Notes under the pieces: generated by a model
Told to the model about the DNA's origin: nothing
The model's input: the letters and a program-made list of their open reading frames with translations, nothing else
The model's database searches: none
NCBI GenBank assembly: GCA_963805625.1
Contig: CAWDVE010000010.1
Coordinates: 480,001-544,000 of the forward strand
Direction of reading: 5' to 3'
From: an uncultured Candidatus Rokubacteria bacterium
Lineage (GTDB): Bacteria > Methylomirabilota > Methylomirabilia > Rokubacteriales > DASRDR01
DNA: 64,000 nucleotides
Program-made: the position numbers and the translations under genes
Shown: one piece after another, positions 1 through 64,000 of the stretch
Layout of the letters: each line of letters opens with the position of its first letter
How positions within the stretch are numbered: position 1 is the first letter of the stretch

Positions 1-376
1 CCTCCTGTCCCGGCATAGGCTCGGCCGCGCTCGCGAGGCAGGCCATGTGGGTGGCCAACAGACGCTCCGTCACCGCCGGAGGGATCGCGGCGGGATCGGC
101 TCCCACGCGACGGTAGAAGATCTCGAGCCGCCGAGGCGCGGGTACCTCCTCGTGACTGTCGGCTCGGAGCCGCTCGGCCTCCTGATAGCTCCAGAGATAC
201 GCGTCGTAGAACGTCTCGAGCCCCACCCCCGGCAGGGCCGTGGCCGCGACGCTGTGGAGTTCCGGCACCGACGACCGCACCTCTCGCCCCCCGATCCGGG
301 CCGCGGGGAGCCGGTCCCGGTCGAATCGCACCAGGGTGTCGAACATGTCGAACAGGACGGCTGAGTAGCGCGTCAT
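1..376 (-). CDS. HAD-superfamily hydrolase, 5' part (runs off window start)
   Basis: Manual translation from ATG at 376: MTRYSAVLFDMFDTLVRFDR..., containing HAD motif I (DxxxT). Not in the ORF track because it has no stop within the window. Confidence 0.75.
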   Translation of the reverse strand, partial: MTRYSAVLFDMFDTLVRFDRDRLPAARIGGREVRSSVPELHSVAATALPGVGLETFYDAYLWSYQEAERLRADSHEEVPAPRRLEIFYRRVGADPAAIPPAVTERLLATHMACLASAAEPMPGQE

Positions 377-395
377 CGCGAGCCGCCGACCGGTC

Positions 396-1397
396 TCAGC
401 CCAGTTCCGCGCGCGCCGCCCGGACCGCGGACATCATCGCCCCGAGCTTGGCCCGGCTCTCGTCCACGGTGCGGGTCTTGAGCCCACAATCGGGGTCGAC
501 CCAGATTCGGTCTGCCGGCAGGACGGTAGTGCCTCGACGAATCCGGGCTCGGACGTCGTCGGCGGCCTCCACGGAGTGCGTGTGGACGTCGAGCACTCCC
601 AGCGAAAGGTCCTTGGTGAATGGGTCCTTCTCGAACATGGTCAGGAGATCGAGGGCGCTGTGGGAGATCGCGAGGTCGAGGTTGTCCACCGGCAGGTCGA
701 GAAGTCCCGGATAGATCGTCTCGAAGGCCCCGAAGCACGCGTGGACGACGTAGTAGGCGGGAAGCCCGTCCACGACCAGATGCATCGCCTCGACCGCGAA
801 GCCCAGCTCATCTGGCCGGACGGAGAGCGCGGGCTCGTCGATCTGGATGATGCGCACCCCGGCTTCCAGGAGCGCCTGGACCTCATTGCGGATCTCGCGG
901 GCCAGCGCGAGGCAGGCGGCCTTGCGGTCCGGATAGTGGTCGTCGAACGACCAGTCCATGAGGGTGTACGGCCCGGTGAGCATGCCCTTTACCGGGCGGG
1001 TCGTCAGCGACTGCGTCCACCGCCACCAGTCGACCGTTATCGGGCCCGGCCAGCGCACCGGGCCCACCATCACCGGCTTGTGGTAGTAGCGATTCCCGTA
1101 CGAGCGTACCAGGCCGCCCCGCGCGAACCCGGGCATCGTCTCGGCGAAGTACGCGACCATGTCCCCGCGATACTGCTCGCCGTCCACCAGGACGTCGAGG
1201 CCGAGCTCCTCCTGGGTGCGCACCCAGAACTCCGTCGCCTGGCGCTCCAAGCGGTCGAGCTCGGGGCGCGTGATGGCGTTGCGCGTGGCCTTGGCCCGGG
1301 CTTCCACGAGATAGTCGGGCTTCGGGAAACTGCCGACGGTGGAGGTGGGCAGAACGGGCAGGTCCAGGCCCAGACTGCGGAGCTTCGCGCGGCTCAT
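396..1397 (-). CDS. metE: Cobalamin-independent methionine synthase, catalytic (C-terminal) half of a split MetE
   Basis: LPTSTVGSFPKP, DGEQYRGDMVAYF, KGMLTGPYT, IIQIDEPA; Zn ligands HACFG and PDCGLKT. Start moved to MSRAKL (ATGA overlap with the upstream gene). Confidence 0.88.
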   Translation of the reverse strand: MSRAKLRSLGLDLPVLPTSTVGSFPKPDYLVEARAKATRNAITRPELDRLERQATEFWVRTQEELGLDVLVDGEQYRGDMVAYFAETMPGFARGGLVRSYGNRYYHKPVMVGPVRWPGPITVDWWRWTQSLTTRPVKGMLTGPYTLMDWSFDDHYPDRKAACLALAREIRNEVQALLEAGVRIIQIDEPALSVRPDELGFAVEAMHLVVDGLPAYYVVHACFGAFETIYPGLLDLPVDNLDLAISHSALDLLTMFEKDPFTKDLSLGVLDVHTHSVEAADDVRARIRRGTTVLPADRIWVDPDCGLKTRTVDESRAKLGAMMSAVRAARAELG

Positions 1398-2389
1398 CGA
1401 GGCCTCCCATCGCGTCCCGCGTGCTCGCGCGCGATCGCGACCATGTTCTCGAGCTTCGCCCGGGCCCGGGCTCTCGGCAGGAGCTCGAGCCCGCAAGACG
1501 GGCCGAGGCCCACTGGCTCCCGGAGCCCCGGCAGCACGCGGTCGAGGATCCGGAGAAGGGCATCTCGCGCTTCGAGCTTCGTATTCCGTCCGTCGACCAC
1601 GCCAAGGACCAGCGTCCGGGGCGCGCCGGCCTCGGCGATCCGGTCCGCCAGCTTGGGCCCGTAGGTGAGATCGAGCCCGACGAGATCCACGGGCATCGCC
1701 ATGAGATCGTCCCACAGCGGGAGCGCGTCTCCGAAGAAGGTGTAGAGTGCGAGGTGCGCCCGCCCGCGAGCCGCCGCCAGGGTGGCGAGCCCCTCGTGGA
1801 CGAGGTCGGCGTGCTCCGGGTGTCGGAGGAGATAGGGCTCGTCCACCTGGATCACGGCGGCGCCCGCGTGGACGAGGTCGGCGATCTCCTGGGCGAGGAC
1901 CTCCGCGTAGGCCCGCGCCAGCTCCCGGCGGTTCCGGTAGCCGCCTTCCAGGATGGAGCCGCAGGCGAGGCTGTAGGGTCCGGTCAGGACGGGCTTCACG
2001 ACGCGATCCGTCGCGGCGCGAGCCACCTCGAACTCATGGCGGAGGACGGATTCGCGCCGACGGATCGGTCCCGACACCACCGGCTGGCGGAAGTAGAAGT
2101 TCGTGTCGAAGTAGCGCAGAAGGCCGTTGATCTGGATCCCCTCGCAGTGCCGGGCCAGATGCGAGATGGGGTCGTACCAGCGCACCTGGCCGTCGGTCAC
2201 GACGTCGAGCCCGACGGCCGCCTGCTCTCGCACCACGTGCTCCGCGACCTCGTCCTCGACGGCGCGCCACTCGGTGTCCGAGATCTCGCCCCGCTCGTGC
2301 TGAGCGTAGGCGCGCCGGTGGCGCTGGGTCTCCAGGGTATCGCCAATGCGCGGGTAGGAGCCCGCGCTCGTCAGGATCAGTTCCATCAC
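1394..2389 (-). CDS. MetE N-terminal-half-like protein (second subunit of split MetE)
   Basis: GSYPRIG, TDGQVRWYD, LLRYFDTNFYFRQP, KPVLTGPYSLA, GVVDGRNTKLE. The HxC Zn motif is absent. Confidence 0.8.
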   Translation of the reverse strand: MMELILTSAGSYPRIGDTLETQRHRRAYAQHERGEISDTEWRAVEDEVAEHVVREQAAVGLDVVTDGQVRWYDPISHLARHCEGIQINGLLRYFDTNFYFRQPVVSGPIRRRESVLRHEFEVARAATDRVVKPVLTGPYSLACGSILEGGYRNRRELARAYAEVLAQEIADLVHAGAAVIQVDEPYLLRHPEHADLVHEGLATLAAARGRAHLALYTFFGDALPLWDDLMAMPVDLVGLDLTYGPKLADRIAEAGAPRTLVLGVVDGRNTKLEARDALLRILDRVLPGLREPVGLGPSCGLELLPRARARAKLENMVAIAREHAGRDGRPR

Positions 2390-2817
2390 GCCTCCGTCTC
2401 GTTCTCTGGAATGGCCTTCCGGCCTCCGAATCCCTCGTCGAGGCCGTGCCAGAACCGGATTCGCTTCTCACCATAGCGCCAGCAGAGGTTGACCTCGCGC
2501 CCGCGCACGAGGCCGAGGAAGTCGACCAGCCCGAGCTCGAGGTCCTTCGGAACGCCGCCGGTGGAGAGAAGCTCCGCCAGCCCCGCTCGGAGCGCCCGGT
2601 TCGCCTTGTCGATGCCCGCTCGGCGGGCGCGCCACCACTCCGGCCGGAGCCGCATGCCACCCGTGAGCACCACCTCGCGCTGGGCCGCCTCCAGCTCGGT
2701 CCGGAGCCGCGCGGCCTCCGCATGAGCGTCCATCACGCGGCCCATGAGCGACTCGAGCCGCGGGATGAGGGCCTCGATCGTGCGGACCGTGAAGTACTGC
2801 TTGGCTTCCTCGGCCAC
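2386..2817 (-). CDS. DUF2203 family protein
   Basis: KDLELGLVDF...EVNLCWRYGEKRIRFWHGLDEGFGGRK signature. Confidence 0.85.
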   Translation of the reverse strand: MAEEAKQYFTVRTIEALIPRLESLMGRVMDAHAEAARLRTELEAAQREVVLTGGMRLRPEWWRARRAGIDKANRALRAGLAELLSTGGVPKDLELGLVDFLGLVRGREVNLCWRYGEKRIRFWHGLDEGFGGRKAIPENETEA

Positions 2818-2904
2818 GGTGTCTCCCTGCCCTACTCGAGGTCGGTCGCGTGGCGCCGTACCGGCGCCTTTTGCCCGAGCCCCTCAGACGCTACTTGAAG
2901 GAGC

Positions 2905-3231
2905 TCACGCATGGGGTGGTGGCGGGGCAACGACCACGAGCGCAACGAAGGGCGCCTCTGTGGGGTTCTCCAGCCCGTGCTCGACTCCCGCCGGCGCCAC
3001 GACGAGCACACCGGGCTCGAGCCAGTCGACCTCGGCTCCGATGCGGATTCGCGCCCGGCCCTCGACGCCGACGTAGAGCTTGTCCTGCTCCCCGTGAACG
3101 TGCGCCGCCTGGCTCTGGCCGGGGCGGAGGCAGTAGAGGTCCGTGTGAAGCCGCGCCGTGGCGGCGAGGCGGTGTCGCGCCATCTTGCCGTCCTGGAACG
3201 CCACGCGCTCGTCGAGGCGGATCCGCTCCAC
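2905..3231 (-). CDS. Cupin domain protein
   Basis: PGQSQAAHVHGEQDKLY and APAGVEHGLEN cupin motifs. Confidence 0.8.
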   Translation of the reverse strand: MERIRLDERVAFQDGKMARHRLAATARLHTDLYCLRPGQSQAAHVHGEQDKLYVGVEGRARIRIGAEVDWLEPGVLVVAPAGVEHGLENPTEAPFVALVVVAPPPPHA

Positions 3232-3234
3232 GCG

Positions 3235-4581
3235 TCAGACCCCTTCCGTCGGAACGGTCCCCTCGACCGACCAGGCGAGGAGCTCGACCGGATGGTAGGC
3301 GCGAACCCGGAGGCCGCGGTCGGCGAGCCCCCGGCGGAGCTGGAGGAGGCACCCTGGGTTCCCGGTCGCGACGACCCCGGCACCGGTGGCCGCGATCCGG
3401 TCGAGCTTCCGGACGAGGAGCTGTTCCGCGATCTCGGGCTCCATCAGGTTGTAGACGCCGGCGGACCCGCAGCAGAGGTCGGACTCGGAGAGCTCGACGA
3501 GCCGCAACCCCGGAATCGCCCGCAGGATGGTTCGCGGAGCCTCCCGCACGCGCTGGCCATGCGCGAGGTGGCAGGGCTCATGGTAGGTCACCGTGAGGTC
3601 GAGTCGACGCCTCGGGCCCGGCAGGTGCTCGGCGAGAAGCTCGGTGACGTCCCGCACCCGCGCGGCCAGGGCGGGAGCCCGCGGGTCGTCGCCGAGGAGG
3701 TGCCCGTAATCACGGAGCGCCGCTCCGCAGCCCGCCGCGTTCGTCACGATCCAGTCGGCATCGGCGAAGACGGCCAGGTTCTGCTGGGCCCGCGCCCGTC
3801 CGGCGGCCCGATCGCCCCAGTGGAGATGAAGCGCCCCGCAGCACCCTTGCCCATCGGGCACGACGACCCGATATCCAGCGCGCGCGAGCAGGCTCACCGT
3901 CGCGCGATTGACCTCGGGAAAGAGGAGTGCCTGCACGCACCCCTCCACCAGCGCGACCGTCCCCCGGTGGGGCCCGCTCGGCGGCAGGGTCTCGACGGGA
4001 AGCCGGTCCGCCGATCGGGCCGGGAGGGTCGGGAGGAGACGCTCCATCGCCTCGACGCGCGGGAAGCTCCGAAAGAGCCCCGAGCTTCGAACGAGGCGCT
4101 GGAGCCCGGAGCGCTGATAGAGCCTCGTCAGGGCGAGGACCCGCGCGAGCCGCTGCCGCTCGGGGAACACACCGAGCAGGAGCCGGCCCATGAGCCGGCG
4201 CCCGAGGGTCCGCGGCACTTTCCGCTCGATCTGCCCGCGCGTCTCCTCGATGAGGCGACCGAACGGGACACCCGCCGGGCACGCGGTCTCGCACGCGCGA
4301 CAGCCGAGACATCGGTCCATGTGAAGGACGAAGTTCTCGGTGAGGCCGATGCGGCCCTCGGCCGCGGCGCGCATCAGGTAGACACGGCCCCGCGGTGAGT
4401 CCATCTCCTGGCCGAGCACCAGGTAGGTTGGGCACTGGGGCAAGCAGATGCCGCAGTGCATGCAGTCGAGGATCCCCTCCCAGTCCGGGGGCTCCTCGCC
4501 GTCGAAGGCGCCGAGCGGGCGTGGGAGCATGTGGGCGGCCTCGGCGCCGGCGGCGTGCCCGGAGGCATGGACGGTCGCCAC
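3235..4581 (-). CDS. glcF: Glycolate oxidase Fe-S subunit (GlcF-like)
   Basis: Two CxxCxxCxxxCP 4Fe-4S motifs, two CCG domains, YHEPCHLAHGQ. Confidence 0.85.
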   Translation of the reverse strand: MATVHASGHAAGAEAAHMLPRPLGAFDGEEPPDWEGILDCMHCGICLPQCPTYLVLGQEMDSPRGRVYLMRAAAEGRIGLTENFVLHMDRCLGCRACETACPAGVPFGRLIEETRGQIERKVPRTLGRRLMGRLLLGVFPERQRLARVLALTRLYQRSGLQRLVRSSGLFRSFPRVEAMERLLPTLPARSADRLPVETLPPSGPHRGTVALVEGCVQALLFPEVNRATVSLLARAGYRVVVPDGQGCCGALHLHWGDRAAGRARAQQNLAVFADADWIVTNAAGCGAALRDYGHLLGDDPRAPALAARVRDVTELLAEHLPGPRRRLDLTVTYHEPCHLAHGQRVREAPRTILRAIPGLRLVELSESDLCCGSAGVYNLMEPEIAEQLLVRKLDRIAATGAGVVATGNPGCLLQLRRGLADRGLRVRAYHPVELLAWSVEGTVPTEGV

Positions 4582-5901
4582 CTAGATGCCTCCCACGTAC
4601 CGGCCGGGGTTCAGGACACCCGCGGGGTCGAGCTCCCGCTTGAGGCGCCGCATGGCCTCGAGGGCGGACCCGACATCACCCCAGACATCGAGACCGGGCA
4701 GGGCGTCCGGCGGAGCGTGCTCCACGACGCAGGTGCCGTCGAGCGCCGCGAGGGCCTCGCGGACGCGCGCGACGACGTCGCTGACGCGGCGAGCCTCGAT
4801 GGGCGCCAGGGTTGCGTGGAGGACACCGGTGGCCAGGTTGATGGTGGCCCTGATCGCATCGCCGCCGAGCTGGACCGCCTCCACCGCCCGCAGCGCCTTG
4901 ACCGCATCGGTCGGCCGGATGCCGATCCGCATCGAGAGGTGGGTCGTCGGGCCTTCGGGCCACGTGACGTCGGCGATCCGCTGCCACCAGGCGTCGGCCT
5001 GCGGCACCTCGATCGCCGGGCTCGCGGCCCGGCCACAGATGTCGGCGACCTGGCTTCCCTGCGCGCGGACGGCCTCGGGCACGCTGCCGATGGTCACGGC
5101 CAGGGCGGCGGCGGGCAGTTCAGGCTCCCCCAGCGCCCGGAGCGCGCCGGCCGTCACGAGCTGGCAGCGGCTCAGCACGACCGGCGTGTCACGGACGTCG
5201 AGGGCGGCGTCGAGGGCGGCCTCGGCGCTCGCGAAGCCGAACACCCAGCTGCGCTCCTCGGCCGGCCGCGAGTGGAGCCGGAGATGCGCCTCCACGACCA
5301 CGCCGAGCGTGCCGAGAGCGCCGACGTGGAGCTTCGGGACGTCGTAGCCGGTGACGTTCTTGACCACGCGCCCGCCACCCTTGACGAGGGTGCCGTCAGC
5401 TCGGACCACGGTCAGGCCCAGCAGGAGGTCGCGCATCGTCCCGTATCGCGCTCGGTAAGGTCCCGCGGCTCCCGTGGCGATCAGCCCTCCGATGGTCGAG
5501 GTGCCGGGCCGCGCCGGGTCGAGAGGAACGAACTGCCGGTGCGGGCGGAGGACCGCCTCCAGCGCCTCGAGCGTCGCGCCGCATTCCACCGAGAGCGTCA
5601 GGTCCTCCGGCTCGTGGGCGAGGATGCGGTCGAGCCGCGCGAGCGACAGCACGACGTCCAGCCGGCGTGGAGGCGCCCCCCAGGCGAGGCGAGCGCCGCG
5701 CCCGGTCGGCGCCACGGCGAGCCCACGGGCGCTGGCGAGGGCGAGGACGCGGCTCACGCCGTCGACGCTCGTAGGTTCGGCGACGAAACGGGGCGCGACG
5801 CCCGCCACCGTGCGGGTGCTCGCCCGGTCCCCCGAGAGAACCGTCCCCGGGGCGGCGGCCACGGCCAGCTCCCGTCCGACGTCGGCCGCGGCTAGACCCA
5901 C
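4582..5901 (-). CDS. glcE: Glycolate oxidase FAD-binding subunit (GlcE-like)
   Basis: GGRVVKNVTGYD, GTLGVV, LDPAGVLNPGR; likely GTG start at 5901. Confidence 0.82.
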   Translation of the reverse strand: MGLAAADVGRELAVAAAPGTVLSGDRASTRTVAGVAPRFVAEPTSVDGVSRVLALASARGLAVAPTGRGARLAWGAPPRRLDVVLSLARLDRILAHEPEDLTLSVECGATLEALEAVLRPHRQFVPLDPARPGTSTIGGLIATGAAGPYRARYGTMRDLLLGLTVVRADGTLVKGGGRVVKNVTGYDVPKLHVGALGTLGVVVEAHLRLHSRPAEERSWVFGFASAEAALDAALDVRDTPVVLSRCQLVTAGALRALGEPELPAAALAVTIGSVPEAVRAQGSQVADICGRAASPAIEVPQADAWWQRIADVTWPEGPTTHLSMRIGIRPTDAVKALRAVEAVQLGGDAIRATINLATGVLHATLAPIEARRVSDVVARVREALAALDGTCVVEHAPPDALPGLDVWGDVGSALEAMRRLKRELDPAGVLNPGRYVGGI

Positions 5902-7334
5902 ATGCCCTCCGGCACGGGCTTGCCCGTCCCGGCCGACACCGGGGCGCAAGCATGCTGCCCGGACGGGAACACCTTCTGGGGGTTCATGAGCCCGCGAGGA
6001 TCGAAGACCCGCCGGACCGCGTGCATCACCTCGAGGTCGTCGGGGTTGAAGAGGAGTGCCAGCTTCTCGGCCTTGTCGAGACCCACGCCGTGCTCACCGG
6101 TCACGGTTCCGCCGAGCGCGATGCAGGCGTGGAGAATCTCCTCGTTCGCCTCGAGCGCCCGGGCGAACTCCCCCGGGACTCGCTCGTCGTAGCAGATCAT
6201 CGGGTGGAGGTTTCCGTCCCCGGCGTGGAACACGTTAGCGACGACGAGCGCGTGGCGGGCGGCGATCTCCTGGATCTGTGCCATGACGGTCGGCAGCTTG
6301 GAGCGCGGCACCACGGCGTCCTGCAGGACGTAGTTGTGCGTGATGCGCCCGACCGCGCCGGCGGCCTCCTTCCGGCCCTTCCAGAGGAGAGCGCGCTCGG
6401 CTTCGTCCCGCGCGACGCGAATCGTCAGCGAGCCCCTGTCGCGGCAGATCCGCGCCACCACCTCGGCCTGCACCTCGACCTCGGCGGCGGGCCCGTCCAG
6501 CTCGATCAGTAGGACCGCCTTCGCCTCGGTCGGGTAGCCGGCGTGGACGCCCGCCTCGACTGCCCGGATGATCGGCTCGTCCATGGCCTCGAGCGCGGCC
6601 GGCACGATCCCCTCGGCGATGATCGCCGACACGGCGGCCGAGGCGACCTCGATTGACTCGAAGGTGGCGACGGCGGTCCGGATGGCCTCGGGGGCCCGCG
6701 TCAGCTTCACCATGACCTTGGTGACGACTCCGAGGGTGCCCTCGGAGCCCACCGCGACCCCCGCGAGATCGTATCCGGGGCGCTCCGCGACGACACTCCC
6801 GAGCGTGAGTACGTCGCCCGTGCCCGTGACCACCTCGAGACCGAGGACGTGGTGCGCCACGTTTCCGTACTTGAGCGCGTGGGGCCCGCCCGCATTGGTG
6901 GCGGCGTTCCCGCCGATCGAGGAGACCATCTGGCTCGAGGGGTCCGGGGCGAAGAAGTAGCCTCGGTCCTGCACGGCGCGTGTCAGGGCGAGGTTGATGA
7001 CGCCCGGCTCCACCACGGCGTACCGGTTGCGGACGTCCACCTCGAGGATGCGGTCCATGCGGTTGACGCCGATCATCACGCCGCCCTTCGGCGCGGTCGC
7101 CCCGCCGATGAGCCCCGTGCCCGAGCCGCGCGGGATGATGGGGACACCCGCCTCCAGGCAGCGGCGGACCACGGCCAGCACCTCGGCGGTCGACCGCGGA
7201 AGCACGACGAGGTCGGGCATGCCCTTGTAGTAGACGAGCATGTCGCACTCGTAGACCAGGCGCTCGTCCGCCGCGGTGACGATCCCATCACGGCCCACGA
7301 TCTCGCGGAGGGCGTCTAGGAGGCGGCGGTCCAT
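5892..7334 (-). CDS. glcD: Glycolate oxidase subunit GlcD (FAD-linked oxidase)
   Basis: PRGSGTGLIGG, APDPSSQ, GSEGTLGV, HAGDGNLHP, GEHGVG. Confidence 0.87.
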   Translation of the reverse strand: MDRRLLDALREIVGRDGIVTAADERLVYECDMLVYYKGMPDLVVLPRSTAEVLAVVRRCLEAGVPIIPRGSGTGLIGGATAPKGGVMIGVNRMDRILEVDVRNRYAVVEPGVINLALTRAVQDRGYFFAPDPSSQMVSSIGGNAATNAGGPHALKYGNVAHHVLGLEVVTGTGDVLTLGSVVAERPGYDLAGVAVGSEGTLGVVTKVMVKLTRAPEAIRTAVATFESIEVASAAVSAIIAEGIVPAALEAMDEPIIRAVEAGVHAGYPTEAKAVLLIELDGPAAEVEVQAEVVARICRDRGSLTIRVARDEAERALLWKGRKEAAGAVGRITHNYVLQDAVVPRSKLPTVMAQIQEIAARHALVVANVFHAGDGNLHPMICYDERVPGEFARALEANEEILHACIALGGTVTGEHGVGLDKAEKLALLFNPDDLEVMHAVRRVFDPRGLMNPQKVFPSGQHACAPVSAGTGKPVPEGMWV

Positions 7335-7437
7335 GATGTCTCCCGAAGAGGCACGTCCACGGCGGTCGCTCCTGGAAAGCCCGGTCGCCGGCACCCCGAG
7401 TCTCGCCGGTGATCCGGCGTCGATGGGGTGCGGTCCC

Positions 7438-8453
7438 TCAGCGGATCGTCCAGGTGTCGCCGGACGTCAGGAGCCGCGCGATGTCGCCCGGGCCGCGCTC
7501 GGACACCGCGCGCTTCTCCTGGTCGGCGACGAGGTCCTCGTAGATGGGCGCCTCGACCTTCGCGAGAACGCCGACCGGGACCGGGAACTGGGGGCTGACC
7601 AGGCTCGCCAGGACCAGGGCCGAGGCGGTGTCGGTCTGGTCGTGTACCCAGAGTCGCTCGACCGGCACGTCGCTGGCAGTGACGACGCGCGCCTTGACCC
7701 CGTCCAGCACCAGGCCCTTCCTGGCGTCGGCGGGACCGAAGACGAGCGGCTTGCCGTGCTCGACCCTGAGCTCGTGCTCGATCTTCGACTCGCGGTCGTA
7801 GAGGATGCCCCACGCCATGTCGTTGTAAATGTTGCAGTTCTGGAGGATCTCCACGAAGGCGGTGCCCCGGTGCGCGGCGGCGCGCTTGAGCGTGTCCTCC
7901 ATGTGCGCGATGTTCCGGTCCACCGTGCGGGCGACGAAGGTGGCGCCCACGCCCAGCGCGAAGGCGCACGGGTTGATCGGCCGGTCCGTCGAGCCCAGCG
8001 GCGTCGACTTCGTGACCTTCCCGAGCTCGCTGGTCGGCGAGTACTGCCCCTTGGTGAGCCCGTAGATCCGGTTGTTGAAGAGCAGGATGGTGACGTTCAC
8101 ATTCCGCCGGAGGATGTGGAGCATGTGATTGCCGCCGATCGAGAGGCCGTCCCCATCCCCGGTGACCACGAAAACCTTGAGGTCCGGACGCGCCAGGCGG
8201 AGACCCGTCGCGATTGCGGGCGCCCGGCCGTGGATCGTGTGGAACCCGTAGGTGTTCATGTAGTACGGGAACCGACTCGAGCAGCCGATCCCGGAAACGA
8301 AGACGATGTCCTCGCGGGGGACACCCAGGTCCGGCATCATCTTCTGGATGGTCGACAGGATCGCGTAGTCCCCGCAGCCGGGGCACCAGCGGACGTCCTG
8401 GTCCGACTCGAAGTCCTTCTTCGTGTAGCGCGGGACCTGCGGCGCGTTCGTGC

Positions 8454-8457
<4 letters not shown>
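7438..8457 (-). CDS. korB: 2-oxoacid:ferredoxin oxidoreductase beta subunit
   Basis: WCPGCGD, SGIGCSSR, HGRA, GDGDGLSIGGNH, NNRIYGLTKGQYSPT; start MSTNAP overlaps the korA stop. Confidence 0.9.
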
Positions 8458-10325
<1,868 letters not shown>

Positions 10326-10549
10326 GGACCTTCAGTCTCCTTACGTCGGATAAAGCTCTTGACCGGGCCGGCGCGATGGTCGGCGGGGACCCGGCGACAT
10401 GGCGTCACCCGCTCGCGAGCACACGGGGCACATGGTACCCAAAGGCCCGAGACATCGCAAGGTTATGGCGCACCACCGCCGGAGGTCGGCGGCAGCCCGT
10501 CCGGCGACCGTCAGGCACTCCGGGGGCGGGCGGCGGGGGAAGACGCCCA

Positions 10550-11485
10550 TCAGGGTCGCTCGGCCCTGCCCGACCGGCCCGACGAGCCGCCCGGAGCCTC
10601 GACGTCTCCCGCCTTCCGGAGCACGTCGATGAAGCGGTCGACGGCCGGCGGCAGGCGCTGGCCCTTGCGGTGGATGATTGCGATGGGCCGGACCAGGCCT
10701 CCGATCGCGAGCGGCACCGCACCGAGCATCCGGATCCCGACCTCCTTGGCCACCGCGGGCCGCGGCAGGATGCTCACGCCGGCGGCGATGGCGATCGCCT
10801 GCTTGATGGTCTCAATGTTGTCGAACTGCATTACCACCTCCACGCGCACCCCCGCCTGCCGGAGCACGCGGTCGATGGCCCGGCGGATCGGGAGGTCGTG
10901 GTCGAAGGCCACGAATCGCTCGCCCTGGAGGTCGGCCGCCTCCGCGACTCGCCGGCGGGCGAGCCGGTGGCTCGGGTGGCACACGAGCACCATGGGCTCC
11001 TCGCGGAGCGGCAGTACCTGGAGCGCCCGGTTCGCGGGAGGGTACGAGAGGATCCCGAGGTCGACCTCGTCCCCGAGGACCGCCTCGACCACCTTGTGGG
11101 GGTGTAGGCACTCGAGCAGGACGCGCGCGTTGGGGTGCATCGCCATGAAGGGCTGCATGTGGCGGCTCATGTCGTGGAGGCCGACCGAATAGATCGCGGC
11201 CACGCGGACGGTGCCCTCCACGCGGTCCCGGGACGTCGCAAGATCTGCCCGGGCCCGCTCGAAGCCCGCTAGGAGTGCCCGGCACGCTTCGTAGAAGCCT
11301 CGCCCCTCCGGCGTCGGCTGGAGCGGCCGGCGGGAACGGTCGAGGAGCTGGACGTCGAGCTCGGTCTCGAGCTGCTGGATCGCCTGGCTCGCCGCCGACT
11401 GGGTCACCCCGCTCAGGCCGCCGCCGCGGGAGATGCTCCGGAGCCGTACGACGTCGCAGAAGAGCTTCAGCGTCTCGAGCTGCAC
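10550..11485 (-). CDS. LysR-family transcriptional regulator divergent from gltB
   Basis: N-terminal HTH (VTQSAASQAIQQLE...LLDRSRR) plus substrate-binding domain. Confidence 0.9.
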   Translation of the reverse strand: MQLETLKLFCDVVRLRSISRGGGLSGVTQSAASQAIQQLETELDVQLLDRSRRPLQPTPEGRGFYEACRALLAGFERARADLATSRDRVEGTVRVAAIYSVGLHDMSRHMQPFMAMHPNARVLLECLHPHKVVEAVLGDEVDLGILSYPPANRALQVLPLREEPMVLVCHPSHRLARRRVAEAADLQGERFVAFDHDLPIRRAIDRVLRQAGVRVEVVMQFDNIETIKQAIAIAAGVSILPRPAVAKEVGIRMLGAVPLAIGGLVRPIAIIHRKGQRLPPAVDRFIDVLRKAGDVEAPGGSSGRSGRAERP

Positions 11486-11500
11486 GGCCCTAACCTACAT

Positions 11501-11517
11501 CATTAGTCATGCTAATG
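11501..11517. promoter_or_regulatory. Putative LysR binding site (T-N11-A palindrome)
   Basis: CATTAG-tcatg-CTAATG dyad in the AT-rich spacer between the LysR gene and gltB. Confidence 0.6.
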
Positions 11518-11647
11518 CAGCGATTTCTTGTTTTTGGCCTTGGCTAATGCTCAACACTGATGTAGTCTTCGGCCACTGGCCTCGCAGGCGTCCTTCGCGA
11601 GCGCCGGTGACGGGTGCCGTATGCGGGTGACCGCTGGGAGTGAGCCG

Positions 11648-14600
11648 ATGACGACGCCAGGAATGCCGCCAGCGCAGGGCCTCTACGATCCTCGCCACGA
11701 GCACGACGCGTGCGGCGTCGGCTTCGTCGTGGATCTCAAGGGGCGCAAGTCTCACACGATCGTGACGCAGGCGCTGACCGTCCTGAAGAACCTCCTGCAC
11801 CGGGGCGCGTGCGGCTGCGAGCCGAACACGGGCGACGGGGCGGGTATCCTGATCCAGATGCCGGATCGGTTCCTCCGGCGTGAGTGCGCGCGTCTCGACA
11901 TTCCCCTGCCCGCCCCGGGCGAGTACGGGTGCGGTCTCGTGTTCCTGCCGCGCGAGACCGCGCAGCGCCACCGGGTCCAGGCGCTCCTCCACTCGGTCGT
12001 GGAGCACGAAGGCCAGCGTCTTCTCGGCTGGCGCGACGTCCCCACCGATGACGGGCTGCTCGGCGAGACGGCGCGCTCGGTGGAGCCCGTCATCAAGCAG
12101 GTCTTCGTGGGACAAGGCCCGGACGTCCGGGACCGGTCGCACTTCGAGCGGAAGCTCTACATCATCCGGAAGCTTTTCGAGAAGGCCGCCGCGGCGGCCG
12201 ACGTGCGCGAGCAGACGTTTGCCTATCTGCCGAGCCTCTCGTGCAGCACGCTGATCTACAAGGGCATGCTGAGCGCCGACCAGATCGAGTCCATGTACCC
12301 GGACGTGACGGATCCCGACGTCGAGTCCGCACTGGCGCTCGTGCACCAGCGGTTCAGCACCAACACGTTCCCGTCCTGGCCGCTCGCGCACCCGTACCGG
12401 TACGTCGCGCACAACGGGGAGATCAACACCCTCCGGGGCAACATCAACTGGATGCGCGCCCGGGAGGCGCTGTGCCGCTCCAGCGTGTTCGGTGACGAGC
12501 TGTGGAAGGTGCTGCCCGTCACGCGCGACGGGCTGTCGGACTCAGCCACCTTCGACAACGTCCTCGAGTTTCTGGTCATGAGCGGGCGTTCCCTGCCCCA
12601 CGCGATCCTGATGATGATCCCAGAGCCGTGGCAGAAGCACGAGTCGATGAGCGCGGACCGGCGGGCCTTCTACGAGTATCACTCCGCACTCATGGAGCCC
12701 TGGGACGGCCCGGCGTCGATCGCCTTCACCGACGGGACGGTGATCGGGGCGATCCTCGACCGGAACGGGCTCCGGCCGTCGCGCTACTACGTGATGAAGG
12801 ACGGCCTGGTCGTCATGGCCTCCGAGGTCGGCGTGCTGGACATCCCGCCGGAGGACGTGCTGATCAAGGAGCGCCTGCACCCAGGCCGGATCTTTCTGGT
12901 GGACACGGCGCGCGGCCGGATCGTCGACGACGAGGAGATCAAGGCCGAGCTCGCCGCGGAGCACCCCTACGCCGACTGGCTGCGCGAGAACCTCGTCCAG
13001 CTCGCCGACCTGCCCAAGCACAAGGCGCCCCCCGCCGATCACGACACGGTCCTCCAGCGGCAGATCGCGTTCGGATACACGCACGAGGACCTCCGGATCC
13101 TGATGGCACCTATGGCGAACAAGGGCGAGGAAGCGCTCGGCTCGATGGGCACCGACACCGCGCTCGCCGTCCTTTCGAACCGGCCGCGGCCGCTCTACGA
13201 CTACTTCAAGCAGCTGTTCGCCCAGGTCACGAACCCTCCCCTGGACCAGATCCGGGAAGAGCTCGTGACGTCGATGGAATCCACGATCGGCCCGGAGGGG
13301 AATCTCCTCGAGCCGCGGCCGGAGTCCTGCCGGCAGATCGTCATCCCCGACCCCGTGCTGTCGAACGGAGAGGTCGCCCGCATCCGCCACATGCAGCACC
13401 CCTGGTTCAAGGCAATGACGCTCCCCATGCTCTACCCGGTGGCCGAGGGAGCCGAGGGGCTCGCGCGGGCGCTGGAGGGGCTCCAGGCCCGGGCGAGCCA
13501 GGCGATCGCCGACGGGCACAACGTGCTCATCCTCTCCGACCGCGGGATCTCCCGCGAGCAGGCGGCCATCCCGAGCCTGCTCGCCACGGGGGCTGTCCAC
13601 CACCACCTCACACGGCGTGGCGAGCGTACCCGCGTGGGCCTCGTCCTCGAGACGGGGGACGCGCGCGAGGTGCACCACATGTGCCTGCTCATCGGGTACG
13701 GCGCCGGCGCCGTGAACCCCTGGGTGGCCTTCGAGACGCTGGATGACATGATCCGTCAGGGCCTCCTGCCGGGGATCGACCACAGGGCGGCCGTCAAGAA
13801 CTACATCAAGGCGCTGAACAAGGGGATCCTCAAGGTCATGGCCAAGATGGGGATCTCGGCACTGCAAAGCTACTGCGGGGCGCAGATCTTCGAGGCCATC
13901 GGCCTCGACAAGGACGTGGTCGACCGCTACTTCACGGGCACGCTCTCCCGGGTGAGCGGGATCGGCCTCGACGTCATCGCCGAGGAGGCGCGCCGCCGGC
14001 ACGAGCACGCGTTCCCGACCCGTCCGGTCGGCCCCGCGGAGCTCGACTGGGGCGGCGAATACCAGTGGCGTCGCGACGGCGAGTTCCACCTGTTCAATCC
14101 CGAGACGGTGTTCAAGCTCCAGCACGCGACGCGGAGCGGTCAGTACCAGATCTTCAAGGAGTACACCCGCGCCGTGGACGAGCAGAGCCGGAACCTGGCC
14201 ACGCTCCGAGGCCTGTTCGCCCTCAAGCCCGGCGAGGCGCCCGTGCCCCTCGACGAAGTGGAGCCGGTCGAGTCGATCCTCCGGCACTTCGCCACGGGCG
14301 CCATGTCCTACGGCTCGATCAGCCAGGAGGCCCACGAGACGCTCGCCATTGCGATGAACCGGATCGGCGGCAAGTCGAACACCGGTGAGGGTGGCGAGGA
14401 CTCCGCGCGGTACCGCCGCGAGGCGAACGGGGACTGGCGACGGAGCGCGATCCACCAGGTCGCGTCCGGACGCTTTGGCGTGACCAGCGAGTACCTCGTC
14501 AACTGCGACGACCTCCAGATCAAGATGGCCCAGGGGGCCAAGCCCGGCGAGGGCGGGCAGCTCCCGGGTCACAAGGTCTACCCCTGGATCGCCAAGGTCC

Positions 14601-16210
14601 GGCACTCGACGCCGGGCGTGGGCCTGATCTCGCCACCGCCGCATCACGACATCTACTCCATCGAGGATCTCAAGCAGCTGATCCACGACCTGAAGAACGC
14701 GAACCCGCGGGCGCGGATCCACGTGAAGCTCGTCGCCGAGGTCGGTGTCGGCACCGTGGCGGCGGGGGTGGCCAAGGCCTTCTCGGACGTGGTGCTGATC
14801 TCCGGCCACGACGGCGGGACGGGCGCGTCACCGCTCACGTCGATCAAGCACGGGGGTATCCCGTGGGAGCTCGGTCTCGCCGAGACGCAGCAGGTGCTCG
14901 TTCTCAACAAGCTGCGGGACCGCATCGTCGTCCAGGTGGACGGACAGCTCAAGACGGGGCGCGACGTGGTCATCGCCGCGCTGCTCGGCGCTGAGGAATT
15001 CGGGTTCGCCACCGCGCCGCTGGTCGTCCTGGGCTGCGTCATGATGCGCGTCTGCCACCTCAACACGTGCCCGGTGGGCATCGCGACCCAGGACCCCGAG
15101 CTGCGCAAGCGTTTCTCGGGTGCGCCGGAGTTCGTCACGACCTTCTTCCGGTTCATCGCCGAGGAGGTCCGCGAGCTGATGGCCGGGCTCGGCTTCCGGA
15201 CACTCGACGAGATGATCGGCCGCGTCGACCGCCTGGACGTGCGGGCGGCCATCGACCACTGGAAGGCGCGGGGCCTGGACTTCTCGGCGATCCTCCACCG
15301 CCCCGCCGTCGGGCCGGACGTCGCGATCCACCGGATCCGGCCGCAGGACCACGGGCTCGAGCGCTCGCTGGACGTGAGCACCATCGTGCCCCGATGCCGC
15401 CCGGCGCTCGAGTCCCGGACACCCGTCGACCTGCGCCTGCCCATCCGCAACGTGCACCGGACGGTGGGCACGATCCTCGGATACGAGGTGACCTCGCGGT
15501 ACGGCGCCGACGGTCTTCCCGACGACACCATCCGGATCCACTTCACGGGCTCGGCGGGCCAGAGCTTCGGAGCCTTCGTCCCCCGGGGGATCACGCTCGT
15601 CCTCGAGGGTGATGCGAACGACTATCTCGGCAAGGGGCTCTCGGGCGGCAAGATCATCGCCTTCCCGCCGCGCGCCGCGACCTTCGCGCCCCCGGACAAC
15701 ATCCTGGTCGGAAACGTCGTCCTGTACGGAGCGACGGGCGGCGAGGCGTACGTCCGCGGGGTCGCCGGCGAGCGCTTCGCCGTCCGGAACAGCGGCGCCC
15801 TGGCGGTGGTCGAGGGCGTCGGCGACCACGCGTGCGAGTACATGACGGGGGGCCGGGTGGTCGTCATCGGTCGGACGGGCCGGAACTTCGCCGCGGGGAT
15901 GTCCGGCGGGGTCGCCTACGTGCTCGACTCGGCGGGGGACTTCCGGCGCCGGTGCAACCTCGGCATGGTGGACGTCGAGCCGCTCGTCCAGGACGAGGAC
16001 GTCGAGGAGGTCCGGGAGCTCCTGCGACGCCACGTGCGCTACACGGAGAGCGCTGTCGGCGGGCAGATCCTGGCCGACTGGTCGGCCGCACAGCCGCGCT
16101 TCGTCAAAGTCATGCCGCGGGACTACAAGCGGGCTCTCGCCGCGATGCGCCGCGCCCGGGAGGAGGGCATCCCGTGGGAGCGGGCCGTCATGGAAGGGGC
16201 GCACGGCTAG
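11648..16210 (+). CDS. gltB: Glutamate synthase large subunit
   Basis: HDACGVGF N-terminal Cys, [43 protein letters not shown]-terminal domain. Confidence 0.97.
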
Positions 16211-16217
16211 GCGGGGA

Positions 16218-17666
16218 ATGGGCAAGGTCACCGGCTTCCTCGAGTTCACGCGCGACAAGCAGCCCTATCGGCCGGTCGCCGAGCGGCTGCGTGACTGGGG
16301 CCAGGTCCTGCTGCCCTGGCCGGTGCCGAAGCTCCAGAAGCAAGCGGCACGGTGCATGGACTGCGGCATTCCCTTCTGCCACCAGGGGTGTCCCCTCGGG
16401 AACCTGATCCCCGACTGGAACGACCTGGTCTACCGGGACGACTGGCGGGAGGCTATCGACCGCCTGCACGCGACGAACAACTTTCCGGAGTTCACCGGCA
16501 CGCTCTGCCCCGCTCCGTGCGAGGGTTCCTGCGTCCTCGGAATCAACGACGACCCGGTAACGATCAAGCCGATCGAGCTACAGATCGTCGATCGCGCGTT
16601 CGCCGAGGGCTGGATCGTTCCCGAGCCCCCAACCGTCCAGACCGGCAAGCGCGTCGCTGTGGTGGGGTCCGGTCCCGCTGGGCTCGCGGCGGCCCAGCAG
16701 CTCCGCCGCGCGGGCCACGATGTCACGGTGTTCGAGCGCGCGGACCGGATCGGGGGCCTGCTGCGCTACGGCATCCCCGAGTTCAAGATGGAGAAGCGCG
16801 TCCTCGACCGGCGTCTCGAGCAGATGCGAGCGGAGGGCGTCCGCTTCGTGACGAGGTCCGACGTGGGTGTCGACGTGGACCCCGAGCGTTTGCGCCAGGA
16901 GCAGGACGCGCTTCTCCTGGCTGGCGGCGCGGGGAACCCTCGGGATCTGCCCATCCCCGGGCGCGAGCTCGACGGCATCCACTTCGCGATGGAGTACCTC
17001 CCGCTCCAGAACCGGCGCTGCGAGGGCGACGTTCTCCCGGAGGGAGACTTCATCACGGCGCGGGACAAGCACGTGGTGATCCTCGGCGGCGGCGACACGG
17101 GCGCGGACTGCCTCGGCACGGTGCACCGCCAGGGTGCGCGCTCGGTCCATCAGATGGAGATCCTGCCGCGGCCGCCCGACCAGCGGGCGCCCGACAACCC
17201 GTGGCCCCAGTACCCGAACGTCTATCGGGTCTCCTCGGCTCACGAGGAGGGCGGGGAGCGCGTCTACGCGGTGTCAACCAAGCGCTTCCTCGGCGACGAT
17301 CGCGGGCGCGTCCGCGGTCTCGAGGCGATCCGGGTCGAGGTCGCTCGCGAGGCCGGCCGGCCGGTCTTCCAGGAGATCCCGGGCTCGGAGTTCACGCTGC
17401 CCTGCGAGCTGGTCCTCCTGGCCATGGGCTTCCTCGGCCCGGAGCGCCAGGGCCTGCTCGAGATGCTCGGCGTCCGCCTCACCGAGCGCGGCAACGTCTG
17501 GCGGGACGCGACCTGGATGACGAGCGTCCCCGGCGTGTTCACCGCCGGCGACATGCAGCGCGGGCAGTCGCTCATCGTCTGGGCGATCGCCGAGGGACGC
17601 AGCGCGGCGCGGGGCATCGACCAGTACCTGATGGGCCGCTCGGATCTCCCCGCACCCCTTCCCTAG
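16218..17666 (+). CDS. gltD: Glutamate synthase small subunit
   Basis: [48 protein letters not shown]. Confidence 0.96.
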
Positions 17667-18087
17667 ACGTCCGCCGAGCCTCACGCAGAGGACGGCCGAT
17701 TCTTCTCGGTGAGCAAGCTGACGAGAACCCGTTCGCTCGAGTCGACGATCTTCGCCACACGTACCCACTCCGCCTGGCTCCTGTCGCGGCCGACGGGGTG
17801 GCCGTGTTGACCACGCTCAGTCCAGGATCCATGGTCACGCTCCACACGCTCCACTATCCCGCGCGAGTGCAGAGCCATCGGACCCGGCGACGCTGCGCGT
17901 CGAGAAGGAGCCGAGCCTCGGTAAGTAGCGGCTGCGGGGACTCTCAGCCGGAGACAAGACTAGATCTCGGCCCTGGGGTCCTTCCACTGCGCGCTTCGAT
18001 GCGAGCGACGCGTGCCGCTGCGGTGTGCGACGCGGCGGAGCTGTGGAGTGGCAATCGCGGCGGCCGCCCGCCCGTGTCCGGAGAGAC

Positions 18088-18798
18088 TCAGGAAGAGGTG
18101 CCGCGCCAGAGCACGTGCCCCACGAAGAAGGGGCCGAGCGTCTGGATGAACTCGGAGGTCTGCGCGGTGCGGCGCATTGTCTGGACGAGGTGCGAGAGGG
18201 GGTGCAGCTCCCGCCCGACGAGGCCGATCACGAAGTCGTTGTCGTGGGTGTCGAGCCCGTGGCAGGCGAGCCGGACGTCGTGCGCGAGGTCAGCCTCGCC
18301 GTAGGTGCGTCCCAGCGTGGCGTGCTCCTTGAGGATCGCTCCCTGCTCCTGGGGCGTGAGCCGCGCGAACGTTCCCGTCCGGCGGAGCGGATACCAGATC
18401 GCCCACGGCCACTCCGGGCCGAGGGCCGTCCGGCGCGGTCGTGCCAGCAGCCAGTCCTCGAGATCCGTCTCGAAGCCGCTCGAGTAGGTGCGCCCGAACA
18501 TGGTGAGCTCCGGCTTCCGCCGGAGACCCAGGAACGGCTCGGTCCCCAGGAGCTCCCGCCACCGGCCCACGAAGAACGCGGGATTCTCCGCGATGCCGAG
18601 AACGGCCACGCCGAGGGGATCGGCCGCGTCCGCATAGAGCACGCCCTCAACGCGGGCGCGCTCGAGCGCTCCGGTGAGCCGCTTCGGGTCATCGCAGTCG
18701 CCGAAGACCTGGAGCTGCATGTAGAGCCGGCGCGTCGAGGTCTGCCGGTTGGCCCCGTGCTCCCGGACGTCCACCGGGCTCCCCTCCGGTTGCGTCAT
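18088..18798 (-). CDS. chdC: Chlorite dismutase family / coproheme decarboxylase-like protein
   Basis: WYPLRR (YP motif), ILKEHATLGR (heme His), GLDTHDNDFVI, GPFFVG. Confidence 0.72.
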   Translation of the reverse strand: MTQPEGSPVDVREHGANRQTSTRRLYMQLQVFGDCDDPKRLTGALERARVEGVLYADAADPLGVAVLGIAENPAFFVGRWRELLGTEPFLGLRRKPELTMFGRTYSSGFETDLEDWLLARPRRTALGPEWPWAIWYPLRRTGTFARLTPQEQGAILKEHATLGRTYGEADLAHDVRLACHGLDTHDNDFVIGLVGRELHPLSHLVQTMRRTAQTSEFIQTLGPFFVGHVLWRGTSS

Positions 18799-18817
18799 GG
18801 CTCGCCCTCCGCCGCGG

Positions 18818-20536
18818 TCAAGTGGCCGATGCAGGCTCCGGCGACAGCCCCGCGCGCTGGTGCTCGCGGACCAGGCCGGCCTTCCGCACGCCGACGTCGA
18901 GGTGGTCCCACGGCAGCGCCTCGCCCAGCGGACGCTCGCGGTGCGTGTAGAACTCGGCGTCGCCGCTCCACTCGCGGAGCGCCGTCCGCCAGTCGCCCTC
19001 GAGGCGCGCGGCCTCCTCGAGGAAGTCCGCGACCCTGCGATCCCCGCGGGCCAGGAGCGCCTGGAGGAGCGCCTCGCGCGGGTTCTCGTGGAGGACTCGC
19101 ACGTTGTGGAGGCGCCGGACCCCGGCCTTGATGGTCCGGAGCTTGACCTCCAGCCGGTTCACCGGATCGAAGGGGGCCCACTGGAACGGCGTCCACGGCT
19201 TCGGCACGAAGGAGCTGATCGACAGCGTCAGTCGGCCGAACGGCTCGCCCTGCCCCGACGGCACGCGCAGCCGCTCGAGAAGCCGCGTCGCAAGGTCGGG
19301 GATGGCCTCGATGTCCTCGTCCGTCTCGGTCGGGAGGCCGATCATGAAGTAGCATTTGAGATTCGGGATGCCGTGGGCGCGGACCAGCTCGCAGGCCTCG
19401 TAGAGCTGCGCATCGGAGATGTCCTTCCGGATCACGTGGCGAAGCCGCTCCGTGCCCGCCTCGGGCGCCACCGTGAGCGTTCGGTGCCCGCCCCGGCGGA
19501 GCGACGAGACGAGCTCCTCGGTGAGACTGTCGGCGCGGATCGAGGAGATAGAGACCTCGAGTCCTTCCTCCTCGAGCACCTTCATCAGACCACCGATCCA
19601 CGGATAGTCGGAGACGCACGCCCCGACCAGCCCGACGCGGTTCGAGTCCTTCTTGATCTCGCGGACCGTCTCCCGGAGCGTCTCGAGGCTCCGGTGGCGG
19701 ACGGGCCGGTATATCTGTCCCTCGAGGCAGAACCGGCAGCCCCGCCCGCATCCCTTCCCAACCTCGAGGAGGGCGAGGTGCCCGTACTCCGCATTCGGCG
19801 TCCGGAGGAGCGACATCGTCCGAAAGTCGTCGACCTTCTTGAGACGCCGCTTGGTCACGATGGCCGGCACGCCGGGCTCGGGCCGCACGGCGGCGATCGT
19901 GCCGTCGTCCTGGTAGGAGACGGCGTAGCGCTGCGGGACGTAGATCCCGGGGATCGGCGCCAGGCGGTCCAGGAGGTCGTCGCGCCGGCGGGCGGCGAGC
20001 GGCACCGTGCCGAAGGCCTCTCGGTAGGCGGCGACGATCTCCCCGACGATCTCCTCGCCCTCACCGACCACCACGAAGTCCATGAACGGGGCCACCGGCT
20101 CCGGGTTCGCGAAGGCGCACACGCCGCCCATCAGAATGACAGGGTCCGCGGGCTGGCGGTCCTCGGGCCGGAGCGGGATGCCGGCCATCCGGAGCAGCCT
20201 GAGGGTGTTGATGTAGTCCCCTTCGTACGTGATCGAGAATCCGACCAGGTCGAACTGGGCGAGCGGTCGCTTGGACTCGAGCGAGAAGGGTCCGGTACCG
20301 GTTCGCTGGTACTCCGGGAGGTCCTCCGGGTCGGGCAGGAACACGCGCTCGCAGACGACGTCGGGCAGCTCGTTCAGATGGCGGTAGATGGTCTGGAACC
20401 CGAGATTCGACATCCCGACCGCATAGGTGTTCGGATACACCAGCGCGAACGCGACGCGGCCTCCCCAATCCTTCCGGATGGTGCCGGTCTCCTGCGAGAG
20501 GAGGCGGTCAGCTTTTTCCTTCAGACTCCACGACAT
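18818..20536 (-). CDS. Radical SAM protein (B12-binding-like N-terminus)
   Basis: YPNTYAVGMSNLG, GEGEE, CxxxCxxC (GCGRGCRFC), APEAGTERLR, FVPKPWTPFQ. Confidence 0.85.
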   Translation of the reverse strand: MSWSLKEKADRLLSQETGTIRKDWGGRVAFALVYPNTYAVGMSNLGFQTIYRHLNELPDVVCERVFLPDPEDLPEYQRTGTGPFSLESKRPLAQFDLVGFSITYEGDYINTLRLLRMAGIPLRPEDRQPADPVILMGGVCAFANPEPVAPFMDFVVVGEGEEIVGEIVAAYREAFGTVPLAARRRDDLLDRLAPIPGIYVPQRYAVSYQDDGTIAAVRPEPGVPAIVTKRRLKKVDDFRTMSLLRTPNAEYGHLALLEVGKGCGRGCRFCLEGQIYRPVRHRSLETLRETVREIKKDSNRVGLVGACVSDYPWIGGLMKVLEEEGLEVSISSIRADSLTEELVSSLRRGGHRTLTVAPEAGTERLRHVIRKDISDAQLYEACELVRAHGIPNLKCYFMIGLPTETDEDIEAIPDLATRLLERLRVPSGQGEPFGRLTLSISSFVPKPWTPFQWAPFDPVNRLEVKLRTIKAGVRRLHNVRVLHENPREALLQALLARGDRRVADFLEEAARLEGDWRTALREWSGDAEFYTHRERPLGEALPWDHLDVGVRKAGLVREHQRAGLSPEPASAT

Positions 20537-20590
20537 GCAGCTTCCAGCCTAACAGACGGTGGAAGAGGCGGCAAGGAAGGCCAGTCCGGA

Positions 20591-22086
20591 TGCTGTTGGT
20601 CCATAAGAATGTCATGGGCTAACTGTTCAGTGAGAGTGTCACCCCATGCCGACATGGGAGCCTCTCACGATGAGTCGCAAGGAAGTCCCGCGGCCCGGCC
20701 TGCTCAAGGCGGCCCTGGCCGGGAAGTTCACCAATGCCGAGGGAGCCGGGGCCTTGCACCTGAGCGTCCGGCAGTTCATCCGGGTCAAGCATCGCTTCCA
20801 GGCCGCCGGGGCGTCGGGCCTGTGCCACCGCCTGCGGGGGCGACCCTCCCCCGCCGGCTGCCGGCCGACGTCCGGGCGCGGGTGGCGGCGCTCCTGCAGA
20901 CCACCTACCTCGATGTCAATGACTGCCACGCCACGGAGAAGCTGCGCGAGGTCGAGGGCCTCCGCGTCAGCCGGGCCTCCGTGCGGCGGATCCGCCGCGC
21001 CCTGGACCTGCCGGCCAAGCATCGCCGCCGGCCCCGCCAGCACCGGGCTCGCCGGACCCCGGAAGCCCGCATGGGCGTCCTCGTCCAGCTCGACGGCAGC
21101 CCCCACGCGTGGCTCGAAGACCGGGGCCCCGCCCTGACCCTCCACGGCGCGATCGACGACGCCACCGGCACGGTCCTGGCCCTGCACTTTCGGCCGACCG
21201 AGGACCTGCACGGCTACGCCACCGTGCTCCAGCAAATCGGTCTGGCCTACGGCCTCCCGCTGACCCTGTACGGCGATCGTTTCGGCGTTTTCGTCCGCAA
21301 CGACCCGCACTGGACGCTCGCGGAAGAACTCCAAGGCCACCAGCACCCCACCCATTTCGGCCAGATCCTCCGAGACCTCGCCATCGGCTTCCTGGCGGCG
21401 GGCTCCCCCCAGGCCAAGGGGCGCATCGAACGGCTCTGGCGCACCCTGCAAGATCGCCTCGTCGTCGAGCTCCGCCTGCGCGGGATCGCGACCCGCGCGG
21501 CGGCCAACGCCTTCCTCCCTGAGTTCCTCGCCGATTACAATGGCCGCTTCGCTCATCCCCCCACCGACGCCCACGCCGCCTGGCGGCCGCGGCCGCGGGA
21601 CTTCGCCGACCAACTCAGCTGCCGCTACACCCGCGTCGTCGCCCCCGACAACACCGTCCGCCTGGGGACCCGCTGGGCCCAGATCCCCCCCGGTCCTTCC
21701 GGCCGCTCCTCCGCGGGCCGCCGTGTCGACCTCCGCGAGTGTGTCGACGGCCGGCTCCTTGTCGTCCGCGCCGGCGGGCGACTCGTCAGTCAGCCCTCGC
21801 CGGGGCCTGATTTCGTCCTCACGCCCCGCAGCAAGCCCCACGCGGAGCGCACGCGTCGCCTACGCGCCTCCAGGACTGCGTCGGAGGAGGGGGGCCGCCA
21901 TCAGAGTATTCCCCAGAAACCGCCTGCGCGCCCCTCGGCGCGCCGCCTCACCCCGACCACCCAGACGGCTCGCCCCGCCGCCACGCATCCCTGGCGCCGC
22001 TCACTCAACCTCCGTCGCCACACCCCTCACACAGGGGTGACATTCTCACGGAACAGTTAGGGTGACATTTTCACTGGACAGCTACA
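20591..22086 (+). mobile_element. IS1202-family (ISNCY/IS481-related) insertion sequence, 1496 bp
   Basis: Long imperfect terminal IRs with repeated sub-sites (left ...ctaactgttcagtgagagtgtcacccc; right ggggtgacattctcacggaacagttag...gctaca). Flanked by a 16-bp direct repeat GGAAGGCCAGTCCGGA at 20575-20590 and 22087-22102. Confidence 0.85.
20646..22060 (+). pseudogene. DDE transposase with a single frameshift at the C5 run 20848-20852
   Basis: HTH N-terminus (LHLSVRQFIRVK) in one frame. The DDE core (QLDGSPHAW, IDDATG, LYGDR, SPQAKGRIERLWRTLQDRL) is in the next frame. Confidence 0.8.
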
Positions 22087-22123
22087 GGAAGGCCAGTCCG
22101 GAAGGCCAGTCCGGGGTAGTATC

Positions 22124-22753
22124 TCAGTTTGATTCTTCGTGACACTCGCCGCGCCAGCCCTCTAGCCCCTCTCGGACGGCCAGCGGCACAATAGCGAGCG
22201 CCGCGAACGGATCGGCCCACCACCAGCCGAACGCCGCGTTGAGAATCAGTCCAGCCAGCGTGGTTAGTGAGAGCCAGGAGCACGTAATCGTCTCGTAGGC
22301 ATCAGCACGAAGCGCGCTGCTGCGGAGCGCGGCAGCCGTCCGCAGTTTGGCCCATCCGAGGAACGGCATGATCACGAGCGAGATCGCCGTGAGCGTGATG
22401 CCGATCCTACTCTGGTGGGCCTCAGCCCCGTAGCCCAGGAGCCGCCGTCCGGCGTCGATGATGATATAGGCCGAGAGCGCGAGCAAGAGCGCCCCGGCGA
22501 TACGACCGGCGCCGCGTTCCAGGTCCTCGGCGCGCTCGTGATCGACCGGGCCGTTGAGTTCCGCTCTGAGATGCCAGCCGACGACGGCACCGCTCACCGT
22601 CTCCACGAATGAATCGACGCCAAAGCCAATGAGCGCCACCGACGATGCCAGCGCGCCCGCGCTGACGGCGATGACGCCCTCAACGATGTTCCAGCCCACC
22701 GTCGCCCATGCTAGCCAGACGCCGCGCCCCAGAAGGTGTTTGCGGTCAGTCAA
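22124..22753 (-). CDS. Cation transporter (CDF transmembrane-only type)
   Basis: WNIVEGVIA, ALIGFGVDSFVE, ALRADA, WWWADP; 5-6 TM segments. Confidence 0.8.
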   Translation of the reverse strand: MTDRKHLLGRGVWLAWATVGWNIVEGVIAVSAGALASSVALIGFGVDSFVETVSGAVVGWHLRAELNGPVDHERAEDLERGAGRIAGALLLALSAYIIIDAGRRLLGYGAEAHQSRIGITLTAISLVIMPFLGWAKLRTAAALRSSALRADAYETITCSWLSLTTLAGLILNAAFGWWWADPFAALAIVPLAVREGLEGWRGECHEESN

Positions 22754-22799
22754 ACTGATACACCACCAGCCCGGGAAGCCGCGGGCTCACGCCAGTTTG

Positions 22800-23015
22800 T
22801 CACCCCTTCACGCCGCCGAGGGGCCAGAGGCGCGCGACGACCGGGAGAGCCTGGCCCGCGGCCTCCCTCAGCCGGGGGTGGTCCGGCGGGACAGCGCGCG
22901 TGGCGTCCTTCCGATGGAAGAGGAGGCGCTGGGTCCGGGTCTCCACCTCGTGCTCCTCCTCTTTGGCGATGTTGTGGGCCACGTCGTAGACGAGGCGCCG
23001 GCCCCGGGCCTGCAT
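22800..23015 (-). pseudogene. rtcB: RtcB RNA ligase internal fragment
   Basis: [14 protein letters not shown]...[14 protein letters not shown] matches the RtcB HNxAK and HRKGATR motifs; no N- or C-terminal parts. Confidence 0.7.
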
Positions 23016-23154
23016 GCCGGCCCTCGCGTCCTGGGGAATGCGCCAGAGATGGCCAGAGATGGGAGGAGGCCTGCTCGACCTACACGGAGAGTCTCGGGAT
23101 CACCCCGCCGCGCCCGGCAGCCGGGGCGAGGCGCTCGGGGCTGCTAGCCTAAGC

Positions 23155-24279
23155 CTACCGGCGCCCGGGCACCGGCGGTGCGGACTTCCGGGTGGCGACG
23201 TCCTGGGCCATGGAGAGCCGCTCGACCTCGACCTCGAAGTCAGTTTGGGAGGTCGCGGTGCGCCGGGCTTCCTCGTAGGAGACCATGCCCTTCTGGTACC
23301 ACTCGATCGCGCTCTGGTTGAACGACTGCATCCCGTACGTGTCCCGGCCTTCGGCGATCACCTGCGAGAGCTGGGCCGTGCGGCTCTGTTCCTCGATGCA
23401 TCGCTGGACGGTCAGCGTTCCGACGAGGATTTCCACCGCGGGGATGAGGCCGGGCTCGTCCGACCGCTGCATGAGCCGCTGCGAGATAACGCCCCGGAGA
23501 ACCTGCCCGAGCTGCTGACGGATCTGGCGCTCGTAGTCCGGTGGGAACTGCGAGACGATCCGGTTGACCGTCTCCGCCGCCGTGATCGTGTGAAGGGTCG
23601 AGAGGACGAGGTGGCCCGTCTCCGCCAACGTCAGCACCGCTGACATCGTCTCGAGGTCTCGCATCTCGCCGACCATGACCACGTTGGGGTCCTGGCGGAG
23701 ACAGATCCGGAGCGCCTCGGCGAATCCGGGCGCGTCCATCCCGACCTCGCGCTGGGTGATGATGCTGCTGCCGTCCTCGAACAGGTACTCGATCGGGTCC
23801 TCGATCGTCACGATGTGATCGGTCCGATTGTGGTTCATGTGGTTGACCATCGAGGCGAGCGTCGTCGTCTTGCCGGAGCCCGCGGGGCCGGTCACCAGGA
23901 CCAGTCCCCTGGGCTCCATGGCCAGCTTCGCCACGATCGGGGGAAGGTGGAGCTCCTCGAAGGTCGGCGGCTCGTACGGCACGACGCGGAGCGCGATGCC
24001 GATGTTGGCGCGAGCCCGGAAGATGCTCGCCCGGAATCGCCCGATCCCGGCCACGGTGTACTGCACGTCCACGCCACCGTCCCGGTCGAAGCGCTGACGC
24101 TGGAGGTTGTTGATCATCGCGCCGGCCATCTGCTCGAGGTCCTTCCCGTCGAGGAGCGGCCAGTTTTCCATGCGCATCAGGTGCCCGCGCACCCGGAGCA
24201 CGGGGTACTGTCGCGCCTTGAGATGGACGTCGGACGCGCCGAGGCTCATGGCCTCTCGCAGGACGCCGGCGAGCTCCAT
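23155..24279 (-). CDS. pilT: PilT/PilU type IV pilus retraction ATPase
   Basis: ASDVHL, GPAGSGKTTT, TIEDPIE, LRQDPNVVMVGEMRD, AETGHLVLSTLHT, GMQSF. Confidence 0.88.
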   Translation of the reverse strand: MELAGVLREAMSLGASDVHLKARQYPVLRVRGHLMRMENWPLLDGKDLEQMAGAMINNLQRQRFDRDGGVDVQYTVAGIGRFRASIFRARANIGIALRVVPYEPPTFEELHLPPIVAKLAMEPRGLVLVTGPAGSGKTTTLASMVNHMNHNRTDHIVTIEDPIEYLFEDGSSIITQREVGMDAPGFAEALRICLRQDPNVVMVGEMRDLETMSAVLTLAETGHLVLSTLHTITAAETVNRIVSQFPPDYERQIRQQLGQVLRGVISQRLMQRSDEPGLIPAVEILVGTLTVQRCIEEQSRTAQLSQVIAEGRDTYGMQSFNQSAIEWYQKGMVSYEEARRTATSQTDFEVEVERLSMAQDVATRKSAPPVPGRR

Positions 24280-24490
24280 CGTTCCTCCCTGCCTATTCCC
24301 GGGTGGGACTCGATTCGCCCGGCCGTGCGGGACGCCCGGCCGAGCTTAGAACGGACTCATTCTCGTCGCCGGTCCCCGTCGAAGTCAAGGTTTGCCGGGG
24401 TGCCCGAAACCCGTGCGAAGATAGCGGGCAGAGACGAGAGCGGACTGGGGCCCGAGCCCGAGCCCCCGGCCGCCTCCGCCCCAACACGCG

Positions 24491-24781
24491 ATGCCGCCCC
24501 TCAGGGTCCTCTTCCGCGCCGCTGGGCGCTCCGCCACCAGATGGATCGCGACGGTCTTCTTCGGGCTCACCCCGAACCTGGCTGCTGCGGACCACGGCGC
24601 GCCGGTGCTCCCTCCGCGAAGCGGTTTCGACTGGACGTCGTGGCTGCTGGTCGCAGGGGCGGTCGCCGCCGTCAGCCTGGCGGCGTGGGCGTTCTTCGCG
24701 CCCGATCGCACGGAGGCCCGCCCGGGAGCCATGGCGCCCGGCGGATCGGAGCCGGAGCCCCCGGACCCCACGACGCGATGA
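24491..24781 (+). CDS. Small exported/membrane protein upstream of copD
   Basis: Signal-like N-terminus, ADHG after the putative cleavage site, one C-terminal TM helix. Confidence 0.5.
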   Translation: MPPLRVLFRAAGRSATRWIATVFFGLTPNLAAADHGAPVLPPRSGFDWTSWLLVAGAVAAVSLAAWAFFAPDRTEARPGAMAPGGSEPEPPDPTTR

Positions 24782-24839
24782 TCTGCGTCGCCGCGCGCGC
24801 ATGGCCGGGCGCCGGCCTCCTCGTCCCCTGATCTCGTTC

Positions 24840-26879
24840 ATGGGGACTGCTGCGATCGCCGTACGCTGGCTCTACACGGCCGGGGCCGTCTCGCTCGTCG
24901 GCGCCTTCGCGTCGCTCGTCCTGGTGGCGCGCCCCGCGGCTCGCGCCGCAGGCGACGTCGGGCGCGAGCGGCTTCGGGAGCTGGACATCCGCCTTCTCGC
25001 GCTCGGCGGGGCCGCTCTCGCAGTGACCGTCGGAGCTGGGGTGCTCGACCTCTGGCGCCAGGTTGGGGTGGCCACGGGCGCGGGCGCCTGGGAGAGCCTG
25101 GAGCGTAGCCGTCTCCTGTCCGTCCTTGTCGACACCCGCTACGGCACGGTCTGGCTCGCGCGGATGGGACTGCTGGCCCTCCTGGGGGCACTGCTTCTCC
25201 TGACGGGCGAGGATCGCGAGCGTGACTGGCTCGCGCTGCGCCTTCAGGCTCTCGCCCTGGCGGTAGCCAGCCTGGTCCTCGGCGCCATGGCCGGGCACGC
25301 CGCCGCCGCCGAGAGCAGCACACTTGCGATGGCCCTCGATGGGCTCCACCTCCTGGCCACCGGCGTGTGGGCTGGCGGCCTCGTCCCGCTCGGTCTCTGC
25401 CTCACATGGGCGCGCCGCCTTCCGAGCTCCGCCGCCGCTGCCAAGGCGGCCGAGCGCTTCTCGAGAATGGGCCTGGGCACCGTGACGGTTCTCACTGCGA
25501 CCGGGACCTACGCCGCCTGGCAGCAAGTAGGCGGAGTGCCTGCCTTCGTCGGGACCGCGTACGGGCGCTGGCTCCTCCTGAAGCTGGTCCTCTTCGGAGC
25601 GCTCCTTGCCCTGGCGGCGCGAAACCTGCTCGTCTGGCGTCGCCGGCTTGCGACATCGGGCCCTGGGACACCGGAGGCGGTGGCCGCGCTCCGGAGCAAC
25701 GTGCTTCTGGAGGCGGCGCTGGTTGCGGGGATCCTCGTCGTCGTGGCGGTGATCGGCCTCACCACCCCGGGACAGCACGACGAGATCGCGTGGCCGCTGT
25801 CGTTCCGGTTCGACTGGGCGGCCACTAAGGCGCTCCCCGGGGTCCAGACTCGCGTCGCGATCGGGAGCCAGGTGGCGACCCTTGGACTGGTGGCACTGCT
25901 GCTGGTGCTGGTGATCCGGCCCCGGCGCTGGCGCGTGGCCGCGCTCGGTGGGGGCATCGCGCTGGCCCTTGGCGCCGTGCTGGCGCTCCATCCGCTGGCC
26001 GTCGACGCGTACCCCGCGACGTACGTGCGGCCCGCGGTGCCGTATGCGGCCGCCTCCATCGTGCAGGGCGAGGGCCTCTACCGGACGCACTGCCAGGCGT
26101 GCCACGGGGTCGCCGGCTACGGAGACGGACCGGCGAGCGTGGGTCTTCCCCGCCCACCCGCGGACCTCACGGCCCAGCACGCGGCGGACCACACAGCGGG
26201 CGATCTCTTCTGGTGGCTCACCCGTGGCATCCCGGGCTCCGGCATGCCGGGCGTCGCCGACCAGCTCACACCCGAGGCGCGCTGGGATGTGATCAACTTC
26301 GTGCGTGCCCTCGGCGCGGCCGAGCGCTCCCGGGACCTCGGTCCGATCGCCACCGTGCGACCGGCTGCGGTCGCCCCGGATTTCACGTTCACGACGGGAG
26401 TGGGTGAGGGGCGCGCGCTGCGGGATTGGCGCGGCCGCGGGATCGTGCTGCTGGTCTTTTTCACACTGCCCGACTCCGTCGATCGCCTCGTGGAACTGAA
26501 CCGCCTCTCGGTTGCGCTGAAGCTTCGCGGCGGCGAGATCCTGGGCGTGCCGCTCGGGGATCCGGCAGGCGTGTACCGCGCTCTCGGCGGCCGGACCGTC
26601 TTCTTCCCGATAGCCATCGACGGCGCGGCGGAGGCCGGGGCGGCCTACATGCAGTTCCGGCGCGATCTGACGGCCGAGGGGCTCAGACCGGAACCTCCGC
26701 CGGCCCGGCACATGGAGCTCCTCGTCGACCGCCAGGGCTACCTCAGGGCTCGCTGGATCCCGCGGCGTCTCGGCCAGGACACGGATGGCTGGGCCGACCT
26801 CGGACCGCTTCTCGCCGAGATCGACCGGCTGGCGCGCGAGGTTCCGGTCGCCCCCCTGGCGGCTGAGCACGTGCACTGA
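24840..26879 (+). CDS. CopD - cytochrome c - redoxin-like fusion protein
   Basis: CopD motifs (AMAGHAAA, DGLHLLATGVWAGGL, YGRWLLLK), heme motif CQACHG with GMPG, thioredoxin-like domain lacking CxxC, C-terminal EHVH. Confidence 0.85.
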   Translation: MGTAAIAVRWLYTAGAVSLVGAFASLVLVARPAARAAGDVGRERLRELDIRLLALGGAALAVTVGAGVLDLWRQVGVATGAGAWESLERSRLLSVLVDTRYGTVWLARMGLLALLGALLLLTGEDRERDWLALRLQALALAVASLVLGAMAGHAAAAESSTLAMALDGLHLLATGVWAGGLVPLGLCLTWARRLPSSAAAAKAAERFSRMGLGTVTVLTATGTYAAWQQVGGVPAFVGTAYGRWLLLKLVLFGALLALAARNLLVWRRRLATSGPGTPEAVAALRSNVLLEAALVAGILVVVAVIGLTTPGQHDEIAWPLSFRFDWAATKALPGVQTRVAIGSQVATLGLVALLLVLVIRPRRWRVAALGGGIALALGAVLALHPLAVDAYPATYVRPAVPYAAASIVQGEGLYRTHCQACHGVAGYGDGPASVGLPRPPADLTAQHAADHTAGDLFWWLTRGIPGSGMPGVADQLTPEARWDVINFVRALGAAERSRDLGPIATVRPAAVAPDFTFTTGVGEGRALRDWRGRGIVLLVFFTLPDSVDRLVELNRLSVALKLRGGEILGVPLGDPAGVYRALGGRTVFFPIAIDGAAEAGAAYMQFRRDLTAEGLRPEPPPARHMELLVDRQGYLRARWIPRRLGQDTDGWADLGPLLAEIDRLAREVPVAPLAAEHVH

Positions 26880-26907
26880 GCCACGTAAGCCTGCGGGCGG
26901 ACGCCGA

Positions 26908-27285
26908 ATGATGCGGCTCTGGAAGGTCGTGCTGCTGCTGAATCTCGCGCTCGCGGTGGGGGTGGGTCTGGGCTACCTCCGGTGGGCACGCGAGGTCCGG
27001 GGCCTGCGGGACGAGGTCGCGCGGCTCCGCGCGGAGGCAACCCGACCGAACCCCCAGTCGTGGACGGTCCGCGGCATCGTGCGCTCGATGATTCCAAAGC
27101 TCGGCGCCATCTTCCTCACGCACGAGGCGATGCCCGGGCTCATGGACGCGATGACCATGGGCTTCGAGGCCGAGGATCCAAAGCTCCTGGACGGCCTCGC
27201 GCCGGGAGACTCCGTGCGCTTCACCGTCCGGAGGGACGGCGAGCGGCTCGTGCTCGTCAAGATCGAAAAGACGCGAGTGCCGTGA
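26908..27285 (+). CDS. CusF-like copper-binding protein
   Basis: LTHEAMPGLMDAMTMGF...GDSVRFTV OB-fold Cu(I) site; N-terminal membrane anchor. Confidence 0.8.
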   Translation: MMRLWKVVLLLNLALAVGVGLGYLRWAREVRGLRDEVARLRAEATRPNPQSWTVRGIVRSMIPKLGAIFLTHEAMPGLMDAMTMGFEAEDPKLLDGLAPGDSVRFTVRRDGERLVLVKIEKTRVP

Positions 27286-27701
27286 CGTCTCGCAACTGGG
27301 TGGGTCTGCTTGCCGCCGGCGGCCTGGCCATCGCGCTCGGTGGCGGGACGGCGGCCCACGCGATTCACGTCTCCACCGACGTCCCGCTGTCCATTGCGTC
27401 CGAGGACGTCCAGCGATACCGGGAAGCCGGCGAGGACGTTGTGGTGATCGACCTCCGCACACCGGAAGCCTTCCGGGCCGGCCACGTGCCCCGTGCGAGG
27501 TCCTTGCCCCTGGGGGAGGTTCGACAGCGTGAGGCGGAGATCCCGCGCACCGGCCGGGTGGTCCTCTATGCCGGCACGCCCGAGGAGGCGGCAGCCGCCT
27601 ACCAGGCGCTGCGAGAGGCGGGACACCGGAACGTCATGGTGCTGACGGGCGGGCTTCCCGCGTGGGTGCGCCTCGGATTCCCGGTGGAGACGGGGCGATG
27701 A
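27282..27701 (+). CDS. Exported rhodanese-like domain protein lacking the catalytic Cys
   Basis: IDLR, GHVPRARSLP, VVLYAGTP (Ala at the Cys position), LTGGLPAW. Confidence 0.78.
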   Translation: MTSRNWVGLLAAGGLAIALGGGTAAHAIHVSTDVPLSIASEDVQRYREAGEDVVVIDLRTPEAFRAGHVPRARSLPLGEVRQREAEIPRTGRVVLYAGTPEEAAAAYQALREAGHRNVMVLTGGLPAWVRLGFPVETGR

Positions 27702-28069
27702 GCCGCGATCACCGGGGCCTGCTGGGGCACCACGGGGCCGTTGTCGTCGTGCTGGCGCTGGCCCTGGCGACCCGGCTGGCGATGGCTCAGGCGCCGGGCG
27801 GCGCCATTGAGGAGCAGGTGCTCGTCGACAACGATACGGTGCGCGTGGCGCTCCTCATGTTCCCGCCCGGCTCCGCGTCGGGCGAGCACGTGGGCCTCGA
27901 CCCGGAGCTCGGCATCGTCCTCGAGGGCGAGCTGACCCTCCTCACGCCCGCCGGCCGCGAGGTGCTCGGCCCGGGTCGGGTCCGCTGGCTCCCGGCCCTT
28001 GTGCCGCACGACGCGCGCAACGAAGGCTCCCTGCCCCTCAGGCTCTGGGTCGTTCTGGTGAAGCGTTGA
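27698..28069 (+). CDS. Exported cupin domain protein
   Basis: Signal peptide; PPGSASGEHV, VLEGEL, PHDARN. Confidence 0.72.
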   Translation: MSRDHRGLLGHHGAVVVVLALALATRLAMAQAPGGAIEEQVLVDNDTVRVALLMFPPGSASGEHVGLDPELGIVLEGELTLLTPAGREVLGPGRVRWLPALVPHDARNEGSLPLRLWVVLVKR

Positions 28070-28293
28070 CCGTCGGGTCGGACACCGGCAAGTCGAGCCG
28101 GCGCACGGCGGGCGCCAGCCGCTCGAACCGCTTTCCCGGGTAGTTGCGGCGCGTGTACTCGACCAGCGCCGTCACGAACTCCTTCGCATAGGGAGGCAGG
28201 AACCGGCTGAGAGACGTTCAGACGGGTCGCCGCCCGTGAGAAGCTGAGCGCCTCGGCGACGCCTACGAAGTAGCGGAGATGCCTGAGCTCCAT
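28038..28293 (-). pseudogene. Internally deleted LysR regulator
   Basis: MELRHLRYFVGVAEALSFSRAATRLNVSQP HTH start, joined out of frame at ~28205 to a LysR-like tail RFLPPYAKEFVTALVEYT. Confidence 0.7.
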
Positions 28294-28416
28294 CGGGCGA
28301 GATCCATGCCGGTCCGCTATACATAGCAGAACTTCTTGGCATTGGACAGCATGGAAGGTCGGGCGCTGATATGGGACCGTCCCCGGCGGCGGCCGGGGGA
28401 CCGGAGGGAGGGGCGC

Positions 28417-28983
28417 ATGGCAGAGGGCGGGTACAACCTGGTCGAGTTCGTCAGACATCTCCGGACCATCGCAACCGAGACCCGGGATCCCGGCGAGATC
28501 ACGCAGCGCCTGCAGCCGCTGGTCCGGGTGCTCGCGCTGGACCGGACGTGGCTAGAGCCGAAGCACTACACCGGCGACGACACACAGGGGTTCGGGGTGC
28601 ACGTTCTCCACGAGGAGCCCGATCACACCCTCCTGGTTTTCGCCGCGGCTTGGTTGCCCGGGCGCGGCGCCCGTCCGCACAACCACGGCACCTGGGCCGT
28701 CGTGGCGGGCGTGGATGGGCCGGAGCGAAACATCTTCTGGCAGCGCATGGACGACGGCTCACGGCCGGGCTACGCGAAGATCCGCAAGCAGGCTGAAAAG
28801 GTGTTCGGTCCGGGGGACGTCCTCGCCCTCCTGCCCGATGCGATTCACAGTGTCGTGAACGAGAGCGGCCAGGTCACAGTGTCCCTCCACGTCTACGGCT
28901 ACAACCTCAACCTGGCCAAGCGCTCCGAGTTCGATCCTGAGCATGACGTGGAGCGACCCGTGCGGCTGAGGATGGAGTCCTGA
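28417..28983 (+). CDS. Cysteine/thiol dioxygenase family protein
   Basis: PHNHGTWAVV (HxH), AIHSV, SLHVYG Ser-His-Tyr motif; GGAGG Shine-Dalgarno before the ATG. Confidence 0.82.
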   Translation: MAEGGYNLVEFVRHLRTIATETRDPGEITQRLQPLVRVLALDRTWLEPKHYTGDDTQGFGVHVLHEEPDHTLLVFAAAWLPGRGARPHNHGTWAVVAGVDGPERNIFWQRMDDGSRPGYAKIRKQAEKVFGPGDVLALLPDAIHSVVNESGQVTVSLHVYGYNLNLAKRSEFDPEHDVERPVRLRMES

Positions 28984-29080
28984 CGCCGGCCGGAGGCAAC
29001 GCCGCAACACGGGTGGTGCGTGGGGGGGTCTAGATCAATCGACCGAGCGCGGAGGGGGGGTGCCCCCAGGAGGACTGGCC

Positions 29081-29509
29081 ATGAAGCGAATCGGTAGGGC
29101 TTTCGTCTTGACCCTGATCGTGGGGATCGCCTACGGGCTGGTCGGAGCGCAGGCTCTGACTGCGCAGGAGGCGCCCGTGACGCGCCAAGTCCTGGAGAAG
29201 GTCGATTTCGGCGACAAGGAAGGAATCCTCTACGTGGCCGAGTTCGCCCCGCGGGGATCTACGGGGCGGCACTTTCACTCCGGGCCGGAAACGGTCTACG
29301 TCGTACAGGGCTCCGGGACCCTCGAGATGGACGGCCATCCACCAAGGGCATTCAAGGCGGGCGAGTCCTTCTCAATCCCCGCGAAGCACGTTCACGAGGC
29401 CAAGAACGCCAGCGACTCCGACCAGTGGAAGCTGGTCGTCTTCCTCTCGGGTGAAAAGGGTCAGCCCATCGTGACGGCGGTGACGCAGCCGTACTTCTGG
29501 GAGCCATAG
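29081..29509 (+). CDS. Exported cupin domain protein
   Basis: Signal peptide; GRHFHSGPETVYV, PAKHVHEAKN. Confidence 0.8.
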   Translation: MKRIGRAFVLTLIVGIAYGLVGAQALTAQEAPVTRQVLEKVDFGDKEGILYVAEFAPRGSTGRHFHSGPETVYVVQGSGTLEMDGHPPRAFKAGESFSIPAKHVHEAKNASDSDQWKLVVFLSGEKGQPIVTAVTQPYFWEP

Positions 29510-29532
29510 GGCTCACGTGGCGCTCTCGCCTC

Positions 29533-30006
29533 TCAGCCTCGCCGGCGGGTCCACGCTTGCCCGATAAGGTGATCGAGCGAGATCGCGCCCGGCCCCCGCG
29601 TCAGCAGGAACAGGAGGATGGAACCCCAGACGAGATGCTCGGGCCAGGCGTCCGGGTACACGAATAGCTGGATCGTCGCGATCATTCCGAGGAGCGGGAG
29701 CGTGGCCAGGCGGGTGCCGAGCCCGAGGATGAGCAGCGTGGAGCAGCCGAGCTCGAACGTGGTCGCGAATGTGGCCGCGAGCTCGGCTGGAAAGACCGGT
29801 ACCCGATACTCGTCCCGGAACAGGGCGACCGTCGACTCCCAGCTCGACGCTTTCGTCATGCCCGCCCTCATGAAGACGCTGGCCATTCCCAGACGGAACA
29901 GCAGCTGGTGGATCGAGAGCGGCACCCGCGCCAGCCAGTCGAGCCAGCGGGTCACGCCGGCGCGGGGGTGCGCGCCCATCTCCTCGTACATCGCCGTCGT
30001 CCTCAT
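29533..30006 (-). CDS. DoxX family membrane protein (BufD-like)
   Basis: LFRDEYRVP, LGLGTRLA, IQLFVYP, GPGAISLD. Confidence 0.88.
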   Translation of the reverse strand: MRTTAMYEEMGAHPRAGVTRWLDWLARVPLSIHQLLFRLGMASVFMRAGMTKASSWESTVALFRDEYRVPVFPAELAATFATTFELGCSTLLILGLGTRLATLPLLGMIATIQLFVYPDAWPEHLVWGSILLFLLTRGPGAISLDHLIGQAWTRRRG

Positions 30007-30806
30007 CGCGAGTCTCCTTCCTGAGGCGCCTCGGGGACGAGCGTGAAGCCGGTTAAGAGCCCCTCTCCGAGCAGTGCCCGGAGGGCCGTCGTCATGTCGA
30101 ACCCGGGGTCTGCGGCGAGGGATAGGTCCGCGGCCATCTCGAGCGTCAGGCCCTGGCCGAGCGCCGCCCGGAACGCGAACTCCGCAGCGTCGAGGCGTCT
30201 CAGGGTGACGCCGTCATCCTGACGGCGAGTTTCCAGCATCACCCCACCCGCGGCGAGGTCCACGGTGGCGTCCGGGTCGGCCTCGGCTTGGTTTGCCTTC
30301 CAGATGCGATCGACCGGCCAGCGTGATCGGAGCCAGGTCGCGGACGGCTCGAACCGGAAGATGAGACGTCCCACGTCATCCGTGGGCACCGCCCCCAGCG
30401 CGGCCGGATCGATCGGGGCGGCCTCCTCCGCGTGCAGGGCGGCGTTCATCGCCCACTCCAGCCGGGCGACGTCGGCCAGGTACGGGTTCCCAGCACACGG
30501 GGGGAATGTCGCGAGGAAGTCGGGGAAGGTCGCGCCGTACTCGAACAGGCAGGGGCCCTCGGGCGGGTGGCGTCGAATGTAGCGGTTCGCCGCGAAGCCG
30601 AAGAACCGTCGATCCACGAGGCGGCAGACCACGGGATAGGTTGCCTCGAGCGCTTCCGTGAGGCTCGAGAAGACGTGGTTCCAGTAGACCTGGACTCGCG
30701 CGACGGGGGTCAGGCCATCCCCGACGATCAGACTCGCGACCCCGTGCGCGTCCTCCCGGAGGATGGCGGCCGCGAAGCCAGCCTGGAGGTCAGGCAGCGT
30801 CCGCAT
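30003..30806 (-). CDS. DUF2063 MNIO partner protein (BufC/HvfC-like)
   Basis: RVQVYWNH, LEATYPVV, EYGATFPDFL, YLADVARLEWA. Confidence 0.87.
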   Translation of the reverse strand: MRTLPDLQAGFAAAILREDAHGVASLIVGDGLTPVARVQVYWNHVFSSLTEALEATYPVVCRLVDRRFFGFAANRYIRRHPPEGPCLFEYGATFPDFLATFPPCAGNPYLADVARLEWAMNAALHAEEAAPIDPAALGAVPTDDVGRLIFRFEPSATWLRSRWPVDRIWKANQAEADPDATVDLAAGGVMLETRRQDDGVTLRRLDAAEFAFRAALGQGLTLEMAADLSLAADPGFDMTTALRALLGEGLLTGFTLVPEAPQEGDSR

Positions 30807-31665
30807 TGCTCATCCTGTCCAGGAGCCGCGCATCGGCCCGTCGGGCCTCCCCGAGTAGGACCTCGAGCGGCGGAATGTCTGTGTCCCACTCGACAAGCGT
30901 CGGCAGCGCGCCGAAGCGGCGAAGCGCGTGCTCGTAGAGCTCCCACACCGCCGGGGTGACCGGCGAGCCGTGGTCGTCGATGAGGAGCTTCTGACCGTCC
31001 GCGTCGTTCACCGAGTGCCCTGCAAGGTGGATCTCCGCCACCGCGCTGCGCGGGAGGGCGTCGAGGTACGCGAGGGGATCGAGGCCGAGATTCTGCGCCG
31101 TCACGTGGACGTTGTTGACGTCGCAAAGGAGCCCGCATCCGGTCCGGCGAGCGAGCTCCGCCAGGAAGTCGGCCTCGGGAATCGTCGAGGCCGCGAACCG
31201 AAGGTAGCCGGAGGGGTTCTCGATCAGGACGCGCCGACCCAGGGTCGCCTGGACCTCGTCGACGTTCCGGCAGACCGCCCCAAGCGACTCCTCCGTGTAG
31301 GGCAGCGGAAGCAGATGGTTCAGATACGCGCCCCCGGTTCGGCTCCACGCGAGGTGCTCCGACACGAGGGCAGGCTGGAATCGGTCCACGAGACTCTTGA
31401 GCCGCCCCAGATGCCGCCGGTCCACCCCGTCGGCGCTTCCGACCGAGAGCCCGACCGCGTGGAACGACAGCGGGTACTCCTGACGGACCGCGAGGAGGGC
31501 GCGTACCGCCGGCCCCCCGCCGAGGTAGTTCTCCGGATGGACCTCCAGCCAGGGAAGCGCGGGACGGGTGGCGAGCACCTCGGCGATGTGCGGGCTCCGA
31601 AGCCCGATCCCGGCCCGCGCCGGGAGGCCAGGCCCGGAGGCGGCCGCCGCGGCCACGCCACCCAT
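30790..31665 (-). CDS. DUF692 multinuclear non-heme iron oxidative enzyme (MNIO, BufB-like)
   Basis: GIGLRSPH, EVHPENY, SEHLAWS, IENPS, LLCDVNN, EIHLAGH, IDDHG, TLVEWD. Confidence 0.92.
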   Translation of the reverse strand: MGGVAAAAASGPGLPARAGIGLRSPHIAEVLATRPALPWLEVHPENYLGGGPAVRALLAVRQEYPLSFHAVGLSVGSADGVDRRHLGRLKSLVDRFQPALVSEHLAWSRTGGAYLNHLLPLPYTEESLGAVCRNVDEVQATLGRRVLIENPSGYLRFAASTIPEADFLAELARRTGCGLLCDVNNVHVTAQNLGLDPLAYLDALPRSAVAEIHLAGHSVNDADGQKLLIDDHGSPVTPAVWELYEHALRRFGALPTLVEWDTDIPPLEVLLGEARRADARLLDRMSNADAA

Positions 31666-31688
31666 CCGCAGCGCTCCGACCTGACTCC

Positions 31689-31952
31689 CTAGGCTCTGGG
31701 CTGCGTGCTGCCGTTGACGAGGCGCTCGCACGTCCCCTTGGGGACGTAGACCCACGCATCCCGCTGACCGTCCCGCTTCGATGTCCCCGCGCACGAGGAG
31801 TTGGCGGTTTGGCAGTCGTTCTTGCCCGCCTTGGTGATGCCGTAGCACTTCTCGGCCTCGAACTTCGGTGCCGGCGCCGGCTGGGCCCCGGTGACGGCGG
31901 GGACCGCGATCGCCGCGGCGATGGCTGAGGCGAGGAACAGATGGGTCTTCAT
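31689..31952 (-). CDS. DUF2282 bufferin-type RiPP precursor (BufA1-like)
   Basis: Signal peptide, then EKCYGITKAGKNDC...SCAG...AWVYVPKGTC with four Cys. Confidence 0.9.
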   Translation of the reverse strand: MKTHLFLASAIAAAIAVPAVTGAQPAPAPKFEAEKCYGITKAGKNDCQTANSSCAGTSKRDGQRDAWVYVPKGTCERLVNGSTQPRA

Positions 31953-32295
31953 CAGGTCATCCTCCTTCCAACGGATCAAGGGTGTGTACGTGCTCCGCTC
32001 CCACATTTCCAGGCGCGCGCTTCGCTGCTCGGCCAGTCCATCTCCTTAGACACGCCGATCGGCGCTGGCGCTTCGCCCCGGCGGAGTCGGCCGCCGGCCC
32101 GCGCTCCCCCGAGTCTCACCCGGCCCGCCTGCCATGGTGTCACGGAGGTGTGAAATCGAAGGGCGCCAGGGCCGGTCGGGTGGATCGAGGCCGGCGATCC
32201 AGCCCGATCGGGAAAGGCGCCGGGTCCGCTCCTCCCAGGGCTCCCGGGGCTCAAAATTGTTCGAGGGTCGCCGGAGTCGCCGAGACCCAGAGACG

Positions 32296-34155
32296 CTAGC
32301 CGAGCAGGTGCGCGATCGCCTGCTCGTCGGCGGGGCCGACCGCCGTGAGACGCATCCGCACGAGGCCCGGGGCATCGCCGGGGAGCACCTTGGCGTAGAT
32401 GGCCTCGGAGGGCCGGGAGAGCGGCGGCGGGTACTGGAGCCTGAGCTTCACGTTGGTCAGCGGCGCGAGGGGCTCGGCCATCTGCGCGTGGAGCTCGCGC
32501 TTCTCGAGGCGCACGAGGCGCCCCGTCAGGGCGTCGGGGCGAATGATCTTCCCGTCGATCACCCAGCACTCCAGCGAGAGGTCGACGGTCACCTGACGTC
32601 CGGGCTCCGGTGCCGGCGGTGCAGAGGCCCGCTCGAACCGGCCCCCGAGCCCCTGGAGCTCGTGGACGATGAGAGGCTCGGAGAGACCCTTCACCTGGAG
32701 AGCGGTCGGAGGCCCGACCCGCCCCAGCGTTCCCAGCTCGGCCAGGGTTCGCGCGGTGAGGAGGACCTGGCCCCCCACCGTCGCACTCTCGACGCGGCTC
32801 GCCACGTTGACCGCGCTCCCCACCACCGCGTACTTCGCCCGCTGCTCGGAGCCGATGTTGCCCACCACCGCCTCTCCCGTGTGAAGGCCAATGCCCATCT
32901 CGAAGGCAGGGAGACCCCGGCGGACGTGTTCGGCATTGATGCCGGCCAGCGCATCCTGCATCGCGAGCGCGGTCGCGGCCGCCCGCTCGGCGTGGTCCGG
33001 GTGCGCCACCGGCGCGCCGTACACCGCGAAGATGGCGTCGCCGATGAACTCGTTGATCGTCCCCCCGTGGGCGATGACGACCTCCGCCATGCGGGCGAGA
33101 TAGCCGTTGAGGATCTCCATCACCTCCTCGGGCGCGCCCTGCTCGGCGAATCGCGTGTAGCCCCGCAGGTCGGACATGAGCACCGTCACGATCCGTTTGG
33201 TGCCGCCGAACCGGAGCCCTTCCGGCGACTCGAGGAGCGCTTGGGCGACTTCCGGGGACACGTAGCGGCCGAACGCGGAGCGAATGAAGTCGCGCTGGCG
33301 CAGGCCTTCCAGCATGGAGTTGAAGGCCTGCGTCAGCCGGCCGACCTCATCCCGCGACGCCACGCGGAGCGGCGTGGAAAGATCCCCCGCCGCAACGCGC
33401 GAGACGCCGCCCGTCAGGAGCGCGATCGGCCGTGTCAAACGGCGGAGGACCAGGAGCCCGAGCACGAGCGTGGCGACGGCCCCCACCCCGCTCGCCAGCA
33501 GCAGGGTGTTCCGGAGCTCATGAAGCCGGTCGAGGTAGATCTCGACCGGGTAGGCCACATGGAGGAGGGCCTCCGGACGTCCCTGGGCGTCGAGGATCGA
33601 CGCGAAGCCGGAGATCCACAGGCCGCCCTGATGGCGGTACACGCGCGTGTAGCGGGCCACACCATCCCCGAGCGTCCAGCCCATGGGCTCGATCAACTCG
33701 GGAGCCAGGGGGTATGAATCGCCTGGCCGCCCGGGTCCGCTGCTGGCGATAACCAGCCGGGCGCTTCGGGCGGCGGGCTGGACGCCCGTGAGGATCGTGA
33801 TCGGGCTCGTGAGAAGGGTCTCGTCCTGGATGGCGGCGAGGGCCCGGCGTGCCTCCTGATAACCGGCGGAGTCCGGCGACTGGCTCGCGCCGACCCCCAC
33901 GTGAAGGCGTGGGTCCAGCGCGGCCACCCGGGCGATGTTGAGGAGCTGCGTCCCGACCGAGTCCTCGACCTCCCGCTGCTGGCGCGTGTAGGTCATGGCT
34001 CCAACCGCGCCCACGGCGAGGAAGGTCACGGCCGCGAAGAACGCGGCCAGGCGGACGCTGAGCCGCTGCCACGGCCGGAGCGGGGGCGGCGCCGCCGTCT
34101 CCGGGCGGCCTGGTATGGCAGCCTCAGGCCTGTGCTGACCATTCGACTTCTCCAT
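32296..34155 (-). CDS. Membrane-bound class III adenylate/guanylate cyclase with HAMP domain
   Basis: Two TM segments, HAMP (DEVGRLTQAFNSM), SDLRGYT, FIGDAI, GIGLHTG, GSAVNVASRVE. Confidence 0.88.
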   Translation of the reverse strand: MEKSNGQHRPEAAIPGRPETAAPPPLRPWQRLSVRLAAFFAAVTFLAVGAVGAMTYTRQQREVEDSVGTQLLNIARVAALDPRLHVGVGASQSPDSAGYQEARRALAAIQDETLLTSPITILTGVQPAARSARLVIASSGPGRPGDSYPLAPELIEPMGWTLGDGVARYTRVYRHQGGLWISGFASILDAQGRPEALLHVAYPVEIYLDRLHELRNTLLLASGVGAVATLVLGLLVLRRLTRPIALLTGGVSRVAAGDLSTPLRVASRDEVGRLTQAFNSMLEGLRQRDFIRSAFGRYVSPEVAQALLESPEGLRFGGTKRIVTVLMSDLRGYTRFAEQGAPEEVMEILNGYLARMAEVVIAHGGTINEFIGDAIFAVYGAPVAHPDHAERAAATALAMQDALAGINAEHVRRGLPAFEMGIGLHTGEAVVGNIGSEQRAKYAVVGSAVNVASRVESATVGGQVLLTARTLAELGTLGRVGPPTALQVKGLSEPLIVHELQGLGGRFERASAPPAPEPGRQVTVDLSLECWVIDGKIIRPDALTGRLVRLEKRELHAQMAEPLAPLTNVKLRLQYPPPLSRPSEAIYAKVLPGDAPGLVRMRLTAVGPADEQAIAHLLG

Positions 34156-34184
34156 TCGACTTTCTTTCGACTTCTTTTCGACTT
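34142..34184. repeat. Four phased direct repeats of TTCGACTT
   Basis: Copies at 34142, 34155, 34166 and 34177 (spacing 13/11/11), overlapping the cyclase start region. Confidence 0.7.
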
Positions 34185-34537
34185 CTAAGGATGCGCCGTT
34201 GCCATGCGGCGGTCTACCCCACCAGGCCGGGCCCTGGTCGGAGGGCCCAGGGCGCCGTCAGGCCGCTCGGCGCGGGAGTATCCCAGTTTGAGAGACGCGA
34301 CTGAACGGTGCTACGCTGACTTCGTGCATGGTTTCCCGTGGGCGGCGCGTGGTATCCGGGCGTGATGAGCCCAGGCGTGGTGGCGGCATCGCCCCTTCCA
34401 CGGGGTCTGAGTCGCCCTGACCCTCCGCGGGGCTCGGGTCGGCCGTCAGCAGACTCCGCGCATCCCGTCCCTCGAGAAGGTATCCTTCCCTTGTGGCCCT
34501 TCGTGGAAATCATCGACACGCTTCGAGGAGGCAACCG

Positions 34538-35035
34538 ATGAGGGTCAGATCACGCTTCGCCCCGGTGCTCCTGGCGCTCCTGGCGGCCGCGCTCCTGCCG
34601 GGAGCGGCGCGCGTGGGCGGCGCTCAGCAGCCGCCCATTGAGCTCATCCGGGTCGATCAGCTGAACGCCTTGCTCCGGAAGGGCACGGCGGCCCAGGTCA
34701 TCGACGTCCGGAGCCGACAGGAATACCTGACGCGCCACATCAAGGGGGCGATCTCGATCCCCCTCGACACGATCGAGCTGCGCGCGGGCGAGATCTCGCG
34801 CCAGGGCCTGGTCGTTCTCTACTGAGCGTGCCCACACCACCTGGCCAGTTTGGCCTACGGCAAGCTCCAAGCGTTGGGATACCGGAACCTGAAAGTCCTC
34901 GACGAGGGCATCCCGGGCTGGGTACAGAAGGGACTGCCGACGGAGGGCTGGGAGTCGCGCGGGCCGTTCGTACCGCACGGCGACGAGACCTACCGCGCCG
35001 TGGGGGTAGAGCCTCCCCCTCGCGCGACGCAATGA
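34538..35035 (+). CDS. Exported rhodanese-like selenoprotein (UGA read as Sec at codon 96)
   Basis: ORFs 34493..34825 and 34850..35035 are in the same frame and join as VVLY-UGA-ACPHHLA...LDEGIPGW. The UGA sits at the rhodanese active-site position, a hairpin follows it, and the distal stop overlaps the fur ATG. Confidence 0.8.
34826..34865 (+). promoter_or_regulatory. Candidate bacterial SECIS element
   Basis: Apical stem GGCCA/TGGCC with a G-first GTT loop 22 nt after the UGA; lower stem GCGTGCC/GGCAAGC. Confidence 0.55.
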
Positions 35036-35508
35036 GCACGGGCCCCGGCGCACCGGCGGTCCGCGAGGATCCCCGGGATGCGATCCCGCGCCTCCTGGCG
35101 GGTCGGGGCTATCGAATCACGGCGCCGCGCCGGGCGGTGCTGGACGCCCTCGCGTCGAGCCAGGAGCCGCGCACGGTGGCTCAGCTCCACCGCGCCCTCG
35201 GCGGCGGGCGTGTGAACCTCGTCTCCGTCTACCGCACCGTGAAGCTTCTCTGCGACGTCGGGCTGGTGCGCGCGACCGACGCGGCCCAGGGCCAGCGCCG
35301 CTACGAGCTGGCCGAGCCGTTCATGGCGCACCATCACCACATGATCTGCCGGCGGTGCGGTCACATCGAGGACCTCGACGGCTGCCTGCTCGAGCCGGAC
35401 GTGCTGGCGCGGTTGGGACGGCGCGTCAGACAGTCCCACCGGTTCCGCGTCACCGATCACGAGCTGCGATTCTTCGGGGTCTGCCGGCGCTGCGAAGGCG
35501 GCGCCTGA
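35032..35508 (+). CDS. Fur-family transcriptional regulator
   Basis: RITAPRRAVL, VSVYRTV, HHHHMICRRCG, C-terminal CRRC. Confidence 0.88.
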   Translation: MSTGPGAPAVREDPRDAIPRLLAGRGYRITAPRRAVLDALASSQEPRTVAQLHRALGGGRVNLVSVYRTVKLLCDVGLVRATDAAQGQRRYELAEPFMAHHHHMICRRCGHIEDLDGCLLEPDVLARLGRRVRQSHRFRVTDHELRFFGVCRRCEGGA

Positions 35509-35679
35509 GCGGGCGCGATCCCTCAGGCCCCGGCCCAGGCGCCCAGGAAGAGGACCAGGCCCAGACGGAGGATCGCCGCCGCGCCGAGCACGCCCAAGAG
35601 CCCTTGAGGCAACACCGCGGGAGCGTGACGCGGCCGAGGTCTCCTCATGCGACGATCGTGTCGACTGGGAAACTTTTCC

Positions 35680-36681
35680 ATGCATGCGATGGTCTTGCGC
35701 CGCCAGGGGTCGATCGACTTTCGCACGCTTGAGAGAGCGGAGGTGGCGGACCCGGAGCCGCGTGCCGGCGAGATCCGGGCGCGCGTGCAGGTGTGCGCGA
35801 TCTGCCGGACGGATCTTCACGTCATCGAAGGCGATCTGCCGGCGCGCCGGCTGCCGCTGATCCCGGGCCACCAGGTGGTGGGCACCGTGGAGCGACTCGG
35901 ACCCGGCTGCCGCCGGTTTCGCGTCGGAGATCGGGTCGGGATCGCGTGGCTCCGGGAGACCTGCCACGTGTGCGAGCTCTGTCGCGCGGGCGCCGAGAAC
36001 CTCTGCGAGGCCTCGCGGTACACGGGCTATCACGAGGACGGCGGGTACGCCGAGCTGGCGGTCGTGCCGGAGGCCTTCGCCTACGCGATTCCCGCGGCCT
36101 TTTCGGACGTCGAGGCGGCGCCGTTGCTCTGCGCGGGGATCATTGGCTACCGCGCGCTCCGGCGCACGGAGCTGGGGCGCGGCGGCCGGCTCGGGCTCTA
36201 CGGCTTCGGCTCCTCCGCCCACGTGATCACACAGATCGCCCGGTACCGCGGCATCGAGGTGTTCGCGGCAACCCGGTCCGCAGGACATCGAGATCTGGCC
36301 CGGCGGCTGGGCGCCGTCTGGGCCGGGGCTGCCACCGAGCCGATGCCAGCGCCTCTCGACGCGGCCATCGTCTTCGCCCCGTCCGGCGAGATCGTCCCAC
36401 CGGCGCTCCGGGCGGTGCGAAAGGGCGGCACGGTGGTCCTCGCCGGAATCCACATGACCCCCATTCCCGCGATGGAGTACGGGCCGCATCTGTTCCACGA
36501 GAAGACGCTCCGGAGTGTGGAGGCAAACACCCGGCAGGACGGTGAGGATCTACTGCGCGAGGCGGCCGAGATTCCGATCCGGCCGTCCGTCACCGCCTTT
36601 CCCCTGGAGAGGGCCAACGAGGCCCTGGTCGCGCTCAAGGCCGACCGTCTCGACGGCACGGGCGTGCTGCTGGTCGGGTGA
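35680..36681 (+). CDS. Zinc-dependent alcohol dehydrogenase family protein
   Basis: ICRTDLH, PGHQVVG, CHVCELC...NLC, LLCAGIIGYR, GLYGFG. Confidence 0.9.
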   Translation: MHAMVLRRQGSIDFRTLERAEVADPEPRAGEIRARVQVCAICRTDLHVIEGDLPARRLPLIPGHQVVGTVERLGPGCRRFRVGDRVGIAWLRETCHVCELCRAGAENLCEASRYTGYHEDGGYAELAVVPEAFAYAIPAAFSDVEAAPLLCAGIIGYRALRRTELGRGGRLGLYGFGSSAHVITQIARYRGIEVFAATRSAGHRDLARRLGAVWAGAATEPMPAPLDAAIVFAPSGEIVPPALRAVRKGGTVVLAGIHMTPIPAMEYGPHLFHEKTLRSVEANTRQDGEDLLREAAEIPIRPSVTAFPLERANEALVALKADRLDGTGVLLVG

Positions 36682-36697
36682 CGCGTGGGGCGAGGAG

Positions 36698-37306
36698 TCA
36701 GACGGCGGGACCGACGACGAGCTCGAGCGAGGTGATGCGTCCCCCGTTGATGGGGACCAGATCCATGGGACAGGAGGAGACGGCCGCAACGACGTCGACG
36801 AGGCAGCGGAAGACGATCCGGTCGCCGGGACGCGAGGGCGCCGGGTGGAAGTTGAACTCCCCGTCGGGACGGGGCGGCGTCTTCATGAACAGGTTGACGG
36901 GGTCGGGGAGCTGCCACTCCTCGACGTGGTAAGGCGCGAGGGCCTCGAGAAGGTTCATGCGGCAGCTGCGGTGGTCCGTGAGGCCGAAGCGCTGGCGGTA
37001 GAGGGCCGGACTGCAGGCGCAGAAGAGGAGGTCGTGCACCCCGACGTCGTCCCGCACGATCTCGAGCACCGGTTCGCGGTCCTGGTTGACCAGGCGATCA
37101 CCGACCCGGAGGGTCAGGCGCCGCAGCGACGATCGCGTCTGGTGAGGCGAGACCGCCTTCCGCGGATCGGCCCGCTGGATGGCCACGAAGTCGGCGACCT
37201 GGGCTCCCTCGAGGTCGACGACCGACAGGAGCTCTCCCGCTGCGACCGGGATGGCCCCGCCATGCCCGGCGGGGACGAACACCGTACGCGCCTTCGGCTG
37301 ACTCAC
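36698..37306 (-). CDS. DUF1989 urea carboxylase-associated family protein
   Basis: DLEGAQVADF, HDLLFCAC, HRSCRMNL, PDPVNLF, SSCPMD. Confidence 0.85.
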   Translation of the reverse strand: MSQPKARTVFVPAGHGGAIPVAAGELLSVVDLEGAQVADFVAIQRADPRKAVSPHQTRSSLRRLTLRVGDRLVNQDREPVLEIVRDDVGVHDLLFCACSPALYRQRFGLTDHRSCRMNLLEALAPYHVEEWQLPDPVNLFMKTPPRPDGEFNFHPAPSRPGDRIVFRCLVDVVAAVSSCPMDLVPINGGRITSLELVVGPAV

Positions 37307-37377
37307 CGGATGCCTTCCCGCCGCCGCTTGGACATGGCCCCCTCTTCTCGCGGAGCCAAGCTCCGCGGATTGCGAGA

Positions 37378-37406
37378 ACTCTAGGGAGGCGCTCGGCCAG
37401 CGTCAA
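37378..37406 (-). promoter_or_regulatory. Sigma70-like promoter for the DUF1989 gene
   Basis: TTGACG-N17-TAGAGT on the minus strand. Confidence 0.55.
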
Positions 37407-37501
37407 GGGCTCCCATGGCGGCTCCCATCGGCGTGGCGGCGCCTCTCCTCGCCGGCCGCGACGATGCGCTACATCGTCGCGGCCGAGATCGACCCGCGGC
37501 A

Positions 37502-37806
37502 ATGACCCGTGTCTACACGGTGACGCTCCTGGCGACGGCCTTGCTGGTTCATGGGCTCCCACGCTGGGTCGAGGCAGCCAGCCAATACAACGCGGGCGAC
37601 CTCCTCACCGCCGCGGATGGCAGGCCGTAGGCAACATGACCGTCAGGACTCAGGAGTCGGCCATCGTGATTCCGAGCGGCCCGTACAAGGACGAGACCAT
37701 GCAGAGCGAGGGGCTCAGCTTCTGGCTGGGCGTGGGCGGCACGACGTCACTGACGCCGCAACAGGTCAAGGCGCTCGCGGACAGGATCGCGGCGCACCTG
37801 CGGTGA
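37502..37806 (+). pseudogene. Small exported protein, apparently frameshifted near 37625
   Basis: MTRVYTVTLLATALL...ADGRP* continues in another frame as VGNMTVRTQE...LADRIAAHLR*. Confidence 0.4.
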
Positions 37807-37830
37807 CGGCCGGCCCTGAGGCCGGCTCTC

Positions 37831-38514
37831 TCACCCTGGGAGGGTCCAGCGAAGCCAGGAGGCCCGGAGCCGCCAGGGCCGCTCCTGACGGCGCTTGAAG
37901 CGCGGGGCGCCACGGTAGGCGCGTACCGCCTCGTCGAGAGCCGCGCGCGCCCGATCCGCATGGCCCGTCGCTAGGTAGGCGCGCGCCAGCTTGTACTGCC
38001 CCTCGACGCTCGAGGCATGCACCTCGGTGAAGCGCTCGAGATGCGCGAGGGCCTCGGCGGGCTGGCCGTGATCGAGGTAGTAGTCGGCGAGCCGGAGATG
38101 GGGCTCCCCGTAGCCGAGACGCGGGTCCCGAGCAAGCGCCTCCTCGATCAGCGGGCGGCCGTGGAACTCGTCACCGAGGCGGAGGCGGGCGGCCCCGAGG
38201 TAGTAGGCGGTCTCGGCCACCTCGGGCGCCCGGGCGTGAGCGGCTTCCAGGTGGGGCAGCGCCCGGGCCGGGTCTCCCGCCTCGACCAGCAGGCGTCCGA
38301 GGTCGGCCCGGGCCGTGGCGTCATGGGGATTCATCCCGACGGCCCGGCCGAGCTCGCGGATCGTCAGCCACCGGTCGATGGCGCGCGGGATCCGGAAGAG
38401 ACGGGCCGAGAGGTATCCGTACCCGGCGGCCCAGACCACGAGCACGCCCAGAAGCGCGAGGATCGGATTGCCCGTCATCCACGTGAGGACGCCGAAGAGA
38501 AACAGGTTCCTCAT
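37831..38514 (-). CDS. Membrane-anchored tetratricopeptide repeat protein
   Basis: N-terminal TM segments, then TPR repeats (ARADLGRLL, AYYLGAAR, GQYKLARAY). Confidence 0.75.
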   Translation of the reverse strand: MRNLFLFGVLTWMTGNPILALLGVLVVWAAGYGYLSARLFRIPRAIDRWLTIRELGRAVGMNPHDATARADLGRLLVEAGDPARALPHLEAAHARAPEVAETAYYLGAARLRLGDEFHGRPLIEEALARDPRLGYGEPHLRLADYYLDHGQPAEALAHLERFTEVHASSVEGQYKLARAYLATGHADRARAALDEAVRAYRGAPRFKRRQERPWRLRASWLRWTLPG

Positions 38515-38636
38515 GAGCTCACGATAGAGGCGAGACCCACGCGCGGGCAAGCGGACGGAGCGAGGCCCCCCCGCGCCCTGACGGGGCTGACGCGACGCAA
38601 GCCGACGCTCGGCGCACCTTGCGCGCAGAACGCCGC

Positions 38637-38972
38637 TCACGGGCCGATCGTCAGGAGCGCGAGCAGCATGGTCAGCGTAACCACGCTGACGACGGTCGAG
38701 AGCACGGCCGCCGCCGAGACGAGCGCCGGACGCGCGTCGAACTCCAGCGCCCTGAGGGCCGACGTCACCGCCGTCGGGGTGCTCGCCTGCACCACGGCCA
38801 CCGCGAGCGCCATGCCCTCGAGTCCGACGAGTCTGCCCACGGCCCAGGCGATGGGCGGGACGGCCACGAGTCGGATGGCCGTGGCCAGCGCCGCATCCTT
38901 GGCGTCCTCCCGCACCGTCAGCCGGGCCAGCTGGAGGCCGACGAGCAGGAGCATCAGCGCCACGGCGCCCAC
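38637..38972 (-). pseudogene. AEC/auxin efflux carrier family transporter, C-terminal fragment
   Basis: LMLLLVGLQL, IRLVAVP, QASTPTAV, VLSTVVSVVTL; the N-terminal two-thirds is missing. Confidence 0.65.
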
Positions 38973-38992
38973 GGATAGGGGCGGTTGGCCGC

Positions 38993-41900
38993 TCAGGCCT
39001 GCGTCGCTGCCTGTCTCAGCCAGAAGTCCATGTCAAGCTCGCGGTACATGGTTGTCGCGGCGCGGACGTGCTCTCCGGCCTTGACCTCGTCACCGGTGTG
39101 CCGGTAGACCTTGCCCAGGCCGAGGTGGCAGTGGGCGACGAGGGGGCGCATGCCGAGCTCGGAGGCCAGGGCCATGGCGGCGCCGTAGCGCGCTTCGGCC
39201 GTAGCTACGTCGGGACGGTCATGGTGCAAAGCAATCTCGCCGAGAAGGCGAAGCCCCCAGGCCTCGGAGCCACGGTGACCGCGTTCCCGGGTCAGCGTCA
39301 GGCCGCGTCCTGCCAGCGTGAGAGCGTTCTCCGGCCGGCTTGCCAGCAGGTACGTCTCCCCGAGATGGATGAGTAAGGGCGACCGCCACTGGACCATCGC
39401 CATGGCTTCCATGGCCGCCAGCGCTTCCTCGAGCAATCCCAGGCCCTCGGCAACACGGCCCGACAGCGTATAGAGATAGCCCAGCTGGTCCGCCACTTCC
39501 GGCGACAGTTGCGGGAGATGTCGCTCACGGGACAGCGCGAGACCGCGCTCGGTCAGGCGGATCGCGTGGTCGAGGTTCCCCCGGGCGCCGTGGACGCGGC
39601 CCAGGCCCCGTAAAGCACAGATCAGGCTGTACGGGTGGTCGAGCATTTCGGCGAGTCGGACCCCCTCCTGTGCCTCGACCATCCCCCGGTCGAACTCGCC
39701 GCGCTCGGAAAGGGCCAACGTCCAGAACATCCGAGACATCACGGAAGGAAATCCCGCCAGACCACAGCGCTCACGAAAACGATCGCCCTCGAGCAGCTGG
39801 AGGATTCGCGGGAAGAACTCGTCAGTCCGACGATAGTCGCCCGCGACAAAATAGGCCGTCCCGAGGTAATAGTTCGCCGCCACGCGAAGCGGGAGATCCT
39901 CGAGCGCCTCGGCAATCGTCAAGGCGTCCTCGGCGAACTCGGGCGCATCCGCCGCGTGCCCGGTCTGTCGGGTGTGCTCGCTCAGGTACGCGGCAATCCA
40001 TCCCAGGCGTCGCTGATCGCCAAGCTCCTGGGCCTGGCGTTCCGCGTCGCGCAGATGCCCGAAGCCAGTCTCGAAGCGTCCGAGGGGCCAGAGCGAGTTT
40101 CGGAGAGCGAGGCGAACGTCGACGCCCTGCTCCAGCGTCTCCCGGGTGGCCGGAAGATGGCTCAACGCCGCCAGCGCCTGCTCGAAGGACGCGACCGCCT
40201 CGCGGTTGGCCGAGCGGGCGAAAGCCTTTGCCCCCGCCTGCCGGAGGTAGTCCACTGCCTTGCCCCAGAACTCGCCCCGGTAGGCATGGTAGGCCAGCTG
40301 CTCGATGTGCTCGGTCAGCCGGTCGGCGTAGAGTGCCTCGGTGGCGTCGACGATTCGGGCGTGAAGCGCGCGGCGGCGGTCCTGGAGCAGGCCTCCGTAG
40401 GCGACCTCGTGGGTGAGCGCATGTTTGAAGGTGTACTCGAGATCCGGGAAGAGGGTCGTCTCGTACAGGAACTCGGCCGCCTGGAGGTGGGTGAGCCCGC
40501 GGCGGAGAATGTCTTCCGGCACGTCCGCGATGGCCTGCAGGAGCGCGAACGACACGTCCTTCCCGATGACGGAGGCGGCCTGGAGCAGGCGCTTCTCCTC
40601 GGACGCCAGTCGGTCAATGCGCGCCGCGAGGATCGCCTGCGCCGTGGCCGGGATCTGCCACGCGTCCGGCGCCTTCGTCATCCGATAGGCCCCCCGTTCC
40701 CCGACCAACACGTGGGTCTCCACGAGGGACCGCACGCTTTCCTCCAGGAAGAAGGGATTGCCCTCCGTCCGCTCGATCAACATCTGCTTGACCGGCGCGA
40801 GGGTCCGATCCTCGCCCAGGAGGACGTCGAGTAGCGCTCCAGCGCTTTGGGGCGGCAAGGGATCGATCCGGAGCTGGAAGTAGTAGGTCTTGCGGCCCCA
40901 GGCGTGCTCGTACTCGGGACGGTAGCTGACGAGGAGCAGGATACGGGCAGTTGGCAGGCTCTCGATGAGCCCATCGAGGAACGCCTGCGTTTCCGAGTCG
41001 ATCCAGTGGAGATCCTCGAAGAGTACGAGGAGCGGCTGGATCTGACTCTCCCGGAGCAGCAGCTGCCTGACCGCCTCCAAGGTCCGGTGACGACGCTGCG
41101 CCCGGTCGAGGGCGTCCCACATGGCATCGCCGACGGGGATATCCAGCAGGGCCAGCAGCGGCGTCAGGAGTGGCTCCAGAGTCCGGTCCAGCGTCAAGAG
41201 CTTGCCGGCGACGCGTTCGCGCACGGCTCGGGAATCGTCGCGCTCCTGGATCCGGAAATACGCCTTCAGCAAGTCGATGACGGGCAGGTACGGTGTGGCC
41301 TTCCCGTAGGAGACCGAGGCGCTGTCGAGCACCAGCCATCCGTGGGTACGGTGGGACCGTGTGAACTCCCAGAGGAGGCGCGATTTCCCCACGCCGGCTT
41401 CACCCACCACCGCAACCACCTGCCCGTGCCCTGCGGCGGCGCGCTCGAGCGCCTGAGCCAACTGTTGCAGCTCACCCTCCCGCCCGACAAAGCGGGTCAG
41501 GCCGCGCGCGGCGCTGGCCTGGAGCCGCGACCGCGCTGGGACGACCCCGGTCAGCTCGTAGACCTGAGCCGGGCTCTCGAGCCCCTTCACAGTGACCATC
41601 CCGAGCGGTCTCACCTGGACGTAGCCTTCAGCCAGGTTTAGGGTCTCGCCGGTGACCAGCACGGATCCCGGCTTCGCCATCTGCTCCATCCGGGCCGCGA
41701 GATGGGTCGTCTGCCCCACCGCGGTGTAGTCCATGTGGAGGTCACTGCCGATGGCGCGCACGACCACCTCGCCGGAGTTGAGCCCCACGCGGATTTGGAC
41801 CGGCGTGCCACCCTCGCGCTGGATCTCGTCCGCGTAGAGATTGACCCGTCGCTGCATTCGCACTGCCGCATGGCAGGCGCGGACCGCGTGGTCTTCGTGG

Positions 41901-42352
41901 GCCACCGGGGCGCCGAAGAGCGCCATGATCCCGTCACCCATGACCTGGTTGACGGTGCCCTCGTAGTGGTGGACCGCCTCCATCATGCGATCGAGCACGG
42001 GGTCGAGAAGCTTGCGCGCCTCCTCCGGATCCCGGTTGGCCAAGAGCTCCATCGAACCCTTCAGATCGGCGAAGAGCACGGTCACCTGTTTACGCTCGCC
42101 CTCCAGGGCACTCCGGGACGTGAGGATTCGCTCAGCGAGGTGCCGGGGAGTGTAGGTGTCGGGCGAAGCGAAGCGCGGCTGGCTCGGAGTCGATCCAGGT
42201 CCACTGACGGGATGCGCGCACTCGAGGCAAAACTTGGCCGTGGGTGGAAGCAAGGTCCCACAACTCGTGCAGAGACGGGCAATCGGCGAAGCGCACTCCA
42301 GGCAGAACTTCGCCTGCGGTGGATTCTCCGTCTGGCAGCGAGGGCATTGCAT
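38993..42352 (-). CDS. Double zinc ribbon - adenylate cyclase - AAA ATPase - TPR protein
   Basis: Four CxxC pairs, VLFADLKGS, GDGIMALFGAP, GEAGVGKS, FEDLHWID, GNPFF, FKHAL, TPR C-terminus. Confidence 0.9.
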   Translation of the reverse strand: MQCPRCQTENPPQAKFCLECASPIARLCTSCGTLLPPTAKFCLECAHPVSGPGSTPSQPRFASPDTYTPRHLAERILTSRSALEGERKQVTVLFADLKGSMELLANRDPEEARKLLDPVLDRMMEAVHHYEGTVNQVMGDGIMALFGAPVAHEDHAVRACHAAVRMQRRVNLYADEIQREGGTPVQIRVGLNSGEVVVRAIGSDLHMDYTAVGQTTHLAARMEQMAKPGSVLVTGETLNLAEGYVQVRPLGMVTVKGLESPAQVYELTGVVPARSRLQASAARGLTRFVGREGELQQLAQALERAAAGHGQVVAVVGEAGVGKSRLLWEFTRSHRTHGWLVLDSASVSYGKATPYLPVIDLLKAYFRIQERDDSRAVRERVAGKLLTLDRTLEPLLTPLLALLDIPVGDAMWDALDRAQRRHRTLEAVRQLLLRESQIQPLLVLFEDLHWIDSETQAFLDGLIESLPTARILLLVSYRPEYEHAWGRKTYYFQLRIDPLPPQSAGALLDVLLGEDRTLAPVKQMLIERTEGNPFFLEESVRSLVETHVLVGERGAYRMTKAPDAWQIPATAQAILAARIDRLASEEKRLLQAASVIGKDVSFALLQAIADVPEDILRRGLTHLQAAEFLYETTLFPDLEYTFKHALTHEVAYGGLLQDRRRALHARIVDATEALYADRLTEHIEQLAYHAYRGEFWGKAVDYLRQAGAKAFARSANREAVASFEQALAALSHLPATRETLEQGVDVRLALRNSLWPLGRFETGFGHLRDAERQAQELGDQRRLGWIAAYLSEHTRQTGHAADAPEFAEDALTIAEALEDLPLRVAANYYLGTAYFVAGDYRRTDEFFPRILQLLEGDRFRERCGLAGFPSVMSRMFWTLALSERGEFDRGMVEAQEGVRLAEMLDHPYSLICALRGLGRVHGARGNLDHAIRLTERGLALSRERHLPQLSPEVADQLGYLYTLSGRVAEGLGLLEEALAAMEAMAMVQWRSPLLIHLGETYLLASRPENALTLAGRGLTLTRERGHRGSEAWGLRLLGEIALHHDRPDVATAEARYGAAMALASELGMRPLVAHCHLGLGKVYRHTGDEVKAGEHVRAATTMYRELDMDFWLRQAATQA

Positions 42353-42426
42353 GCCGGGCGACTCCAGCCGCGCCAAGGCTAGCCTCGCGGCATGGAGGCG
42401 TCAAGCGCAGCACGCGACCCCAAGAT

Positions 42427-42515
42427 TGGTGCCGGGGGAGGGAGTCGAACCCTCACACGTCTTGCGACGTAGCGGATTTTAAGTCCGCCGCGTCTCCCAG
42501 TTTCGCCACCCCGGC
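42427..42515 (-). tRNA. tRNA-Leu(TAA)
   Basis: GCCGGGGTGGCGAAACTGGGAGACGCGGCGGAC-TTAAAA-TCCGC, long variable arm, GGTTCGACTCC, encoded CCA. Confidence 0.95.
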
Positions 42516-42547
42516 AGTCTGAAGATCCGCGGAGTTACGATACCCCG

Positions 42548-43081
42548 TCACGCCCCCGGCGGACCACTGTGCCCAGAATTGTGCCCAGTACGCTCGGCCA
42601 CTGTGCCCAGGACTGTGTCCTGCGGCGGCGGGGGTACGCTCTCGATCTTCTGAATCAAGCTGTGCACGAAGGCGGCCTGGTCGTTGAACCACTCCGCCGT
42701 CATGTCGGCGATAGTCTCGACAGGGAACCGTCCGTCGTTGTCCTTCTCCCCGAACTTGACCAGCCGGAGCGGGAAGCCCGTGGTCCCCGTCGGGAAAACC
42801 CGTCCATGTGCAAAGGTGTCACGTAAGGCACCCACCCGATGCGGGTCGAACCGATTCGCCTGAGGAACGAGGCCATTGTAGCGTTCTATCGTTTTCCACA
42901 AGCCCCTGTAGTCAGCGAGCGCGTCGTAGGGGACGCGGTCACCCACTTGCAGGCTTCCCCAGTGCCAGTGTGCGCCGGGGCTCGGCTCGATGCGTTCCAT
43001 GGCGGTGCGCAGCGTGGTTTCCAAGAGCTGCAGAAGGGCCACTAGTCGTCCAAGCGCCTGGGTATGCTCGTTCGTGTCCAC
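42548..43081 (-). CDS. Hypothetical protein with a HEPN-like Rx4H motif
   Basis: GTG start directly after the integrase stop; helical N-terminus ALGRLVALLQLLE; motif LRDTFAHG. Confidence 0.55.
   Translation of the reverse strand: MDTNEHTQALGRLVALLQLLETTLRTAMERIEPSPGAHWHWGSLQVGDRVPYDALADYRGLWKTIERYNGLVPQANRFDPHRVGALRDTFAHGRVFPTGTTGFPLRLVKFGEKDNDGRFPVETIADMTAEWFNDQAAFVHSLIQKIESVPPPPQDTVLGTVAERTGHNSGHSGPPGA
42568..42621. repeat. Putative integrase arm-type sites (TGTGCCCA repeats)
   Basis: TGTGCCCA at 42568, 42580 and 42602, and TGTGTCCT at 42614. The 19-mer GTGCCCAGAATTGTGCCCA recurs at 55319-55337. Confidence 0.7.
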
Positions 43082-43083
43082 AG

Positions 43084-44127
43084 CTATCCGCCGCTGGACA
43101 TCATGTGGGCACGGGCTAGCTTTTCCGCGCCCTCCCGCAGCATCGCCTCGTCCACAATCGCGTACCGGCGGTAGATCGCCTCCGTCTTGTGGCCGACCAT
43201 CTTCATCGCCGTCGAGCGGGGGACGCCGGCCCGCTCCAGGTTGCGCACCGCGGTCCGGCGAAGGTCGTGGGGAATCCGCCCCGGCACGCCGGCGGCCGTG
43301 CACGCGAGCGACCAGGCTTTGCGGAAGTCCCGGATCGGCTTGCCCCGGCGATGGAACACCCAGGGGATGATCCGCTTCCGGGCGCGCTGCCAGCGGTCCG
43401 TTTCGGTGCGCTGCGCGTCCAGGACCTCGTGCAACTCGGGCGTCAGGATGAACGTCCGCCCCTCCTGGTTCTTCGTGGTGCCCGGCTCCAGGCGGATCGT
43501 TCCGGCCTTGACATCGACCTGGCGCCACTGCAGCGGCTGCAGTTCACTCGGCACGCGCCACCCGGTGATGTAGGCGGCGGTCACGAGGCCGCGCAGCTCC
43601 GGCGCGAGCCGGCTCCGGACGGCCTCAAACTGCGGTCGGTCGAAGAAGCCCTGCCGGACGTTGTCCTCCCGGAGCAGGCGAATGCGGGGCGCCCGGTGGA
43701 GCCGCTCGGCATCGAGCGCGAGCGAATAGGCGCGCTTGAGCGCGGCCAACTCGCGGTTGATCGTGCCGTTCGCGGCGCCGGCGGCCTGCCGCGTGGTCGC
43801 GTAGGCCGTGAGATCTGCGCTCGTGACGTGGACGGCGCGCCGCGGGCCGAAAGCCGGCCGCAGATGCCCGAGGCTGATGTCCAGGCGGTCGAGCGAACGC
43901 CGACCGTTCGCCTGGTAGTCGGCCTTGAGGGTATCGAGCAGGTGGTCGACGGTGACCTTGTCGACGCGCGGGATCACGGGCCGGCCCTCGATCGCGGCGC
44001 CCTCTCGGACCTTCAGGAGCCGCTTCGCGTCCCCCTCCTTCGTCGACCCGCTCGACTCGCGGATGATCCGGTCGTGAGCGCGGTACTTGAGCCACCACAC
44101 GTCCCCCCGTCGATACACGCTGCCCAT
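43084..44127 (-). CDS. Tyrosine recombinase/integrase
   Basis: Arm-binding N-terminus (GSVYRRGDVWWLKY), TGWR, TKN, HDLRR, GHKT, YRRY catalytic set. Confidence 0.93.
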   Translation of the reverse strand: MGSVYRRGDVWWLKYRAHDRIIRESSGSTKEGDAKRLLKVREGAAIEGRPVIPRVDKVTVDHLLDTLKADYQANGRRSLDRLDISLGHLRPAFGPRRAVHVTSADLTAYATTRQAAGAANGTINRELAALKRAYSLALDAERLHRAPRIRLLREDNVRQGFFDRPQFEAVRSRLAPELRGLVTAAYITGWRVPSELQPLQWRQVDVKAGTIRLEPGTTKNQEGRTFILTPELHEVLDAQRTETDRWQRARKRIIPWVFHRRGKPIRDFRKAWSLACTAAGVPGRIPHDLRRTAVRNLERAGVPRSTAMKMVGHKTEAIYRRYAIVDEAMLREGAEKLARAHMMSSGG

Positions 44128-44157
44128 CAGGCTCCCCTCCCCTCGTCGGTCGACGTG

Positions 44158-44865
44158 CTATTCTGCGGTCGCGTAACGTATCCCGCCCAGGAGGACTCCG
44201 CCATGACCGAGGCGCCCGAGATCACGAGCCCCTACGAGCCGCCCTGTATCGAGCGGGTCCTGACCCCGGAGGACCTGGAGCGCGAAGTCCTGTACGCGGG
44301 GTTCGATGCGGTCTCCGCCGACCAGAACTAGTCTCACCGCTCCAGCGCCGCCATGCGCGGCGCGAGGTCCCGCCCCGCCCGCTCCCCTTTGGCCTAGGGT
44401 GCGCGGGACCCAGACGGTCGCGCGATTCGAAAGAGGGTTGACGTGCTGGGACGAGTAGACAAACGCCCCCGTCGCGACCGTGATCGTGATCACCTCCGGC
44501 GACTCCCCCGGCGCCCGCTCACTCGGGAGGAGTATGAGACCTATTCCCATCGGGTCGGTTTCGATGCGCCAGAGGCTCGCGGGGACATCGATCTGTTGCA
44601 GCGTTCCGCTATAGCGAGTCACCCGGGCGCTCTTCGGCGACCCGGGCAGCACGTCGATCCGCCACTGGCTGGTGTTCCTCTGGCGTTCTAGCGGGCCGCT
44701 AACCTTCTCGGCCTTCTTCCCGCTCCCGAGTTCGGTGTGGTAATAGCCGACGGCCGCCGACTCGTTCGATTGACACAGCAACGCCGTGGCCTCGGTCTCG
44801 GCCGCGACCGGCGAGCCGACTGCCAGCACGACCACGACGACAAGGAGCCATGTCACCGAAGTCAT
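44158..44865 (-). CDS. Exported hypothetical protein (the 3' extension past ~44400 is probably read-through)
   Basis: Signal peptide MTSVTWLLVVVVVLAVGSPVAA and a beta-rich body. The tail overlaps the opposite-strand peptide. Confidence 0.5.
   Translation of the reverse strand: MTSVTWLLVVVVVLAVGSPVAAETEATALLCQSNESAAVGYYHTELGSGKKAEKVSGPLERQRNTSQWRIDVLPGSPKSARVTRYSGTLQQIDVPASLWRIETDPMGIGLILLPSERAPGESPEVITITVATGAFVYSSQHVNPLSNRATVWVPRTLGQRGAGGAGPRAAHGGAGAVRLVLVGGDRIEPRVQDFALQVLRGQDPLDTGRLVGARDLGRLGHGGVLLGGIRYATAE
44203..44331 (+). CDS. 42-aa peptide with YEPPxIE leader-like motif
   Basis: GGAGGA Shine-Dalgarno; MTEAPEITSPYEPPCIERVLTPEDLEREVLYAGFDAVSADQN. Confidence 0.6.
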   Translation: MTEAPEITSPYEPPCIERVLTPEDLEREVLYAGFDAVSADQN

Positions 44866-44937
44866 GTCGATTACCCCCAGGTCTTATCCGGCCAGGCCCA
44901 CGGCTCTGTTCTCGCACCGCGCGGGGGCACCTCTCCG

Positions 44938-45228
44938 TTACGTCGCCGTCGTCCTTCGGACCCGCTGCCAGAGGACCACGCCCGCGAGCGCGACGAGGAG
45001 CAGCATCGCGCTACTCGCCTCCGGCACCGCCGTGGTCTCGGTCGTGAGGCTCGGGGCTGCGGTGATCGTCACGCTCGCGCCCGTCGTTTCCGTCGTGTCC
45101 GTCGGCAGCGTGAGGCACTCGGGGCAGTTCGTCCAGCCATGCTCGGTCAGCCGGTAGGTGTGGCCAGAGGAGCTCGTATACCACTCGCCGACGTGATACC
45201 AGCCGAGGCTCGTCCAATCGATGTACAT
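44938..45228 (-). CDS. Small protein with PEP-CTERM-like sorting tail
   Basis: Thr-rich linker, then VPEASSAMLLLVALAGVVLWQRVRR. Confidence 0.55.
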   Translation of the reverse strand: MYIDWTSLGWYHVGEWYTSSSGHTYRLTEHGWTNCPECLTLPTDTTETTGASVTITAAPSLTTETTAVPEASSAMLLLVALAGVVLWQRVRRTTAT

Positions 45229-45231
45229 GGC

Positions 45232-45597
45232 TCACTCCAACGGCGTCGTCAGCGGCACGCCGAGGCACGCGGGACACTGGATATAGCCGGCGGCCCGGTT
45301 CCCCGGGAGCGCCCAATACGCCTCCACGGGTGGGATGCGGAAATGCCAGACGCAATCAATCAGGGCGACAAACCACTCGACACAGCACGGCGGACACCCC
45401 TCGGCGAGGCCACACTGCCGGATCGGCTCAGACCCGGGGTCGTTGCGCGCCGGACTCCTCGCCGCGAGGACGATCAGGTCGGCCACGGTGATCAGGCGAG
45501 GCCCGCGATCCTCGACCCGCCGGCGGCGGGGGCGGCGTGGCCACGGCCCCAGCATCGGCGGGCACTCGAAGAGCCGGAGTTGCGCGGTGTCCGTCAT
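45232..45597 (-). CDS. Cys-rich hypothetical protein
   Basis: CPPCC and CPAC motifs; overlaps the Xre gene stop. Confidence 0.5.
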   Translation of the reverse strand: MTDTAQLRLFECPPMLGPWPRRPRRRRVEDRGPRLITVADLIVLAARSPARNDPGSEPIRQCGLAEGCPPCCVEWFVALIDCVWHFRIPPVEAYWALPGNRAAGYIQCPACLGVPLTTPLE

Positions 45598-45800
45598 TCC
45601 AGCAGCGCCGTCACCGGCACGCCGAGGGCCTTCGCGAGACGCTGGAGCATCCCCACCGTGGGGTCCGAGCGCCCCTCCTCGAGCTTCGTGATGTACTCCC
45701 GACTCACGCCGGCCGCCTTCGCCAGCGCGTAGCGGCTCAGTCCCTTGGCCTTCCGCGTCTTTTTGAGCGTCATGCCGATCTGCCTCGGTGTCGGGCTCAT
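45594..45800 (-). CDS. Xre/Cro-family HTH regulator
   Basis: LKKTRKAKGLSRYALAKAAGVSREYITKLEEGRSDPT...LAKALGV. Confidence 0.88.
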   Translation of the reverse strand: MSPTPRQIGMTLKKTRKAKGLSRYALAKAAGVSREYITKLEEGRSDPTVGMLQRLAKALGVPVTALLE

Positions 45801-45804
45801 GTTA

Positions 45805-45820
45805 GTCCACTATAGTTGAC
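45805..45820. promoter_or_regulatory. Putative Xre operator overlapping a -10 box
   Basis: Near-perfect palindrome GTCCACTATAGTTGAC a few bp upstream of the Xre ATG (likely leaderless gene). Confidence 0.55.
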
Positions 45821-46056
45821 GATGCAAGAGGGCTCTCGGTGGTCGCGCGGGGCCGCGGCTCGGGGGGCTCGATCCATCCCGCCCGACCCTACCGCGAGCC
45901 GGTCCGGGGCGCCAGCCGGGGGCCTCGACGGAACCCCGACAGCGCGATACGCTGGGGCCCTCGGGACACGCTCGGAACGGCCGGGGCGGCAGTGTGACGC
46001 CGCGGTATCCGCTCCCCGTGCTGTACGAGCCAATCCGGCCGACAGCGAGGTGTCCC

Positions 46057-46305
46057 ATGACGACACCATTTCCCTCCCCCACAGCTCCCGATCCCCTCCG
46101 GTTCTCGATTCTCGGCACGATCGTCACGTGGGATTCGTTCGGGCGCTGGCTCCGCATCGGGGAGCGCAACTTCTGGGTGGCCCCGAGCGTGGCGGTGGCG
46201 GGCCTGGGTCCCGGCGTCAGGGTCACCGCCAGCGGGCACCAGGAGGACCTGACCGCCCGGTGGATCGTGACCAACGTGAAGCTCGCCGGAGACATCCCAT
46301 GGTGA
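46057..46305 (+). CDS. Small OB-fold-like (DUF5666-like) protein
   Basis: GTIVTWD...LGPGVRVTASG...WIVTNVKL; GAGG Shine-Dalgarno. Confidence 0.5.
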   Translation: MTTPFPSPTAPDPLRFSILGTIVTWDSFGRWLRIGERNFWVAPSVAVAGLGPGVRVTASGHQEDLTARWIVTNVKLAGDIPW

Positions 46306-46353
46306 CCGCGTCAGCGCCCCGGTGAACCGCGACCGGCCGGATCCCGCCGCGGC

Positions 46354-46848
46354 TCATGCCGAGTCCGTCGGAGGGTCCGGGAGGGCCGGGGCCGTCGGCC
46401 ACGCGGAAGGCGCGAAAGCGAGGACCTTGACCCCGTCGGCCCGCTCCGTGATGTTCACCACTTCGAGCACCACCGCCGGGGCCGCCGCGAGCCGGGCGAG
46501 GAAGTCCACGGAGACTCGCACCCGGTCACCTGGGCGGATGGCCGACTCCACCAGCCGGTCGAATTGGTCCGTCGGCACGTTCGCCACGCGGAGGGCGGTC
46601 CGCTTCTGGTCGCGGGACATCCCAGCATCGCGGGCCGCGCTGGTACGTGTGCCAACGGGGGACCGACCCCCCGTTGCCGAATTGCCACGGTCTCCACCGC
46701 GCGCCGGAGCGATCGACCGGAGCAGCGCCCCGCACCGCGCGATGGCCCGCGCCTGGATACGCTCGGCCATCTGGCGCAGCGGGAGTGGGGCGCCAATACC
46801 CCAATTCTGCCCGGCGGGCAGAATGACCCACCCCGCCCGGGGGGTCAT
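46354..46848 (-). CDS. Phage-type hypothetical protein with HTH-like segment
   Basis: ERIQARAIARCGALL...AARDAGMSRDQKRTALRVANVP. Confidence 0.5.
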   Translation of the reverse strand: MTPRAGWVILPAGQNWGIGAPLPLRQMAERIQARAIARCGALLRSIAPARGGDRGNSATGGRSPVGTRTSAARDAGMSRDQKRTALRVANVPTDQFDRLVESAIRPGDRVRVSVDFLARLAAAPAVVLEVVNITERADGVKVLAFAPSAWPTAPALPDPPTDSA

Positions 46849-47231
46849 GCCGGGACCCCGTGTTCGAGGGCCGCCGGACGTGCGGACCCGTCAGAACTCG
46901 CGTCCTCACGGGGGTCCTGCAGGCTCCGCGGCCGCCTGGGGGCGAGGCGACCCGGGGCGGCCGCCCGTTTCAGCCCCCAGCGGAACCGGCCCACGGGAAT
47001 GGTGTAGAACCGGCCCGAGCAGGCCCCCCCGGGGAACCGGGTCTCCCGCGCCGCCGGAATGCCGAGCCGCGCGAGCTTGCGCCACGTGACCGGCGAGGCC
47101 GACCAGAGGTGGACCTGGTCGTCCGCGCGGTCCCAGCGGATCGTGGTTTCTTGCTCGGCGCGGGTGGCGCGATACGCCGCCGAGGCCGCGGCGGGTTGAC
47201 GACGACGCGGACGCAGGGATAGAGTCGGCAT
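46845..47231 (-). CDS. Phage-type hypothetical protein
   Basis: EQETTIRWD...SPVTWRKL; GGAG Shine-Dalgarno; overlaps the next gene. Confidence 0.55.
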   Translation of the reverse strand: MPTLSLRPRRRQPAAASAAYRATRAEQETTIRWDRADDQVHLWSASPVTWRKLARLGIPAARETRFPGGACSGRFYTIPVGRFRWGLKRAAAPGRLAPRRPRSLQDPREDASSDGSARPAALEHGVPA

Positions 47232-47253
47232 GGTCTCCAGGCGCTCCTGTTCG

Positions 47254-47288
47254 ACGGCCCCGCCGGAGGCTGAATCCGGCGGGGCCGT
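47254..47288. terminator. Strong hairpin downstream of the virion-protein gene
   Basis: ACGGCCCCGCCGGA-7 nt-TCCGGCGGGGCCGT, a 14-bp perfect inverted repeat; no clear U-tract. Confidence 0.5.
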
Positions 47289-47301
47289 GTTCGTGGTGGC
47301 C

Positions 47302-48150
47302 CTAGTAGCGGAAGTCCCCGCGTCCCGAATACGTGCTGGCGCCGACGTTCCCGTACCGCGAGTAGACGAACGGGCTGGCGGCTGCGCTGGCCCCGCTCAA
47401 CAGCGTCGAGCCGACCCCGAGATAGCCCGCCGTCCGCACCCCACCCGCCTGAAATCCATAAAGATTCGCCTGCGAGAGATCCGCGGCGGATCGGGAGAGT
47501 CCGCCGAATCGCGCGAACGCCGCTTCCCCTATGAGCGATCCCGCCCGGAGTGCGCCTTCACTGCGCGCATACGCTGAGCCGGCCCGCATGCCGGCCACGT
47601 CCACCGCCACTTCGTAATCGTGCACCGCGAGCTCCTGCCCGACGGTGTCCGCATTTTCCATGAGCACCATCAGGGGCGACCCCGTGGTATCGACACCCGC
47701 CTTCCCGATCGCGGCGCGCACCTCGCTTTGCGTCCGGTCGTAGTTGCGACGAATGGCCGCCTCTTGGATCTTCCCGGCCGCTTCCCGCGCGAGGGCCTGT
47801 TGCTCGCTGAGGGTGGCCTGCGCCTCAGCCAACGACAGCGCGCCCATGGCTTGTCGCTCGAGGAGTTTGCCTTGCAGCTCGGCCATTCGGGCTTGATAGG
47901 CCGCTTGCTGACGCGCGAGTGCCGCGTTGTACTCCAGGGCCGCCGCTTGCTGCTGGGAGGCCTGGTAGGTCCCGTAGGCCGAGACGCCCGCCGCGACCAC
48001 GGCCGCCACCGCCGCAATGGCCGCAAAGGCCGCCGGCGAGAAGTGGCCCACCTCGGCCTCGACTCGCCAGTTGGGATCGACGGCCTCGCCGCAGAGTCGG
48101 CTGAGACGGGCGTCGAAGGACTCCGGACATCCGGGACGGGCTCGACTCAT
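47302..48150 (-). CDS. Internal virion/ejection protein-like (T7 gp14-like architecture)
   Basis: Ala/Gly hydrophobic N-terminus, Q/A coiled coil (LEYNAALARQQA), AAIGKAGVDTTGSPL motif, C-terminal STLLSGAS. Confidence 0.65.
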   Translation of the reverse strand: MSRARPGCPESFDARLSRLCGEAVDPNWRVEAEVGHFSPAAFAAIAAVAAVVAAGVSAYGTYQASQQQAAALEYNAALARQQAAYQARMAELQGKLLERQAMGALSLAEAQATLSEQQALAREAAGKIQEAAIRRNYDRTQSEVRAAIGKAGVDTTGSPLMVLMENADTVGQELAVHDYEVAVDVAGMRAGSAYARSEGALRAGSLIGEAAFARFGGLSRSAADLSQANLYGFQAGGVRTAGYLGVGSTLLSGASAAASPFVYSRYGNVGASTYSGRGDFRY

Positions 48151-48160
48151 CGGGGCCTCC

Positions 48161-48478
48161 TCACTCGTCCAGCAGGGTCGTCTTGCGGCGACGCGGGCGG
48201 ACGAGGAGTCCCCGCGTCTTGTCGGTCCCGGGCAGGGCGCCGGCCTTGTCGCCCGGCGGAATCGGTCGGGTGGCCGGTGGCACCCGCGGCCCCGGGCCGG
48301 CCACGGGCACGTACGTCACGGTGGGACCCGTGCGCGGCCGCACCGAGAGCACCTGGAACCCGCCCTGACCCGGCTCGCCCGTCTTGACCTGCGGCCCCGC
48401 GGTCGCCGTCGTCACCGAATTTTTCGGCGGGGTGTAGTAGGGCACCGGCGTCGGCCGCGGGTAACTCGGGTGGCCCAT
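48161..48478 (-). CDS. Pro-rich hypothetical protein
   Basis: Abuts the scaffold-like gene (1-nt overlap); ends RRRKTTLLDE. Confidence 0.5.
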   Translation of the reverse strand: MGHPSYPRPTPVPYYTPPKNSVTTATAGPQVKTGEPGQGGFQVLSVRPRTGPTVTYVPVAGPGPRVPPATRPIPPGDKAGALPGTDKTRGLLVRPRRRKTTLLDE

Positions 48479-49203
48479 CAGCGGGCTCGCCGGCCATGCT
48501 GCCGCGCCTGCATATACTCCTCGCGGAACCGGGGCTCGTACTTCGCGATCAACTGGGACGCCTCGGGATCGTGCCCGAGCAACGCGCCGAGTCGCGCCAG
48601 TTCCATGATGACCTGCGGGTGATTGCCCGCGCGCGTCCGGTCAAACTCCTCGCGCAACTCGCCCGGACGGCCCCCGCGGCGCTGATCCAACACCTCGAGC
48701 GCCGCCTTCGCTTGCGCCATCATCCGCGGATAGTGCGCCCCCCAGTGGCTTTGCAAGCGCTCCGCCGCCACCTCGCGACTCGGGATCGATCGCCCCTCGG
48801 CCACCGTAGGCTTCGGCTGACTGGCGTCCAGGATCCAGTTGACGACCGGGTTCGCCTCGGACTCTGACAGGTTGAACGCGCGACACGCGGCCGTCGCGAT
48901 CGAGCGATCCACCGCCGTGAACGTCTCCTCCGTCCGGCCCGGCGGCATCGCGATCTCGTAGTCCAGGTTCGGCGCGACCGTCGCCCCGCTCGCGGCGGCC
49001 GCCGTCCCGTGGACGGTCTCGTACAAGAGTGCCATTTCGCGCAGCGCCGTCGGGTCCCCCCGATGAAACGGATGCGCGAGATCCCCGCGAATCTCCGCAA
49101 TCCGGACCTCCGCCGCGGCGCGATCGGGCGGGCCACTCGGCGCCGGCTCGGGACTGGGGGCGGGACTCGGACTCGGGACGGTCGGGTCGAGGGGCTCAGG
49201 CAT
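48478..49203 (-). CDS. Podovirus-type capsid scaffolding-like protein
   Basis: Pro-rich N-terminus, RIAEIRGDLAHPF...EMALLY, LQSHWGAHY...AKAA, GNHPQVIMELARLG. Confidence 0.55.
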   Translation of the reverse strand: MPEPLDPTVPSPSPAPSPEPAPSGPPDRAAAEVRIAEIRGDLAHPFHRGDPTALREMALLYETVHGTAAAASGATVAPNLDYEIAMPPGRTEETFTAVDRSIATAACRAFNLSESEANPVVNWILDASQPKPTVAEGRSIPSREVAAERLQSHWGAHYPRMMAQAKAALEVLDQRRGGRPGELREEFDRTRAGNHPQVIMELARLGALLGHDPEASQLIAKYEPRFREEYMQARQHGRRAR

Positions 49204-49945
49204 CCGGGTCTCCTTCCGGGTCGCCGCCGAGGGGCCGGCGCGCCGCCGGGCCGGTCGGGGGGGCCGGGGGCACGAGCTCGACGCCCGCCCCCCGCACCGT
49301 CATCGCATAGTCAATGCGCGCGCACAGCTCATCCAGCGCCCGGAGATCGTTCTGCACTTGCACCGGGACCGGCTCCGATTCCTCCACCGCCGTCTTGATC
49401 GCGTTCACCCGGCAGCCGTGCGGCATGCCGCCCGTCACACACTGATGCACGTCGCGGTGCGTGAGCGCCGCAATCTGCGACGGCACCCGCTCGAGGAGCG
49501 TGATCGTCGACTGATCCTTCGCGTCCCGCGCGCGCACCGCGCTGGCCAGCCGCGCCTGCAGCGACCGACAGTCTCGAACCAAATGCGAGCCGCCGCCCAA
49601 GATCAACTCCCACTTCAGGACCTCCCCCTGGATCTCCAGCCGCTGCAGCCGGTCCAGCCGGGACGTCACCGCCGGCACCAGCGGCCGCAACCGCGCCAAA
49701 CACGCGGCCGCGCGCTCCACGTAGGGCGCGAGACTGTCGCGGAGCGCCTGCCCGGCGGCGTCGGCCGCCTGCTCGGGCGCCCGCGCCCGCGCTTCGAGCC
49801 GGGCCAACGCATCCTCGGACGGCGGCGCCTCGGGCTCGATCCTGACCTTCGGCGGTCGGCCCCGCGGGCGCTTCGACGGCTCGGGCGGGGGGATCGTGTC
49901 GCGCGCGGCCTGTTGGACTTCGGTGCGGACCTTCGTCATCGGCAT
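49196..49945 (-). CDS. Hypothetical protein with AT-hook motif
   Basis: GGAGG Shine-Dalgarno, MPMTKV start, KRPRGRPPK AT-hook. Confidence 0.55.
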   Translation of the reverse strand: MPMTKVRTEVQQAARDTIPPPEPSKRPRGRPPKVRIEPEAPPSEDALARLEARARAPEQAADAAGQALRDSLAPYVERAAACLARLRPLVPAVTSRLDRLQRLEIQGEVLKWELILGGGSHLVRDCRSLQARLASAVRARDAKDQSTITLLERVPSQIAALTHRDVHQCVTGGMPHGCRVNAIKTAVEESEPVPVQVQNDLRALDELCARIDYAMTVRGAGVELVPPAPPTGPAARRPLGGDPEGDPDA

Positions 49946-49955
49946 CGGGACCTCC

Positions 49956-50216
49956 TCACAGCCCGTAGGCGGTGCGGACGTTCGCCGCGCTATAGCTCTT
50001 CCACGACAGCTCGCCGGCGAGCCCGCCCTTGGCATTCGATTCTTCCGTCGCCACCGTATTCGGCGCATCCGCTGGGTCGGGGTCGTGCACCAAAAACACC
50101 CCAGCGGTCGCGTCACTCGTCGCCGTCGGCACGGCCAAAATCACGCTGAGGCGCCGCCCACTGCTCATCAGCTGGCGGCGAATGTCCAGGAGGTCGGCAT
50201 AGGTCACCGCAGCCAT
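49956..50216 (-). CDS. Hypothetical protein
   Basis: Operonic spacing; AAAGGAG Shine-Dalgarno. Confidence 0.55.
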   Translation of the reverse strand: MAAVTYADLLDIRRQLMSSGRRLSVILAVPTATSDATAGVFLVHDPDPADAPNTVATEESNAKGGLAGELSWKSYSAANVRTAYGL

Positions 50217-50515
50217 CAGTTCGCTCCTTTCGGATCGGAGAGGAGGATCGCGCCCTCGCCCAACAACGTCGGACGGCGCGCGGGCGGGGGCGAGATCGGG
50301 ATCGGGGGTGGGGCACTCCCCGGGGCGGGCGCGGGGCGTCGGCGCCGTCGCCGCCGGGACGGGACGCCCGTGGCGACATACACCGCCTCCTCGAGGCCGT
50401 CCTGCACGTGCACGCCCGCCCGGCGGTACGTCATGCCGTGCCAGGCCACGACGGCGCCCCCGGCGCCCGGCAGGCGGGTGAGCACGCGCGTCAGGGACTC
50501 GTCGTAGAGCACCAT
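50216..50515 (-). CDS. Hypothetical protein
   Basis: Operonic spacing; Arg/Pro-rich C-terminus. Confidence 0.45.
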   Translation of the reverse strand: MVLYDESLTRVLTRLPGAGGAVVAWHGMTYRRAGVHVQDGLEEAVYVATGVPSRRRRRRRPAPAPGSAPPPIPISPPPARRPTLLGEGAILLSDPKGAN

Positions 50516-50516
50516 G

Positions 50517-50933
50517 TCAGGCCGACTGCAGCTCCGCCGCCAGCGCCTGCACCGCCTTGTCGCGCGACGTCGCCAACTTCTGCTGCAGCCGCCCCACCTG
50601 CCCCTCCAGCGTCGCCACCTCGGCCTGCCGCTGCTGGATCCGCTGCTCGAGCCCGGCGAGCTCCGCCTCCCGGGTCCCCACGCGCTCCGCGTGCGCCGCC
50701 CGGCTCGCCTCCCACTCCCGCTCGACCTGCCGCATCTCGTTCGCCTTCGCCGTCGTCCACGCCGGCACCTGCGCCGCCAGCCGGGTCACCTGCGCGCTGA
50801 GGGTGTGACGCTGCTCGCGCATCTGCTCCGCCACCGTGGCCTCCGCCTGCGCCCCCTGCTGGAGCGCCGTCAGCGCGGCGTCGATCGCGGCGAACTCCGT
50901 GAACTTCGATTCCAGGTCAACTCGGTCTGTCAT
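50517..50933 (-). CDS. Coiled-coil hypothetical protein
   Basis: Long heptad-rich helix; AGGAG Shine-Dalgarno before MTDRV. Confidence 0.6.
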   Translation of the reverse strand: MTDRVDLESKFTEFAAIDAALTALQQGAQAEATVAEQMREQRHTLSAQVTRLAAQVPAWTTAKANEMRQVEREWEASRAAHAERVGTREAELAGLEQRIQQRQAEVATLEGQVGRLQQKLATSRDKAVQALAAELQSA

Positions 50934-51218
50934 TGGTCGCACTCCTGTTCAGGGTGAAGGGTGCACGGCGCTTGGGGACATGGGGCGATGGGGACGGTCC
51001 CGGACGGGGTCATGACGGCCCGTTCGGGCCGACAGTTTCGGGGGGGGTGGGGTGGCAGGGTGTTTCGCTGCGTGCCCGGCGCCCCCCGCTCCCCGGCGGC
51101 CGGCGATGGACGGGGGCTCATGGGCCGAGCCAGTAGTCCAAGAGGATCTTGACCCACACGCCGAGCGCGATCGCCCAGGCGGCTCGCGTCAACCACCGGC
51201 CATCCAAGCGGGGGCGGA

Positions 51219-52448
51219 TCATCGCGGCGCCTCCCGGTGCGCCAACACGAATTGCTCGAGGTCGTCGACCAGGATGTGAATGAGCTTCTCGCGCGAGGTG
51301 CCCTGCCCGCCCGGAAGCCGCACCGCCGGCAGCAGGCCGCGCGACACGAAGTCACGGACCTTCCCGTACCCCACGCCGAGGTAGACGCCGGCCTCCTTGA
51401 GCGTGTAGAGCCGCTTCAGGCGCGCGAGGGAGAGGGTCGCGGCGTCGAAGCTCACCCCCAGGAGGGCGCGGAGGGTCTTCTGGTTGGTGATCCGGTTCGT
51501 CCGGATCAGGGTGGCGGCCTGGTCGTCCAGGGCGGCGGCCTGGGTCGCGTCCGCCTGGCGGCCCTCGGCCTCGAGGTCGGCCCGGGTGCGCGGGTCGGTT
51601 TCGATGACACAGGAGCGCCGGGGCCGGCCGTACTCGTCGTCCTCCCCGAGCCGCACCCGCACCCGTCGGAGTCGGAGGGGAGCCGGCTTGGCGTCGTCCC
51701 GGACCTTCAGGGTCGTCAGGAGCAAGTCGGCGATCCCGAGTTCCCCATTGTCGGCCGTGACCTCGAGGTAGAACACGCCATCGGAGTTGCCCCGGAAGGC
51801 CGAGGAGCCCCGTTCGCGCTTCTTTTTCGTCTCCCCGTCTTGCCACCCGGCATGATGGGCGAGCACCGCCCCGGCGTCGGGCACCACGGTGAGCAATCGG
51901 CGGACGACGCGGAGATACGCGGCGACATCCTCGGAGCGATCCTCGGAGCCGACCATCGACGCCCGGAGCGTGTCGATCAGGAGCAGCACCACGGGCGGCC
52001 CCCCGGCCGTCGCGAGCTCGGCGACGAGGGTGCGGAGGCTGTCGCGGAGGGCGCACTCCCCCGCCGAGGGGGTTTCCTGCCCCTCGCGGTCGACCCGGGG
52101 CGAGATCGGCTCGCCGGCGCGGAGCACATAGAGGTGCCGCACGTCCCGGGACGTGACCTGGAGGGCGGCGAGCCGGAGCCCGAGGGCATCCCCCTCGAAG
52201 CTGACATACGCCACCGTGCCGGCCTGCGCGGGGCGGCCATGCCACTCCTTCTCCCCGCCCGCCACGGCCGCGGCTAGGTCGAGCAAGACGAACGTCTTTC
52301 CGGCCCCGGACTCGGAGACCAGCACACTGACCCCGCGCTGCCACGCGAACTCGGCCACGAGACTGATCGGCGGGGGGTCGGTGAGGAGGTCGAGGGCGGG
52401 CCGGAAGCGGGCGACGTCGATCGAGTCCGTCACGGCGTCGAGGTTCAC
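51219..52448 (-). CDS. RepA/AAA_25-type replicative helicase with C-terminal excisionase-like HTH
   Basis: Walker A SESGAGKT, LLLIDT, AHHAG, RGSSAF; tail RLYTLKEAGVYLGVGY. Confidence 0.8.
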   Translation of the reverse strand: MNLDAVTDSIDVARFRPALDLLTDPPPISLVAEFAWQRGVSVLVSESGAGKTFVLLDLAAAVAGGEKEWHGRPAQAGTVAYVSFEGDALGLRLAALQVTSRDVRHLYVLRAGEPISPRVDREGQETPSAGECALRDSLRTLVAELATAGGPPVVLLLIDTLRASMVGSEDRSEDVAAYLRVVRRLLTVVPDAGAVLAHHAGWQDGETKKKRERGSSAFRGNSDGVFYLEVTADNGELGIADLLLTTLKVRDDAKPAPLRLRRVRVRLGEDDEYGRPRRSCVIETDPRTRADLEAEGRQADATQAAALDDQAATLIRTNRITNQKTLRALLGVSFDAATLSLARLKRLYTLKEAGVYLGVGYGKVRDFVSRGLLPAVRLPGGQGTSREKLIHILVDDLEQFVLAHREAPR

Positions 52449-53311
52449 CGGACGGACTCCCGGGCGGCCCGGAGATCCCGCCAGTCGCGCCCGCGACAAT
52501 GGCCGTGATGACACACGAAGTCGAACGCCCCGCTGGCGCGGATGAGGATCGCGGCCCCGCCGGGGCCGGTCGTATGGACGTCGGCCCAGGGGCAGCGGGC
52601 CAATTCGAGCAGGTAGCCGTCCGCCCAGCGCTTGAGGGGGCCGACGGTACGGAGCCCCCAGGCCTGGGCCTTGGCCAGCAACGTGCCGCCGAGATCATCC
52701 GGGGGCGGCCTTGACGGGCCGGCATACGACGATCGGCCAGGCGGGGGAGTCAAGAGCCGGACCACCTGATCGAGGATCGCTTGCCGGGGCTGCACCGCCG
52801 AGGGCGTCCCGGCCCACGTGTGCCCGGTCACGACCATGACCTTCGCCCGGTCGTAGAGCTCGAGGTGCGCTTCGGGATGCGTGATGGGATGGGGGAGCGT
52901 GCCGTGCACGAAGAGATGTAACCCCGTGCCGCTCACGCTGATCTCGGTCCAGGACTGCACGTGCGCCACCAGCCGCGCGGCCCCGGGCAGGAGCTGTGCC
53001 CCGTCGAGCACCCCGTCCAGGTCGAAGCAGGTGATCTGCGCCTCAGCGGTGAGCACCGCGCCGATCCCGATCAATGGGCCGATGACCGGATTCGGATCGC
53101 GGTGGGGACCTGTCAGGAGCGCGTAGGCGTCCACGGCCTCCCCGAACGTGCCCCACGTCTCGGGGTCCGTGCTCGAGGCCCGTCGGGTCGGATCGCTGAT
53201 TCGATAGGGGACCTTCTGAGGCTTGCCCGCCCGCGGCTCGGCCCGCGAGAGCACCCAGGGTTGGGCCCGCAGGACGGCGGGGATCGCGTCGGGGATCAGC
53301 TCACGCCACAC
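52445..53311 (-). CDS. Primase-polymerase (AEP, NrS-1 N-terminal type) with C-terminal Zn-binding domain
   Basis: KVPY...ASSTDPETW, CFDLDG, EISVSGTGLH, ELYD...TG; CPW...H...CHHGHC. Confidence 0.82.
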   Translation of the reverse strand: MWRELIPDAIPAVLRAQPWVLSRAEPRAGKPQKVPYRISDPTRRASSTDPETWGTFGEAVDAYALLTGPHRDPNPVIGPLIGIGAVLTAEAQITCFDLDGVLDGAQLLPGAARLVAHVQSWTEISVSGTGLHLFVHGTLPHPITHPEAHLELYDRAKVMVVTGHTWAGTPSAVQPRQAILDQVVRLLTPPPGRSSYAGPSRPPPDDLGGTLLAKAQAWGLRTVGPLKRWADGYLLELARCPWADVHTTGPGGAAILIRASGAFDFVCHHGHCRGRDWRDLRAARESVR

Positions 53312-53359
53312 GGGCGACCTCGGGGAAGAGGGTCGAGAGCAGGAGGTTCATGGCGGGGG

Positions 53360-53692
53360 TCATCGCCGGCCCGCCTCGTCGTCGAAGGCCGCCGGCGTGA
53401 CCCAGACGTCCCCGCGGGGCCGGGCCTCGGCCCACGCCAGGGCACAGGGCTCGCACAGCTTCACCGGCTCGAGCGGCGAGGATCGGCCCCAGATGATCGC
53501 GGTGCCGCAGTCGGCGCACGCGCCCGTCTGCATGGTGGGGATGAGGGTCCGCGCCTCGGCCTGACGGGCGGGCGACTCGTGTGGGAGCTGCGCCATCGCG
53601 GCGTCCCACTCCGCACGTCGGGCACAGACGATCACAGTGGGCCGCCGCGTGGCGATGTGTTCGACGGTCCGCCGCCATTCGTCCCGGGTCAC
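53360..53692 (-). CDS. Zn-finger hypothetical protein
   Basis: GTG start overlapping the upstream stop; CADC...CEPC. Confidence 0.55.
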   Translation of the reverse strand: MTRDEWRRTVEHIATRRPTVIVCARRAEWDAAMAQLPHESPARQAEARTLIPTMQTGACADCGTAIIWGRSSPLEPVKLCEPCALAWAEARPRGDVWVTPAAFDDEAGRR

Positions 53693-54063
53693 CCGGCCAT
53701 CTCCGCGAACTCGTCCGCCTCCGCAATGAGCGCGCGGAGTTTCTTGGGCGAATGGCCGCCGGTGTTCTGGAGGAGCCAGACGAGGTAGTGGCTGAGCGGT
53801 TGCCACCACCAGTGCGTCCACCGCGGATCGCGCCCGAGGCAGTCGTTCATCTTGCAGAGCACGACGATCGGCGAGAAGCCGTCCTCGGTGATGGTGTCCG
53901 GGTGCCAGACGATGCCGGCGATCTTGACGTCGGTGATCCACTCGCCACACCCGGCGCAGCGGAGGCGCGGATAGTTGTGGCCGCGGCGGTGCCGGACGCC
54001 GAAACTCGGCGTGGTCGGCCCTCCGGGTCCGTAGAGGTCGTCGGACGAACGCGGGGTCGTCAC
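53689..54063 (-). CDS. Zn-finger hypothetical protein
   Basis: CAGC...CKMNDC; 4-nt overlaps at both ends. Confidence 0.55.
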   Translation of the reverse strand: MTTPRSSDDLYGPGGPTTPSFGVRHRRGHNYPRLRCAGCGEWITDVKIAGIVWHPDTITEDGFSPIVVLCKMNDCLGRDPRWTHWWWQPLSHYLVWLLQNTGGHSPKKLRALIAEADEFAEMAG

Positions 54064-54272
54064 GCCGCCCTCCGGCGCTGCCCGTCAGCATTCTGCCCGC
54101 CGGGCAGATTGGGTCGGGCGGCCTGCTCGAGGGCGAGGACGGCCGCATCGAGCCGGAGTGAGCGTCGTCGAGTGAAGGCCCCGTCGAGGACCCGCTCGGC
54201 CCGCGCGAGCGCGAACCCGAGGAGCAGCTGCGCCGGCACGGGGGGTAGCCGGCGGGCCACGAGTGCGGACAT
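54060..54272 (-). CDS. Hypothetical protein
   Basis: Operonic position with 4-nt overlap. Confidence 0.4.
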   Translation of the reverse strand: MSALVARRLPPVPAQLLLGFALARAERVLDGAFTRRRSLRLDAAVLALEQAARPNLPGGQNADGQRRRAA

Positions 54273-54293
54273 GGCGCGCGGGTCCGGCTCCGG

Positions 54294-54497
54294 CTACTCG
54301 CGCCCCTTGGCGCGGGCGAGGAACGCCAGAAGGCTCGCCTGTGGCACCCGCGGCATGCGGGGTCCGATGTGGATGGTCTCCAGCTCCCCCCGGCTGATGA
54401 GCCGATCGAGAGTCGCGTCCGAGACCTTGAGGAGCCTCATGACCTCGGCGCGTCGGTAGAGCTGCTCGGCGCGCCGCTCGTCGACCTCTATGAGCAT
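54294..54497 (-). CDS. Excisionase/AlpA-like HTH_17 DNA-binding protein
   Basis: LYRRAEVMRLLKVSDATLDRLISRGELETIHIG...RVPQASL; GGAGG Shine-Dalgarno. Confidence 0.82.
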   Translation of the reverse strand: MLIEVDERRAEQLYRRAEVMRLLKVSDATLDRLISRGELETIHIGPRMPRVPQASLLAFLARAKGRE

Positions 54498-54563
54498 CCG
54501 GGCCTCCCGAGGCCACTTGGGCCTGCGAGGGGCACGTTACTGGAGGGAGACGCGCCGGTCTAA

Positions 54564-54595
54564 CGAGTAACCTTTTGGGGCGAAAAGGTTACTCG
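54564..54595. promoter_or_regulatory. 13-bp perfect inverted repeat upstream of the xis operon
   Basis: CGAGTAACCTTTT-ggggcg-AAAAGGTTACTCG. Confidence 0.6.
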
Positions 54596-54601
54596 GCCGA
54601 A

Positions 54602-55192
54602 TCAAGGCGGCGGGGGCACCTCGATGAGTCCGACGTCCCGCAACCATTCCGATTGCCACTCATAGTCCGTGACGCCCGCCGCTGTGAGCCGCTCACGGGT
54701 GTGGCGGAGGATGCGGTTGAGCGGCTTTCCGGGCGTGGGTCGGCGGGTCTGGCGGGAGGCATCGATCCAGGTCGCGTGTGTCATCCACGACGCCAGACGG
54801 GTCGTGAGGTCTCGCGCCTCCTCGTCCTCGGCCAGGAGCCACAACTCCCGGAGGAGCGGAGGGAGATCACGCCGTAGCTGGCGGACGCGGATCTCCAGGT
54901 CCTGGTAGATCATGGCGCGCTGGCTTCTCACCTGCTCCTGGTAGTGCTCGACCAAGCCCGCACACAGCGCCGCGCACAGGCGGTCCTCGTCGATCCCTTG
55001 GACCCGGGCGGCCTCGAGGTGGTCCTCACACTCGCGTTCTCGATCAGGGTGAAACGGCAGGAGGGCCCTGAGCGCCCGCGCGCGATCCGCTCGCGTCTTC
55101 CACCGGCCTTGGAGGGACAGGACCGAGGCGGGATCGGGGAGTTGCGCCTGGGGATATCGCGCCTGCGAGCGGCGGACTCGCTTCTTCGCCAT
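54602..55192 (-). CDS. Hypothetical protein (first gene of the island)
   Basis: GAGGGGAG Shine-Dalgarno; helical, basic protein. Confidence 0.6.
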   Translation of the reverse strand: MAKKRVRRSQARYPQAQLPDPASVLSLQGRWKTRADRARALRALLPFHPDRERECEDHLEAARVQGIDEDRLCAALCAGLVEHYQEQVRSQRAMIYQDLEIRVRQLRRDLPPLLRELWLLAEDEEARDLTTRLASWMTHATWIDASRQTRRPTPGKPLNRILRHTRERLTAAGVTDYEWQSEWLRDVGLIEVPPPP

Positions 55193-55471
55193 GGCTCCCC
55201 CTCGTGGAGCGCCTCAAGGGACGGGGCCGGTGGGCGAGGGCGGTGAGGAGCCGCCCCGTCGACGCCAGTAGCGAGCTGGCGCCTACGCCCACACGAGTCA
55301 GTCTACGCGATCACCGCCGTGCCCAGAATTGTGCCCACGGCGACGTCACGACCCGACACAATCCAGCACAATCCGACGAATTGGAGCAGGCACAGAGACC
55401 GAGCGGGCCGATCGCGAATCGCCCGTCAGGATGCGGGGATCGTGACGCGCGACGCGTGCCGACGGGGTCGC

Positions 55472-55510
55472 TTTTAAGTCCGCCGCGTCTCCCAGTTTCG
55501 CCACCCCGGC
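55472..55510 (-). repeat. att repeat: 5' half of tRNA-Leu(TAA) through the anticodon loop
   Basis: Identical to 42477-42515. Confidence 0.92.
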
Positions 55511-55726
55511 TGGTCGACGAGCGAGAAGTTACGATACACTGCGAGGTTCCCGCGGCGCCACTTTGCCCGGACCTTTGCCCACGATCACGCACTGGGGGGC
55601 TAGTCCATGGCCTGTCGCTGGACCGCTCGTCTCCTTCAGCGCTGATACACGATCCCTGTGAGCACGCCCTGGTTCAGGTCCGAGTCGACCCCATGCTGGT
55701 CCTTCTCGAGGAGGCTCACGCTCCGA

Positions 55727-55993
55727 TCATGCGGAGCCCCCGGAGGCGTTCGTTTGATCCACCAGCTGCCCAATCAGCCCGCGGCGCTCCGCGCAGTCCG
55801 CCCGATCCGGGCACGCGAACACGAGGGTGCAGTCCTCCACGTGCAGCATGAGTGTCGGCGCGCCCGCGGTCGCAGCGACGAGTTGGCGCAGTCGCGCGAT
55901 CCACGTTTGGTCAGGGTGTTCGGAGAGCATCAAGCGCATGTTCTCGGTGTCCGGAACGCGAACCGACTCACCCACGATACGAATCTGTTGCAT
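55727..55993 (-). CDS. Hypothetical protein
   Basis: GGAGGGG Shine-Dalgarno; 88 aa of ordinary composition. Confidence 0.5.
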   Translation of the reverse strand: MQQIRIVGESVRVPDTENMRLMLSEHPDQTWIARLRQLVAATAGAPTLMLHVEDCTLVFACPDRADCAERRGLIGQLVDQTNASGGSA

Positions 55994-56403
55994 CGCGCCC
56001 CTCCTGCCTCCGACCGACGTGCCATACTGGCGGTTCGGGTGCCGGTGACGGTGATCGGTCGAACGCTCCCTGGCCGTGAGACCTACGCGAACTGTCTAGC
56101 GAAGTCCTCGGTCCGGATGACCGGGACACGTATGCGGTGATGTCCAGCTGCACGCGCTTCACGCATCGAGCCGACGCCCCAACGAATGTCGTCAGGGCGA
56201 TCTGCTGCCGCTCTCCTGGATCGAAGGACCACCCACTCTGGCAACATCCGAGCTGACCCATGGAATTCAACGCCGCGACGTGTGTCAGCGCGAGGACGAA
56301 GCTGCTCCCTCGCCTTCGCCTCGTGCCGCGGGGCCAATATTAGGCCGCTACCCGTGAACGACACAGAATTGCCCAGAGGCGGCGATCCCTCAGCGGCTTC
56401 CGG

Positions 56404-56646
56404 CTATCGTGGAGCGGCTTCCTGGAGCGCGAGCAGGGCGGTCGACAGCTCGGCGGCCGTCCAGTCTAGGTCCTCGATAGGGACCCGCAGGGTTGCCCGT
56501 ATCGAGATGGGCCCCGTGCGGGCGAGGCGCTCGAGCATCTCCTGGGCATCCCGGACCGCATTGAAGGCCCGGCGCAGGCGATCCACGGCCATGGCGTTCG
56601 GAGAGAGTGGCAGCGGCGCTGTCCCCGGGCGAACGAAGCGGGGCAC
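56404..56646 (-). CDS. Hypothetical protein
   Basis: Short helical ORF with GAGG upstream. Confidence 0.4.
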   Translation of the reverse strand: MPRFVRPGTAPLPLSPNAMAVDRLRRAFNAVRDAQEMLERLARTGPISIRATLRVPIEDLDWTAAELSTALLALQEAAPR

Positions 56647-57007
56647 GTCAGCGACCGCCTCGGCGGTTGCGATTCAGGATCACGGCGGCGGGGTACTTGA
56701 TTCGTAACGTCGTCTTCTTTGCCATGGCCGAGGATACCATGGGCAGAGTGTTCATGCAGGGCCGCTTCAGAACGCCAAATGGTTGCCACTGCGGTGAGCC
56801 AGGGAGTCGCGCTGCCACGAGACGCGGTCAGTCGCTCGTGGGTGCACGCCGACGAGGCCCGCGCCGCCTGCGGGCTTGCCCGCTCCCGCCGTCCGGGATC
56901 GACTGGCCGCGAGCCGGCTCGTTCCTCATGAACCGATCGGTCGGGGCGGACGCCATGCCGGCGGCGTGTTTGGGGTCGAGAGTGGCGCAGGCCGACCCGT
57001 CCGGCGG

Positions 57008-57352
57008 CTAGCGGTCCGCGCTCCGGGCCTTCTCGCGAGCTTCCTTGAGCCGGCGCTCCGCGAACTCGATCCGCGCGGCTGCGGCGTTCAGCTTTTCCTC
57101 GGCCGCGTCCAGGTCGGCCTCGGCGGCCTCGAAGTTCGTGTAGATCGGCGTGAGCTCGTGGTCTGGCTCACCGGCCTTGGCCCGGCGGGCCAGGGTAGCC
57201 CGGCCTCGCTCGATTGCCACACGGCGTCTCGATACGCTGGCGCGCCCCTTGGCGAGATCATCGCGGGCCGTGAGCTGCAGCGCTTCCGCGGCCTTCAAGT
57301 CTTTCGCCGCCTGCCGCCGTGTTGCTGGGCTCTCCTTGGGGTCTTCGGACAT
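57008..57352 (-). CDS. Coiled-coil hypothetical protein
   Basis: GGAGGAG Shine-Dalgarno before MSEDPK. Confidence 0.5.
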   Translation of the reverse strand: MSEDPKESPATRRQAAKDLKAAEALQLTARDDLAKGRASVSRRRVAIERGRATLARRAKAGEPDHELTPIYTNFEAAEADLDAAEEKLNAAAARIEFAERRLKEAREKARSADR

Positions 57353-57415
57353 GACACTCCTCCTTCCCAGCAGCGCCATCGCCGGCACGCCGAGTCGTTT
57401 GGCAGCTTCCGGAGC

Positions 57416-57574
57416 CTAGCGCCCCTTCTGTGCGATGACCACGAAGAGGGCCAGGGTCGCCGTCTGGCCCGCCGAAAGGACGTTGTGGATGGCATAGCCA
57501 TCCTGGTCGAGCTGGTTCAGTGCATTCTCGAGCGTCTCGGTGTTGCACTTGATCACCTTCCATTGATGCGCCAT
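57416..57574 (-). CDS. DUF4177-like small protein
   Basis: QWKVI...LENALNQLDQDGYAI pattern. Confidence 0.55.
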   Translation of the reverse strand: MAHQWKVIKCNTETLENALNQLDQDGYAIHNVLSAGQTATLALFVVIAQKGR

Positions 57575-57691
57575 CCGAACCCTCGCCTTCCTGTAAGAGG
57601 CGCCCCGGAATGAGGCCCCTCGTATCTCGCAGTTTCGGAACCTCACGCATCTCGGCGGCCAGTGGTGGCAGCGTGGAGGGATGTGGAAGGT

Positions 57692-57767
57692 TGGAGGCGG
57701 CGGGCGGATTCGAACCGCCGGATAACGGTTTTGCAGACCGTCGCCTTAACCACTTGGCTACGCCGCC
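57692..57767 (-). tRNA. tRNA-Cys(GCA)
   Basis: GGCGGCGTAGCCAAGTGGTTAAGGCGACGGT-CTGCAAA-ACCGT...GGTTCGAATCC...TCCA. Confidence 0.95.
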
Positions 57768-58024
57768 TTTTCAACCGCTTAGCTGAGATAAACCTCACGC
57801 ATTCTACCCTATGTGCCCACCTGTGTGCCCGCGGGATGCGAGTCGCGCGTGACCGCAGGCACCGGCGCGGGCATCGCGTGGCCGAGTCCCTCGAGCCGTT
57901 CGACCGCGCCCCGAAGGTGTCGCACCCCATCGCACGGCGATTCCCGTCCGCCACACGCGAACATCATCGACCTCGATGGTGACTCCGTACGGGCCGAGAG
58001 ACGGCGGCAGAATCTCCGTGGTAC

Positions 58025-58340
58025 TCATGGCGTCCCCTGCTGTGTAGGGGGCGCTGGCAAGGCTAGTACGCCGAAGGCCTTGTGACCAACGAGGCGATCA
58101 TTGGCGTGCAGGCGAAACTCGTAGGCCCCTGGGCGCTCGAATCGCAGACCCGGCAGGGTAAAGATGATCTCCGTCGTCTTGCCACGGTCTTCGATCGTCA
58201 TCCGCCCTCGAACTTCCCCGATAGTTACCAGATCCTCCAGATGAACCAGCTGAAGCCGCACGGTGTACTCACCCCGTGCGTCGGTGAGCATCGCGTAGAC
58301 CGCGAGAGAGTGATGCCTGACAGGAAAGCTTGGGGCCAGG
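58025..58340 (-). pseudogene. 5'-truncated DUF6941-like gene
   Basis: APSFPVRHHSLAVYAMLTDARGEY...FERPGAYEFRL; in-frame stop upstream, no proper N-terminus. Confidence 0.45.
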
Positions 58341-58626
58341 GATACTCACGCACACGGAGCGGCAGCGGCCGAAGCAGCACCGAGGGAATCGCGACGGCGT
58401 CCACGTCGTCCAGCACCCTAGCACCCGTCCCCGGGCGTCGTCAGGATGAGGGGCGGCGGTGGCGTCTTTCGCGCAGCGTCGCGCCACCAGTGCGGCGGGC
58501 GGCGGGCTCGGCGGGTCGGCCTGGACGTCGTGGCTCCTCCCTGGGGAGCCCCTGAAGGAACGCGCGGGCAGGCCGGCAGGGAGCCGGCCGTTCGGGTCGC
58601 GAACCCTAGCCCCGCGAGGCTTGCTC

Positions 58627-59001
58627 TTACGTGTCGAAGTCGAGGCCCACGGAGGCGAGCCCGGTCGTCGAGCTGTCGCAGGCCCTCTTGCCGCCATCGG
58701 TCACGCAGAGCGTCACGCGGCTCGGGGCCTCGGTGTCAAGGCGAGCCAGGCCGACTATAAGACACCCCGTCGGAAGCCCGCAGATCGCGTCGTAGCGCAT
58801 GTTCCCCATGACCGGCGTCGTGGCCTTCTGAGAGGTGTTGTTGAGCGTAACCTCCACGGGCAGCCCGCTCGGGGACGACGTCACCTCGACGAACGCCACG
58901 CGATGGTCGTCGTCGGAGCCACCCCCGCCGCAGGCGGCGAAGAGGAGGAGGGATAGGGCCAGAGTGGCGAAACGGAGCGCGCTATTCTTGTACCGTCTCA
59001 T
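58627..59001 (-). CDS. Putative lipoprotein
   Basis: Lipobox LFAAC-GGGG; GGAGG Shine-Dalgarno; four further Cys. Confidence 0.6.
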   Translation of the reverse strand: MRRYKNSALRFATLALSLLLFAACGGGGSDDDHRVAFVEVTSSPSGLPVEVTLNNTSQKATTPVMGNMRYDAICGLPTGCLIVGLARLDTEAPSRVTLCVTDGGKRACDSSTTGLASVGLDFDT

Positions 59002-59278
59002 AGCCCGAACCTCCATGCAGCGATGCAGCGGTTCGTTCCGCTTCGACTCAGCCCCGAACCGACAGTCCAGTGCAGTGGCCGCGCGCCATGGCCGCTTCCG
59101 ATCGTCAGCGGCCTACCCTACGTCCCCCGCCATTCACCCTCGCGTCAGGCTTCCCCCGGATGGCGTTGCCATTCCGTTGCCATTTGAGGGGGCGCATCGG
59201 GGCGATTTGGGGGGATTCGGGGGTTTCGAGGTTGAGCCCGAAACCCCCGTCCAACTGCGCAACTTCGCGGAAGATTGT

Positions 59279-59353
59279 TGGAGCGGGAAACGGGATTTGA
59301 ACCCGCGACCCCAACCTTGGCAAGGTTGTGCTCTACCCCTGAGCTATTCCCGC
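59279..59353 (-). tRNA. tRNA-Gly(GCC)
   Basis: GCGGGAATAGCTCAGGGGTAGAGCACAACC-TTGCCAA-GGTTG...GGTTCAAATCC...TCCA. Confidence 0.96.
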
Positions 59354-59365
59354 TCGACGTCAGGG

Positions 59366-59394
59366 ATTCTAACAGGGCGCCTCCGGAGGGTCAA
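59366..59394 (-). promoter_or_regulatory. Sigma70 promoter of the tRNA cluster
   Basis: TTGACC-N17-TAGAAT ending 12 bp upstream of tRNA-Gly. Confidence 0.7.
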
Positions 59395-60419
59395 CGCGAG
59401 CGCCCCCCGTCTGCCGTTGCCGCACCCGGCGCCCTGCCCGCTTGGCGCAGGAAGCGCGCCGCATCCTCGGGAGGCGTCGGATTGATGAAGAAGCCGGTGC
59501 CGAGCTCGAAGCCGGCGACACGCGTCAGCTTCGGCATGAGCTCGAGGTGCCAGTGGAAGTGCTCGGGATCCGGCTCCCGGAGCGGCGCCGTGTGGAGCGC
59601 GAAGTTGTACGGGGGGTCTGCGAAGAGCCGGCCGAGGCGGGCGACCAGCTCTCGAAGCAGGCGGGCCAGCGCGTCCACCTCGTCGGGCATGAGGCCCTCG
59701 AAGCTCGCGCGGTGGGCGGTCGGCAGGACGCATGTCTCGTACGGGAAGCGCGAGGCGTAGGGTGCAACGGCCACGAACCCCTCCTCCTCGAGAACGAGCC
59801 GGGTGCCCTCCCGTCGCTCCTGCCGGACGATGTCGCACCACACGCAGCGTTCCTTCATCCGGAAGTAGCGGATGGCGCCCTCGAGCTCCTCCGCCACCAG
59901 CTCCGGCAGGATCGGCGTCGCGATCAGCTGGGAGTGCGGGTGCTCGAGCGACGCGCCGGCCGCCACGCCGTGATTCTTGAAGATCAGGACGTACTCGAGG
60001 CGCGGGTCCTTGCGGAGAGCGAGGAGGCGCTCCCGATACGCCACCAGCACCTCTCCGACGTGCGCCGCCGAGAGCGTCCCGAGACCCGCGAAGTGATCCG
60101 GGCTCTCGATGACCACCTCGTGCGTCCCTACCCCGTCGATCTGGTCGTAGATTCCCTCCCCGGTTGCGTGGACCTCTCCATCCGAGTGGAGGGCCGGGAA
60201 CTTGTTCGGGACCACGCGGACCGTCCAGGCGCCGTCCTCCGACCCGCCGGAGCGGAACACCTCCGGAGGGGTGCGGTCCTCATGGCCGGGACAGAAGGGA
60301 CATTCCTCCGACCCGCGGGGCGCGATGACCTCGGGGGCGAAGTCCGTCGGGCGCCGCGCCCGCTCGGTGGCGATGATCACCCACCGCTCCACCACGGGGT
60401 CCTTCCGGAGCTCAGGCAT
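59391..60419 (-). CDS. galT: Galactose-1-phosphate uridylyltransferase
   Basis: ELRKDP, CPFCPG, NKFPAL, GASLEHPHSQ, HWHLE. Confidence 0.92.
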   Translation of the reverse strand: MPELRKDPVVERWVIIATERARRPTDFAPEVIAPRGSEECPFCPGHEDRTPPEVFRSGGSEDGAWTVRVVPNKFPALHSDGEVHATGEGIYDQIDGVGTHEVVIESPDHFAGLGTLSAAHVGEVLVAYRERLLALRKDPRLEYVLIFKNHGVAAGASLEHPHSQLIATPILPELVAEELEGAIRYFRMKERCVWCDIVRQERREGTRLVLEEEGFVAVAPYASRFPYETCVLPTAHRASFEGLMPDEVDALARLLRELVARLGRLFADPPYNFALHTAPLREPDPEHFHWHLELMPKLTRVAGFELGTGFFINPTPPEDAARFLRQAGRAPGAATADGGRSR

Positions 60420-61452
60420 CGTCCCCCACCGCGAGGTCGTACGGCTCCTCTTCGGGACGGGCGGAGCGCGAGAGGAGCGCGAGGAGCGCCTCCCTCGGCG
60501 CCTTTCGTTCGAAGAGCACCGCCGCGACCTCCTCGATCACTGGCGTCACCACGCCGGCACGCCGCGCGAGGGCGAGCCCCGCGTGAGCGGTGCGCACCCC
60601 TTCTGCCACCGAGCGCGTGCTCGCTTGCCACTCGGACAGGGACTGCCCGCGCGCGAGGGCAAGGCCGAGGCGGCGATTTCGCGACAGCTCGCCGGTGCAG
60701 GTCAGGATCAGATCACCGAGGCCCGCGAGCCCGGCGAACGTCCGGGCCCGGGCGCCCAGCGCGACGCCGAGGCGCGTGATCTCCGCGAGCCCCCTGGTCA
60801 GGAGGGCCGCGCGGGCGTTGTATCCGAGTTCGAGGCCGTCCGCGATCCCGGTGGCAATCGCCATGACGTTCTTGAGGGCGCCGCCGAGCTCGACGCCGGT
60901 CACGTCGGCCTGCGTGTAGAGGCGGAAGGTCGGCGTGGCCAGCGCCGTCTGGAGCCCACGTGCGAGCCCGGCGTCGAGTGAGGCGAGCACGGCCGCCGTC
61001 GGCCGCCCCTGGCCGACCTCCTGCGCGAAGGTCGGTCCGGACAGCACGGCCACGCGATTCGAATGCCCGGGCGGCAGCTCCTCGGCCAGGACCTCGGACA
61101 TTCGCGCCAGACGGTCCTCCTCGATCCCCTTCGCGGCGGAGAGGACTCGCGCGTCGGGCGCGAGATGGGGTGCCATCGCCCGGGCGACGCTCCGGAAGAC
61201 GTGGGACGGCACCGCGATCACGACCGTCTCCGCGCTCGCCACGACCGCCGCGAGATCGCCGTGTGGCTCGATCGCCTCCGGCAGCCGCACCCCCGGCAGG
61301 AACCACGGATTCTCGGAGGACCCGCGGACGATCGCGAGGAGCTCGGGCTCGAACACCCAGAGGCGGGGTACGAACCCCGCGCGAACAGCCTGCACCGCGA
61401 GCGCCGTGCCCCAGGCCCCGGCGCCGACGATCGCCAACCCGCCCGCGGTCAC
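60412..61452 (-). CDS. gpsA: NAD(P)H-dependent glycerol-3-phosphate dehydrogenase
   Basis: GAGAWGTAL, KGIE, LSGPTFA, GGALKNV, GLGDLILTC, SRNR. Confidence 0.93.
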   Translation of the reverse strand: MTAGGLAIVGAGAWGTALAVQAVRAGFVPRLWVFEPELLAIVRGSSENPWFLPGVRLPEAIEPHGDLAAVVASAETVVIAVPSHVFRSVARAMAPHLAPDARVLSAAKGIEEDRLARMSEVLAEELPPGHSNRVAVLSGPTFAQEVGQGRPTAAVLASLDAGLARGLQTALATPTFRLYTQADVTGVELGGALKNVMAIATGIADGLELGYNARAALLTRGLAEITRLGVALGARARTFAGLAGLGDLILTCTGELSRNRRLGLALARGQSLSEWQASTRSVAEGVRTAHAGLALARRAGVVTPVIEEVAAVLFERKAPREALLALLSRSARPEEEPYDLAVGDDA

Positions 61453-62084
61453 CGAGGGCTGCTCGAGGTCGGCGGCGCGCCTGTCGCGGAGACCGGTGCC
61501 TGCTCGCCGAAGCGCGCCTCGCTCCCCGCCAGCAGACGCTGGATGTTCGCGTGGTGCCGCGCGATGACGATGACCGCCACCGCCAGCCCGGCCAGGGCGA
61601 GCGCCGCCGGATAGCCGAGGGCCAGGATCGCCAGTGGGAGCCCGACCACGGCGCAGAGGGAGGCGAGCGACACGAACCGGAACGAGGCGACCAGGCTCGC
61701 GAACACCACCGCCGCCGGGATCAGAGCCCAGGGGGTGACACGGAGGAACGCGCCGAGGGCGGTCGCGACGCCCTTCCCGCCCCGGAACCGGAGGAAGACG
61801 GGCCAGCAATTGCCGACGACGGCGAGGACCGCCGCCGCGCCAGCCCACGCGGGCTCCGCCCCCGCGAGGCTTCCGATCCACGTCGCGATGTACCCCTTGA
61901 CGATGTCACCGAAGAGCGTGGCGAGGGCCGGCATCCAGCCCGCTGTTCTGAGAACGTTAGTCGCCCCGATGTTCCCGCTGCCCCGGCGGCGAATGTCGAC
62001 GCCCTGGATGCGCGCGACCACGTAACCCACTGGGATGGCGCCCACCACGTAGGCGCCGAGAAGCCAGAGGGCGCTCAGCGCCAG
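61449..62084 (-). CDS. plsY: Glycerol-3-phosphate acyltransferase PlsY (start uncertain, possibly CTG)
   Basis: GSGNIGATNV, DIVKG, FRGGKGVAT, HHANIQRL. The frame stays open upstream of the track's start through the first TM helix. Confidence 0.9.
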   Translation of the reverse strand: MALSALWLLGAYVVGAIPVGYVVARIQGVDIRRRGSGNIGATNVLRTAGWMPALATLFGDIVKGYIATWIGSLAGAEPAWAGAAAVLAVVGNCWPVFLRFRGGKGVATALGAFLRVTPWALIPAAVVFASLVASFRFVSLASLCAVVGLPLAILALGYPAALALAGLAVAVIVIARHHANIQRLLAGSEARFGEQAPVSATGAPPTSSSPR

Positions 62085-62653
62085 CGCTCTTCTCCCCGGA
62101 CTAGGGCGTCGACGTCGGAGGCGCGGTAGAAGCGGACGAAATAGTCGATGCCGGAGAACACTGTCAATGTGAGGGCCGCCCAGAGCATGCCACGCGAGAC
62201 GTATATGAACTCGGAATCGAAACCGCTGGGAACGCTACGCTCGAGGATCAGGAGCGTCACGGCCAGGTACTGGGAGAAGGTCTTATACTTGCCCAGGTCG
62301 GACGCCTCGATGACGAGCCCCTGGGCCGCGGAGACGCTCCGGAGGCCGGTCACCGCGAATTCCCGCCCGATCACGATCACGACCATCCAGGCCTCGACCA
62401 TGCCGATCTGGACGAGGGAGATGAGGGCGGCGGAGACGAGTACCTTGTCCGCAACCGGGTCGAGGAGCTTGCCGAGCGTGGTGACCTGGCCGCGCCGCCT
62501 GGCGATCAGCCCGTCGAGCCAGTCCGTCAGCGCCGCCCCGGCAAACAGCACCGCGGCCACCAGCGCGTGCGTGGACTCGTTCGAGATGAGGAAGGCGACG
62601 ACGAGCGGAACGAGACAGATCCGTCCGACCGTCAGTTGTGTCGGTAGGTTCAC
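62075..62653 (-). CDS. pgsA: CDP-diacylglycerol--glycerol-3-phosphate 3-phosphatidyltransferase
   Basis: NLPTQLT, TDWLDGLIARR...GKLLDPVADK, REFAVTGLR. Confidence 0.92.
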   Translation of the reverse strand: MNLPTQLTVGRICLVPLVVAFLISNESTHALVAAVLFAGAALTDWLDGLIARRRGQVTTLGKLLDPVADKVLVSAALISLVQIGMVEAWMVVIVIGREFAVTGLRSVSAAQGLVIEASDLGKYKTFSQYLAVTLLILERSVPSGFDSEFIYVSRGMLWAALTLTVFSGIDYFVRFYRASDVDALVRGEERWR

Positions 62654-63432
62654 GTCTCGCCTCCGGGCGCACCTCGCGCCGCTTCATTATGGCGGGGCGC
62701 CCCAAGGGGGGTCAAGTTACCGCCGCTCGCCACCAGGGCGCCCTCGCGGAGCACCGGCACCACCCCGTGAACGTCCAGGGCCACGCAGAGAGGGAGGTCG
62801 GAGCCCCGCCCCTGGCCCACCAGGGCCTGTGCCCACGTGGCGTCGGCGAGCATGGCGCCGAGGTCGTCCGCGTAGCGCTCCCAGAGAGCCCGCGCCGCTC
62901 GCGCCGCGTCGGTCTGCCGCCTGCCCGCGGTCGCGAGACGTGAGACGAGAAGCCCGGCGCAGACCGCGTCCTCCAGGCAGAAGCGCCCTCGCTCCCCCGC
63001 GCATACCAGGAGGACGTCCCCGGGCTCCGCCGACGCCCAGCGGGCCACGGCAGCGGCGTTCACGAAGCCGCCCACCGCGATCCGGCGCGCGCCCGCGAGA
63101 GCGAGGAGCGCACGGGTGCCGTTCGTCGTCGTGAACACGACCGTGCGGCCGCGGACGCGATCGGGCGTGTACTCGGCCGGGGAGTTCCCGTGATCGAACC
63201 CCGGCGGGGGCGCCCCGCCCCGCTCACCCCCGACGAGGACGGGTCCCGTGTCCCCTTCCCGGCGGAGCGCCCGAGCCTCGTCCGGCGTGGCGACCGGAAC
63301 GACGGCCAGCGCCCCGCCGGCGAGGGCGGCGACGATCGTCGTGGAGGCTCGCACCACGTCCAGGACGACCGCGGTCACGCCGGCGAGCGGTATCCCGCGC
63401 ACCTCCTCGAGCGTGAGCGCGACGTCGATCAC
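62650..63432 (-). CDS. comB: 2-phosphosulfolactate phosphatase
   Basis: [32 protein letters not shown]. Confidence 0.88.
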
Positions 63433-64000
63433 GAGGGGCCGGCGGCTCGATCCTGGTCGCGGAGGGCGCGGATGCGGAGACGCAGAGCATTCAGGCGGAT
63501 GAAGCCCTCGGCGTCCTTCTGGCGATACACGGAGTCGGCCTCGAAGGTCACCACGTCCTGGCGGTAGAGCGAGCGCGGCGAGCGCCGTCCTGCCACCGTG
63601 ACGTTGCCCTTGTAGAGCTTGAGCCGCACGTGCCCGGTGACGTCCCGCTGCGCGTGATCCATGAAGACCTGGAGCGCTTCGCGCTCGGGAGCGTACCAGA
63701 AGCCGTAGTAGATCATCTCGGCGTAGCGCGGCACCAGAGAGTCCCGCAGGTGGAGAAGCTCCCGGTCCATCGTGATGGACTCGAGCGCCCGGTGTGCTGC
63801 GTGGAGGATGGTCCCGCCCGGGGTCTCGTAGACGCCGCGGGACTTCATCCCCACGTAGCGGTTCTCCACGAGATCGATGCGGCCGACGCCGTTCTCGCCG
63901 CCGATGCGGTTCAGCCGCTCGAGGAGGGCGACCGGGCCGAGGTGCTTCCCGTCGACGGCGACGGGGTTCCCGGCCTCGAACTCGATCTCGACCGTGGTCG
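63429..64000 (-). CDS. argG: Argininosuccinate synthase, 3' part
   Basis: [33 protein letters not shown]. Confidence 0.93.

Follow-up and report, generated by a model that had tools for sequence, protein, structure and literature searches.

We favour, at a probability of about 0.58, the reading that an island of some 13 kb in the window (the whole stretch of 64,000 nucleotides that was analysed) is a satellite, now integrated, whose helper is a temperate phage of about 40 kb with a short tail; its rearranged scaffold is predicted to make the capsid protein of the helper form small heads with room for 13 kb but too small for the phage. A phage parasite is likely because the island lacks genes for capsid, portal and terminase yet carries relatives of three podovirus particle genes. 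By analogy, it is likely a PICI-like satellite that works as SaPI1 does with CpmB, shrinking the heads of its helper.

An island in a tRNA-Leu gene

The island is bounded by an exact 39-bp direct repeat (42477-42515 and 55472-55510), with a spacing of 12,995 bp and 0 further identical bases at either side. Both the repeat and the size of the unit agree with the preliminary description, which did not state that the repeats originate in tRNA-Leu(TAA). ARAGORN places an intact tRNA-Leu(TAA) gene, the integration target, at 42427..42515; like all island genes named below, it lies on the minus strand. The repeat corresponds to bases 1-39 of the tRNA, its 5′ half: the copy at 42477..42515 ends in the anticodon loop, and that at 55472..55510 is the displaced 5′ half (both minus strand). 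A promoter-like hexamer, TATCGT, is located upstream of the tRNA 5′ end (42537..42542, minus strand) and is also present upstream of the displaced half, a repetition that would restore tRNA-Leu transcription. Tandem repeats of the TGTGCCCA type (42563..42621, no strand assigned; repeat family D1), with an extra copy at 55313-55337, are likely integrase arm sites. Remnant islets adjoin the island, whose host belongs to an uncultured high-GC lineage, probably Rokubacteria-like in its gene content.

A gene-family scan (Pfam, PHROGs) covered 28 chosen island frames, taken from 196 mechanical ORFs in 38-60 kb. None of these 28 frames matched a capsid, portal, terminase or tail family at E<=0.1, as had been claimed for the first three. 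Three of the genes named in the preliminary description were recovered: a full-length tyrosine integrase (43084..44127; PF00589, E 1.7e-16; phrog_1, E 4.3e-42), an HTH_17 excisionase or regulator (54294..54497; PF12728, E 3.4e-7; phrog_66) and an AAA_25 helicase (51219..52514; E 5.3e-22). The claimed AEP primase-polymerase stood as a primase or primase-polymerase (52445..53311; phrog_13901, E 6.5e-27; phrog_8643, E 4.5e-19); the Pfam search returned no match, so that its 'AEP' label, drawn from motifs, is tentative. The helicase carries an in-frame C-terminal HTH_17. In a sister island of the same genome, L001, the HTH is a gene separate from the helicase, and between them lies a 174-aa gene that is missing here; the fusion may be a deletion mark in this copy. 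The first island gene encodes a 196-aa protein (54602..55192), called from its ORF and codon bias, with no family match above the cut-off. Variable cargo occupies 44158..47231, including a PEP-CTERM fragment (44938-45228), an HTH_3 regulator (45594-45800) and a phrog_33995 protein (46354-46848), and its small genes have copies in other islands of the same genome.

A rearranged scaffold and other podovirus particle genes

The gene at 48478..49203 encodes a 241-aa protein that matches podovirus scaffolds (phrog_3742, E 4e-5; phrog_458, E 6e-4). The resemblance noticed earlier was borne out, since an island-scaffold profile run on IMG/VR phages picks out genes that lie between portal and major capsid (8 loci, of which 6 were inspected); the rearrangement of its modules had been missed. 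The protein has the core helical domain of the family (residues about 102-213), but the helix pair that is C-terminal in the phage proteins is found at residues 30-68 and the phage N-domain is absent. The predicted structure is all-helical, with helices at 28-40 and 51-65 (pLDDT 73), and residues 21-69 match the scaffold C-terminus of the podovirus G251 at 57-60%. When segment HMMs built from 4 phage scaffolds were run on 10 island-type scaffolds, the C-terminal motif was located near the N-terminus in five (E<1e-6), the core downstream of the motif in eight and the phage N-domain in none of the ten. Profile alignment detected the motif in the other five with a score of 27.5, which none of 200 column shuffles reached (maximum 12.8). 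All island scaffolds retain the core domain. The P22 scaffold binds coat via a C-terminal helix-turn-helix (PMC9965877), and SaPI1 CpmB reuses the motif of the helper scaffold, according to the available portion of PMC5644958. Judging from P22 and 80alpha, we infer that the C-terminal motif of the helper scaffold is coat-binding.

Among GenBank phages the island scaffold matched just one, and weakly: the 'capsid assembly protein' of a Pelagibacter phage (E 0.6; E 0.4 for a homologue). A single-protein scan of viral contigs gave no match. Foldseek with two predicted models, those of the scaffold and of an 86-aa protein, yielded no match at E<=0.001, nor did a PDB sequence search with the scaffold and gp14 profiles yield any. 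The homologue P0165 had weak recognition (2149) in the atlas, where the nearest named clusters carried PF05396 (Phage_T7_Capsid) on 16% of members with a score of 0.85, no more than a lead.

The scaffold gene is part of a block (coiled coil, 86-aa gene, 249-aa helical protein, rearranged scaffold) that recurs in L001 and in two of eight metagenome loci, the islands L030 and L032; L002 duplicates a stretch of L001 at 98.6% and is not independent. The primase types of L001, L030 and L032 differ, and the island layout recurs at different sites. Heading the block, the coiled-coil protein (50517..50942) has positional counterparts in these three islands with weak sequence similarity (z -0.5 to 2.8 from the island copy), and a 99-aa protein (50216..50515) matches L001 at 38% over 97 aa. 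The 249-aa protein (49196..49945), with an N-terminal RGRPP motif, is island-only: in every case its gene directly precedes that of the scaffold, and it has homologues in all three other island loci (z 11-27) and none in the phage loci compared. It had no Pfam or PHROG match, and its homologues had no PDB match below E 0.03.

The 86-aa protein (49956..50216) is shared with podoviruses, a third phage-shared gene added to the two that the preliminary description had named. It matches seven phage copies at 51-66%, and in podoviruses its gene comes after those for the capsid and for a 158-aa protein. It is likely a virion protein. Its model (pLDDT 82) had no Foldseek match in BFVD. A poorly resolved tree of 11 copies neither established nor rejected a single origin of the island copies (p-AU 0.19). 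Searched with a two-sequence alignment, viral and metagenome contigs gave no match, and neither did genome contigs with an alignment of 12 sequences. Beyond the source genome, the scaffold was matched in three of 150 relatives, two of them near E 1e-3, and the 86-aa protein in one of 250, where it is stop-broken. The family is rare.

An intact gene at 47302..48150 encodes a 282-aa gp14-type internal virion (ejection) protein (phrog_418, E 4.7e-15). The earlier resemblance to gp14 was upheld by a 61% match over 219 aa to podovirus L016, a complete phage in which the gene has the gp14 position, between the tail genes and two large core genes; DNA identity to the phage is 71% over 373 nt. A correction is that the gene is accessory, because it is absent from L001. 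A single-protein scan of viral contigs gave no match for it, nor did GenBank phages. Next to it lies a gene for a 105-aa Pro-rich, basic-ended protein (48161..48478) that had no family match and resembles its sister-island homologue at 76% over 42 aa. Against the two pre-portal genes of the phage it scored z about 2 (sister copy, z 5.4), which makes it a weak candidate for a pre-portal, gp7.3-like virion protein. A parallel is offered by gp14 and the gp7.3-like wedge of podovirus ejectosomes (T7, Ar-KM): the island gene is a phrog_418 member, and its phage twin stands after tail genes and before two large genes. In Ar-KM, as far as the available part of the account goes (10.64898/2026.05.18.726046), the gp14-like protein is bound by a small protein encoded before the portal gene; in the island, the gp14-like gene has a small neighbour with a Pro-rich, basic product. 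Unlike these ejectosomes, the island has no gp15/gp16 counterparts, and the homology of its small gene to the pre-portal genes is weak.

Relation to podovirus G251 and to known satellites

The preliminary description proposed a search for a co-occurring podovirus with homologous scaffold and gp14 genes; a podovirus with such genes was found in IMG/VR. G251 is a complete DTR podovirus of 40,411 bp, temperate, with an integrase related to that of the island (30%). It has counterparts of the gp14-type gene (61%), the 86-aa gene (52%) and the scaffold. The source genome itself yielded no helper-type prophage, and the phrog_332 search was silent in controls too. G251 is a relative and not the proven helper. 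TerL matches on contig C11 were considered as a helper and rejected, since they showed no match to podovirus genes; the neighbour of that TerL presumably is an HK97-type protease. The island : G251 size ratio of 0.32 matches the rule that satellites are about one third of helper size (PMC9618062); three island lengths (3 x 12,995 = 38,985 bp) fit a full-size head too.

Class membership was assessed against the five core PICI components of SatelliteFinder (10.1101/2022.09.14.508007). The island has the integrase (PF00589) and a primase-replicase module. As candidates for the regulator homologous to AlpA, MerR or Stl it has HTH_17 and HTH_3 proteins, with no AlpA or MerR family among the matches listed. 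The 28 frames held no capsid homologue for capsid morphogenesis, a scaffold mimic standing instead, and no terS at E<=0.1. No terS or pac mimic was found in the scanned frames, and a sister-island terS candidate likewise had no match. Neither the P4-like set (Psu, Delta, Sid, epsilon, alpha) nor the cf-PICI set (own capsid, portal, TerL, protease, head-tail connectors) was matched. By these sequence comparisons the island fails to fall within PICI type A/B, P4 or cf-PICI.

The closest parallel is SaPI1, the S. aureus PICI with helper 80alpha, likewise an integrated int/xis/pri-rep island of about one third helper size. Its CpmB, like the island protein, is an internal scaffold mimic with the helper coat-binding motif and an adjoining partner gene, according to the available portions of PMC6893505 and PMC5644958. 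However, CpmB has 72 aa with the motif C-terminal, whereas the island protein has 241 aa, keeps the scaffold core and bears the motif N-terminally. SaPI1 encodes a TerS, of which none was found here, and the presumed helper differs from 80alpha, as it is a podovirus and has genes for internal virion proteins. Sequence searches detected no match to SaPI proteins. EcCIMP1, an E. coli PICI mobilised by Kapi1, has an integrase, a regulator and a primase/helicase and no identifiable capsid-morphogenesis or terminase gene; the available text of PMC11773190 has no mention of 'ejection' or 'scaffold', whereas the island carries a gp14-type gene and a rearranged scaffold. Compared with the P22-type ejection set, the island has one gp14-type gene and not the full set. 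P4 (Sid, Psu) and PLE (TcaP), satellites without a capsid gene, make the heads of their helpers smaller by means of helical scaffolds (PMC10945586, available part). These scaffolds are external and not taken from the helper's internal scaffold, while that of the island derives from a podovirus internal scaffold; besides Sid and Psu, the island also lacks Delta and epsilon matches. We found no published account of this satellite design.

Proposed mechanism, alternatives and significance

Upon helper infection or induction, the island would excise through recombination in the anticodon loop and then replicate. The front helix pair of its scaffold would dock on the coat protein from inside, where the helper scaffold places its own C-terminal helices. 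With the core now on the opposite side of the docking motif, curvature would be altered, as by SaPI1 CpmB (T=7 to T=4 there). A partner role like that of CpmA or of an external scaffold may fall to the 249-aa protein, and the 86-aa protein would equip the altered head. In the island copy only, the ejection core would take up the gp14-type protein, presumably a recent capture, together with its small neighbour. A tentative extension, to which we give limited credence, is that the particle is rebuilt at both ends: the swapped scaffold would shrink the head, the captured head protein would finish it, and the outer-membrane channel of the helper would give way to a gp14-type one encoded by the satellite, along with a wedge partner, so that particles enter by their own rules, into other hosts or past superinfection exclusion.

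It is also conceivable, if unlikely, that the satellite does not shrink heads and that its scaffold and virion-gene copies jam or divert helper assembly, as interference or population defence, with concatemers of about three copies travelling in normal heads. Three island lengths come close to 40.4 kb, marine satellites package concatemers without remodelling (PMC9618062), and a scaffold deprived of the phage N-domain resembles a dominant-negative. Yet every island scaffold has kept its core domain, which goes beyond what a poison needs, and three islands with differing primases have kept the four-gene block. Rather doubtful is the idea that the family is a satellite family while this copy is immobile and persists as a cargo or defence islet in a tRNA hot spot. 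The helicase-HTH fusion and the missing 174-aa gene, the neighbouring remnant islets and a source genome with no helper would suit it, but both att copies are exact and the integrase has its full length, while the gp14-type gene, also intact, retains 71% DNA identity to the phage over 373 nt.

Decay of a podovirus prophage through deletion of its capsid, portal, terminase and tail genes appears very improbable, although a temperate podovirus whose integrase is related (30%) has close counterparts of three island genes. A prophage remnant is disfavoured because the gene order of the island (86aa-249aa-scaffold-small-gp14) differs from that of the phage (small-portal-scaffold-capsid-158aa-86aa-tail-gp14). 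Collinearity with a parent phage, expected of a defective prophage, is thus lacking, and the order of the scaffold modules differs too, being rearranged alike in divergent copies. G251 carries RecT/lambda-exonuclease genes and nothing that matched the primase/helicase and 249-aa genes, and the layout recurs at different sites. Had the homologous loci been full prophages of which this one is a deletion remnant, the satellite interpretation would have suffered; six of the eight were full phage head modules and two were capsid-less islands of the same layout.

If the island is a head-shrinking satellite, it would join a handful of described capsid-remodelling strategies. The available part of PMC10945586 names four, none of them acting on a phage that has an internal ejection core, which even a smaller head has to accommodate. 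The presumed coat-binding motif moved to the front of the scaffold constitutes a natural experiment on capsid size control, and the matching complete phage genome makes a test feasible in E. coli through expression of a few genes. Its presence in the island singles out the 86-aa gene, which encodes a conserved podovirus protein with no structural assignment, as worth stealing. Satellite definitions now in use do not cover the family, which would end up classed as prophage debris.

The tRNA-Leu(TAA) site and gene content of the island

The island is bounded by an exact 39-bp direct repeat (42477-42515 and 55472-55510), whose spacing of 12,995 bp is that of the unit proposed in the preliminary description. 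The repeat, which coincides with bases 1-39 of the gene for tRNA-Leu(TAA) (42427-42515), ends in the anticodon loop. Insertion has therefore displaced the 5′ half of this tRNA, where the 3′ half is usual, and the island lies upstream of the copy that stays intact. A TATCGTAAC stretch stands ahead of the intact gene and again ahead of the displaced half, and may be a promoter supplied by the island. Both island ends carry TGTGCCCA-type repeats, which are likely arm sites. The GC content is that of the host genome. Promoter-like and arm-type motifs from the other end of the island recur at 55511-55581, which suggests that this site had received an integrant before. Remnant islets at 55511-57691 and 57768-59278 interrupt a tRNA-Gly, Cys, Leu cluster. 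Elsewhere in the genome, on contigs C16 and C22, the initial 40-42 bases of tRNA-Asp(GTC) occur in four copies, so 5′-half displacement is recurrent; many 3′-half duplications of other tRNAs are found alongside.

The 28 island frames scanned included Pfam matches to integrase, HTH_17, AAA_25 and HTH_3, and PHROGs matches to primase, internal virion protein (phrog_418) and two scaffold-associated families. Neither collection matched a capsid, portal, terminase or tail family in these frames, in agreement with the claimed absence of the first three.

A related complete podovirus

The gene for an 86-aa protein (49956-50216) is represented by 11 protein clusters, and their alignment, used as the query, retrieved the IMG/VR contig L016. 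This contig is a complete genome of 40,411 bp that has terminal repeats and encodes an integrase. Its genes are ordered terminase, small genes, portal, scaffold, capsid, 158-aa gene, 86-aa gene, two tail genes, one that we take to be acetyltransferase-like, gp14-type gene and two large genes. The 86-aa proteins share 52% identity. The gp14-type proteins (island gene 47302-48150) share 61% over 219 aa, which together with phrog_418 bears out the predicted internal virion protein. The podovirus scaffold prediction (48478-49203) stood with a correction: its residues 21-69 match the final residues of the L016 scaffold at 57% identity, but the protein is rearranged, with this C-terminal motif near its N-terminus and the phage N-domain absent. 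DNA similarity between L016 and the genome that carries the island covers only 373 nt of the gp14 gene and two short unrelated matches, their GC is alike (0.67-0.69), and no L016-type prophage was found in this genome. In one phage locus (L033, 846-1391) the 86-aa gene is present as a tandem pair of paralogues.

Sister islands

Another island of this genome, about 14 kb long, lies beside tRNA-Val on contig C13 and is cut by the contig end. Its order is integrase, cargo, small gene, scaffold, 249-aa homologue, 86-aa gene, 99-aa gene, coiled coil, fused primase-helicase and xis. Between its helicase and HTH genes (L001, 8976-9500) is a 174-aa Cys/His-motif gene, missing from the window island and without a family match, that is possibly a packaging gene. 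A cargo gene at the tRNA end (12928-13983) resembles a Clp-fold serine protease (NF047768, E 4.9e-12, under the cut-off). Locus L002 (8912-12358) holds a 3.4-kb copy (98.6%) of the cargo and scaffold gene of this island, with the start replaced.

Two metagenome loci, L030 and L032, share a block of coiled coil, 86-aa gene, 249-aa homologue and rearranged scaffold. Neither locus extends to the far end; a primase is also present in L030, which adjoins host genes. The 249-aa protein (49196-49945) is, by sequence scores (z 11-27 measured from the window copy), a genuine family, absent from the phage loci compared. Five more island-type scaffolds are known as proteins only, without genomic context, and the island family is rare among GTDB relatives. 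A fragment at a contig edge (L010, 1-303), with a related integrase as its neighbour, matches the scaffold helix pair (E 1.9e-9) and may belong to yet another island. Contig C11 of the genome studied has two islets (about 18-23 kb and 56-60 kb), 81% identical, that carry a large terminase gene next to tRNA-Glu sequences. The gene neighbouring the terminase presumably resembles a prohead protease, and the islets are perhaps remnants of capsid-forming satellites.

Relation to known satellites and possible role

Two of the five PICI core components of SatelliteFinder, as given in its accessible text, were found, the regulator being counted neither way (10.1101/2022.09.14.508007). The island is neither P4-like nor cf-PICI. 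In the portions of the sources available, EcCIMP1 shows that a PICI can be mobilised even though it has neither ccm nor terS genes (PMC11773190), a capsid or terS gene is present in PICI-like tycheposons (10.1101/2020.12.28.424599), and the satellite families are enumerated in a review (PMC11389934). The preliminary description recognised the gene set in no described satellite family, and in the accessible literature, covered as listings and the openings of abstracts, neither a rearranged podovirus scaffold nor a gp14-type gene was seen in any satellite. The accessible account of Ar-KM describes a small pre-portal protein that binds a gp14-like channel protein (10.64898/2026.05.18.726046), and the island sets a protein of that description (48161-48478) next to its gp14-type gene. 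Because the homology is weak and no gp14 gene occurs in the C13 island, the role of this pair is considered accessory and speculative.

The possibility of a deletion remnant, raised at the outset, was weighed against the homologous loci. The 86-aa gene lies in a phage head module in six of the eight metagenome loci that carry it; the other two are island-type. In the island the 86-aa gene precedes the scaffold and the small gene follows it, the reverse of the phage order; divergent island copies retain the rearranged scaffold and an island-only gene; and replication in the island is served by island-type genes, whereas L016 carries RecT and lambda-exonuclease genes. These features argue that the island is not a prophage remnant, and we regard prophage debris as highly improbable. 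We consider it quite unlikely that this copy is immobile.

According to the published text available on SaPI1, CpmB makes 80alpha heads smaller, and it does so by attaching to coat with a motif copied from the C-terminus of the helper scaffold (PMC5644958, PMC6893505). The island scaffold would follow the same logic with a different build: it would bind coat through a borrowed helper C-terminal motif, leading to small heads. The island is 0.32 times the size of L016, and three island copies would also fit a full-size head (cf. the accessible part of PMC9618062), as expected if it interfered with the helper and were packaged as a concatemer, which we consider unlikely. We favor, with a probability of about 0.58, that the island scaffold redirects helper assembly to small heads.
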